This document shows, piece by piece, positions 1 to 64,000 of a DNA stretch of 64,000 nucleotides. Below the pieces are notes generated by a model. The model made no database searches. It saw nothing but the letters and a program-made list of their open reading frames with translations, and was not told the origin of the DNA. The DNA comes from Bugula neritina (lineage: Eukaryota; Animalia; Bryozoa). The stretch is taken from NCBI GenBank assembly GCA_964035545.1, contig OZ037769.1:16646633-16710632 (forward strand). The letters are read 5' to 3'. Position 1 is the first letter of the stretch; each line of letters opens with the position of its first letter. Made by a program: the position numbers and the translations under genes.

Positions 1-1345
1 CTTTGAGCCCAATTTGGATAATGAGCATGACAATAACTAGGCCACCCCAACATCTTTCAACAAGTCACACTTAGTCCTACTACTCACTGACACTCTCAGC
101 CCGTATAGTAAACACCTCTAACTAAACAGCAAATGTTGTTATGGTTGAACCGTGTCTTGTTCCTCTTAGGTTTATACACTACATGATCGTTTTATTCTCA
201 CTCTGTAATAATCATGTGTGGTGACATGTAAGTTATATACCCACAGTGTGTAGATATATATAACACCACTGAATATTCACATGGTATACATATTTACAAC
301 ATATATATCTAAATTATATAATTGTTTACAAATAGTGAGACATCAGTGTTGCTCATTTAGTCTCAATTCACCATTCAATAACTCATTGCTTTGTGCTATT
401 AATTAACATATACTATCTACTGTGACAAAAGGTCAGATAACTCCTATGTATAACAGCACTTGATTAATTTTACTGGACAGTCTTTTAAATAGAAAGCTGG
501 TAATTGCTGAGAAAAACTCTTTGTAGAACACCACAAGGCTACTAGTAGCTGCCAAATACTAACCAAATGCAATTATGAAGTCACACACTTTATAGTTACT
601 CCACAAACTCTAGATTACTAGTAACAATATTTGTTTAGTTTTTGTTCTATATATATTCAAAATAAAAAAAAGCAAATTTTAATTAAAACAGAAAATGTTG
701 TTGACAAGGCTTTATGTGGAAGTATAGCACTGCAGCTATTCAAGGCTCACAAGCCATGGTATAATAATGACAGTAAATAGGTAGCAACCTTTGTGGAAAA
801 GCCGTAACTTTAGCAGTCCAAATATACTGTATGTTTTATGTAACTCATCAATGCAAATTTGCTATTAAGTAGCAGTTGAATTCGGCACTGGAAATCAACT
901 CTTCAATGGCAGTTGTTGATAAATGAAGAAATGTGCAGTGAGCTGGATTTGGAAAATCTGGTGAAATAGTTGTGTGTGTGGTGTGATGATAGTAGTAAAG
1001 TTTGTTTGGGAGTCATGGCTGTTTATTTCTAATTCTAGAACACAGGCTTTTCTCTATTTCTCCTTCAATTCACCTACCTCCAGCAATTTGGATTTCCGAA
1101 TAGGCATGATGGAAGAGTTAATACTGGTTCAGTTGAAGAGAGATAATGTTTTGCAGTGTTTTCTTCTGTAACAGATACATTTGTGACTGATAGAGCTGTC
1201 TGTGGTGCTGTTTGTAATGCAACTGGTGATTGTAGTGTATGTATGAGAGCATGTTCTTGCAAACTTTTCAACTCTCACTTTAACCAGATGTTAAAGACCT
1301 CAGACCTTAGGGGGTGAATATCAACAACTCAGTATTTTGTTGCAG

Positions 1346-3341
1346 GTTACTTACTGGAGCTATGAGAGCTTTTCTATGGTTGCCATGTTTGTTGTATGTG
1401 ACGGATGCCCAGTCTATTGCAGAAGACTATATTTTTTGGCTGAGGAGGCTTAGTGGAATTCCAGATGTGAATACATATCCAACCGTTATTAACTCTCTTC
1501 TTGTTAATATTCCAGTAGAGGTTGAAATAGAACTGGAGAACTCAGATCGTGAGCACTGTGACCCTCTACAGTCGTACTGTGTTCCATCTCAGTCAGCAGG
1601 AATCACCACTTCCACTAGTTCTACTAATATCTCAACTCCTGTAATAGTAGACTGTTTGCCTCAACGTTGTTTTTACCCAACATGTGGTCACTCGAAACCC
1701 AACTCTCTCAGTACCTTTCTGGTGTCTGAGATCCAATATCAAGTTGGCTCTCTAGACGAGGGATACTTACCCTTCAACACCTCTCTTCCAGAGTGCGGTA
1801 TCACTATGACAGGAAGTGATATCATCATCACCGAAGCTACAGGAGAGTGTAACACTGTTTTGTCACCTCAACAGATATATACCAGTTTACAGACTCCTTC
1901 ACAAAACTGGACTTTGATGTTCACAGTTGAGCAGCTTACATCACTGAATACGTCTGCACCGTGAGTCCTCTAACATAGACTGAGTCACATAGACTAACAT
2001 AGACTGAGTGAACTATTAACATAGACTGAGTAGGTCTATACTAGCATGTAATTTTGACTAATGTTTTATGAATCAAATGAACATTCAAATTTCTTTCTGT
2101 AACTTTTAGAGCTCCATTTCTCAACATTTCCGGCTATGAACCCATTATTAGAGCTCCACTTTTATTAATCAAATTAGCATTTAAACTACTTTCTGTAACT
2201 TTTAGAGCTCCATTTCTCAACATTTCTGGGTATGGATCCACTATTGACAGCCTTTCATTTGGAATATTCTGGACTCTTAGTTTCTGGTTTAATGAGAGTG
2301 GATACCTGGAAGCTAGTAACTCACCAGATCACAACCTGACAGTCTTTGACCAATACCCAACGCCGAGTCAAACTCAACACATAACTTTGCAGGTAGCTGA
2401 ACTGCAATTATTCCAGTGCTCAGTGATGATAATTATTTAATATTCACTGTATGTTATCTTTCATCTTATTTGTTTACAATTTGCAGTTTATTGAAGACAT
2501 AATCCTGGTATTTGTTGATGGAGAAGTATCTCACAGGTATTTACCACTTTCAAGCAGATTCCAGACTATTTCCGAGTACGTTGTTGGGTTTGGAGGGTCT
2601 GACATGACAGGAGAGTTTACCAACATCCAGTTATACAATGCTCAGGCCTCAACTAAGTGAGTCACTCATTTACTGTTTAAATATGTAACTGCTTTGTTAC
2701 TTGACTATTTGGGTACTTGTGTACTCAACTTGTTAGGTACTCAATAAATTGATTACATTACTACTTTTTTGTACTTAACCAATATAGCTCCTACCTATAC
2801 AGCTATCTTGAGTAATACTTGACTATGTTTTGGGTATTAAACTTTGTGTGCCTAATTACTTGGGTACTACCCCAGTATCTTACTGCTTGAACTCAAACTT
2901 TCCACACTATCATTTCTCAAAATGTGAATTTTTTTATTTTTAAATACATAAATAATGCACTTTTATTTACTGAGTACTGAATGACGAACTGCTGATCAAT
3001 CACTGATAAGTTGAATCACTTTCCTTTCTGTTGAGTACCATTTTTGTTCTCCTTTCAGTGAGATCTACTCCATGTACTCAGGATCTCCACTATCACTTTA
3101 CCGAATTCGACCCGAGTGTGAATGTCCTCGTCATTATTCTGACACATTCAGCTTTATTGCTGGAGATGAAAATCAGTTGGACTGTGTTGATCCGTACCAG
3201 AATTCAACTAGCAGGTTTGGGACTGAGACACCTTATGGCACTGCTAGCAATGGGAAACTTTCCATCTTCAACAGCAATGGCTGGAAATCAGACCACACTG
3301 ATGAGGCGGAGATAACTCTTAATTTCAATCAACCACTGTTG
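1346..3341 (+). CDS. Copy 1 exons 1-4: signal peptide, Cys-rich leader, LamG/concanavalin-like domain, start of laminin-N-like domain
   Basis: WTLSFWF...HITLQF...LVFVDGE...[24 protein letters not shown]...ECECP matches the LamG-like jellyroll pattern; exons are conserved in copies 2 and 3. Confidence 0.75.
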
Positions 3342-6300
3342 GTACGTCTCAATACAAACTGAATAATAAACAAAATAAAAATAAATTATTTAAATTTTGT
3401 TCGAAAAAAGGTAACTAAATGTAACTTTTTATGAAACAATGATGTCTTAATTTCTCAGATACCTGCAAGTTTAACAATTTTAACAATTTTAACAAACTTA
3501 GCCTCCCCACATCCGAGGACACACTACCACCGTCCAAAACCACCTCCCTCGCGACCTAAAGCGAGAGAGGTGCTCCCTGCAAGAGTAAGGCACGAAGAGA
3601 GAGTACAGGTACAGCCCCATGGGAACAGCTATTTCTTGCCCGGTAAAATAGAGGGCAAAGCTGTTACCTTCCTACTTGATTCCGGCTGTACCACGAACCT
3701 CATAAGTCGCCAACTCTTCAATACCCTCAGTACTAGGGTCAGCGGCGAGATGGAACCGTACGAGGAGAAGTATGGCTGACGGGTCGTGCATTCCCTTCTA
3801 TGGTATAATTGAGCTGACGGGACGCATTCGAGATCAACTGATCCAAGAGACGTTTATCGTCAGTTAGCTCAAGGAGGACGCCATCCTCGGGATGCCATTC
3901 CTAAAACGGCACGGATGTCACATCGACTTTAGCAAGTTTGCTATGGTGATGTCCGGGCGAAAACTCGCTTGTGTCGACAAGTTCAGCCGCCCCTTGGTGG
4001 GAGGCGTGCAGGTGGTACGAAACTGCACCGTACCAGGTCGCTCCCGGGCTACTATTCACTGCAGAGTGAACAATAACCGGTTCTCTGGACTCGGGGTAGT
4101 TGAAGGCGCGCATGAAAGAATCCAACTTGCCAGCAGCTTAAATCAGCTGACTGAGCGAGGAGAGATCTTAGTGCAGTGTGTAAACCCTTTTACTGAGTCC
4201 ATCAAGCTCCCAGTTGGGTCTATGTTGGGCCGGTTCCACTCTGTCCAAGAGGAGGACGTAGGCCCGTCGCTGGGAGATGCAACGGAGAAACCCCCTCAAC
4301 GCCCTAAAAGGGGCCAGGGACTGTCCCAACACACATCCGGAGTTATACGAGACAGCTTGTGGTGGCTGTGCGAGCAACGAGGAACACTAGGCTATGGCGA
4401 AGTTGCTACGCGACTATGGTGATGTGTTCAGTAGCGGAGGTCACGACGTGGAACTGGCTGGAGCTGTCAGACAAGAGATACCGCTGACTGCAGGAACAGT
4501 CCCTATTCGGCAACCCACATGCAAGTTGGGGCCGGAGAAGGAGGTTAGTCGACAAGTCCGGGATCTTCTAGACCGCGGCCTCACCGAGCCAGCCCACAGT
4601 GCGTGGAGCTTGCCGGTCGTGTTGGTCCTGAAGAAAGACGGAAGTTGGCGGTTCTGTGTGGACTACCGCAAGCTCATTAGCGTAACCATACAGGACGCCT
4701 ACCCTCTACCTCGTATTGATGAATCACTGGACGCCCTAGCCGGCAGCGAGTACTTCAGTACGTTAGACTTGTTGAGCGGTTACTGGCAGGTTCCTCTGAG
4801 TCCCGACGCCCAGGAGAAGGCGGCGTTTATCATCCGGGACGAACTGTGGAAGTGGAAGGTGCTGCTCTTCGGGTTAACCTCCGCCCCGGCCACTTTTCAG
4901 AGGCTGATGGAGCAAGTCCTCAGCAGACTCCACTGCACAGGATAGTTAAGGGCAGCCTTTTAGCTGCAACTGCCTTGCTGAGGTTTGCATTGTAATCATA
5001 TAAGAATTCAGTACCAGTAAAATAAAATCTCACCTAATTGTGCTAGAGTCAAAATTTAAAAACTATGTTGTAGATCTTCTTTTTCCCCAGTGTAAATTTT
5101 TTGGAAATTTCAATTTTCATTTTTTTTCTAAAGTTATAGACAAAAAACTGCCCAATTTTGGCCAATTTTGCCTGAAAAGCTGACTTTTCAGTACCAGTAA
5201 AATATCTCAGCAGCAAAACATGATATCTGAATTAAAATTGCGCTGTTGGAATCCTGAGATATTTTTCCAGTGTAATTTTTTTCTTTTTCCAATAACTCCT
5301 CTAGATTGCCCATAAATTGTTGATTTATACACTGAACATGCTCGACTTTTTCATAGATAATTAGCAGCGCGCAGCACTTCATGCTTCAATGAGCACAGAG
5401 GGATGATCAGATATTAGCGCGTACATACTAATTACAGGCTTGCTAGCTGGCAGGCTATAATGAATAGCTTGCTTTGTTCTTTGTTTATGTAGCACCCATA
5501 ATGGAACGTTTATAGATAACGCAGCTCTAATGAAGGTTGCTGCTTATTGGCTGTAGTTTAATCTTAGGCTAAACAATTGCAAGTAGGCAACACGCATGTC
5601 ACCCACAAAGCCATATTATTCAAGAACCTAAACTACATTTTGAGAAAAATTTATCATATTCTTAGTGAGGATGCCCTTAACTATCCTGTGTGGAAGACAC
5701 TGTTGATCTACCTCGATGATGTCATTGTGATCTCCCCAGACTTCGAGACACACGTCAGTCGTCTGCGGGAGGTTTTCGAAAGACTCCGAGGTGCCGGTCT
5801 GAAGCTATAACCTTCCAAGTGCGCTCTATTGCAGCCGGAGGTCAAGTACCTGGGGCACGTTGTCGGTCGAAACTGCGTGGCAACGGATCCCGAGAAGGTA
5901 CGGGCGATAGAGGACTGGGTCACCCTCCAAGATTTGACTGGACTCCGGGCTTTATTGGGTCTGGTAGGGTATTACAGACAATACATACCAGACTTTGCAG
6001 GGATAGCGCAGCCGTTAAATCGGCTCACCGCAAAGGGAGTGACTTGGCCGTGGACCCCGGTCGAACAAGGACCATTCGACCGCCTCAAGGGTTGCCTACT
6101 GACAGCACCCATCTTGGCTTACCCAGATCCTACTCTGGAGTACATCCTCGACACGGACACCAGTGACCAGAATGTTGGCGCTGTGCTGTCTCAAATAGTA
6201 ATAGCTTACTACAGCAAGTCTCTCTCACCCACTGAACAAAATTACTGCACTACCCGCAAGGAGTTGCTGGCAGTAATCAAGTCAGTGAAGCACTTTAGAC

Positions 6301-9300
6301 CATACCTGTACGGCAGGAAGTTCCGGCTGCGTACGGATCATGCCTCCCTGATCTGGTTGTGCAAGAGAGCAGAACCGTTCAGTCAGGTAGCCCGGTGGCT
6401 CGAGTTCTCCTACTGGATCGAACACCAGCCGGGTGGGAGGCACAGTAATGCAAATGGTTTGAGCCGGCGACCCGCTGGAGGTTGTAAACAGTGTCTCAAC
6501 ATTGAGAGGAGGGACGGAAGTCCCCCACGATGTGAGTTAGAGACGCTGGCTCACCACGGAGCACAGTTTGACTGGGACCAGGGTCAGCTCAAGCAGACAG
6601 CTGACAAGTGTTGTCCAGAACATCCGCGCCAACCCTGTTTTGGCCGATAATGTCCGGGAGCTGAAGAAGCTTCAGGAAGAGCTGCCTGGAGTAGTGGCAG
6701 ACATATATCAGGCCAAAAAGGAAGGGCGACGACCCAGCATGGAACAACTGCGACAGGGATGCGCCGAATTCCGGCTATTCTGCCAACGTTGGGACTCGCT
6801 GAGGATCGGGCAAGATGGTCTGTTGACCATTTTTATAGCTGCCAACGGCAGACACCCGGAGAGGAAGAGGGTGGTCTGCCCCAGTGCCATACGCCGTGAG
6901 TTAATTTGGAACACTCACAAACAGGCTCACGCAGGGGTCAAGAGAGTGATCTCCAAATTGCAACTCTAGTGGTATTGGCCCAAGATGGGGCGTGATGTCC
7001 GACTCAGAGTAAAGCAGTGTGAAATTTGCCAGGCCAGCAAGCATGGCCGTCTCCCTGGTGAAGCAGGACGGCGAAGGTTATATGCTGGAAGGCCGCGGCA
7101 AGTAGTAGCTGTCGACCTGGTCGGACCCATGCCCCTAACCCCCAGAAGCAATAGTTGGATCTTAGTACTCACCGACCACTTTACGAGGTGGGCGGACGCT
7201 CTGGCTATCCCAGATGCGTCAGCCCCGACAGTGGCCAGTGTGCTAGACCAACATGTATTCTGTTACTTCGGTCTCCCCGAACAGAAACACTCTGATCAAG
7301 GCGCTCAGTTCTAGTCTCAACTGATGAGCAACCTTTGCCGCCTCTGGGGAGTAAATCAGAGCAGGACCACCCCCTACCATCCCCAAGGTAACGGGGTGGT
7401 GGAGCGCAATAACCGTATGCTAGGTGATGCGCTCCAGAGTCTACTCCTTGGACGCAGTCAAGAGGAATGGGACACGGTGTTGCCGCAAGTCATGCGCGCT
7501 TACCGTAGCACCTCACACCAGTACTGGTGAGACCCCAAACCTCCTGATGCTCGGGAGAGCGACCCGAGTTCCTGATCATCTTACCTACCACGTTCCAGGG
7601 CAAGACAGCTCGGTTCACGAGTATGCCAGCGAACTAGTAGAACGGATGAGGGTCGCACACGAAATGCTGCAAGAAAAGCAGTGGCAGGTGCGGCGCGAGA
7701 AATCCGAGGAACCACCCCTCTATCAGAAAGGAGATTGGGTGTGGATAGTCAATTACTGTAGGCGTCGCGGACAGGTGGCTAAGTTACAGCCTAAGTTCGT
7801 GGGACCCTACGTGATAGTCGAGGCTATGCCCAACTATACCTACAAGATCGAGTGCTCAGGACATGTGTCCATCCAAAATGAGGCTCGCTTGAAGCCCCAT
7901 TGGGCTAGCCCAGACGCAGTGAGAGAAGCCCCCCCCCACCATTGTTGGAGCCCAGGAGGCAGACGACAATGCGTGGGCAAGGGCGGTATGGACCTGAATA
8001 TGAAGTGATCATTCCGCGGGAAGAAGACTTAGTACGAGACGAGCGACCGCTTTTACCTACAGAAGTGCGTTCGCTGCCTCCTACACCAAGTCTGATTCCA
8101 TCACTTCCAGAAACCGATCCGGTTCCGGAAGTGCAAACCCTCATGAAGGGAGGGGCTCCATCCGGAGAACAGGAAGAAGTAACCACTACCGGTGAATTAG
8201 AAGCGCCGTCAGAGGCCCCTGCTAATCCACCGGTGATTGCGCCACCTCCCCTAGAGCGGGGACAACCTACGAGACAACCCCGTCATATTTAAAGGATTTT
8301 GTATGTGACTGCATTAAAAGCGGCGCGTATGAAAGTCTAGCGAGGAACCGTACAGGAAAAGTATCAAGCAATTGCGGGAGTTGTCAACACCACGGAAAAA
8401 TCAACTTTTGTATCGACGGATTTAAAAATAAAATTTATCCGCCGAGCGTGCAAAGTCCTAGTCACGCACCCCAACCACGTTGCTCGATCTTTTTTTATGC
8501 TGATGCAGTCAAGAGCAGACATGTTCCTAGTCACTAGTTCAAACCATTTCACAAACATTCAGTATGTCATACAATACCGGATCATGGGGTGAGTTAACTA
8601 TGTCTTGATATGGAAACTAGATTGCATCACTCAGTTCCGACTCGTTCTCGTCAATTGAGCTAGAGATAAGCTAGTGAACTACAGTGGTAGAAACTCAGAT
8701 TGATTTAGAGGTTTCACAATCTTACTGCAGTGTGTGTTCTTTCCAACTACTCACTACCACAATCTCTACAAGTACCAACTGAACGAGAAGTTGCCAGGCT
8801 GTCTAAGGCCGACAACACTACAGTGTATTTTACTAACGCTGTTGAAACTCTTTCAAGTTACACTCGACCTGCTACAACCAGGGTACGGGATAGAGCACCT
8901 CCCGCTCCGCACCACGAGGAGCATACCAATGGCGGACGACCTGAGCCACTGCGCCGCCGCTGGCGGTGAGTGTCGCCGGAGACGGAGAAGAAGATAGAAG
9001 CGGCCTGGGGACCCAAAGGAAGGACACAATGCCAGATTTGCTACGAAGAGAGCCTGTCTCACCGCTTTCTGAGGCTACACGTCAATGCCCATTTCCTACT
9101 AACATTCTGTCCATGCGGACACAACGACGTCTACCCCTACCCCGTCACCAGGCATCGAGCGGCTGGATGCTTCCCGGGGGAGAACTATGTAGTAGATGCT
9201 GATTTCTATCCGGAATTTCTGACTCTCATACGGCCCTTGGTAAAGAAGGCGATGTTACTGGCTGTTCTAACCTCCAGTTTCCAGCATGTGTTAGACTATG

Positions 9301-12300
9301 CTAGACAGCAATCCCCATTGGTATCTGACCGCCCTCAGATTGTGTATACCCCGAAGAGTTCGCTTACCCTGAAGAAGAAGAAGAAGAAGTCTCACCCCCC
9401 TCATAGAAAACGAACACCATCTCCAGATCCTGCTTGCCTGGCCACTGTGGAGGAGCGTTTCCTTCGGCTGCAGGCTGAGTTCACCCAGTTAGCCCCGAAT
9501 CTACTCAGTACCACAACAGGACTTTACCAATTAAAAGGCTCTTTAGGCCGGATTAAACGGAAGCTACGTGCCCGTCAAGCCAAACATCGGCTTTCCAAAC
9601 ACTGACTCTGGTTCTTCTGTCTAGAATGATCAGTAAGCCTCACCCTCTTGGAAGTCCAAGGCTACAACGTACTATGATCATGTAAATGCTTGACGGCTCA
9701 TCTTCCTTGTCCAACACCACAGCTAGAGGTACTCTCTCTCTCTATAGCTAGCCAATTGTATGTGACTCGCTGTTATGATGATTGTGTCTGTCATTGTTAT
9801 ATATATATATATATGTGTGTGTTTGTATTATTTCTTTTGGTCTACTGATGTTATGTGTGTTAATTTTAAATATTTTTTTATCAGAAAGGGAGCTTTCTCC
9901 TGGTGGGGGCGGTGTGGTGGCTCGTGGAGCTACCAGCAACGTAATAAAGGGGAAATATTATTTCCCCCACGAGTGCAGCACGGGGTCATGTAGATGACCC
10001 GGAACAATGGACAGCCAATTAGCGACACTGACAGTTATTAGTAGTAGTAGTTTCTCGCTGTTATTTAGTTAAGAATAAAGTGTTGAATTGTATGGACGTA
10101 TCGATTAACTGAATGTATTTGTATAGTTTTTGTGATGTATTCTTGTGTGTAAAATATACTCGTATTAACTCGACTTATCCTGGTGAAGTTCTTTAGCAAA
10201 TAAATAGACTCTCTTGATTGCACTTCAACCCAAATCTGGAAATTATAACAGCTTGGCTCTGCCTGGATGGGTGTACTCCTACCCCTCCCCCTTCGTGCGG
10301 TGTATCGAAGACATTATCTATAAAATCCGACCGGTGGCGAAGCAGATGACATGATAAGACTGCGCGGGAGTACGACGCTTCTTCCCTATATTCATGTTCC
10401 TTACACAATCTGGTGAGGATGTACATCAAACCATGCCGACGGACTGTTTCTTTCTCGCATATTTTAAAAAATGTGTATGGCATCTATTCTGATTTGTTTT
10501 ATTCTTATGTATTTTATATTTCTTTTGTTATTATTCAAGTAGTAATTGACGAAGGTACCTTTCGATAGGAGGGGAGAATGTAAGGGTTTTTAGTAATGCA
10601 TTGGTTATATTGTAAGGGTTTTTGATAGTGCATTAGTTATATCGAAAGGATACTTCTCACTAAGACAGTTACATGATGCAGCCAGCATCATGCCATCAGG
10701 ATGGCCTGATCGTGTTGGCCAATGAAACAGGACTAGCAATTAATTAGTAGGCGGAGCTGTCGATGTACTGTGAAAGCATGCTAGGTAGCTTGATCGGCAG
10801 AGAGGACTGGATTGCGTTATAGTAAAGTCGTGTACTAATAGCTCTCTATGATGTAACAGTGCGTTATTTGTAGTCTCTTTTATTATTGTATGCTTAGATA
10901 AATAAATTCTATTCAAATCGTCAGCAACCTGATGAAATAGCTTTGTATAAGTTGACCCACTACTCTAAAGTGTGAACAGCGAAATTTACTACACTATAGC
11001 TATGTTAGTTTGTATGCTGGCTCTAAGGTACATGAAATTGTTGATTACTAGTTGGTTGTTACTAGTTGCTAGAACTTTACTAGTTACTAGTTGCTAGTTA
11101 CTAGTTGCTAGTTACTAGTATTTTACTACCAAGTAATCACTTTTGCATAGATATGCAAGTAACTTAGCCCTATAAATGACTGTGTTTTACAGAATAACTA
11201 TGGATAACCAAAGAACCACCAGTTTTGCATCTTTGTATCAAGTGAATGTGCTTCTACTATCTTTTTACAGATGTATGCTGTTACTGGCAATTTCCGTATA
11301 TTTCCGGATGTGAACTCGACACTTTTTCGCCCTGCTAGGATGGAGATTGAACTAATCAGTACTAACCCGGCTATAGAGGGTGCTGTATCTTACATCAGCG
11401 ATGACTGTTTAGAAGACTATGGTATAGATCCGTACAACTATAACACTGTGTTTGGAGAAGGGAATAGTATACTTCCTCAGAAAAGAAAGAAACGAGCTGT
11501 GGTACAGACAAACATTACACCAAAATGTTTCAACTGGAAAGATGTCGCTCCACCTTCTAGCAGGTATTTGAACACTATTACCACTTGCATGACTCATCAT
11601 CATAATCTGATTTATTAAACTCTGTTCTTGCTTTTAGAATTTTAGCTAAGGAATTTTTTATTTTCTCTAAAAAATTATAAATTGAAGGGAATGGCAGAAT
11701 GATTATTTATTAATAGAAAATTCATTAATAAAATATTAAATATTACATAGCATTTCTCTATACATGTTCTTTTAGGACGTTTTCTATAGAGCTTCTTTTT
11801 AGACAATTTATCTTGTTATGTGAGATTGCGTAATATTAGACATTATCAACATATGCCGTATGGTGATTCATAATAAAGGAGATAACTCTAATAGATTTCC
11901 ATTGTTGGACATAGGAGAATAGGTGTGCTGTGACCTGAAGCTTTAACTATTTTGATTAAACTGTGAAGATAGTTTAGGGACTAATTATATTTGGTGTTAA
12001 CTTAGAGTTTAAACCTCGCACTATGTTGTGTGTAAGTATTATTGTACGTTTCCAGGTATGTTAGTTGGTTTTACATTCCAATTCTGACACCTACCGAAGT
12101 GGGAGAGTACCTAAATGATGCGTACAGCAGCACTCAGTTGTACATCCGTCTCATTGGACACACGTCTCTTGTGGACGCTGCCAGAAAGGAAAACTGGTAC
12201 TGGATTAGGAGCCTTGGAATATACGGGAGGTAATAAGTTCTGCCTTTCTATCTCTATTACCAGTACCATGTTTCACAAAGTCATTATTTGTGTAGTAACT

Positions 12301-15300
12301 TGGAATACATGTGATGATGCAACTATAGCAACAGACATTCTTATAGTTTATTAACCTATATATGCTTAGTTTTAAGAAAGAACTGTAATATTAATTTGTT
12401 TCCATTAGTTTTCGAATTATTTATCTGTAGCACCTGGTAGTAATAAGTTATTGCAGTTTTTACTAACAAAGACTTTTTTAATTCCTAAGATTTACAATCT
12501 AGTAGACCTTCCTATGTGTCCAATGACTCACAATGAATACACAATATACAGATTTAGCAGCTCATTACTCTCATACCTTTCTTGCTTCTATCTCTAAAGA
12601 GTTTTTTACACGTTTTATAAATATAAAATGTTCTGGGAAAATCACGCTTACTATAATATAAGACGATTGAGTTTTTTCAACCTATTGCTTCCCTCTCCAC
12701 TTTATGCTAAATTCATGAAGCAAAGTTTTTTGTAAATACTGATTTCTGACTTTGATAATATTATTGGTCATTTGCTAATAAAGGTTTTAAACCTTTTCAG
12801 GTGTTTATCCTATATATGTATGCATTCATGTTCCTTTAGATAATCTGAAATGTTTTTTTTGTGTTTTACAATGCATAGATTGAAACTATTACCTCTGAAT
12901 TAATACTATTAATAAAAATGATATTGTATTGTGATAATTTATTCTCAGACCTCATTGCGGAGGGAATCCGTACCAGATACTTCCCCATTCAGCTGTTAAC
13001 ATGTCCAACTACTACCAGTTCACGAAGCCAGGATACAAGTTCTACGAGTGTACTTGTCCCCCGGGTGTCTCAGGAGATCAGTGTGAGCAGTGCATCAACT
13101 CCCCGGGGGTCTTCCGGTACACCAAGAGACTCGGCGTCTGTGCAGACTGCGCCTGCAGTGACCTTTCCATGAGTAAACAGTGTGATACATTCACTGGTCA
13201 ATGTCCATGTGAAGGATCTGTAGATGTTGAGCTCGCTGGCCGCCAATGTGTGAGATATTAGTAACAATTTAGCATTTCCTGTACTGGCTACCATGTAGTG
13301 CGTAGACAGTTTTGGTAACAAAGCGAACTAATTTAGCATTTATCATAAATTGTCATCATGTTTGTTAGTTTATATGCAGCTATTTTGTGTCCTATATAAA
13401 ATTATCACATAATAATGGAATGCTAATATCACCATAATTTTGGTAATTAAAGTTTTCGTGTTGCAAGGAATTTCGAAAAGAAAACAGAAAAAAAGCTTAA
13501 ACGTTTATTCTAGATTCTTTATTCCAGAATGTTTTTTTATTTAGCATTGGTACATTGACGACATTGATCCACAGTACGGGCCAAAAGCTGGAGGTACCGC
13601 AATCACATTCAGTGGTGGATACTTTGGCAAAGGGGATCTTGTGGTTGAGATCAACGGTGTGATACAAAGATTGAGTGTCAAGTTCGTTACAGATACATCC
13701 TACTCTCATTTCGTGAACTTGTATGACTGATAGAGCAGTGCACTACTACCCACACTAGATAATATCGTAAGATATTGAATGTACTTATTATATTTTCACA
13801 GTGGTAGTGAACGAACTTTAAACTCTACGCCATACCTTGGAGTTGCCTTACCAAATGAGACCTCCACTGTTGGATTCACTGCCATACTCACAAACTCTAC
13901 TGTAGATCTTGGTCCAGAGACTCTGTACTATTTTTTTGAGTACAGACCTAACCCTATCATAGAGGACATCTACCCTCGTGCCACCATCCTCAGGTAGGAT
14001 CCAGTTTCTACTACATATACCCACAATATATACAGAGTATTATATATAATTTTACTATAATTACATTGAGTATTGATTTACAATACTATTACATAACAGT
14101 AATATCTAGTATAGGCGTAGCTTGTTATACATCTTAGAGTAAACTTAGTATAATGCTGCTAGTGTTTCATACAAGTTTGGAATTGTCAACAAATTTCTTT
14201 GGCAAATTTTTTTAGTGATTTAAACAAGTATTTCAGCACAAAAGATTGAACAGCTTTTTACATCTGAACAAATGATATATGTGTATGTATTTTAGTACTT
14301 TTCTATGTCATCCAAGACTATATATATTAGTTATGTATTGTCATATAGGATATTAATTAAGTATGGCCATTGTATTACATTGCTAGTACATTTTATAATA
14401 TATTATTTTATAGCTCCTTAGTTCTATTGCAAACAAAGAGGGATGACTATAGTATATATTCTCTAATAATCATTACCTTTTATTTTTTATTATTCCCAAA
14501 TGCATAAATATATGTAGTTTTAGTAAAATTGTATGGATATTCACATATATATGCAGTTTTAGCTTTACAGATGATTCATTTTTACAATTGTATTTTGCTG
14601 TTCTCTTGACAGTGGAGGTACAAATCTTACGGTAGTTGGAGAACATTTAGATTCTATTGCCTACCCTGAGATGATTGTTTATTTGACTCAAAGAGCTGTT
14701 CCTATTGGCCAGTTGTCTACGGTAAGTAGAGCTATAAACTGTAAACTTGTACTGTCATATAAATAGTAAAAGGTTATGTAATACTGACTACTAATAAAAT
14801 CTAGTTATCTGGTCTATAACTGTTGTGTTGTTTGACTCGCTATTATTCACCGCGAGACTCGTTGAGCTCGGGGATTTTCCTACTAGCTAGAATTGAAATA
14901 AATCACGATAATTATCAGCTTAGACTCAATCCAACGTTGTTGTACTCTTACGCACCAATCACACAATAACTGGAGAGGTCTCAGTTTATTTTCTTTCAAC
15001 CTCATCTCTCCATTGCGAGATTCTTGAGTGTAAAGTAGATCTACCCAATCAAAGCAGCGTGTTGTCAAATACTTTAGTTTGGTTGGCTACATGTTTTAAT
15101 AGTTTTAAAGGCAAAAATTATTATCTTTGGAATACTCTTTTACCTGTAAACATATTACATGATTGACTTGTAGCGCTGTGATGTCATAGAAAGTGATGAG
15201 ATGGTGTGTAGAGTAGCAGATCTGTCTATATCAATACCGTATCTGAATGGTGTGAAACAAGGTAACACCTACATTCTTATACTATATGTATCAATATAAG

Positions 15301-18300
15301 TGTACACAGTTACTTGCTATTCTATACACTAGAGATATCATTGTGGGACACTAGACAAGCATCGTGAATATCATTATCATTTTGAATATAAGCTAAGTTT
15401 TAGTGATGTCCAGTCTATAAAATAGAATATACTTTCTTCTAGCACTTCCTGGGAATGTGTCACTTCCTGTGAACAACGTGTCACTTCCTATGAACAACGT
15501 GTCACTTCCTATGAACAACGTGTCACTTCCTATGAACAACGTGTCACTTCCTGGGAACAACGCGTCACTTCCTGTCAGCTCGTCATCAACTACTTCCTCT
15601 ACACCAGGTGAGTCGATACCCTGAGTTAATATTGGTTAGGTGTTTTGCTAATTTAGTCTACGTATCCTAACTCTAGTAAGGGAAGCAGACAGTATGTTTC
15701 TATAAACAACTCACTACTATACATTATATCATAGTTTATAATCTTTTAAGAAACACTGTATCTGTTTAGAATTAATAGCCAGGTGGAATGTAATATTTCA
15801 TGCTGAGTGAAACGATATTAAACAGTTTTCCAATTTGGTATACTTATTCATGAATATAAAATGTGTAAATTATCTGTTACTAACTTATAATCTTATATGT
15901 AGGGGGAGTTGGTAGGAGAAAGAGACAGGTGACTACACCTGCTAATTCGGGTAATGTTGGTAAGGCTAACAAATCTGTTCTATTTTATTCAACGTTGACT
16001 AATAAAATATATATGTTTACCAAACATTTTTATAATAATGTTATTAAATTCACAAGAGATAATTTGAAATTGAAATTATGTGAAGGCACAGGTAACACAA
16101 TTGGATTAACGGTTTGATAGCAAAAGCTCCTTTAGGACTGTGGGTAATATTCTAGTACAATCATATTCATTGTGAAAAAAGACTTAGTGTAGACCATTAG
16201 CAATTTCTTTAGTTAATGTATATTTATATTTATATTATTATATTTTCTCAAAATAGAGACATTCTTTGTAATATTGCTATGTTCCTAGACATAAACACTC
16301 TATGAACTATTGTTATATTTTTGTAGAAATAGACACAGCCAATGCTCTCAACCAACTGTCAAATGTGCAGTTCACTTTGGGTTTTGTATTTGATGGTTAT
16401 GCAGAGTACACAGACTTGAGACAGAGTACAGATAAATACCTCAGAGACTTGGCTACTCTTTACGTCTACCAAGATCCTGTAATAGAAGAATTCAAGGAGA
16501 GTAGCGGGAATGAGGTTTTGGTGAGTGTTGTTTATAGCTGAGAGTGGTAAATTCCTGTACTAACTCTGTATTGTTGATTGAATCAATTGCCTCAAGCGTC
16601 TCACTAATTGTGTGTTAAAGCTTTGATCATCCAAAAAGTGCATCAAGTAATGCAGCCTTCACAATCTGCTGCAATGAAACTTTAAAAGCCTGTGTTTCTA
16701 AATAATATTAATATTCAAGATTAACTTATGCTCTCTCAAGATATTTAAGTCGAGTCCCAAAAATCCCATTTATACACTCAACGAGTTTGAAATATTGGAA
16801 GTTGTCCTTTCTTGTGTAGTAACATTGTGGGTTGAATGAAACTAAGTACTGAAAATATCTCTTTGTAAGAGAGAACAAGATGGAGGGTACTCATTAGTAA
16901 TAGCAATCTTTATTGAAGATTGATATAGTGATCTTCAACAGGCGAGCTCCAGTGGTAGACTGAATCTGTACTGGAACTCGCCTGCTTTTATACATACAAG
17001 ACAAAGACACGTGCACACAAAAGAATCCTTTGTTGTCCAAAAATTGAGAGCCCGAAATGCCGATCCTCGGGATTTCAGAATTTCGGGACCCCGAAATACC
17101 GAACTTCGGTATTTCGGCCTTTTGGGACTCTGACTTTCGGGAAACATAATTTCAGTATCAAAATTATTACACAACGATTAAAAGTAATAAAAGAAGAGAT
17201 AACCTTATATCATAAATCTCTACTACAATTGTACCTATAACCGAACATTATAAGAGTCTAAACTCTAAAGTTAATAAAGTTGTGAGATGAGTCGTTTATA
17301 GTATTTTGTTTGTAACTTTAAGGTTGGTGTATAAGAAAGGGTTCCCGTAATTAATTGATGCTTCTGAAGTTATAGCTAAGTTGGTGTAGTTCACTTTTAA
17401 TTTGTTTTACTGCTATGAAAAATGTTTGTAAATTTGTAGGACTATGATGCTGGTAATTTGATACATATAGATGGAGATAAATTAGACTACGCTACTACTG
17501 TATCAGACTACATTGTCATCATAGGAGTAGATGGAGTGTGTGAAGTCACTAGTTTGCTGCTAAACCGTCTGAGTTGTAGACCTCCCAGCACCAGCCCTGA
17601 TCATGACCCTAACAACTCTATAACTTACAAGAACCGTGATATCCCCCATATTGAGGTTAGTAGCCAATCATATTCACTCAAGACTAATTTCTAGAAACTC
17701 ATAATCTGCTGTTAAAACTTGATCATAATCTGGTTTTCTATCTATTTTAACTTTGCTTTACTCCTTTTATTTTGAAGTTTAGCTTACACTAGCTATTTAA
17801 ACCTAATCGTAGTTACAATCAAATGGGATCCAAGTTACACTGACTCTTAACCTAATAATCAAAATAATAAAAGCGCACATAATTATATTGAACTTTACTA
17901 AATATACAAAGTTTAGCCATCAAGGGTATTTAGTCTTTGTTAGCAATAATGTAGCTTTTTATCTTTATTTCCTTCAAATGGGTTTGAAAACCTATTTCAT
18001 GCAACTATTTGATCTGGATATCTGGAAATGCAGAGTTGTGTATGTTTACCAGGTAAAGGTTGGTAACAAGAGAGTCAATGTTGGGTATGTCTTCTATAAG
18101 ACTAACATCTGGCAGACTAACCCTGCCTTTAGGATCTCCATGATTGTGCTGATGGGCGTAGTGGGTGTGGCTCTCATAGCAGTACTAATCTACTGTCTGG
18201 TTAAGAAGTTCTACCTAAAAGAGAGGTTGGGGAAAACCTTAGAAGTTGACGCTGAAAACAGCGGAGGCCATGCTAGATATATAAAACAAGGTGAGTAGAG

Positions 18301-21300
18301 GACTTTTGTGTGAAAGTGTAGCTCACAATATTGAAGGGTAATTTCTACAGAGTGAATTGGTAAATTACTAACTAATTAAATGTTAAGTAAACTGTATTAA
18401 ACAGTAGTCTGCTTTAATTGACCAATGGATGGGTTGTTTTGATTTTTCCAGACAGTTCAAGCGAAATGGAGACTCTTGTTCCTCTTTTCAACAACCAAGA
18501 ACTTGACGTCGAGATACAAGCCAAAGTAAATCGCTGTAAAATACCATCTTCAAGGCTACGTATAGGAAATCAGCTCGGGAAAGGTCAATTTGGACTTGTC
18601 TATAAAAGTCAATTAACTACACCAGCTGGAAATTTAAGAACTGTAGCTGTTAAAAGTATTAAAGGTTAGTATTTAAGGGTTGAACAACACAAACTATTTA
18701 TTACCGATTTGGTTGTATCATTAACAACTAGTTTTTAGTAAACTTTGTGATAGTCTAATGAATATTATTCTCCCGTAAAAGTAACTATAATAAATAATTA
18801 TTTTGTATAAGTTTTAAATTCAAATTTTGTAAACTATACTGCATAATTCTGTTCTGATGTACTGTGCTGTAACAATTTTAACCCAGATAGTGAATGTTAG
18901 TGAAGGGTGCATGTATCATATTCAATCTGTTTCTGTTCACCAGAGGATAAGGAAATGACGTTTGAAGATTTGGAGAATTTCCTCTCGGAAGGCGTGTTGA
19001 TGATTGACTTTAAACACGAGAATGTCCTTTCATTGGTCGGTGTAGTGTGCGAGCCAGGTGAACGACCTTTGGTTGTCCTTCCTTATATGGAGAACGGTGA
19101 CCTTTGTTCTTTTGTGAAGAAAGATGATTTGGTGAGAAAACTGTGTTCTGACCTTTGTGAAGGTCATCTGATGTTTCGCACATCAGTAGTTATAGAAACC
19201 GGTAGATTTACTTAACTTTCTCAGCCTAAATACTGAATTTACTGATACAAAAAAGCAGAACTGTTTCATGGAAAACTGTTTTATGAATATGGAAACATAA
19301 TTATTAATTTTTAGAAACACAGTTTAGCTTGTTTTGTTTTGCTATTTCAATAAACTAAGTAAATATTTAGCTGGTTAATTTAATGATTCCAAAGGGCTGG
19401 TAGATACCAGAAACAGCGTTGAAATGTCTTGCAGCGGTGCGTCTGATATAAACTAAGGGTTGTTCAACATTGCCTGTGCCACCCCATGCTCTAGGCTAGC
19501 ACCATCTTTATTTCAAGCTTGAATGGTCTTGCAATACATCATATACTTTATATGTGCAAAGTTTAGAGTTGTTTTTCCCTATGTTGGAAAATAATGATGA
19601 TAATACAATCAATGACTTTTAATAGAATCAATGAAGCTAGACATGCTTTATCCTGCAGTGAAAGTCTAGGCAACCTAGCTAAGGTCATCAACATATAATT
19701 GACAATAATAATATAATGAATGTATTGTATATAGGTGGTTTCATTTTAGGAAATAGTCATGGCTGACTTGCTTCACTTTGCCTATCAGGTAGCTAATGGA
19801 ATGGCTTATTTAGCCAAGGAGAGATTTGTTCATCGAGATTTGGCAGCCAGAAACTGCATGTGAGTTGTTTCCCCTGTTCTTTTTATTCACTGCTTTTCTT
19901 ATTAAATGATTTATGACTGGATACTGATATTAACTCTTTTGGACCATCAGTTCCTTCACACTTGAGCGATTATTCACCCTTCTATATTAATTTCTCATTT
20001 CGATCAAAACAATACCAATGTATTTCAGCTCAATTGTTCTCAAAAGGAAAGACAAATTTAATTGTCAAAACTATCAACTTTGATAAATTATTAAGCTTTA
20101 TTTACCACATAAGCTATTTTCAAAGACTATTGTTAATAATAATACGTCCTGGTCTCTGTTGATTGGTTGTGTAGGGTTGATGGATCTTACTTTGTGAAGA
20201 TAGCAGACTTTGGTATGTCCCGTGATGTCTACTCACAAGATTACTACAGAATGGGAGACATGAACAAACCTCTGCCAATGAAATGGATGGCAGTGGAGTC
20301 ACTGAAGGAAGGGAAATACACATCAAAGTCTGACGTGGTACGGGTACATTTTATCTTTACTCAGTAAGCAGTTTTAGCTAAACTTTGTCATTCACTGAAA
20401 AGTTGTGCTGTTCTTTGAATTATTTTGTTCTACTTCCATTTCATTTATAATCTTTAATTACTGATATTTTTATATTATATTATGTAATTTACGATGTATT
20501 CTGATTTAGTGGTCTTTTGGAGTAACTGTGTGGGAGTTACTCACCCGTGGTAGCACACCATACCCAGGAGTAAGCAACTACCATATTAAAGAATATGTCT
20601 CCACTGGTAAACGATTGGACAAGCCTGAAATATGTCCTCCAATCATGTGAGTTTACAGAGTTTAGTGCATGCATTTATTCATGCTAATACTTGAAATGCG
20701 TTTTTATTTTTCTTCATAACTGACTTGGTGTCAAATTAATGTTTTAATGTTGCCTATTACTTGACTGTGTTTTAGTGAATGACTGTTATTGAGTGATTGA
20801 CTGTAGCATAGTGACCATGACTCAGTGATTGACTGACTCAGTGAGCGACTCACTTAGTGAGCCACTGACTCAGTGATTGACTATGACTCAGTGATTGACT
20901 GACTCAGTGAGTGACTCACTCAGTGAGCCACTGACTCAGTTGTTGACTATAACTCAGTGATTGACAGACTCAGTATACGATTAGCCATTTCCTGTTGCCT
21001 CTGAGTGTAATGACATGACATCATCTACTCTAGATATGAAATGATGTGCCGATGTTGGGAGACAGATCCTGAAGATAGACTTGCTTTCTCTGAGATTTCC
21101 AAGTTTGTTGGTCAACTACTGAATGGTACGACAACTCCCAGTGCTGGCTCAGACAATGATGCTGGTTATTCATACTCACGCTCAACTACAAAGGACATCC
21201 CAGATGACTACCTGGCGTTGGAAGAATACGCGGATAACTTGGAGCGTGATGACTATTACATAACACCACTCCCCTCTGCCACAGCACTTACAGTGGTGGA

Positions 21301-21397
21301 TGGTACCCCTAAACCCTCCCCTAGGGTCCCCCCTCGCACAACACGCTGTCAGGAAGCTGAAAGAGTGTACGTCAACACAGGAAACAAGTCGACATAG
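1362..21397 (+). CDS. RTK copy 1: MET/RON-family receptor tyrosine kinase with usherin-like (LamG/LN/LE) + IPT ectodomain, apparently intact (~1,506 aa)
   Basis: Exons with GT-AG boundaries and consistent phases: 1346(ATG 1362)-1960, 2206-2392, 2487-2656, 3059-3341, 11271-11563, 12056-12229, 12949-13249, 13545-13681, 13802-13993, 14613-14721, 15174-15261, 15443-15607, 16327-16520, 17440-17655, 18053-18290, 18452-18664, 18944-19131, 19750-19859, 20175-20337, 20510-20646, 21034-21397. The sum from the ATG is 4521 nt (multiple of 3). Signal peptide [43 protein letters not shown]. Kinase motifs [71 protein letters not shown]. Confidence 0.9.
4936..5690 (+). mobile_element. 755-bp non-autonomous CAC-terminal (EnSpm/CACTA-like) DNA transposon, copy 1, inserted in Gypsy A RT
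   Basis: TIR CACAGGATAGTTAAGGGCA / TGCCCTTAACTATCCTGTG, 2-bp TSD TG; splits the RT codons LH|WKT. Confidence 0.9.
8970..9605 (+). CDS. Gypsy A accessory ORF: C2H2 zinc finger + CxC..H..C motif + coiled-coil
   Basis: [29 protein letters not shown], heptad-like C-terminus. Homologous to ORF 51935-53008 in element B. Confidence 0.65.
   Translation: MSPETEKKIEAAWGPKGRTQCQICYEESLSHRFLRLHVNAHFLLTFCPCGHNDVYPYPVTRHRAAGCFPGENYVVDADFYPEFLTLIRPLVKKAMLLAVLTSSFQHVLDYARQQSPLVSDRPQIVYTPKSSLTLKKKKKKSHPPHRKRTPSPDPACLATVEERFLRLQAEFTQLAPNLLSTTTGLYQLKGSLGRIKRKLRARQAKHRLSKH
10579..10992 (+). mobile_element. 3' LTR (with PPT) of a second, older Gypsy element into which A inserted
   Basis: PPT GATAGGAGGGGAGAA then TGTAAGGG...TACTACA; homologous to the solo LTR at 28976-29379. 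Confidence 0.7.
11271..13249 (+). CDS. Copy 1 exons 5-7: laminin-N-like domain end and laminin-type EGF repeats
   Basis: [20 protein letters not shown]...[15 protein letters not shown], then [15 protein letters not shown] and [21 protein letters not shown]...GRQC (LE cysteine spacing). Confidence 0.8.
13545..18290 (+). CDS. Copy 1 exons 8-15: about 3 IPT/TIG domains and transmembrane helix
   Basis: [54 protein letters not shown]...[16 protein letters not shown]...VKVGN...VGYVFY are typical MET/plexin IPT motifs, followed by a hydrophobic TM and KK stop-transfer. Confidence 0.85.
15451..15573 (+). repeat. Coding 21-bp minisatellite (xNNVSLP)n in exon 12
   Basis: atgaacaacgtgtcacttcct, about 6 units in copy 1 and about 2 units in copy 2 (33901-33943). 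Confidence 0.9.
15903..15959 (+). CDS. Candidate symmetric phase-1 microexon ([16 protein letters not shown][GNV]) encoding a furin site
   Basis: TACTAAC branch point at 15878-15884 and AG at 15901-15902. In-frame donors at 15951 (48 nt) or 15960 (57 nt, GTAAGG). Phase matches the flanking exons. Confidence 0.6.
16815..17227 (-). mobile_element. Solo LTR related to element C LTR
   Basis: TGTAGTAA...TACTACA; shares gcgagctccagt..ctgaa..ctggaactcgcctgcttttatac with 55105-55669. Confidence 0.75.
18452..21397 (+). CDS. Copy 1 exons 16-21: MET-like tyrosine kinase domain and C-tail with YVNT motif
   Basis: All catalytic motifs present. [13 protein letters not shown] and the activation-loop YY are characteristic of the MET/RON family. 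Confidence 0.92.
20818..20975 (+). repeat. ~66-bp intronic tandem repeat rich in TGACTCA
   Basis: Unit tgactcagtgattgactgactcagtgagcgactcac... repeated about 2.4 times; degenerate homolog at ~38690-38940. Confidence 0.75.
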
Positions 21398-22325
21398 AAT
21401 TACATTGATTCTCACAGTTAAAAGAATATTTCTAAGAATTCTGTTTTCTCTCGCCATGTTCTATTCATAATAACTGTTATCTTACACTCATTTTTTACGT
21501 TTAATTATCGTTTAGGATGTCTAATTAAAATGCAATCAACGGGATATATGCCATATGTACTGTCATTATATATGTATAAATAATATTGAACCTAGCAATT
21601 TAAAACACCTCAATAATATTATGTTGAATTAGTGAAAAAAATTTGCTCTTAGTTTTATCAATCACTTATAAGTAGTATAACTGGTTGACTCGAAGTAGGT
21701 CTTGCTTTTATATACATTTGTTAAAATAACATATTTTTGTAAAAAAAATGTTCAATCTTTAATAGATACTTGCAGATATATGTTATAGCTTCTAGTTTCA
21801 GTCTTTTTCTTCATTTTCAGTTTTTCATTGAGACCAAGATGCCAGCTAATTACAATATAAGTTAACAATTGAGTTGATAGAAACACAGTTACAATAACTC
21901 TCATTGCTCAAGTAAACACATTCACAACTCAATAAACTCATATTCCTTTAAAAATCCTGTTCTCCTAATTCCGTTTAAAGTCTAAAATATATAACATTTA
22001 ATATCACAATTCTCACATTCTGCCACAGTCAAGATAATAGTATCACCTAGGAGCAGCTGATTATGCAGAGGCTGTGTTAGTGTGCACTCGAGTGTGAAGA
22101 GGAAGGTGAATGATGACGTACATTAGTTGGGACCACCCACATTGAACATAACAGTCAACAAACAGCTGTATAACAACACATGCATATATGGATTGTTACC
22201 ACACAATATACACTGCGTTTTCATTATCGCATTGTGCAATAGATTTTTAGCACTGCGGTTCCATTATATAATAATCCGTATGAGAATTCATTCGCATTAT
22301 GGCAGTCATGGAAACGATAGGCATA

Positions 22326-23675
22326 GGGGTAACGGGGGGGGGGGGGGGGGGGGGCACAACGGTCATAGGGGTACAAAAAGCCGGCCAAATTGTGAGAGAA
22401 CTTATTGACTTAGAGTTGTGATTTTTTTTTCTTAAAAAGATATTGACATAATTATTCAGCCTTTGTAGTTTCAACACTTGCGGAACATACGTGTTGAAAA
22501 GGCGAGTAAAAAACTGTTTTTACCTACTTTTTGTAAATTTTTTAGGATGTCGTTAAAGCTTTATAACTTTTTACACTCAAAGGCAAGAAGCCTATATTTT
22601 ACTAATATGGTTGCCATTGCTTGTCTCTACATTACTTAACTAGTATAACAGCAAACACTGAAATAAATTTTCCTTGAGGCACATTTATTTTCAATTTGGC
22701 CATCCGGGGCACAATGGGCCACACTGACCGGGGCACAATGGGCCACCTGATTATTGCACCCTGATCACTGTTATTAGTTTGTGTGCCCAAAAAGTTGGTT
22801 GAAATGTTATTAAAATCTATAGATATAGCCATTTCTGACCTTTTTGTAAAGTATCAAAGTCATCATGGTAAGACTACAAAACTACAAGTTGAAGCTCCCC
22901 TAATATATACATCTGGTGAGGTTAAAGCTTTGCCATTTTATACATAATACAAAACACTCTGCTGTTGCTACTAGTAGATAGTCATGATAATCATTATATA
23001 TTACACCATTGAGGGAATATACATGTATTTGACTGAAATAAATTGCAATTTGCTCATTTGCTCCCCCCTCTCCCTTCCGCACTCCAGTCACAAACCTCAG
23101 CCATGCATGCACCTTAGCTACAGTTCATAGAAAAAAGTCCACTCGGAATTTTGTAGTACATGTTACTATTGTTACTACATGTTTTTTTAATAAACGTTCC
23201 TCTGAAGTGAAAATAACAGAACATTTTTAGTTCTAAACAGTAATGATAATGGCACTGCATAACCGAGTGACGTGTGTTTGATTTTGCCTTCCTCTGCTAT
23301 CCGTCGTGGCACAAACTGTACAGCTAAAACATGAATTTTGCTGTAGATCTGAAAGAGTATCTTTATTTATTTGTAATATTAAATAAATAAAAATCAGATG
23401 TAACAAAATACGCAAAATTTCAATATATTTGTTGTGTCCTACCCAGTGGCCCATTGTACCCCGGTACCGGGGCACAATGGGCCAATTTTTTCGTCATGAA
23501 AATTTCATTATTCTAAAAGTTGTGAAAGAAATAGAAACAACAAACTGGTACCTGTAATAGACAACAGATGGAGCATTAAGACTAGAGATTATTGAACTAG
23601 TAACTTGAAAAACAGATGAATGAGAGCAACAAATGCAAAATTCGGCCCGTTGTGCCCCCCCCCCCTCGTTACCCC
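22326..23675. mobile_element. Non-autonomous TIR element with TA TSD (Tc1/mariner-pogo-like MITE)
   Basis: TA|GGGGTAACG(G)nCACAACGG ... CCGTTGTG(C)nTCGTTACCCC|TA; internal copies of ggggcacaatgggcc at ~22706, 22730 and 23469. Confidence 0.8.
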
Positions 23676-24403
23676 TACAATATAGGACTGTAGTTTAAAT
23701 TCCTTCAACAAGTGATAGGAAAAATACCTCTGAAAACATGCCTAGAATGTAAATAAAAAACCTAATGTAAAGGTTAAAGTCACTGGCTCCATTCTTGTGC
23801 ACAGTAACATTTTTTTATTGAGTGTTCATTACTTACAATACTATATATGCAATAAACATGGTAATGGCATGGTAATTGCTGTTTATGCATTTAATTATGA
23901 TCTACTGTATCATGCCCATGCCCTATAGAAGCTGTAGAGTCCAACAATAGTATATATATATATATATATAGCCATATTATATAGCCATTAAATATCATAG
24001 CTATAACCAGTCTAGAATGTAGAAAACCACAAAAGTGCTGATCACTTAGGTAGTACTTGACTAGCAGTTAGGAAACATCTACATATACTCCATAACACAA
24101 CAGCTACGGAATCCCTCACTCAGCTTTGCAAACACTTACTATAAGTTTTGGCATGCATACTTTTAAACTAGCTGTCACATCAAAAATTATTTATTTGAGT
24201 CAATGAAGCAGAAAGTTGAAAAGGGCGTGGTATCCAGTAATTTTCATTCTACAGTGGATTAGTCATGCACGCAGACGTACATACTGGTGATTTATATTAC
24301 TAGCAGTGAAAGCTTATACCTTGAATTATACAATTATACTTGTTAATCTGCACTGAGTAAATATTATGTAAGTATATTTAAATTTTTACCTGCTTGCCCA
24401 ATT

Positions 24404-24850
24404 CCGTTGTTATTCCACATAGACACTTCCCAGTTAGACGCTATTTATTTATTCTAGTACAATGTATAGTTTATGTGCAGTTTATTTGAATATTACTGGA
24501 GTATGTGTATTTAAATAAACTTAGATTAATTGTTTAAGTTATTTAACACATAAATAAACTTCTCTGATCTGCATTACCTTTTTAATTTTGTATTTTCTAT
24601 GTTTCTTGTTGTCTGAAAAAATATTTTGGTAATAAGTATTTATTAAAAGTAATGTATATTAATAATTTATTACTGTTTTTGCCCCACAAAATCCATGAAA
24701 AGTGGGCTATTATTCCAGATACTTTATATTAGCTATATATAGCTATTGGCATATTGGCTATTTAGCAATCAGTACAACAGTTATATACATTTTTATGGTG
24801 CTAAACTAAAAAGTAGCGTCTAACTGAGAAGCGTCTATGTGGGATGAAAC
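24404..24850. mobile_element. MITE with ~35-bp TIRs and ~7-8-bp TSD
   Basis: ccacatagacacttcccagttagacgcta vs tagcgtctaactgagaagcgtctatgtgg, flanked by cccaatt on both sides; absent at the paralogous site ~40226. Confidence 0.75.
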
Positions 24851-27296
24851 CCCAATTTCATAGTTAGTATTATAAATATCATTCTAATTTGAAAAAAGGC
24901 ATAGATGAAACTAATTTAAACTAGTTTGTTCATTACTTGTTCATCATCTTCGCTAGACATTTGATATCTTTTGTTGTGTAACTTTTATACAATGAGATGT
25001 GCATTAAAACTTTAGAGTTGGAGTATCTCATTGTGATATTGTGTTGTATGTAATGAGTGCCGTGTGGTGTAAAGGGGCATTTTGTTATAAGTGGCCACAA
25101 CTTCTATAGTTTTTTCGTAATGTTTATGATAGCTAGCCTTGTTTAGTATATGAAAAGTTGACCTGTTGACAGTTAAAGCTAATTTTTATATAAATCGTCT
25201 ACGTTGTCTATGGCTAAAAGCTGTGCATTTCAACTCTTGCAAATAAATATGCAACCAAGTTAAAAAACTGCTGTAAATTTTTTAAGTAAAATAATGGTGG
25301 GTACATAAGCAACTAATTTATGCTTAGCACATGCTTACATGCGTTCGTCAGTGTGCGTGTAAATATATGCTAGTGATGATAAATATGGTGCCGCACTGCC
25401 ATTACAGTTTGCTGACTGTGCTATGCTATTGCTACTGTTTTGCAATATAGTAACAACAGTGTTTGATTTGCTGCACCTAAACAGTGTCTACCTTCGATGA
25501 AATCACCTAAGTTATATAGCTGTCTATGGTTTATTACAAACCAAGTCAAAAAACTGGCATAGCAATGTAAGCCAAAGCAGATTTCGTAATACTAATAATA
25601 TCCCCATACACTGAAGGCCATTGTAGATGACTATACAGCATGATCAAACTATAAAACTCAACCAAAAATGGGCGTGTACCAACTCTAAAATATCACCATT
25701 ATAATTTATATAAAACTCTACATTTTCCAATGCCTGCAAATGAATTATTAGGCCAATCAAATACAATCATTAGCTGGTCAAGTAGAGTCCAGCCAATCAG
25801 AATTGTATAAAGTTGGTGTGCAGCGTGCTGCTAAAAACAACCAGCCCATTTACCACTATGACAATAAAAATGTCATTAAATGTGTTTTGCCACAACAGCT
25901 GGGGCTGTGGTCAATTTGCACCAGGGTATTTTTTTAAACTTGTACTTTGTATTTGCATTTTTTAAGCACTTGAATTAAACATTTTGAAAAATGAACTCAT
26001 GATTCATAAATTTAAGATATGAAATAAAATAACGCATGTAATAAAAGTTGCACAGCTATTTTCTAAAAGTATGCATTTTGAATTTGAACTTGCAGAAGTT
26101 TATATAAGTTATAATGGTGAGTGTTATAGAATTAGTACAAGGTACTAAATGTACCACATTTACATGGTCTATTGTAAGTATAGTTGTTACCCTTTAATTA
26201 TGGTAATATATATAATATTTCTAATTAAATGATTATTATCACATTTAGCTGCTACATTTAGCCACGCCCATCACTCTGAGTGTAGGTTATGAAATGCAAC
26301 TGTATCAGTGCATGCAGTTCACTCACTAGATTCCAGAAAATCAGTTTTATAACTTGATTAAATCTCTTCAATTAGTTTACTGAGTTTCAACTCCTGACCT
26401 CATAGCCTCAGCACTTTCTGATTACCACGGGTTACTGATTAACCACTCTCTACATACTTCTGTTTAAGGAACTGTCTTAGGATACTAAATGGTACTATAA
26501 TAGTTAGTGTATATAGGTAACAGGAGAGGTCATTGGCAATTCACAGAAATGCTTTGATGTGTTACTAAGTTTTACAATCAATCTACAAACTGTAGACATG
26601 GCTGGGTTAACTTATGTCTTGTCCCTATTAAGTGATACACTATGGTAATTTTATTCTCACGCTCTGTAATCATGTGTTAACATGTAAGTTATATGCCCAT
26701 AGTTTATAGATATTATATAACACAGTTTTTGCCTATTCACGAAATATCTATGGTATACATATTTACAGCTTACATAAAATATATTATTATTTAAAATTAT
26801 TGAGGCATCAGTTTTGCCCATTTATTTAGAATTTACTATTCAACAACTCATTGCTTTGTGCTATTAGGCTACTATACTATGATACTAACCAATGGGACAA
26901 AAAGTCAGATAACTTCTATGTATAACAACCCTTGATTAATTTTAGCGGAGTGCTTTTTCTAATGAATTTGCTCTTTAACTTTCCTTCTGTCTGTAGAACA
27001 TCACAAGGACTGCTAGTAACTGAGTTCTAACCAAATGTAATTATAAAGTCAAACTAGTTATATTTCCAACTTGTTAACTAGTATAAACAATGTGATTTAT
27101 ACTAGAGATTGTAGTAGGCTGACAGGATAAGTCCAAAAGCTAGAAGGAAAGTCATTTTGTATAGAAAACTATTAACGTAGTAAAGGAAGTTATATTCTTC
27201 CAAAATTTTCAACCATCTCACTTCATATAATACTAAAACTAATAAAAGTTAAAGACCTTAAGGGGTGAATACTAACAACTGAGTATTTTGTTGCAG

Positions 27297-30200
27297 GTTA
27301 CTTCCAGGAGCTATAAGAGCTTTTCTATGGCTGCCATGTTTGTTGTATGTGGCAGATGCCCAGTCTAGTGCAGATGACTATTTTATTTGGCTGACAGAGT
27401 TAAGTGAAATTCCAGATATGGGTTCATATCCAACCATTACTGACTCTTTTCCTAATATTTCAGTAGAAGTTGAAATTGAACTTAAGAACTCAAATCGTGA
27501 GGCCTGTGATCCGTTGAAGTTTTACTGTCAGCCGTACAAGTCTGCAAAAACCAATGTTGCCTCTATTTCTGAAGTAGTGGGCTGTTTGCCTCATTCATGT
27601 TGGTACCCAACATGTGCTCACTCGAAACCCAACTCTCTCAGTGCCTATCTGGTGTCTGAGATCCAATATCAAGTTGGCTCTCTAGACGAGGGATACTTAC
27701 CCTTCAACACCTCCCTTCCAGAATGCGGTATCGCTATGACAGGAAGTGATATCAACATCACCGAAGCTACAGGAGAGTGTAACACTGTTTCGTCACCTCA
27801 ACAGATATATACCAGTTTACAGACTCCTTCACAAAACTGGACTTTGATGTTCACAGTTGAGCAGCTTACAGCACTGAATACGTCTGCACCGTGAGTTCTC
27901 TAACATAGACTGAGTAACATAGACTGAGTAACATAGACTAATATTATAGTCTGTTCGTCTGAGTTTGTCTACTAGCTAGCATGTAATTTTTATTATTGTC
28001 CACTCATCAGATTTGAAGTTAAATCACTTTCCGTATATTTTAGAGCTCCATTTCTCAACATTTCTGGGTATGGACCCATTATTGACAGCCCATCATCTGG
28101 AATATTCTGGACTCTTAGTTTCTGGTTTAATGAGAGTGGATACCTGGAAACTAGTAATATAATAGAACGCCAGTTAACAGTCTTTGACCAAAATCCACTG
28201 CTGAGTCAAACTCGACACATAACTTTGCAGGTTGCTGAACTGTATATACTCTGCCACTCTGTTGTGAATGATAATCATTTTACATAATATGCATTATTTA
28301 CTTTACTTTCTATGTATATGAACAGCTTCAGCTTTAATCTAGCTACAAGAGCTATAGAGCGTTTACCTTGAAGTTGTCCTTTTTGTTAAATTTTCAGTTT
28401 GTTGGAGACATAATTCTGGTATTTGTCGATGGTGAAGTGTCTCACCGGTATTGGCAAGGTAAAATCTCTTTCCCATCTGCTTCAGAGTACATTGTCGGGT
28501 TTGGAGGGTCTGACATTACAGGAGAGTTTACCAACATCAAGTTATACAATGCTCAGGCCTCCACTAAGTGAGTGATTCATTTACTGTTTGAATATGTAAG
28601 AAATTTGTTAATTAACTTCTTAAGAACTAAATAATTTGAGCATTTGCATAACTCTTCTCGTATTCAATAATCCAGTTACTTTACTACTTCCGTACATAAC
28701 CTACCCATTCAATTATTTCTATGGTACTTGACTATGCTTTGAATATTATTCCTGTGTCCTGGGTACAGCTCCAGTATCGTTCTATTTGAGCAGTTTAGTA
28801 CTCAAATCTTCCACAAGATTTCACAATTTGAGAAGTAGAAGTTTTTACTTCTCAACTTGTGAAATCTTTAGATCTTATATAACAGAATATGTCAATACAG
28901 TTTTTTTGCATATTTTTAAGCACTCCAGACTTTTAAAAGTAGTAGATTGAGAATTTGAATTTGTTTCTTAAATATTGTAAAGAGTTTGGTGTTGTGTTCC
29001 CACTTGGTTAGTTTTTATATCGAAAGGATAACTCTGTACCTGACCGATACATGATGCAGTCAGCATCATGTCGTTACGATGGCACCACCGTGTACGGCCA
29101 ATGGGATGTAGATAACAATTAGTAGTAGGCGGAGCTGCCAATGTATAGTCGAAGCTTGTTAGACAGCATGGCCGGCAGAGTAAATTGGATCGTAGCAATG
29201 TAAAGTCATGCATAAATCACTCTTTGTTATGTAATCATGTGCGTTAGTTTTAATATCTTTTATTGCTGTAGGCCTATAATTCGTAATAAATAAATTCTAT
29301 TCAATTCGTGATAAATTCCTGGTGAAGTGGCTTTGAATAAGTAGACCCACTAATTACAGTGAATCCTAAATTCACAACAATACTGTGTTTATTCTTAGTA
29401 AATTTTTTAGGCGTGATTGCTGAATCACTCATTGCTGATGACTCACTAATTAGTTGAGTCACTATATGTTTTTTGTTGAGTAACATTTCTGTTCTCTTTC
29501 CAGTGAGATCTACTCCATGTACTCTGGATCTCCACTAGCTCCGTACCAAATTCGACCCGAGTGTGAATGTCCCCGCCATTATTCTGACACATTCAACTTT
29601 ATTGGGGGAGAAGAAAATCAGGTTGACTGTGTTGACCCATACCAGAAATCAACTAGCAGGTTCTTGATTGATGCTGACAGCCACGGGAAACTTTCCATCT
29701 TTAACAGCAATGGCTGGGTGTCAGACCATACTGATGAGGCAGAGATAACTTTTCATTTTAATCAACCAATGTTGGTAGGTCTCAATATAAACTAAATGGT
29801 GAACAAAATACACGATGAATTTTAAAACTTTTTCCTTAAAAACGCAATTAAATTATATAATCTTTCTATAAGACGAAAATTTCCTAAATTTTATGATACT
29901 CACAAGTTTAAGAATTTGAGTATTGTTGATTTGTTAAGCTAAAAAAATTCAATAACTTGCTCAAATATAGCTATACAGTAGTTTTTATATTGGCTTTGAA
30001 ATACATGAAATTTGTACAGCTGTTAGTTGACTAGTTTCTATAGTTATTAGCTACTAGTTAGTAGTTATTATGTAGCTAGTAATAGAAAGTAATAGTTATT
30101 AATTACTATAGCTGTTACTTGATGTTGCTAGAATTGAAAGTTGTTAATTGCTAGCTGATAGACATTAATTGCACGTACATGCACAAGCGTGTTCAGAGTA

Positions 30201-33200
30201 ACTATAACAAGTAACTAAAGCAACACCAACTTTTCTTTTTAAATCTAGAGAATGTATTTCTACTATTTTCTTGCAGATGTATGCTGTGACTGGCTATTTT
30301 CATGGAATGTTAAGTGACGTTCCTTTTATCAAGGGAACTTCTCTGCACTCTGCTAAGATGGAGATTAAAGTGATGAGTACTAACCCGGCTATAGAGGGTG
30401 CTGTTTCTTACGTGAGCGATGACTGTTTAGAAGACTATGGTATAGATCCATACAACTATAACGCTGTGTTTGGGGATGTAGACAGTATATCTCAGAAGAT
30501 AAAGAAACGAGCTGTGGTACAGACAAACATTACACCAAAATGTTTCAGCTGGAATGATGTCCTCGTATATTCTACCAGGTATTTAAAAACTATCACTATT
30601 TGCATGACTCATCATCCTTAATTGATATAAAAGAAACTGAAGAAAGACGATTCTCTTGTAATGAACATTGGTTCCAGTTTGACAATGTCAGACAAAGTTA
30701 TTGGATATTATTAAATATTACCGCACGCTTCGTGGTATGTTTTTGTTGGTTTTACATTCCAATTCTGACACCCACCGAAGTGGGAGAGTACCTAAATGAT
30801 GCGTACAGTGGCACTCAGTTGTACATCCATCTCATTGGACACACGTCTGCTGTAAACGCAGCCAGACGGGAAAACTGGTACTCGATTAGAGACTTCAGAA
30901 TATATGGGAGGTGAGAAGCTCTACTTTTTTATCTCTATTACCAGTACTTTGTCTTGCAAAGCTATTGCTTGTGTAATAACTTGGAATATTTGATGATCTA
31001 ACTAAAGCATGCAGTAGATATTCCTATAGTTTATGTTTATTCATTCTTAGCTTTAAGGGAGATCGCTCTAAATCATTTGTTTCTATTGACTGTCTATAGT
31101 TACACCTTTTCAGCACCTTGTTAGAATTGCCATAAAATACAAATTATAGTTTCAAACTTTTCATGAATTTTATCAAAATAACGTATATAAGCTGATATCC
31201 CTTTTTGATAAGTTGGTGCATGTTATTTCTACTCTACATAGCAGTGATTAAAGCTATGATTTTCACATTAATACAAATGGTAATGTAATAATAATCTATC
31301 TCTAGACCTCATTGCGAAGGAAATCCATTCCAGCTGCTTCCCGGGCCAGCTGTTAACATATCCAACTACTACCAGTTCACGAAGCCAGGATACAAGTTCT
31401 ATGAGTGTACTTGTCCCCAGGGTATCTCAGGAGATCAGTGTGAACAGTGCATCAACTCCCCGGGGGTCTTCCGGTACACCAAGAGACTCGGCGTCTGTGC
31501 AGATTGCGCCTGCAGTGACCTCTCCATAAGTAAACAGTGTGATGCATTCACTGGTCAATGTCCTTGTGAAGGAGCTGTTGATGTTGAGCTCGCTGGACGT
31601 CAATGTGTGAGCTATTAGTGATGGTTTAGCATTTCCTGTACTGGGTTTCTATACACTGAATAAACGAAAAGTAGATTCCTTGAAATAGGAGCTCGGCATG
31701 TTAAAGACTGCTTGACATACTTCACTTATGCAGTACTAAAATATTCATATATGCTAGTTTTCATTTACATACTGTTTTAAAGTTGGATGCCTTAACAATT
31801 TTTGTATAATGAATTTTGTGCAGGTATGTACTGAAATGATTTGGGTTTTTGATCGCATGGAAATGAGATTTTTGGTCGGCTTTGACTTTACTGCTACTTT
31901 AAAATTTATACTAATTATAGCTAACTTTCATTGCATGCTATTGTTAACGGCTGCACTGCACAGCATAATCATCGAGATGGCTTGAAAGTTCAAAATTCAA
32001 ACTTTCAAGCCATTCCAGTAATTATGCTGTGCAGTGCAGCCGTTAACAATAGCATGCAATGAAAGTTAGCTATAATTAGTATAAATTTTAAAGTAGCAGT
32101 AAAGTCAAAGCCGACCACAAATCTCATTTCCATGCGATCAAAAATCCCAAATAATTTCAGTACATACCTGCACAAAATTCATTATAAAACAAAATTGTTT
32201 AGGCACCCAACCTTAAAACAGTATGTAAATGAACACTTACATGTATAAGAATATTTTAGTTCTGTATAAGTGAAGTGTGTCAGGGATTATTTAAAGACAG
32301 CTATCTTTAGACTCTTGACTTGGCTTGTCAGAAAGTTTTACAGTCTACATTCTATATGAGTTATTGATATGGGAAGTAATTGGGAGGAGACGCTGCACCT
32401 AACCTTCAAAATGTACTGTACTGTGAAGACCTGTAACTGTCGCGTAGACTGTAGAAAGATTTGGTTACATAGAAAAGTTTATTTAGAATTTTATCATTGT
32501 ATTATGTTAGATCATCAAATGTTAATGATGTGATAATATTACAATCATTATAACTTCGACTTCAACTTTTGGTGTATTGTACAGAGCTCTGACAAGAAAG
32601 CTGAAAATGCTTGAATTCTTCTTTTAGGTTTTTAATTCTAGACTATTCTGTTTTATTTAGCATTGGTATGTTGATGAGATTGATCCAAAGTACGGGCCGA
32701 AAGCTGGGGGTACTGCAATCACTTTCAGTGGTGGATACTTTGGCAAAGGAGATCTTGTAGTTCAGATCGACGATGTGATACAAAGATTGAATGTTCAGTG
32801 CGTTTGAAATAACATATCTTTTGTCCATTCCATAGACTTTATACGGTACTTTATAAAGCACTATTGACTATATTAAATTGTATTGCACATTATTTGATAT
32901 TAGATGTACTTATTATATTTTATAGAGGTAATGAAGGAACCTTGAACTCTTCTCGATATTTTAGAGTTGTATCACCATCGACCCTAACTGTTGGTTTCAC
33001 TGCTATACTCACAAACTCTAGTTTAGATCTTGGTCCAAATACTCTGTACTATTCTTTTGAGTACAGACCTAACCCTACCATAGAGGACATCTACCCTCGT
33101 ACTACCATTCTCAGGTAGGATCTAATTCTATCACCTTTATATGTGACCATGTATAGCTGCCATATTTACTTTAGAAAGAGAGAAACTTAGATCTGTATAG

Positions 33201-36200
33201 ATATAAGTTAATATTTGAGTTGGTATACCCTGTTCAAGAGGTAGAGATGGTTATAGATGTTCACATCTGTATTTTGCTGCTCTCTTGACAGTGGAGGTAC
33301 AAATCTTACTGTAATTGGAGAACATTTAGATTCTGTTGCTTACCCTGAGATGGTTGTTTACTTGACTCAGAAAGGAGTTCTTATTGGTCAGTTGTTAATG
33401 GTAAATATAGAGCTATACCTTGTTCTGTCATATAAATAGTAGAAGGTTGTGTAATACTGAATACTAGTGGAATACCTTTATCTTGTCTATAACTGAACAT
33501 CTCACCCAATGAAAACAAAGTGTTGTCAAATCTTTTATTTGATTAACCACGAGTTTTATAAACTTTAAGGCAAGCATGTTATTTTTCTCTTCAAACTTTC
33601 TCATCTAGTACATGATTGACTTGTAGCGCTGTGATGTCATAGAAAGTGATGAGATGGTGTGTAGAGTAGTAGATCTGTCTATATCAATACCTTATCTGAA
33701 TGGTGTGAAACAAGGTAACACCTACATTCTTATACTATATGTATCAATATAAGTATACACAGTTATTTGCTATTCTATACGCTAGAAGTATCGTTGTGGG
33801 ACACTAGACACACAAGGTGAATATCATTATCACTTTGAAAATAAGTTGAGTTTGTGATGTCCAGTCTATAACATAGAATATACTTTCTTTTAGCACTTCC
33901 TGCGAACAATGTGTCCCTTCTTGTAAACAACGTGTCACTTCCTGTCAGCTCGTCATCTACTACTTCCTCTCCAACAGGTGAGTCGATACCTTGAGTTAAT
34001 ATTGGTTAGGTGTCTTGCTAATTTAGTCTACATATCCTAACTCTAGTAAGGGAAGCAGACAGTATGTTTCTATAATTAGATAGTTTAAAGTCAATTCAAG
34101 CTAGAAACCCCTCTATGAGGTTAAAATAGCCTTGCATCTTGTAGGACACTTTTTCTATTTGTAGTGCAAATTTTCGCGTGCGAAAATACGCACTGTATGG
34201 CCCTACGCTTAAGCAAGGCATTAGCAAGTTTTTTAATTAATTTATATCGATCTCATGTAATGTGTATTTTTTGTGTAGAATTGGCACTCTCTAATATCCC
34301 TATACTATACTAAATTGAAATTCCTGTACTATGTAAAATAATTGCCTGCTCCACCGGAATTTGAACCACATACCTCCGGCTTGCAAGCAGGTACACTAAC
34401 CAATTACACCAAAGGGGCTGCTGGGTTAACTCAACACTACCTACTACAGCTATATTTTTTCAAAAAATAAATAGTCTGTACCATATTATTATACTTTGTA
34501 GAAATAAACACATTCAATGCTCTCAACGGACAGGAGAATGTGCATTTCTCTTTGGGTTTCATATTTGATGGTCACACATTGTACACAGACTTGAGACAGA
34601 GTACAGATAGTGACCTCAGAGACTTAGCTACTCTTTACGTCTACCAAGATCCTGTAATAGAAGAATTCAAGGAGAGTGGCGGGAATAAAGTTCTGGTGAG
34701 TGTTATTTATAGCAGAGAGGGTAGAACTCTTGTGCTAACTCTGTATTGTTAATTGAATGATTTTCTCCAAACTTCTTACTTGGAAAAACATTTTCATTAT
34801 CTCAAAAATCTATGAGATGACGCTAGGCTTTCAGAATGTGCTACTATGAAAATAGAGTTCGAAGCTGTGATGGAAAACATTGAAAAGAGCATTGTTATAA
34901 ATAAAATCTATATACTAAAAGAAGTTATTCTTTTTTTAAATCTTCAAGCTGCACCCAAACACAAACTGATAAAAGACAGTGAAGAAACTTAGACTATTGA
35001 ATGATTTCTAAGTTGCCTTATCTAAATGAAAACTATAGGAGCTGTTGTGTCGAGTGTCTTGCTTTGCAGAATGCTTATGTCTAAGCTAGGTATAATATGT
35101 TTTTTAATTTAGGGAGCTAATTTAGATTATAGTACATTTATTACTACTGGACGCAGGCTCCTTGTGCTCGTAAGTGCCTCACTGTGCCCCTGTGCACGTA
35201 AGTGCCTCACTAAAACAATCTCCAAATCAAAAGAGTAGTGTTAAATTACCTATGAAAAATGAGGTGAATAGAAAATACTTTAATACAATTAACAATACAA
35301 CAGGAGCTTGACGTGTTTTTCGTGATTTTAAGGGTGGTGTATAAGCAAATAATTGAAACTTCTATGTTTTAGATAAGTTAATATAAGTTAACTTCAATTT
35401 GTTTTGCTGCATAATTGTAATATGGCTGTAACCGTTTAGGAATATCGCGCTGGTGATTTGATACATATAAAAGGGGAAAGATTAGACTACGCTACTACTG
35501 TGTCAGACTACATGGTCATCATAGGGGTAGATGGAGTGTGTGAAGTCACTAGTTTGCTACTAAACCGTCTGAGTTGTAGACCTCCCGAGACCAGCCCTGA
35601 TTATGACCCTAACAACTCTGTAACTTACAAGAACCGTGATATCCCCCATATTGAGGTTAGTTACCAATATCATATCTGGTCAAGAATAACTTATAAACTC
35701 AATTCTAATAGAAATCTGATTTTAATTTATTTAAATATCATTTTACCTCTCGTAACACTTTTTATTTTGAAAGTTTGATTGCACCATATTTTTAAACTTA
35801 ATCGTAGTTATAATCAAATGGAATTCAAGTTACACTTACTCTTAATTTAATAATTCATATAATAAAAACACACATATATTGAACATTACTAAATATACAA
35901 AGTTTGTCCATCAATTATAAGGGTATTTAGTCTTTGTCAGCCGATAATGTAGCTTTTTATCTTTATTTCCTTCAAATGGGTTTGAAAACCTATTTGATGT
36001 GACTATTTGATCTGGATAACTGAAAATGTAGAGTTGTGTATATTTACTAGGTAAAAGTTGGTAACAAGAGAGTCAATGTTGGGTATGTCTTCTATAAGAC
36101 TAACATCTGGCTGAATAACCCTGCCTTTAGGATCTCCATGATTGTGCTGATGGTCGTAGTGGGTGTGGCTCTCATAGCAGTACTAATCTACTGTCTGGTT

Positions 36201-39200
36201 AAGAAGTTCTACCTAAAAGAGAGGTTGGGGGAAACCTTGGACGTTGACGCTAAAAACAGGGGAGGCCATGCTAGATACGTTAAGCAAGGCGAGTAGAGGA
36301 CTTCTGTGTGTAAGTGTAGCTCACAGTATTGAAGGGTAATTTCTACAGAGTGAATTGGTAAATTGCTAACTAATTAAATGTTAAGTAAACTGTATTAAAC
36401 AGTAGTCTGCTTTAATTGACCAATGAATGGGTTGTTTTGATTTTTCCAGACAGTTCAAGCGAAATGGAGACTCTTGTTCCTCTTTTCAACAACCGAGAAC
36501 TTGACGCTGAGATCCAAGCCAAAGTAAATCGCTGTAAAATACCATCTTCAAGGCTGCGTATAGGAAATCAGCTAGGGAAAGGTCATTTTGGACTTGTCTA
36601 TAAAAGTCAATTAACTACACCAGCTGGAAATCTAAGAACTGTAGCTGTTAAAAGTATTAAAGGTTAGTATTTAAGTATTGAGTAATACACACTATTTATT
36701 ACAGATATGATTACATTAGTTGGTTAAAAATTTTCTTTCACTGTGCGTTATTTCATTATACTCTCAAGGGGAGAGAAAAATTAATTGTTCAATATGAAAA
36801 TTTGTAATTTGTTATAATTTGTAGTTTGTGATTATTATATGTAATGCAGTCATTATAGATTTTATAGTTCAGCAATTAGTATATTTCTGTCTTCAACGAC
36901 TTGAGCATGTATTTGGTGAGTGTTGATTTTGATATTAGTATGTGTCTCTCTTATCTAAGCTGCTTCTGTTCACCAGAGGATAAGGAAATGTCATTTGAAG
37001 ATTTGGAGAATTTCCTCTCGGAAGGCGTGTTGATGATTGACTTTAAACATGAGAATGTCCTTTCATTGGTCGGTGTAGTGTATGAGCCAGGTGAACGACC
37101 TTTGGTTGTCCTTCCTTATATGGAGAACGGTGACCTTTGCTCTTTATTGAAGAAAGATGATTTGGTAAGAAAACTGTGTTCTGGTCTATGTGAAGGTGGT
37201 CTGAAAACAAGATATACTGATACAAAAAAGCAAAGCAGTTTCTTGAAAAACTGCTTCGTTAATGCATGATTATCTGTTGTTGAAAAGACAATTCCTGCCC
37301 GCTTACTCTGAATAATCATTTTAAAAGTAAATAAATAGTTAGCTGCCTGATGATGCCATAGGACTGGTAGGTAAAAGAAAACATTTTACATTCTTTATAT
37401 ATGTTAAAGTAGTGTTCTTGTAAATCAATACTTGCAATGCATTATATACCTATAAGAAAGTTGGAGTTATTTTTTGTACATTGGAAAGTTATAATAAAAG
37501 TAATGGTGTTGGGATAGCTTAGTTGGTAGAACACAATAAAGCTAGACATACTTTATTCCACTGTGAAAGTCTAGGCGACCTAGTTAAGATCATCAATATG
37601 TTACTGCCAATAATAATATAATGAATGTATTGTATATAGGTGGTTTCATTTTAGGAAATAGTCATGGCTGACTTGCTTCACTTTGCCTATCAGATAGCTA
37701 ATGGAATGGCTTATTTAGCCAAGGAGAGATTTGTTCATCGGGATTTGGCAGCCAGAAACTGCATGTGAGTTGTTTCTCCTGCTCTTCTTAGTCACTGCTT
37801 TTCTTATTAAATGCTTTGTTATGATTAAATATTTATATTAACTCCTTTGAGACCATCAGTTCCTTCACACTTGAGCGATTAGCTACCCGTCTATTTATAA
37901 AAACTAGTCTTTTTTTTCAATGGATCTTTTCACCATCTCTCCTCCATTCAAACAATGCTGACCTGTTCTAACTGAAAAAATTACTCTTTTCCTTCTGACA
38001 GGCCATAACAAGTTTTTGTATGAATTTAATTGTTTTTCTTTTACTTAAACATAATTAATTCACAAAAACATGTTCTAAAATCTAACTAAATTAAATGAAA
38101 TTTCATTCTACATATATACGCTATTTTCAAAGCCTTAATTCCATGGTAATGTCCAGTTTCCTTTGTATAGGGTTGACGGATCTTACTTTGTGAAGATAGC
38201 AGACTTTGGTATGTCCCGTGATGTCTACTCACAAGATTACTACAGAATGGGAGACATGAACAAACCTCTACCAATAAAATGGATGGCTGTGGAGTCACTG
38301 AAGGAAGGGAAACATACATCAAAGTCTGACGTGGTACAATTTATTTTCTTTTTTTCAAAAGACATATTTGGCATGCGTAATTTGCGCTTGTTGGTTTATA
38401 AATATTTCAATATATGTACGATGTATTCTTATTTAGTGGTCTTTTGGAGTAACTATGTGGGAGTTACTCACCCGTGGTAGTTCACCATATCCAGGCGTAA
38501 GCAACTACCATATTAAAGAATATGTCTCTGCTGGTGAACGATTGGACAAGCCTGAAATATGTCCTCCAATAATGTGAGTTTAGTGATGAGCTACGCGCAA
38601 CACATTTATTCATGCTATAGTCTTATAATACTTTGGGTAACTACTTATTTCTATGTGTAACTCAGTGATGGATTGCAACTTAGTGTTTAATTGTGAGTTA
38701 GTGAATGACTTGTGAATGATTGTGAGTTACTATTTAAGATTTAGTGAATGCAGTCTAGTAGATGTGATTCAGTGACTGTGACTCACTGAGTGACTAGTGA
38801 CTAAGATTCTTGAATGTGATTAATTGACTGTTACTTTGTGATTGACTGTGAGTACGACTCAGTGTGAGTGAGTGGCTGACTTAGTATTGACTATATGATT
38901 TAGTGACTGCTACTTAGTGATTGATTATGACTCAGTATACGACTAGCCATTTCCTGTTGCCTCTGAGTACAATCAAATGACATCATCTACTCTAGATATG
39001 AAATGATGCGCCGATGTTGGGAGACAGATCCTGAAGATAGACCTGCTTTCTCTGAGATTTCCAAGTTTGTTGGTCAACTGCTGAATGGTACGACAACTCC
39101 CAGTGCTGGCTCAGATAATGATGCTGGTTACTCATACGCACGCTCAACTACAAAGGCCATCCCAGATGACTATCTGGAGTCCAATGAATATGCAGACAAC

Positions 39201-39263
39201 TTGGAGCGTGATGACTATTACATAACACCACTCCCCTCCCACACCACGCTCTCAGGACACTGA
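27297..39263 (+). CDS. RTK copy 2: paralog of copy 1; altered or possibly decaying
   Basis: Exons 27297-27890, 28044-28230, 28398-28567, 29504-29774, 30277-30578, (30692 cryptic or ~30734)-30910, 31306-31606, 32661-32797, 32926-33114, 33292-33400, 33627-33714, 33894-33977, 34502-34695, 35440-35655, 36051-36288 (GC donor), 36450-36662, 36977-37164, 37655-37764, 38171-38333, 38437-38573, 38996-39263. Kinase motifs are intact. The exon-6 acceptor is mutated and the C-tail is frameshifted. Confidence 0.8.
28976..29379 (+). mobile_element. Solo LTR in copy 2 intron 3
   Basis: TGTAA...AACA, flanks ATAT/ATAC, homologous to 10579-10992. Confidence 0.75.
31705..32290. mobile_element. Palindromic foldback MITE (TTAA-flanked, Kolobok-like)
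   Basis: About 285-bp near-perfect inverted arms around a ~9-nt spacer (31991-31999); TTAA at 31701-31704 and 32291-32294; absent from copy 1 intron 7. Confidence 0.8.
34343..34418 (-). ncRNA. tRNA-derived (Ala-TGC-like) Pol III cassette within a ~190-bp TG..CA insertion (34256-34448)
   Basis: Minus strand: A-box TGGTGTAATTGG, CCTGCTTGCAAGCCGG, B-box GGTTCAAATTCC, followed by ATTATTTT. Confidence 0.55.
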
Positions 39264-42200
39264 AAGAGTGTATGTCAACACAGAAAACAAGTCAATATAA
39301 AATGACATACTCAATGATTCTCACAATTGGAAGAATATTTCTGGGATTCTGCTTTCTCTCACAATGTTCTATTCATAATAACTGTTATCTTACACTCATT
39401 TTTTACTTCTAATTACCGTTTAGGATGTCCGATTAAAATGCAATCAAAGGGATATATGCCATATATGTAGTTTCATTATATATGTATAGATAAATTTAAA
39501 CCCAGCAATTTAAACAAACCTCAATATTTTGAATTACCTTTCAAGACCTGCCTAGAATGTCAATAAAAAACCAAATGTCAAGGCCAAAGTCATCTTCTCC
39601 ATCCTTGTGCACAGAAATGTGTTTTTATAGAGTTTTCATTACATGCAATATTACATATATATGTAATCAACACTCAATAAACATGGTAATGGCAACGGTA
39701 ATTGCTGTTTATGCTTTTAGTTATGGTAATTACTGCATTATGTCCATATGATCAGGTACTAGCAGCTGTAGAGTCCAACAATAGTATATATAGCCATATA
39801 TAGCCATTAAATATCATAGCTATAACCAGTCTAGAATGTAGAAAACCACAAAAGTGCTGATCACTTAGTACTTGACTAGCAGTTAGGAAACATCTACATA
39901 TACTCTGCAACACAACAGCTACGAAATCCCTCACTCAGCTTTACAAACACTTACTATAAGTTTTAGCATGCACACATTTGAACTAGCTGTCACATCAAAA
40001 ATTATTTATTTGAGTTAATGAAGCAGAAAGTTGAGAAAGGCGTGGTATCCAGTGATTTTCATTCTACAGTGGATTAGTCATGCACGCAGACGTACAGACT
40101 GCTGGCTATTACTATATAGCAGTAAAGTTTAGTTATTGTGCTTGTATTTATAATTATACTAATTTATTTGTCAGTCTGCTCTGAGAAAATATTATGTAAG
40201 TATTATTAAATCTTTACTTGCTTTCCCCAGTTTCATAATTAATATTACGATAAGTATAACTGAACTTTGAAAAAAGGTATACATGAAACTAATAAACTAG
40301 TTTGTTCATTACTTCACATAGACATTTGATATCTTTTGTTGTGTAGAAACTCCTATAACGTACTCCTATGATAGCTAGCCTTGTTTAGTATATGAAAGGT
40401 TTGCCTGTTCTATATGAATTGAAAGTATAGTTGTTACCTTTTAATTATGGTAATTATAATTATATAATATTTCTAAATAAATGATTATTATCACATTTAG
40501 CTGCTACATTTAGCCACGCCCATCACTCTGAGTGTAGGTTATGAAATTCAGCTGTATCAGTGCATGCAGTTCACACACTAGATTCCAGAAAATCAGTTTT
40601 ATAACTTGATTAAATCTCTTTAACGTTACTGAGTTTCAACTCCTGACCTCATAGCCTCAGCACTTTCTGATTACCACGGGTTAGTGACTAACCACCCTCT
40701 ATACTTCTGTTTAGGGAGCTGTTTTATGATACTAAATAGTAAATGATACTACATAGTTAGTATATTTAGGTAACAGGAGAGGTCATTGGCCAAGTTCAAC
40801 GTCTGCTGCAGCAATTCACAGAAATCTTTTGATGTGTTTATAGGTTTTATAGTCTACAAACTGTAGACATGGCTGGGTTAACTTATGTCTTGTTCCTAAT
40901 AAGTGATACACTATGGTAATTTTATTCTCACTCTGTAATATAATCATGTGTTAACATGTAAGTTATATGCCCACAATGTATATATAAAGATATATAACAC
41001 CGCATTTGCCTATTCACTGAATATCCATGGTATACATATTTACAGCTTTCATAAAATATTTTATTATCATTTAAGAATATTGAGGCATTAGTTTTGCCCA
41101 TTTATTCTGATTTTATCATTCAACCACTCATTGCTTTGTGCAATTAGTTAGCATATTATACTATCTACTGCGACAAAAGATCAGATAACTCCTATGTATA
41201 ACAACCCTTGATTAATTTTACTGGACAGCCTTTTCTAATGAATGCTCACTAACTTTCCTTCTGATTGCTAAGAAAGACTGCTTGTTGAACATCACAAGGA
41301 CTGCTAGTAACTGAGTTTTAACCAAATGCAATTATAGTGTCAAACTAGTTACTCTAACTAGTAAACTGGTAATAATGTGATTCATAGGTTTACACTAGAG
41401 AGTAGTAGGTTGGCAAAATATCTCCAAAATAAACTAGAAAAAAACAATTTTACAACAAAAAGATATAAAGTAGGTAAATGCAGTCCGAAGGAAGTGGAAA
41501 GAGACTGAGATGTAGACGAGAGATATAGCAAAATGAGTTATGCTTAGACCTTAGGGCGTGAATGCTAAGGGCTCAGTATTTTGTTGCAGGGTAATTACTG
41601 GAGCTATAAGAGCTTTTCTATGGCTGCCATGTTTGTTGCATGCGACAGATGCTCAGTCCAGTGCAGACTATTATACTGATTGGTTGACAGAGGAGAGTGA
41701 AATTCCAGATTTGGTTTCATATCCAGACGTCATTGACTTTCTTCCTAATATTCCAGTCAATGTTGACATTAAACTAAAAAATTCAAATCGTGAGACTTGT
41801 GATCCTTTAGAGAGGTATTGTATTCCCGATCAGTTTTATGAATCAGTCTGTTCTAGTTTCTCACGCTGTTTGTTCCGAACATGTGCTCACCCGAAGTCCA
41901 AGTCTCTCAGTACCTATCTGGTGTCCGATATCCAATATCAAGTTGGCTCTTTAGATGGGGGATACTTACCCTTCAACACCTCTCTTCCGGAATGCGGTAT
42001 CACTATGACAGGAAGTGATATCATCATCACCGAAGCTACAGGAGAGTGTAACAATGTTTCATCTCCTCAACAGATATATACCAGTTTACAGACTCCTTCA
42101 CAAAACTGGACTTTGATGTTCACAGTTGAGCAGATTACATCACTGAATACGTCTGCACCGTGAGTTTTGTAACATAGACTGAGTATGCCTGCTAGGCACT

Positions 42201-42548
42201 AGCATACAATTATCATTGTTGTACCCTAATCAATTTAGCATGTGAAACAATTTCTCTATATTTTAGAGCTCCATTTTTATTAATCAAACTAGCATTTAGA
42301 CTACTTTCTTTATGTTTTAGAGCTTCATTTCTCCACATTTCTGGGTATGGATCCACTATTGACAGCCCTTCGTCTAGAATATTCTGGACTCTTAGTTTCT
42401 GGTTTAATGATAGTGGATATCTGGAAGCTAGTAACTCACCAAATCACAGCTTGACAGTTTTTGACCAAAATCCAATGCTGAGTCAAACTCGACACATAAC
42501 TTTGCAGGTAGGGAAACTGTAAAATTATACTCTGGCACTGTATTGTGG

Positions 42549-42962
42549 ATGATAAATAGTTAATCCCCTTTTCCTCAATTACAAGTTACAATATGCATAC
42601 ACTTGGTTGGGTTCATTTTTGCTGATTCATGTAAACCGACAGTTGGACCAAGTTTGACAAGTGGTTGCCGGCAGACCGAGTGTCGGTTGCCAACATGATG
42701 AATGTCGCCATACCCTGCCGTACCCTACCGAACTTCGGCCCACTGTCGGTCGAAGGTTCTAGAAGTCCTTTGTCTGGCTAGTATAAAAAGGAAGCCAATT
42801 TCCGAGCTTCAGTCACTTGAAGACTAGAGCTCGGACTGGAAGGATCAGGACAACAATAAAAGATACTGTACACACACGAGTTCAACACCCTCTCTTGTCT
42901 CTTCTATAACAAGGAGTTATGTTCTTTGCCTGATTTCATTCAATAACCCACATACTACTACA
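42549..42962 (+). mobile_element. Solo LTR in copy 3 intron 2 (5' boundary approximate)
   Basis: TATAAAAGG, AATAAA, ends CTACTACA; homologous to 43386-43905. Confidence 0.65.
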
Positions 42963-43385
42963 ATATTTATTTATTTTATTTTATATAAGCAGCTTCAGTT
43001 TTAATTTAGCTAGAATGCAGAAATGAGTTTGCTTTCACCTTGAAGTTGTCCTTTTTGTTAAATTTTCAGTTTGTTGGAGACATAATTCTGGTATTTGTCG
43101 ATGGTGAAGTGTCTCACCGGTATCGGCAAGGTGAAATCTCTTTCCCATCTGCTTCGGAGTACATTGTCGGGTTTGGAGGGTCTGACATTACAGGAGAGTT
43201 TACCAACATCAAGTTATACAATGCTCAGGCTTCCACTAAGTAAGTCACTGATATACTATTTAAAAATGTGACTGTTTTGTTGCTTGATATTTTAAGTACT
43301 AAATAACTTGCGTACTCAACTTCTTGCGTGCTCACAACTCAATAAAAAACTACATTACTAGTTTTTTTGTATGTAACCAATATAG

Positions 43386-43905
43386 CGTGATAAATATTAG
43401 AGTTATCCCCCTTGACACATAACTTATGGCTATTTTTCAGAATGCTGTAATTATAGCTAAGTTCCTGGTGTAACTTTCTAATAACCTTAAATACTATAGC
43501 CATTGTTAAGCTTTTAGCATAGTGAATAGTTAATTCCTTTCTCACATTTACAACTTACAGTCTTCACACACTTGGTTGGGTTCAATTTTGCTGATACATT
43601 GTAAACCGACAGTCCACCGAAGTTGGGTTTGCCGGTTTAGTGGCATTCGGAATGTCAGAATAGCAAGCTCGACATTTCCCAACTTTAGCCAATTGTCGGT
43701 AGAAGGTTCTAAAACCCTTTGTATGGGTAGTATAAAAGGAAGCACATTTTAAGCTCCAGTCAGTTGAAGACTGGAGCTCAGACTGGAAGGAACAACTACA
43801 CCAATAAAGACGTACGCACACTACTCAACACTCCCTTATCTCTTCTCTTACAAGGAGTTATATGTTCTCTGCTTGATTACATTCAATAACCCACAAGTTA
43901 CTACA
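43386..43905 (+). mobile_element. Solo LTR in copy 3 intron 3
   Basis: ATAG TSD on both sides; empty site in copy 1 (~2784, aatatagctcc); TATA and polyA motifs. Confidence 0.8.
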
Positions 43906-44511
43906 ATAGCTCTTACCTATATGGTTATCTTGAATAACACTTGACAATGTTTCGGGTATTAAACTTTGTGTGCCTAATTACTTGGGTACTACCCCAGTAT
44001 CCTACTACTTGAACTCAAATCTTCCACACTTTCATTCCTCAAAGTGTGAATTCTTTGATTTTTAAATACATAAATAATAAAATTTTATTTACTGAGTACT
44101 GAATGACTAACTGCTGATCAATCACTAATAAGAAATCACTTTCCTTTCTGTTGAGTACTATTTTTGTTCTTCTTTCAGTGAGATCTATTCCATGTTCTCA
44201 GGATCTCCGCTATCACTTTACCTAATTCGACCTGAGTGCGAATGTCCTCGTCATTATTCTGACACATTCAACTTTAAATTGGCGGAGATGAAAATCAGTT
44301 TGACTGTGTTGATCCGTACCAGAATTTAACTAGCAGATTTGGGACTGAGACACCTTCTGGCATTACTACCGACGGGAAACTTTCCATCTTCAACAGCTAT
44401 GGCTGGAAGTCAGACCATACTGATGAGGCAGAGATAACTCTTAATTTCAATCAACCAATGTTGGTACGTCTCAATACAAACTGAATAGTTAACAACATAA
44501 GAATAAACTAT

Positions 44512-45893
44512 TGTAATAATTTTATGCGTAGAATGTTATGACTCGCTGCATGCAATTATTTGTGTGGGTTGCTAGCTGATTGAACACAGTGACTCTTTGT
44601 GAGAGTACTTAGAACACAGTGACTCTTTGTAGGGGGGTATTTATGCACAATAAATAAGAAATTTGATACTCACAATCCCTTTATTTTACTCCACAATACA
44701 TAAATCCAAAAATAGAAAATTAGGGAGGACAACTCCTTACATCGTGGGGAAAACTTACTAGTAAACTGTTAAACAAGGTATAAGATAATTAATTAAATGT
44801 ATAAGTGTCCTGGCTTGTGTCCTGTTGTGCTGCTGGCTGAAGACTGAATCTACTGAGATGAGGGCCTCCTTTTATATGTTGGGAAACAGTCCAACTAGAA
44901 TGTTCCGTGCGAATTCGAGGGAATTTGCTCGAATCGCAGGGGATTCGCAGGGCCAGAACAAAGGTTTCGCTCGAATCGAGCGAACTTCGCAGGGAAATCC
45001 CGGTTACACAGGATAGTTAAGGGCATCCTCACTAAGAATATCATAAATTTCTCTCAAAATGTAGTTCAGGTTCTTGAATAATATTGCTCTGCGGGTGGCA
45101 TGCGTGTTGCCTACTTGTAATTGTTTAGCCTAAGATTAAACTACAACCGATAAGCAGCAACCTTTGTTAGGGCTGCGTAATCTATCAACATTCCATTATG
45201 GGTGCTACATAAACAAAGTACAAAGCGAGCTATTCATTATAGCCTGCCAGCTAGCTAGCCTGTAATTATTATGTAGGCGCCAATATCTTCTCATCCCTAC
45301 GTGCTCAGTGAAGCGTGAAGTGCTGCGCGCTGCTAGTTTCTTATGAGAAAATATGGCATTTTCAGTGTATAAATCACCAATTTATGAGCAATCTAGCAGA
45401 GTTATTGAAAAAAGAAAAAAAGTTGCACTGGAGAAATATCTCAGGATTCCAGCAGTGCAATTTTTATTCAGATATCATGCTTTGCTGCTGAGATATTTTA
45501 CTGGTACTGAAAAGTCAGCTTTTCAGGCAAAATTGGCCAAAATTCGGCAGTTTTTTGTCTATCACTTCGCAAAAAAAATGAAAATTGAATTTTCCAAAAA
45601 ACTTACACTGGAGAAAAAGAAGATCTACAACATAGTTTTTGAATTTTGACTCTAGCACAATTAGGTGAGATTTTATTTTACTGGTACTGAATTCTTATAT
45701 GATTACAATGCAAACCTCAGCAAGGCAGTTGCAGCTAAAAGGTTGCCCTTAACTATCCTGTGTATCTTGATTATATAAGTGTTCAAACTGTGAGCCGTCA
45801 GAAACAATAGCTAATCCAATCAAGTCAGTAGTAATAAGTAGCTGGGAATAATAGCTAATCCCATCATTGCCAACATAACACTTAGCTGTTACA
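44512..45893 (-). mobile_element. LTR-like element (solo, minus orientation) interrupted by the CAC-terminal transposon
   Basis: TGTAATAA...TGTTACA termini, reverse-strand TATA (ccttttatat) and AATAAA; no clean TSD. Confidence 0.5.
45007..45762 (-). mobile_element. CAC-terminal non-autonomous DNA transposon, copy 2 (inverted)
   Basis: Same TIRs, reverse complement of 4936-5690, 2-bp TSD TA. Confidence 0.9.
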
Positions 45894-46237
45894 ATACTGT
45901 GGTGGCTCGTGGAGCTACCAGCAACACAATACGCAAGGTTGCGTATTGACCCGGAACAATGTACTAGCCAATTAGCTAGGCTGTTTTATGAGTAATAGTA
46001 GCAGCTTCGCGCTACTAGCTCAGTTGAGGATAGTGCTGTAAAATTAAATAGACGTGCGTATCATTACTGTTGTACATTAGATTTTATTATGTATTCTTGT
46101 ATTAAAATATAACGATATCTACTCGACTTAACTCGGTGAAGTTTCTCTAGTGATAAATAGACTCTCTTGGTGGCACATCGACCTTAAAACTGAAAATCTT
46201 AACAGTGGTGGCAGCAGTGGGATAGTGTACATCAAAG

Positions 46238-47104
46238 ATGGAGACTGAAAATGCTAGAATGCCACCACCCCCAGTAGAAGGTGAGCGTAGAAATGCTGTT
46301 AATCCTGTGAATCGTGAGGGAGAAGAAGCTTATAGACATTTCTTGAAAGCTCCCACCTTTACTGGGTCGGAAGATGTCGAACAATTTATACAAGAATTTA
46401 GAGAGGTAATGGAGGTTGCTCAATGGCCGCATAGAGTGGCCCTTATCCAATTGCGGAGAGCGGTGACGGAACAAGCCAAGCCGTACGGAGTGGGAACGGA
46501 CGTAAACGGGATACTGGCTGCGCTGCGGGCCCGTTTTGGCATCTCCGCAATAGACGCTAGGACCAAGCTAGAGAGATTGTGCCGCACTCCGCGGACCTTG
46601 CTGCAAGAACATGCCGCGACGGTGAAGAAGCTGGCGCAGATTGCATATAGCGATCTGCCAGCACAGCACCAAGAGCGTTACACCTATGACGCCTTTGTCC
46701 AGTCACTAAACGACCTGGGCCTACACCATCAACTACGAGCTAAGGGGATAACCAGAATAGAGGATGCCCTGAAGGCTGGAGAAGCTTACCTGTTGGCTAC
46801 CCAAATGCATCGAGCACAACGGAACCCACCAGTAGTTGGAGTCAGCGCTGCCAGGGCTACGACAGGTCCCGAAGCCCTCCCGCTGGAAGCCGAAGTGGAC
46901 CGTATGGTAGAGATGCTGGGACAACTAGTAACCATTCTGGCCGGTGCTGGCCCCGGTCAGGCCCTGCGGGTGCCCCCAACGCCTGTGGGGCAGGGCTGGA
47001 GTAGCGCTGATCAGGACCAGAGACAGAAAGGACGACCCCAATACCAGGGGGCGTTAAACTGTCACGGCCCGCGGACACTCTCCCTCCCCGCGGGCCGCAA
47101 CTGA
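46238..47104 (+). CDS. gag: Gypsy B gag
   Basis: PTFTGSEDVEQFIQEF capsid motif directly after the PBS; homologous to element C gag. Confidence 0.85.
   Translation: METENARMPPPPVEGERRNAVNPVNREGEEAYRHFLKAPTFTGSEDVEQFIQEFREVMEVAQWPHRVALIQLRRAVTEQAKPYGVGTDVNGILAALRARFGISAIDARTKLERLCRTPRTLLQEHAATVKKLAQIAYSDLPAQHQERYTYDAFVQSLNDLGLHHQLRAKGITRIEDALKAGEAYLLATQMHRAQRNPPVVGVSAARATTGPEALPLEAEVDRMVEMLGQLVTILAGAGPGQALRVPPTPVGQGWSSADQDQRQKGRPQYQGALNCHGPRTLSLPAGRN
47053..47097 (+). promoter_or_regulatory. -1 ribosomal frameshift signal of Gypsy B
   Basis: G TTA AAC + 5-nt spacer + perfect 10-bp stem CGGCCCGCGG/CCGCGGGCCG; the -1 frame is open into pol. Confidence 0.75.
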
Positions 47105-47277
47105 AGGAGTATGGCGGAACACGCCGTCGTCTGTCCGTACGGACACGACGGAACACTCCACCCGAGTGGCAGGTACCACGCAGGACTAGTAGGCCCGCAC
47201 AACGGCCGAGTACCTTCTCCCTGCCACTCGCCAACCGGTTCCACCGGTTACCTCGGGAAGAGGAGCCCGCCACTGAA

Positions 47278-50200
47278 ATGGAGCCAGAAGGCCCAGTGGA
47301 GAGCCCCAAACCCCGCCGGCACCAACCTCGCCGCCGGAAGCCCCGTAAACCACGGGTGAAACCCCCGCCGTCCTACCCATTTAAGATCGCACACGCGGGG
47401 GGGGGGGTGAAAGTACAACCACATGGAGAGAGCTATTTCCTACCCGGAAAGGTGGCGGGTAATGCCGTCACCTTCCTGCTCGACTCCGGGTGTACTACCA
47501 ACCTTCTCAGTCGTAGAGTCTTTGAGGCACTGCCCCGCCGGGACAGGGATAGAGTACGACCGTATACGGGAGAACATGGCACCCTGGCAGACGGGTCATG
47601 TATTCCCTTCTACGGTATTATCGAGCTCCCTGGGCGTGTCCGAGACCAGGCTGTACAGGAGACCTTTGTCATAAGCCAACTGGAGGAAGATGCTATCCTC
47701 GGAATGCCCTTCTTGAAGCAACACCAGTGCCGAATAGACTTTAGCAAGTCGGTGGTGCTGATGGGCGGGCGAGAACTCGCCTGTGTGGATAAGTTTGGGC
47801 GTCCTCTGGTGGGCGGTGTTCAGGTAGTTCGAAACTGCACCGTGCCCGGACGCTCCAGAGCTACTATCCACTGCCGAGTGAACAGCAACCGGATAGCCAG
47901 GCTCGAGGTCATTGAAGCCGCGCACGAAAGGATCCAACTCGCCAGTAGTTTAAATGGACTAACTGAGCGAGGGGAGGTCTTAGTGCAGTGTGTCAACCCC
48001 TTTACCGAGCCCATTGAGCTCCCAGCTGGGTCAATGCTGGGCCGGTTCCACTCCGTCCAGGAAAAGGACGTGGGCCCGTCGCTGGGTGACGCGACGGAGG
48101 CACCCCCTCGACACCCTATTCAGGGACGAGGGGCAGTCCCAACACATCTCCAGGAGTTATATGAAACAGCCTGTGGCGGCTGCGCGACAGAGAACGCCAA
48201 GCTATGGCGAAGTTGCTACGCGACTACGGTGATGTGTTCAGCAGCGGAGATCATGACGTGGGGCTGACTGGAGTTGTCAGACACGAAATACCGCTGACTG
48301 CAGGGACAGTCCCTGTCCGGCAACCCACACGCAGGCTGGGGCCGGAGAAAGAGAAGGAGGTTAGCCGACAAGTACGGGATCTTCTGGACCGCGGCCTAAT
48401 AGAGCCCGCCCATAGTGCGTGGAGCTCACCGGTCGTACTGGTCCGGAAGAAAGACGGCAGTTGGCGGTTCTGTGTGGATTACCGCAAACTCAATAACGTA
48501 ACCATACAGCACGCCTACCCCCTACCCCGTATTGACGAGTCATTGGACGCCCTAGCCGGCAGCAAGTACTTCAGTACGTTAGACTTGCTGAGTGGCTATT
48601 GGCAAGTCCCTCTGAGTCCCGACGCCCAGGAGAAAGCGGCATTTATCACACGGGACGGGTTGTGGAAGTGGAAGGTGCTGCCCTTCGGGTTAACCTCCGC
48701 CCCAGCCACCTTCCAGAGGCTGATGGAGCAAGTCCTTAGCGGGCTCCATTGGAAGACACTGCTGGTCTACCTCGATGATGTCATCGTGATCTCCCCAGAC
48801 TACGAGACGCATGTCAGTCGTCTACAGGAGGTCTTTGAGAGACTTCGAGGTGCCGGTTTTAAGGTCAAACCTTCCAAGTGCGCTCTATTGCAGCCAGAGG
48901 TTAAGTACCTGCACAGGATAGTTAAGGGCAACCTTTTAGCTGCAACTGCCTTGCTGAGGTTTGCATTGTAATCATATAAGAATTCAGTACCAGTAAAATA
49001 AAATCTCACCTAATTGTGCTAGAGTCAAAGTTTAAAAACTATGTTGTAGATCTTGTTTTTCCCCAGTGCAACTTTTTTGGAAATTTCAATTTTCATTTTT
49101 TTTGCAAAGTTATAGACAAAAAACTGCCCAATTTTGGCCAATTTTGCCAGAAAAGCTGACTTTTCAGTACCAGTAAAATATCTCAGCAGCAAAAGATGAT
49201 ATCTGAATAAAAATTGCACTGCTGGAATCCTGAGATATTTCTCCAGTGAAATTTTTTTCATTTTCCAATAACTCTGCTAGATTGCCCATAAATTGGTGAT
49301 TTATACACTGAAAATGCCATATTTTTTCATGAGAAACTAGCAGCGCGCAATGCTTAACGCTTCAATGAGCACTTAGGGATGAGAAGATATTTGCGCGTAC
49401 ATGCTAATTATAGGCTTGCTAGCTGGCAAGCTATTATGAATAGCTCGCTTTGTACTTTGTTTATGTAGCACCCATAATGGAATGTTGATAGATAACGCAG
49501 CCCTAATGAAGGTTGCTGCTCATTAGCTGTAGTTTAATCTTAGGCTAAACAAATGCAAGTAGGCAACACGCATGCCACCCGCAGAGCAATATTATTCAAG
49601 AACCTGAACTACATTTTGAGAGAAATTTATGATATTCTTAGTGAGGATGCCCTTAACTATCCTGTGTGGGGCACGTTGTCGGTCGAAACGGCGTGGCAAC
49701 GGATCCCGAGAAGGTACGGGCAATAGAAGACTGGGTCACCCCCCAAGACTTGACCGGGCTCCGGGCTTTCTTGGGGCTGGTAGGGCAATACATACCAGAC
49801 TTTGCGGGCATAGCACAGCCGTTAAATCGGCTCACCGCAAAGGGAGTGACGTTGCAGTGGACCCCAGTCGAACAAGGAGCGTTCGACCGCCTCAAGGGCT
49901 GCCTCCTAACGGCGCCCATCTTGGCCTACCCAGACCCCACTCTGGAGTACATCCTCGACACTGACGCCAGTGACCAAAATGTTGGCGCTGTGCTGTCACA
50001 AGTGCAGGAAGGCCGAGAGGTAGTAGTAGCCTACTACAGCAAGTCTCTCTCACCCGCTGAACGAAATTACTGCACTACCCGCAAGGAGTTGCTGGCAGTA
50101 ATCAAGTCAATGAAGCACTTCAGACCATACTTATACGGCAGGAAGTTCTGGCTGCGTACGGACCATGCCGCGCTGATCTGGTTGTGCAAGAGAGCAGAGC

Positions 50201-51917
50201 CTTCTAGTCAGGTCGCCCGGTGGCTCGAAATCCTAGCTGAATTCTCGTACCGGATCGAACACCGACCGGGCAAGAGACACAGCAATGCGGATGGTTTGAG
50301 CCGCCGACCTGATGGAGGTTGCAAACAGTGTCTCAACATCGAGAGGAGGGATGGAGGTCCCCCGCGATGCGAGTTGGAGACGCTGGCTCATCACGGAGCA
50401 CCATTTGACTGAGACCAGGGTCAACTCAGACAGGAGGTTGACGAGTCCCCGGAGGTTGTACAAAACCTCCGCGCCAACCCTGTACTGGCCGATAATGTCC
50501 GAGAGCTGAAGAAGCTCCAAGAAGAGCTGCCTGGAGTTGTGGCAGACATCTATCGGGCCAAAAAGGAAGGGCGACGACCCAGCGAGGAACGCATACGACA
50601 GGGATGCGGTCTCCCCGAACAGATACACTCTGATCAAGGCGCTCAGTTCCAGTCTCAACTGATGAGCGACCTTTGCCACCTCTGGGGAGTAAATCAGAGC
50701 CGGACCACCCCCTACCACCCTCAAGGTAACGGGGTGGTGGAGCGCAATAACCGGATGCTAGGTGATGCGCTCCGGAGTCTCCTCCTTGGACGCGGACAAG
50801 AGGAATGGGATATGGTGTTGCCGCAAGTCATGCGTGCATACCGTAGCACCCCACACACCAGTACTGGTGAGACCCAAACCTCTTGATGCTCGGGAGAGAG
50901 ACTTGTGTCCCTGACCATCTTACCTACCACGTTCCAGAGCAAGACAACTCGGTTCACGAGTATGCCAGTGAACTAGTGGAATGGATGAAGGCCGCACACG
51001 ATATACTGCGCGAACAGCAGTGGAAGGTGCGGCACGAAGATTCCGAGGAACCACCTCTCTACCAAACGGGAGATAAGGTGTGGATGGTCAATTACCGTAG
51101 GCGTCGCGGGCAGGCTGACAAATTAAAGCCTAAGTTCGTGGGACCCTACGTGATCGTCGAGGCTATGCCCAACCATACGTACAAGATTGAGCGCTCAGGA
51201 CAGGTGTCTATCCAGAATGAGTCTCGCTTGAAGCCGTATTGGGCTAGCCCCGACGCAGTGGGAGAAGCCCCCCCGTTGTTGGAGCCCAGGAGGCAGACAA
51301 CAACGCGCGGGCGACGGCGGCATGGACCTGAATATGAAGTGGTCATACCGCGGGAAGAAAACTTGGTGAGAGAAGAAAGACAGCTTTTACCGACAGAAGC
51401 ATGTCCGCCGCCGCCAAGTCTAATTCCATCACTTCCAGAAACCGAGCCGGTTCCGGAAGTGCAAACCCCCACGGAGGGAGGGGCTCCATCCGGAGAACAA
51501 GAAGAAGTGACCGCTAACGGTGAAGTAGAAACGCCATTAGAGGCCCCTACTAATAAACCAGAAAGCGTGTCACCCCCCCTAGAACGGGGACAACGTACGA
51601 GGAAACCCCCACCATGTTTAAAAGACTTCGTATGTGACTGCATTAAAAGCGGCACGCATGAAAGTCTAGGGGAAAACCGTACGATAAAATGTTGGAGTTG
51701 TGAACCCCACGCAAATATCAACTTTTGCGAGGGCGGAATAGTGGGAGGAATTAATGCGCGTAAAGCAAATAGTTCCGACCTCGTGCCTCAGAAACGATGC
51801 TCAGCCTTTTCTTACGCTGACATCGCCAAAGGCAGACGTATCTCACAACCAGCTCCAATCTTACCAAGAACGTTGAGTATGGACATTAATACCGAGTTCA
51901 CAGGTAAGCCAGTATAA
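47278..51917 (+). pseudogene. pol: Gypsy B pol (PR-RT-RH-IN), disrupted
   Basis: LLDSGC, YLDD, DTDAS, HPQGNG; frameshift at ~48190, DNA transposon insertion, stop at 50412, internal deletion. Confidence 0.9.
48912..49666 (+). mobile_element. CAC-terminal non-autonomous DNA transposon, copy 3, inserted in Gypsy B RT
   Basis: Same TIRs, TSD TG, splits EVKYL|GHVV; 755 bp. Confidence 0.9.
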
Positions 51918-51934
51918 ATCTTGTATTCCTATCC

Positions 51935-53008
51935 ATGGAAACGGGCTCGATGCCAGTAAATTCTGAACTAATTCATCAGATTGAATCAGAATTACTGGGA
52001 ACCACGTTTCACGTGAATGACGATGAGGACACTGTAATGGCCGACGGTCTGTTAGACCTGGAGCTAGACACTGTTCTTGGTCAGTCCACACATGATTCAC
52101 TGGTTCCTCGAGTGCATTCTAAAAGTTGTGACTCTCAGGCTAGTAACAGTCGACAGTCACTAGAATTATGTTGTAAAGATCCACCGCGATCTAACAATAA
52201 TTCTACTTTTGTAGACACACTCGCGCCCGTCTCTCCGGGCATGCCTTCTTTAGAGATGGCGTGGGACCCAGAGCCGGCCCCACCAACTTCCACAACCAGA
52301 CAACTGCCACCCCAGTTGGAAGCAACCTCTAACTGGACTACCCCGGCCACAGAGAAAGAGTTTAAGACTCATAGAGGAGATGACAGTAACCGCAAATGTC
52401 GCCTATGTCAGCAGCGGTTTACAACCCACCGTAGGCTGAGAGTCCACTTGCCACAGCATTACATCACAACGTTCTGCCTCTGCGGGGAATATAGTTACAA
52501 TCGTGATTATCTACTGCGTCACCAACGCACTATGCAGTGTTTTCAAGGACACGTCTATGAAGTAGACGAATCATCATATCCCGCATTCCTCAACGCCATC
52601 AGACCCCTCATCACCGACCCAGCTCGGCTGTCTCGCCTGGAGCAAGGCTTTCCCTCCCCTCGACCCATCATCTCTGAAACCATGGATAAGCCTACAAAAT
52701 CAGCTAACTCTCCACCTCTCAGTCCTATACGCTAACCGCATGCACTTCCCCGTGTCGTACTACAGAGGGTAGACACGAAGGCGTATACACTCCCTCCCCC
52801 ACTTCCATCTTCAGAACGGAAAAGGCACAGGCAGCAGACTTTCTCTCGCTCATCCCCTCTGGCCCGCAACTTACGAGAAGTAGAAGCTAGGGCACACGAC
52901 CTGGAGCAAGAAGTATTTAGACTGGCCCCACGCGTGCATGCTGCATCCAGTGAACTCAGGTATCTACAGGAGTCCATCAAACGCATGAGGCGGGCGGCCC
53001 ACGATTAA
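51935..53008 (+). CDS. Gypsy B accessory ORF (C2H2 zinc finger + coiled-coil; one internal stop at 52733-52735)
   Basis: ATG 17 nt after the pol stop, in a different frame; CRLCQQRFTTHRRLRVHLPQH, FCLCG..RH..C; after the stop ARNLREVEARAHDLEQEVFRL...IKRMRR. Confidence 0.65.
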
Positions 53009-54371
53009 CATGAGTCCATCTCCAACTCCATACCACTCCTCCTCTACCTCTCTGTGGCATTCCCTACCGGTACGGTGGCACGTACTCTACATGTAAATAG
53101 GATTTATTACATACTTTTTATCATTCATTGTGCATATTTTTTTTATATATACATGTATATCTAATCAGTTGGTTTTTGTATATACTTTTATATTGTTCTC
53201 TTTCAACCCACCGAGGTGTACGTTTTTTTTATGTGAATTATATTTTTATCAGAAAGAGGGCTTTCTGCTGGAGGGGGCAGTGTGGTGGCTCGTAGAGCTA
53301 CCAGCAACACAATACGCAAGGTTGCGTATTGACCCGGAACGATGTATTAGCCAATTAGCTAGGCTGCTTATGAGTAACAGTAGTAGCTTCGCGCTACTAG
53401 CCGAGTCAAAGATAGTGTAGTGAACTAAATAGATGCGTGTATTTTTAACTGTTGTAAAACAAGCTTTATTATGTATCTTTGTATCTAAATATAACAATTC
53501 CTACTCGACTTATAACGGTGAAGTCTCTCTAGCAGTAAACAGACTCTCTTGGTTGCACATCGACCCTAATTCTGGAAATTTCAACAATAGCTTTTAAAAA
53601 TACATATTATGGCTGAATTAGTTAGGCTATCCTGGAAGTAGAGTTAGTTATTGAGTGCTTCTAATTTAAAATAGTTCGCATATACAAAAAGCCTTTTGAA
53701 CCTGACCAGATACTAAACTCTTTCTAGACTAGGCCATGTTGAATATTTTTCATTTCCCAAATGTCATTTTCAAAATGTCTGTTTTCCAATTGTCCATTTT
53801 CCAAATAGGTGTTTTCCAATTGTCATTTTCGAAATGCCACATATTTGAATCAGTTAGGCTATCATGGAAAGAGAATTAGTTACTGAGTAGTTCTAATCTA
53901 AAATTGCTCTCATTTACAAAACGCTTTCTGAACCCGGCCAGATACTAAACGTCTTCTCTGGACTAGGCCATGTTGATTATTGTAATGGCCAGCGGAACTA
54001 TTACCCCCAGTGCCTCTGATAAACACAATGTAATATATTATGGTTAGGAACAGCAACTCCAAGTCATGCCATCTCTACATGCGGCGGCACCGTCAGTAAA
54101 TACGGACAATACTACGGAGATCTAGGTCGACCAATCAGGGTCGACCACTCACTTATAAACAGCGCCTTCCGGCGCCCACAGTCACTTGAACAGTACTAGT
54201 AACTAACAGGATAACTATATGTAATCACTCTTGTATATTTTCTCGACTCATGTATTTTACTTTTACTCTTGTACTGTTTGCTTAAATATAATTCTCTCAT
54301 TCCTTGATCAACTGGTTTGGTTACTCACATAACCTCACAGCGCAATGCAGTAGTCAATAGTGAAAAATAAT

Positions 54372-54444
54372 TGCCCCCACTGGGAATCGAACCCGAGTCC
54401 TCTGGCTTGCAAGCAAGTGTGCGACCATTATACACCACGGAGGC
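54372..54444 (-). ncRNA. tRNA-like Pol III cassette 1
   Basis: rc GCCTCCGTGGTGTATAATGGTCGCACACTTGCTTGCAAGCCAGAGGACTCGGGTTCGATTCCCAGTGGGGGCA followed by ATTATTTTT. Confidence 0.6.
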
Positions 54445-54598
54445 CACTGGATAAACTCAACACTACATCCCACCCAGTTCTCTGAACTCCACTGGCCTAT
54501 CTACTACTCCTTCAGTCTTCAGGCTCCCTTGGCCACTCAACTCCCTCGGAGTACTACTACTACACATCACTACAGGCCGAAATAGCCTAAAAAATAAT

Positions 54599-54669
54599 TG
54601 CCCCCATTGGGAATCGAACCCGAGTCCTCTGGCTTGCAAGCAAGTGTGCTACCATTACACCACGGAGGC
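54599..54669 (-). ncRNA. tRNA-like Pol III cassette 2
   Basis: rc GCCTCCGTGGTGTAATGGTAGCACACTTGCTTGCAAGCCAGAGGACTCGGGTTCGATTCCCAATGGGGGCA followed by ATTATTTTTT; A/B boxes present, imperfect anticodon arm. Confidence 0.6.
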
Positions 54670-55856
54670 CACTGGGTAAACTCAACACCACAAATAGCAC
54701 GCAACAATACCCACCATCTAGGAGTGCACAAAACTACAACAATATTCTTTATTTTCCAAATGTCTATTTTCCAATTGTCCATGTTCTAATTGTCCATTTT
54801 CCAAATAGGTGTTTTCCAATTGTCATTTTCAAAATATCGCGGATTAATGACTGGGACTGTAAATTTGTAGGAATATGATGCTGGTGATTTGATAGACATA
54901 GAAGGGGGTAAATTAGACTACGCTACTACTTCGTCAGACTACATTGTCATCATAGGAGTAGATGGAGTGTGTGAAGTCACTAGTTTACTACTAAACCGTC
55001 TGAGTTGTAGACCTCCCGACACCAGCCCTGATTATGACCCTAACAACTCTATAACTTACAAGAACCGTGATATCCCCCATATTGAGGTTAGTAACGTATC
55101 ATATTGTAGTAAACTGTGGGTTCTGAATGCAACTAGTGCCTACATGCTCTAGAAAGAATAAGCCAAGTATTTGAGTACAAATGAGGATAACCTTTATTGT
55201 ATCAGATACAGCTTATGTGGTCCTACTACCAGCGAGCTCCAGTAGTAGTCTGAAGCTACACTGGAAACTCGCCTGCTTTTATACACAAGAATTCACATCT
55301 AGAATGTTCCAACAGACAAAAGAAAGTTAAGCTTGACAGTAACAAAAGAAAAATAGACAAAGGAGAATGAATAATTCAATAGGCCAAGAATTTAGCTATA
55401 ATAACAACCTATTGAAGGCATTCATAAAAGCTACACAAATTTCCAGTATCAGTATTAATGCAAAACGATGAAATAGCAAAAAGGGAAAATAACTCTGGAA
55501 ATGCGTATTTAATGAAAATTACATTATACTGAAAGCTTAATCACAATAATAAGGCATTAGAAAGCTAGCCCAACTTAGCTATAATTACAGCATTCAAAAC
55601 GATACGCAACAGTAGTTATAATACTGACTCACGCAGTTAAAAACTAATAGAGGGTGAAAATCCATTACATTCTCCCCCCATCGAAAAGCATCCCCTTTTC
55701 GATAGCAAAACAATGATTCCACACAACAAAAATAAAACACAAACGTAGAAAAATATGCAGTTAACAGGAAAGTATTATGATTAATCACACGTAACACGAG
55801 AATATTTACAGTTCAGTTGGCTATTGCCAGCGGCCCCTGGTTGTCCGGTTTTATCA

Positions 55857-58800
55857 TTAGAGGTGGTGCAACAGGCTTCCTATCTCTTCTGTACTTGGAT
55901 CGAGGATACGGGACCAGGCCTCGATTGCGCTATCCAGGATGCACTCTCGGTAAGGAAGTGCCATACTCTGCCCGTGACGGGGCAATTGTGGGTGGGTTGG
56001 CTGAGTCTGTTCTTCTATCTGGCTGCCTGGTGCTCCAGATATCCGATACTGGCGGGCGACCAGGGCCCGAGGCATTGCCAGTATTGGAGAGTCCTCTTCG
56101 TCTCTGCCTGCGAGGTGGTCGCCGTATAGAGTGCCCTGCTCCTCCCCAGCTGTGAGCTGGAGCTCAACCGGTTCGGGGTCAGGGCCACTAACGCTGGCGG
56201 AACACACCTCGGAAGAGGGGGTGTCGTCCTGCTGGCTGCGGGGAGCCGAAACAGGAGCTGGTGGGGGAGGGGAGTCGGATCGACTGGCCTCCTCGGTATC
56301 CTTACGCTCTTCTGTTTGGGTATCTGGCGAGGTAACTCCCATAGCTGATGCTAGTGTCTGAATAACAGTGTTTAAACTATACTTAGGGTTATCAGGATTA
56401 GAATTTAACTTAAGCTGTAACTCACGTGCTAGCTGTGTGAAATCTTCTTCTTGGTGGAATTCTCCGGGGTGATGGAGGGAATTTCCAGCCAAGATGGGGT
56501 GGTCGTCCGTACTGGGTGGGTTGTCTTCATGAGGGGGCCACTCCAGGTGCCCTACAGCATAGTCTGCCAGATACCTGGGGGGTCTTCTTGACCGCTGGCT
56601 CCTTTCAATTGGAACAGGCACCTGTGGTGTTGGTGGCTCCTGGGCTACCCTAGTAGGGGGGTCCCCGCCTTCACCCAACACGGGGGTGGGGGTGTCCTCC
56701 CCCAGGGAGGGTGGTGGTCCTAGGGCTTGCCGCTGTTCCTGTTCCCGCTCTTCTCTCTGCTGTCGCTCCAGCTGCTCTATCAAGGCGGCCTGCTCCTGGT
56801 CCGACTCTCTGGGAACCACAATTTCCACCTCTCGGGGCTGGGTGGCCCGTCCTCGACGGTTGGGCTGGCGGTGGGGCTCCAGGAGGGGTGGAGCCTCACC
56901 CACTGCGTCTGGGCTGGCATGGTAAGGCTTCAGGCGCTGCTCGCTCTGGACCGAGACCTGTCCAGAGCGCTCCACACGGTATGTGTGGTTGGGCAGCACC
57001 TCCACTACACAGTAGGGACCGACGAACTTGGGCTGAAGCTTAGCCGACTGTCCGCGTCGCCTACGGTAGCTCACCATCCAGACCCAGTCTCCCACTTGGT
57101 ACAACGGGGGCTCTTCCGAGTCCTCTGTGCGGGTCTGCCACTGCTGGGTACGCAGTGCATCATGAGCTTTGCCCATGATGTCTATCAGACCCTCCACATA
57201 TTCGTGTACCGGTGACTCGGGGGCAGGAACATGGTATGTCAGGTGTTCCGGAACCCGCGTCTCTCGGCCTAGCATCAGGAAGTTTGGGGTCTCCTGCGTG
57301 GCGGAGTGTGGTGTGCTGCGGTAAGCCCGCATGATTTGCGGCAGCACCACGTCCCATTCTTCCTGACCTCGACCAAGGAGCAGGCTCCTGAGGGCGTCAC
57401 CCAACATCCTGTTGTTCCGCTCGACGACTCCGTTCCCTTGCGGGTGATATGGGGTGGTCCGACTCTGGTTCACCCCCCATATCCGGCAGAGGTCTCCCAT
57501 GAGCTGGGACTGGAACTGGGCACCCTGGTCCGTATGTATCTGCTCGGGTAAACCGAGGTAACAGAACACATGTTGGTCCAGGGTCCGGGCCACCGTGGGG
57601 GCTGTTGCGTCTGGAATAGCCAGAGCATCTGCCCACCGGGTAAAGTGGTCCGTGAGCACCAGTATCCAGGTGTTCCCTCTGGCGGATAACGGCATAGGCC
57701 CGACGAGGTCTACCGCCACTACTTGCCACGGTCGACCAGCGTATAGCCGGCGTCGACCAGTGGTTTCCGTGGGGCGGCCATGCTTGCTAGCTTGGCAGAC
57801 CTCGCATTGCCGTACCCGCAGTCGTACGTCCCGAGTCATTCCGGGCCAATACCAACGCAGCCGCAGACACCTGATGACCCGACTGACTCCAGAATGAGCC
57901 TGCTTATGGGTGTCCCAGATCAGTTCCCGTCGGAGGGCGCGTGGACAGACGACGCGGTCCCTCTCTTGCTGACGGTTGTCTGCTGCTAACGTTATCATCA
58001 GGAGGCCATCAGGACTGACCTTGAGGGCATCCCAGTGACGACAGAGGAGTTAGAACTCAACGTCTCCCTGCCGCTGCTGTTCCTCGCTAGGTCGTCGGCC
58101 CTCCTTCTTGGCCCGGAAAATGTCCGCTACCGCGCCGGGTAGCGTCTCCTGGAGTCGGCACAGCTCCTTGACATTCTGGTACAGAGTGGGGTTGGCGTGG
58201 AGCGCCTGGACGTCGTCTGAGTGGGTTTCGGTCCGAAGATGGCCGTGCTCCCACCGAAAGACGGCGCCCTCCCCTAACTCTGTTTCCACGTCAAGGCGAG
58301 CGGGTCCCCCGTCCCGCTTCTCAATGTGCAGGCACTGCTTACAGTCTCCTACCGGCCGGCGGCTCATGCCGTCAGCGTTCCCGTGCTTCCGGCCAGCACG
58401 GTGTTCTATCCGGTAAGAGAACTCGGCAAGAATCTCTAGCCAACGAGCCACCTGGCTCGAGGGCTCTGCACGTTTACACAGCCATATCAGTGATGCATGG
58501 TCTGTTCGCAAACGGAACGTTCTCCCATACAGATATGGCCGAAAGTGCTTGACCGCCTTGACTACTGCTAGGAGTTCCTTCCTAGTGGTGCAGTAGTTCT
58601 TTTCGGCGGCCGCGAGAGTCTTGCTGTAGTAAGCTACGACCACTTCACTTCCACCCTGAACTTGAGACAGGACAGCTCCCACGCTGTGGTCGCTGGCGTC
58701 AGTGTCCAGGATGTACTCTTGGGCTGGGTCAGGATACGCCAGAATTGGCGCCTCCATTAGCCGCTGCTTGAGGTGGTCAAATGCCTGCTGCTCCTCCTGT

Positions 58801-60956
58801 GTCCACTGCCACCGGACCCCCTTTGCAGTCAGCCGATTTAACGGCTGAGCCACTCCTGCGAAGCCAGGTATGTACTGCCGGTAGTACCCTACTAGGCCCA
58901 GGAACGCGCGCAACTCAGGGAGGTCACGGGGGACAGTCCACTCCTTCACAGCCTGTACCTTCTCCGGGTCGGTAGCGACCCCGTCACGGCCAACCACATG
59001 GCCAAGGTACGTGACTTCCGGCTGCAGGAGTGCACACTTGGAGGGCTTTAGCTTCAGTCCAGCTGCCCGAAGACGGTCAAAGACCTCCCGCAGACGACTG
59101 ACATGGGTCGAGAAGTCTGGGGAGATGACAATGACGTCGTCCAGATAGATGAGGAGGGTCTTCCAGTGTAACCCACTGAGGACCTGCTCCATGAGCCGTT
59201 GGAAAGTTGCCGGAGCGGACGTTAATCCAAATGGCAGTACTTTCCACTTCCAGAGCCCGTCGCGGGTGATGAATGCTGCTTTATCCTGGGCATCAGGACT
59301 GAGGGGTACTTGCCAGTACCCGCTAAGCAGATCCAAAGTACTGAAGTACTTGCTACCCACGAGGGCATCTAGAGACTCATCTATCCGTGGGAGAGGGTAG
59401 GCGTCCTGGATGGTAACACTGTTGAGTCTGCGGTAGTCCACGCAGAATCTCCAGCTACCATCCTTCTTCTTGACCAGGACTACTGGAGAGCTCCACGCAC
59501 CGTGGGCAGGCTCAATCAGATCCCGGTCGAGAAGATCCTGTACCTGTCGGCTCACCTCCTTCTCCTTCTCCGGGCCTAGACGCCGGGTAGGCTGCCTGAT
59601 GGGAGTGGTGCCGGCTGCCAGGGGTATCTCGTGGGAGATGACCTTGGTCAGCCCCATGTCTCCATCGCCACGACTGAAGACATCACTGTACTCCGCGAGT
59701 AGTTGAGCCAGTACTTGGCGTTCAGTACTACTTGTACAGTTTCCACACGCTCCATCATATAGGTCAGCCATATGCTCTGGGACTGCTCCTCGTCTGGTGT
59801 GAGGGGGGTTCCCCTGGGTGTCGGCCACTGTCTCCAGTGCCGGACCCACATCCGCTTCCTGGATGGAGTGGTACTTCCCCACCAGCGCTCCAGCCGATAA
59901 TCGGACAGGTTCCGTGAAGGGGTTGATGCACTGCACGAGGAGCTCCTGCCGACAATCTAGCCGATTCAGGCTGTTTGCTAGTCGGATCGCTCCGTGCGTT
60001 CCCTCAACCACCCCCAGGCCGGCGATCCCCTTGCAGTTGACTCTGCAGCGAAGAGTCGCCTGGGATCTCCCCGGAACCGTGCAGTCCCGCACTACCTGGA
60101 CTCCGCCCACCAAGGGCCTTCCGAACTTGTCGACGCAGACAAGCTCCTTCCCAGCCATCACCACCACTGACTTCTGGAAATCCATGTGACACTGGTGTTT
60201 CTCCAGAAACGGCATTCCCAGGATGGCGTCCTCCTTCAGCTGGCTGACTATGAACGTCTCGTGAATTGCTTGATCACGGACGCGTCCAGGTAGTGAAATG
60301 ACGCCGTAGAAAGGAATGCATGATCCGTCCGCCAACGTACCATGCGCACCTTCATACGGCTCGAGGCTCGCCCGCTCTCGTGCACCAAGAGTGTCAAAGA
60401 GACGCCTACTCAGCAGGTTGGTAGTGCACCCAGTATCCAGTAGGAATGTGGCAGCTTTACCCGAAATCTTTCCGGGCAGGAAGTAGCTGCTTCCATATGG
60501 CTGGGTGCTCCTGGAGCGGTCAGTCTCTGGGGGAGACACAACTTGGGTCCGCACAGCGGGCCTCCTCTTCGTCTTAGAGACAACGGGGGTTTTCTGAGGT
60601 CGGGAGGGTAGCTTGGGGTACTCTTGCGAGTAAGCTGAATCCTCCTCCACAACCTCCTCGGGCAACCCCGCGAACCGGTTCTGGAGTGGCCAGGCTGGAG
60701 GATCGGGTAGACCTTGCGGTCTCCGAGATCTCCGAGGTGCCTGCCATCCTGCTTCTTCTAGCTGCATCCGGGTCTCGAGTGACGCGGCCGGAGGATCGGG
60801 TAGACCTTGCGGTCTCCGAGGTCTCCGTGGCCTCTGCCACTCGGTATCGGCAGACCCTGTGGAGGTCTCTTCTTCTCCTCTTCGAGTCCTATCCCAGATG
60901 GGATTGGCGTGAGGCCCACGGTTGGCGGAAGTTACCGTGAGCCTTGGGTGTTTAAA
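55857..60956 (-). CDS. pol: Gypsy C pol (PR-RT-RH-IN; in-frame TAA at 58050-58052), entered by -1 frameshift
   Basis: LLDTGC, YLDD, DTDAS, HHCC (HKQAH..CEVC), DLVGP, HTDQG, HPQGNG, GPY; the frame is open from 60956. Confidence 0.92.
60912..60956 (-). promoter_or_regulatory. -1 ribosomal frameshift signal of Gypsy C
   Basis: T TTA AAC + 5-nt spacer + 11-bp stem AGGCTCACGGT/ACCGTGGGCCT; the -1 frame is open into pol. Confidence 0.8.
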
Positions 60957-61837
60957 GGCCCTTGGCCTCTAGGGCAGTGCCTCCTCACGTGCCCTTGCGC
61001 CCCGCACCCCCAACAGGTTAGCAGAGATGGGTGGACAGGGTTGTCCCGTGAACGGGGAGCCCGCCTATCCGCCTGTTCGTTCTGCAACTTCGTCACCGTA
61101 GCCTGCAGGCCTTTCATCATGTCCATTAACATGGTGAGCTGCGTCTGCTCGGGTGATTTAGTTGCAGCTGCTGCTACCTGTGGAGTTGGAAGTGGAGTGG
61201 TCTCCTCATGCTCCTCGACCACTTGGCGGGCTGTATAGCTCGGTCGCCTAGGCTCTTCCACCTAGAAGTAAGCCTTCCCCATTTCCAGCGCTTCCTCTAT
61301 ACTGTTGACCTTGGCGGCCAGCCAGTATCGCTGCAGGTCCGGGTGATTCACGCTCCGGAAGAACGCGTTATAAACGAGGCGCTTCCGGTCGTCGCCAGTG
61401 GCTTGACCGAAAGCAGCCTGAGCCAGGCGCTCTACCTCGTTAGCGTGATCTTCCAGAGGAGTCTTCCGGTCTCTCCTCATTATCTGCAAACGATCAGTTG
61501 CTTCTTCGGCTGTTAGGCCGAACCGGGCTCTGAGAGCCCGCATGATGTGCTCTTCATCAGGCCCAAGAGCGAAGCTCTTGGCCCGGCCTGTCAGACAGGC
61601 CCGGAGTTGGAGGATGCGCACCCGTACTGGCCATTCAGCGATGGTGGCCACATCCTGGAACTCCCTGATAAATTGCTCTACGTCTCCTTCTCCTCCGAAA
61701 TTCGGGGGCTGGAGGCGATACCTGTCACCAGGTGATGCCTGTCCTTGCCCTTGCAATCCCTGGAGGACTGTGACCAGCGCCTCAACAGTGAGGGCTGGTG
61801 GTGTTGCTGCCTCAGGGGCTGAGTCCCCTGGGGCCAT
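60932..61837 (-). CDS. gag: Gypsy C gag with zinc knuckle (in-frame TAG at 61262-61264)
   Basis: PPNFGGEGDVEQFIREF; CWGCGAQGHVRRHC. Confidence 0.85.
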
Positions 61838-64000
61838 TGCGTGCCGCTCGGCAACTAGTTATTCGAAAATCCCACCGCTGCCACCAATGTAGTAAACTGT
61901 GGGTTCTGAATGCAACTAGTGCCTACATGCTCTAGAAAGAATAAGCCAAGTATTTGAGTACAAATGAGGATAACCTTTATTGTATCAGATACAGCTTATG
62001 TGGTCCTACTACCAGCGAGCTCCAGTAGTAGTCTGAAGCTACACTGGAAACTCGCCTGCTTTTATACACAAGAATTCACATCTAGAATGTTCCAACAGAC
62101 AAAAGAAAGTTAAGCTTGACAGTAACAAAAGAAAAATAGACAAAGGAGAATGAATAATTCAATAGGCCAAGAATTTAGCTATAATAACAACCTATTGAAG
62201 GCATTCATAAAAGCTACACAAATTTCCAGTATCAGTATTAATGCAAAACGATGAAATAGCAAAAAGGGAAAATAACTCTGGAAATGCGTATTTAATGAAA
62301 ATTACATTATACTGAAAGCTTAATCACAATAATAAGGCATTAGAAAGCTAGCCCAACTTAGCTATAATTACAGCATTCAAAACGATACGCAACAGTAGTT
62401 ATAATACTGACTCACGCAGTTAAAAACTAATAGAGGGTGAAAATCCATTACAATATTCACTCAAGGCTAATTTCTAGAAACTCAATCTGCTGTTGAAACT
62501 TAATCATATTTTAACTTTGCTTCACTCTTTTTATTTTGAAGTTTAGCTTACACCAGCTTGTTTAACCTAATAATAGTTATAATCAAATGGGATCCAAGTT
62601 ACATTTACTCTTAACCTAATAACTAAAATAATACAATAATAAAACACACATATATACAAAGTTTGTCCATCAAGGGTATTTGGTCTTTGTAGCTTTATTT
62701 TTAATGTAGCTTTTTATTTTTATTTCCTTTAAGTGAACAAACCTATTTGATGCAATTATTTGGGTGGCTGGAAATGCAGAGTTTCGTATATTTACCAGGT
62801 AAAGGTTGGTAACAAGAGAGTCAATGTTGGGTATGTCTTCTATAAGACTAACCTCTGGCTGGATAACCCTGCCTTGAGGATCTCCATGATTGTGCTGATG
62901 GGCTTAGTGGGTGTGGCTCTCATAGCAGTACTAATCTACTGTTTGGTTAAGAAGTTCTACTTAAAAGAGAGGTTGGAGAAAACCTTGGAAGTTGACGCTG
63001 AAAACAATGGAGGCCATGCTAGATTCGCTAAACAGGGTGAGTAGAGGACTTCCGTGTGGAAGTGTAGCTCACAGTATTGAAGAGTAATCCTTACAGAGTA
63101 AATTGGTAAATTACTAACCAATTAAATGTTAAGTAAACTGTATTAAACAGAAACTTTGCTTTAATTGACCAATGGATGGGTTATTTTGATTTTTCCAGAC
63201 AATTCAAAGGAAATGGAGACTCTTGTTCCTCTCTTCAACAACCGAGAACTTGACGCTGAGATTCAAGCCAAAGTAAATCGCTGTAAAATACTATCTTCAA
63301 GGCTACATATAGGAAATCAGCTAGGGAAAGGTCATTTTGGACTTGTCTATAAAAGTCAATTAACTACACCAGCTGGAAATCTAAGAACTGTAGCTGTAAA
63401 AAGTATTAAAGGTTAGTATTTAAGTATTGAGTGATACACACTATTTATTATCGAATTTTTTGTATTATTAACTACTAGTTTTCAGTGAACTTTTAAATAG
63501 TATAAATAATATTATTCTCCAGTAATAATAATATTAAATAATTAGTTAATATAAGTTTCAATATTACATTTTGTAAATAATATTGTATAATTCTGTATTC
63601 ATATACTGCCCTGTAACGATTTAAACCCAGATATAGTGAATGTTAGTGAAGGGTGCATGTCTCTCATCCCATCGGTTTCTGTTCACCAGAGGATAAGGAA
63701 ATGACGTTTGCAGATTTGGAGAATTTCCTCTCGGAAGGCGTGTTGATGATTGACTTTAAACACGAGAATGTCCTTTCATTGGTCGGTGTAGTGTACGAGC
63801 CAGGTGAACGACCTTTGGTTGTCCTTCCTTACATGGAGAACGGTGACCTTTGCTCTTTTGTGAAGAAAGATGATTTGGTAAGGAAACCGTGTTCTGACTT
63901 TTGTGGAGGTCATCTGATGTCTAGTATATTGATAACAGCAGAAATCTGTAGATTTACTTACTTTTCTCAGCCTAAAAACTAGATTTACCGATGCGAAAAA

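Follow-up and report, generated by a model that had tools for sequence, protein, structure and literature searches.

The window, by which we mean the whole 64,000-nucleotide stretch of Bugula neritina contig OZ037769.1 that was analysed, carries at positions 1346-21397 of its plus strand an intact gene, here called gene A, with about 21 predicted exons and about 1,520 codons (Table 1). Open exon-sized frames run on this strand from 1346/1362 to a TAG stop at 21395-21397 and encode, in order, a signal peptide, a Cys-rich leader, a LamG-like domain, an LN-like domain, laminin-type EGF (LE) repeats, IPT/TIG domains, a transmembrane (TM) helix and a tyrosine kinase. When the exons were searched singly against Pfam, matches were observed to EGF_laminin at 12938-13258 (E 1.6e-7), to TIG at 13545-13727 (E 6e-5) and 14575-14763 (0.12), and to PK_Tyr on six exons lying within 18418-21394, with the locus also being recovered in a genome-wide TIG scan. 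These three were the sole Pfam families seen in exons of gene A. The colinear frames, a frame-consistent GT-AG path that connects all of the exons and the Pfam matches to LE, TIG and PK_Tyr thus confirm the domain order that had been proposed in an earlier, sequence-only reading of this DNA.

That reading had also stated that Sema and PSI domains are absent, and indeed no exon of gene A has a Pfam match to either one (for PSI, none at E up to 1). There is likewise no Pfam match to FN3 or Laminin_G downstream of the head. The reading's further expectation, that domain searches would return five families, was only partly realized: EGF_laminin, TIG and PK_Tyr were found by Pfam, whereas Laminin_G_3 and Laminin_N were found neither in any head exon nor in P0004, the Watersipora homologue, but were matched by the fold model of that homologue as described below. 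A Sema reading of the head was considered and rejected, given that the Sema matches in this genome lie at three other loci and that the approximately 220 residues following the LamG-like domain match LN models.

Table 1. Positions in the window of the exons of gene A and of the element within its fourth intron.
Feature	Position	Strand	Content
Exon 1	1346-1960	+	Possible acceptor 1345/1346, ATG 1362, signal peptide, Cys-rich leader, first LamG-like strands; ends in phase 2
Exon 2	2206-2392	+	Middle of LamG-like domain; splice pattern as in GenBank B. neritina model P0003
Exon 3	2487-2656	+	LamG-like tail; ends in phase 2; intron place and phase as in usherin
Exon 4	3059-3341	+	Linker with CxCP motif, start of LN-like domain; ends in phase 0
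Retroelement	3435-9700	+	Decayed, Ty3/Gypsy type; inside intron 4, outside coding sequence; right end approximate
Exon 5	11271-11563	+	LN-like core; loop with furin-like RKKR 11484-11495; ends in phase 2
Exon 6	12056-12229	+	LN-like end, closing in YGR; ends in phase 2; GR/C intron at usherin place and phase
Exon 7	12949-13249	+	About 2 LE repeats, Pfam EGF_laminin; ends in phase 0; last head exon
Exon 8	13545-13681	+	First half of IPT1, first stalk exon; Pfam TIG 6e-5; phase-0 acceptor
Exon 9	13802-13993	+	With exon 10, end of IPT1 and IPT2
Exon 10	14613-14721	+	With exon 9, end of IPT1 and IPT2
Exon 11	about 14924-15029	+	With exon 12, end of IPT2 and linker; limits uncertain
Exon 12	about 15903-16091	+	With exon 11, end of IPT2 and linker; limits uncertain; furin-like RRKR 15914-15925
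Exon 13	16327-16520	+	With exon 14, membrane-proximal IPT-like domain
Exon 14	17440-17655	+	With exon 13, membrane-proximal IPT-like domain
Exon 15	18053-18290	+	Stalk end, TM helix 18134-18202, basic stop-transfer, juxtamembrane segment
Kinase exon	18452-18664	+	Gly loop, VAVK
Kinase exon	18944-19131	+	
Kinase exon	19750-19859	+	HRDLAARN
Kinase exon	20175-20343	+	DFG; YSQDYY 20230-20247
Kinase exon	20510-20646	+	
Kinase exon	21034-21397	+	Tail with YVNT 21368-21379, TAG stop

Resemblance of the head to usherin

The head of gene A resembles the usherin N-terminus in its domain order, in the CxCP linker that follows the LamG tail, and in an LN domain that closes in GR before the first LE repeat. 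Its sequence has strongly diverged from that of usherin, with a similarity that is near undetectable. We ranked profiles of the head exons against 1,647-2,383 open frames, a set that included the usherin gene of the same genome and seven other LN genes. With the exon 3 profile, U4, the LamG_3 exon of usherin, came first among 2,383 open frames. The profile of exon 4 placed usherin exons U6 first and U5 second, and that of exon 5 placed the usherin LN exon U7 first. Exon 6 ranked usherin exon U8 third, and exon 7 ranked a usherin LE exon first. Singly these scores are at noise level (7-10 bits), and they carry weight only in their colinear coincidence. In addition, four introns are common to gene A and the usherin gene (C3:5.953-5.963 Mb) in both place and phase, with one usherin intron missing from gene A. 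The usherin-like head claimed by the sequence-only reading is supported by these shared introns and by the colinear first ranks of exons 3, 4 and 5. When exon alignments, built one exon at a time, were used with hhalign and HMMER, hhalign aligned exon 5 with LN positions 78-136, which is the register expected, at a marginal P of 0.02.

The exon 4 profile searched against 1.84 billion proteins returned no usherin or laminin, only bryozoan-like fragments and P0004. Whole P0004, its residues 540-704 and the LE exon were also used as queries, and the sole matches were P0004 itself and one metagenome fragment, while phmmer found no match to P0004 among PDB sequences. The Cys-rich leader in exon 1 showed no resemblance to the families tested, either by Pfam or by profile ranking against usherin exons.

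P0004, which has the same exon structure as gene A, is represented by a low-confidence model in the ESM Atlas (mean pLDDT 0.50). Residues 150-345 of this model match Laminin_G_3 (features 0.91, TM 0.51-0.58) and residues 357-560 match the Laminin_N domains of netrins, laminin gamma and netrin-G (TM by query 0.61-0.64). An AlphaFold model of P0004 residues 330-660, built on a 24-row alignment, was discarded with a pLDDT of 40.8, so that the evidence on head fold rests on the low-confidence Atlas model. A LamG-like domain directly before an LN domain, as in usherin, is thus indicated in gene A by these low-confidence fold matches and by the exon profiles that retrieve U4-U7. An usherin origin of the head is drawn from the fold matches of P0004, the colinear ranking, the four shared introns and the marginal profile comparison taken together.

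The same data bear on whether the head is instead a generic or convergent jelly roll, of laminin/netrin or discoidin type, that has no specific derivation from usherin. The lack of Pfam matches to LN and LamG in the head, an hhalign comparison to LN no better than the P value given above, an Atlas feature search that puts DDR DS-like and F5/8C clusters above netrin (scores of at most 0.85), and a related gene, M, that scores F5_F8_type_C (0.0028) above Laminin_N (0.059) would all fit such a head. We nevertheless consider this unlikely, as exons from seven other LN genes ranked below those of usherin, which came up in colinear order, every one of the best structural matches is a Laminin_N protein, a LamG-like domain directly before LN and then LE is the usherin arrangement, and the four introns are held in common. 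The head that we regard as usherin-derived has about two LE repeats on one exon versus ten in usherin, and the usherin FN3 array, LamG pair and PDZ-binding tail are absent from gene A, whose C-terminus is a kinase.

The stalk, the kinase and the head-to-stalk join

The first stalk exon, exon 8, is kept in paralogues Z, B and D, in Watersipora, and in L028 and L030. Exons 13 and 14 have no Pfam match and are conserved in Z, B, D, L028 and L030; the domain that they encode is probably a third IPT repeat. Exon 11 has no significant match in the paralogues. Between exons 11 and 12 there is an NNVSLPM tandem repeat at 15421-15621, and mucin-like Thr/Ser/Pro frames occupy the position of exons 11-12 in gene D and in L028.

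Head and stalk are joined at the phase-0 intron 13249/13545, which lies between the LE exon and the first exon of IPT1. This join is found at four loci of the genome and in three other assemblies, and public gene models cross it. If two adjacent genes had been misread as one, then exons 1-8 would code for a secreted usherin-like protein and exon 9 onward for a headless IPT-TM-kinase receptor. RefSeq does split the Watersipora locus in such a manner, with the first IPT exon closing a 704-aa model and a model of 793 aa starting 450 bases downstream. However, the split falls within IPT1, and the end of the 704-aa model comes from read-through into an intron. Furthermore, the downstream part of gene A lacks a signal peptide of its own, the tight colinear order with compatible phases is repeated in Z, A, B, D, L028 and L030, and a 1,040-aa GenBank model from B. 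neritina runs from exon 5 through the kinase. Two separate genes are thus very unlikely, and the head, stalk and kinase of gene A would be expected to be read as a single transcript.

Support for the MET-type body named in the sequence-only reading comes from the IPT stalk, from kinase exon K2, from the YxxxYY pattern of the activation loop and from a YVNT near the C-terminus. Specifically, K2 scores best with MET (50 bits), followed by RON (41) and MER/AXL (TAM, 40-34), with kinase exon K4 failing to tell MET from TRK or the insulin receptor. All catalytic motifs are present, and from its sequence the kinase looks active. MET/RON kinases carry paired tyrosines in the activation loop and, at the C-terminus, a docking site for multiple substrates. 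Gene A resembles MET and RON in having a membrane-adjacent IPT/TIG stalk, one TM helix and an ectodomain with a furin-type basic site, and its YxxxYY activation loop and C-terminal YxN tyrosine may correspond to theirs. There are also differences. MET and RON have a Sema propeller and PSI, whereas gene A has neither and carries the LamG-like/LN-like/LE head, with EGF_laminin on the exon before IPT1 where MET and RON carry PSI. The furin site of gene A lies inside the LN loop, unlike that of MET and RON, about three IPT repeats are detected versus four in MET, and the bidentate C-terminal docking motif of MET is absent as such, with a single YVNT instead.

A family of bryozoan genes

Gene A is no isolated chimera but belongs to a bryozoan gene family. 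It lies in a young cluster of tandem and inverted copies comprising Z, A, B and C, the last of which is broken. The old paralogue D, located 0.74 Mb away, has the same colinear design with 31-54% identity to gene A. The design is also present in Watersipora, for which the LE exon and the first IPT exon are connected in a RefSeq model, and on a metagenome contig that covers the head through the TM exon. Exon 4 is the best-conserved head exon, exon 7 has 47-93% identity across the paralogues, and exon 1 is 72-87% identical to that of Z, B and C. These three copies carry Ile at the position of the gene A Met (1362), indicating that the true start may sit in an exon further upstream.

The head evolves faster than the kinase, with dN/dS values of 0.27-1.0 for the exons of the head versus 0.14-0.57 for those of the kinase, where five of six values are at or below 0.25. 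Decay of gene A as a pseudogene in this transposon-rich cluster is most improbable, for although a retroelement of about 6 kb sits within intron 4, neighbour C is clearly broken, exons 1-2 have a dN/dS of 0.84-1.0 versus B and exons 11-12 are poorly defined, every exon of gene A is open on a consistent GT-AG path, all catalytic motifs are kept, most exons have a dN/dS under 1 (for most kinase exons, 0.14-0.25) and the retroelement is entirely intronic.

A probable usherin-type head on a MET-type body

Receptor tyrosine kinase (RTK) classes are defined by their ectodomain, and the accepted MET family is Sema-PSI-IPT throughout. We consider it likely, with a probability of roughly 0.8, that gene A is an intact type I RTK of the MET lineage whose head comes from the N-terminal LamG-like/LN/LE module of usherin and not from Sema-PSI. 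The Sema head was probably replaced by exon shuffling, which the phase-0 LE-to-IPT intron fits. On balance we also lean, with less confidence, toward the view that bryozoans hold an undescribed class of MET-lineage RTKs, in which Sema-PSI was swapped for the usherin module at this intron, followed by tandem duplication and rapid change of the head.

Full-text literature searches found no description of an usherin-type head on a MET-type stalk and kinase, in agreement with the sequence-only reading, which knew of no RTK class with this architecture. A MET survey and a 2022 receptor review give only Sema-PSI-IPT ectodomains for MET and Met-LP. The Met-LP receptors of spiralians and echinoderms are, like gene A, invertebrate MET variants with an altered ectodomain and a tyrosine kinase, but they have a complete plexin ectodomain (Sema, PSI and IPT repeats) whereas gene A has neither Sema nor PSI (Junqueira Alves et al., 2019; PMC6374515). 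DDR1 and DDR2 are receptor kinases with a matrix-reading head of the galactose-binding jelly-roll type, and may be functional analogs. They were the top Atlas feature matches of P0004 (0.85, taken as a lead only), but differ from gene A in head family, stalk and kinase class, with K2 matching MET and not DDR; F5_F8_type_C has no Pfam match on gene A exons. Netrin-G and the laminin short arms similarly use a membrane-attached LN-LE supradomain as a binding module, and provide the best structural matches for P0004 residues 357-560. Unlike gene A, they have no preceding LamG-like domain, IPT stalk or kinase.

If gene A works as its domains suggest, then the head would bind an extracellular partner, with a molecule of the matrix or cell surface being likelier than a growth factor of the HGF type, and the IPT stalk would keep the head at a distance from the membrane. 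Furin-type cleavage at RKKR in the LN loop, and perhaps also at RRKR in the stalk, could yield two receptor chains held together by disulfides, as is the case for MET. On dimerisation by the ligand, the YxxxYY activation loop would then become phosphorylated together with tyrosines of the tail, one such site being the YVNT motif of the Grb2-binding type. Should the proposed class hold, its pattern would fit a receptor whose extracellular partner varies, for instance matrix, a settlement cue, a symbiont or colonial self/non-self, and not one for an HGF-type ligand.

A MET-like body under an usherin-type head would also constitute a clear head exchange by exon shuffling, one that is datable, as the positions and phases of introns are preserved on both sides. 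A further consequence would be that surveys keyed to Sema miss part of the MET family. The design is now invisible in databases, as public annotations split the genes of this family into fragmented, unnamed pieces. With four young copies, one old copy and relatives in other bryozoans, the family offers a tractable system for the coupling of a new ligand-binding module to an existing signalling body.

Finally, in regards to the retroelement within intron 4, neither an LTR pair nor direct repeats of at least 80 bases were found. Pfam matches show that it retains protease, RT, RNase H and integrase in several frames, and its GC content reaches up to 0.48-0.55.

Coding structure and domain order of gene A

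The window, which lies at G000:C5:16646633-16710632 in this genome, is AT-rich (GC ~0.35) with GC-rich transposon islands. Exon-sized open frames of gene A span 1311-21397 on the + strand, and all of its exons can be joined by a single frame-consistent GT-AG intron path giving ~21 exons and ~1,520 codons. Products of the window are 85-90% identical to public Bugula neritina proteins, not 100%, indicating that this genome is closely related to the GenBank B. neritina assembly. The true start codon may lie in some upstream exon, because the ATG at 1362 is present in gene A alone (ATA in Z, B and C when 1311-1400 and its equivalents are compared) and a CAG acceptor with a polypyrimidine tract is found at 1345, ahead of exon 1.

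All searches with gene A used single exons or natural database proteins as queries. Pfam, run exon by exon, together with a transmembrane helix confirmed the order LE, IPT, transmembrane, tyrosine kinase proposed in the sequence-only reading (see table), and the catalytic motifs of the kinase are complete, Gly loop and DFG among them. The lack of Sema and PSI claimed by that reading also held, as no gene A exon gives a Pfam match to either and the Sema matches of the whole genome fall at three loci, all unrelated to gene A.

Features of gene A and its copies in the window
Feature	Position	Strand	Remark
RKKR furin-like site	11484-11495	+	gene A, exon 5
EGF_laminin	12938-13258	+	gene A, Pfam E 1.6e-7
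TIG, first	13545-13727	+	gene A, Pfam 6e-5
TIG, second	14575-14763	+	gene A, Pfam 0.12
RRKR furin-like site	15914-15925	+	gene A, stalk
Transmembrane helix	18134-18202	+	gene A
PK_Tyr_Ser-Thr	kinase exons	+	gene A, Pfam
HRDLAARN kinase exon	19750-19859	+	gene A
YSQDYY activation loop	20230-20247	+	gene A
YVNT	21368-21379	+	gene A, kinase tail
Stop codon TAG	21395-21397	+	gene A
Gene B	27313-39254	+	second complete tandem copy, 68-96% identity by exon
Gene C	41606-63958	+	broken copy with exons 1-4, runs off window end
Gene C exon 14	54871	+
Gene C transmembrane and kinase exons	from 62583	+

With the kinase exon K2 (18904-19212) as query the top matches are MET chains only (50 bits), followed by RON (41) and MER/AXL (40-34), while TRK, insulin receptor and MET score alike with K4. 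The body of gene A is tentatively read as MET-lineage from the ranking with exon K2, an IPT stalk adjoining the membrane, the YxxxYY loop and the YxN tail tyrosine.

The RKKR furin-like site is also present in Watersipora and in the metagenome contig L028, and the RRKR site is shared with L028 and with gene M, a further kinase gene of this genome. Between IPT2 and the RRKR site gene A carries a NNVSLPM tandem repeat (15421-15621), the counterpart position in paralogue D (L004:7017-8945) is taken up by a Thr/Pro/Ser-rich open frame of 643 codons, and L028 has mucin-like frames (L028:9764-11079). The receptor stalk may contain a variable mucin-like insert.

Origin of the head

Nothing is detected by Pfam in exons 1-6 of gene A. 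Exon 4 is the best conserved of the head exons, and its profile, run against 1.84 billion proteins, matched one long protein, two fragments from B. neritina and otherwise only short exon-like fragments, with usherin and laminin absent among the matches. The long protein is P0004 (XP_067931128.1, 704 aa), an uncharacterized protein of Watersipora subatra by its annotation. It shares its eight exons with the gene A head, with borders at matching places, and was therefore used as a contiguous stand-in for that head. In its ESM Atlas model, which is of low confidence (mean pLDDT 0.50), residues 150-345 resemble Laminin_G_3 (21/30 feature matches, 0.91; TM 0.51-0.58) and residues 357-560 resemble five Laminin_N clusters (netrin-1, laminin gamma-3 and netrin-G2; TM by query 0.61-0.64 over 174-179 residues).

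A genome scan with Pfam Laminin_N and Laminin_G_3 located the genome's usherin gene at C3:5.953-5.963 Mb, where the LamG_3 exon lies immediately upstream of the LN exons. This usherin gene, on the minus strand (G000:C3:5953000-5963000, L014), opens with a signal peptide, and a Cys-rich leader of its own then precedes the LamG-like domain. Profiles of the head were built exon by exon from P0004, database fragments and the paralogues A-D and Z, and were searched against all open frames of at least 25 aa (1,647, later 2,383) from the usherin locus, from a further seven LN genes of the genome and from unrelated loci. E3 ranked usherin exon U4 (the LamG_3 tail) first, E4 ranked U6 and U5 first and second, E5 ranked U7 (the LN core) first, E6 ranked U8 third and E7 ranked a usherin LE exon first. 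One by one these scores are at noise level (7-15 bits); the chance of E3, E4 and E5 jointly picking colinear usherin exons is ~1e-12 by our own calculation, in which top hits are assumed random. A profile-profile comparison with the genome's LN-domain alignment gave as its sole local match head 394-455 against LN positions 78-136, the expected register, with P only 0.02.

Four introns of the gene A head coincide with usherin introns in place and phase. Specifically, these lie after the LamG tail, one residue ahead of a conserved Glu (phase 2), within the LN domain, following the ITL/ITV strand (phase 0), in mid-LN domain after the second Cys of a loop (phase 2), and between GR and C at the passage from LN to the first LE (phase 2). 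The usherin intron between U5 and U6, in contrast, is missing from the receptor. From the P0004 fold matches, the colinear exon ranks, the four common introns and the marginal profile-profile match we conclude that the head of gene A derived from a usherin-type LamG-like/LN/LE module that has diverged almost past sequence recognition, as had been proposed.

A probable single gene and a wider family

The LE exon of gene A ends in phase 0 at 13249 and the first IPT exon begins in phase 0 at 13545. The order head, LE, IPT, transmembrane, kinase, with short introns, recurs in the inverted neighbour Z, in B, in the old paralogue D (C5:17.45 Mb, 31-54% identity), in Watersipora, in a GenBank B. neritina contig and, from the head through the transmembrane exon, in L028 (12.9 kb). 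Two public gene models cross the head-stalk junction, one of 704 aa from Watersipora, in which the LE exon is followed directly by the first IPT exon, and one of 1,040 aa from B. neritina, which runs from exon 5 through the kinase. RefSeq splits the Watersipora locus into 704-aa and 793-aa models, as would be expected of two adjacent genes, but the split falls inside IPT1, which suggests a break in the annotation.

Outside the cluster, the kinase exon closest to that of gene A (66%) belongs to gene M (G000:C2:14109000-14124000; L024, L025), which begins with a signal peptide and a CxCP linker, followed by an LN-like domain, LE, IPT, the RRKR site, a transmembrane helix and the kinase. Its LN-start exon has a weak Pfam Laminin_N score (0.059) and matches usherin U6 by BLASTP (5e-5, small database); the LN exon is slightly more recognisable in gene M than in gene A. 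A second further gene, at C2:14.58 Mb, contains LE, IPT, transmembrane helix and kinase.

By its sequence features gene A is genuine and intact, and it belongs to an undescribed family of MET-like receptor kinases in bryozoans whose head is usherin-derived. A full-text literature search, bryozoa and Spiralia included, found no description of a receptor tyrosine kinase or IPT receptor with a usherin or laminin N-terminal head, in agreement with the earlier claim that no such class is described. A MET survey, which searched by Sema domain, gives only MET and Met-LP (PMC6374515), and a 2022 review presents the same picture (PMC10084454).

Copies, selection and retroelements

Comparison of A with Z and with B gave dS of 0.07-0.40, with dN/dS of 0.27-1.0 in head exons (maximum in exons 1-2 versus B) and 0.14-0.57 in kinase exons, where 5/6 values are ≤0.25. 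This indicates that the head is constrained, though far less than the kinase. Gene B has Ile at the position of gene A's start Met, and an early stop in its last exon removes the YVNT tail. In gene C exon 4 is frameshifted near 44275/44278, exons 5-13 were not found, and the copy is full of retroelements, with GC-rich ones at ~46-52 kb and 56-62 kb. In paralogue D the activation loop (G000:C5:17460000-17462700, L010) has lost the twin tyrosines and reads ..GNSYKM.., and its kinase exon is 48% like that of gene A, below several unrelated receptor kinases. A lone exon-4-like frame at G000:C4:12794603-12794836 (L003, L005) is perhaps a relic copy; it is 38% identical to its gene A counterpart and 79-85% identical to fragments from B. 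neritina, and no other family exons were detected near it.

Finally, intron 4 of gene A contains a decayed Gypsy-type element whose protease, RT, RNase H and integrase are spread over several frames and for which no LTR pair was found. A 211-aa open frame after its integrase (8970-9602, + strand) has no Pfam match, contains a C..C...H....H stretch and resembles the accessory gene of another Gypsy copy at 51935-53008.
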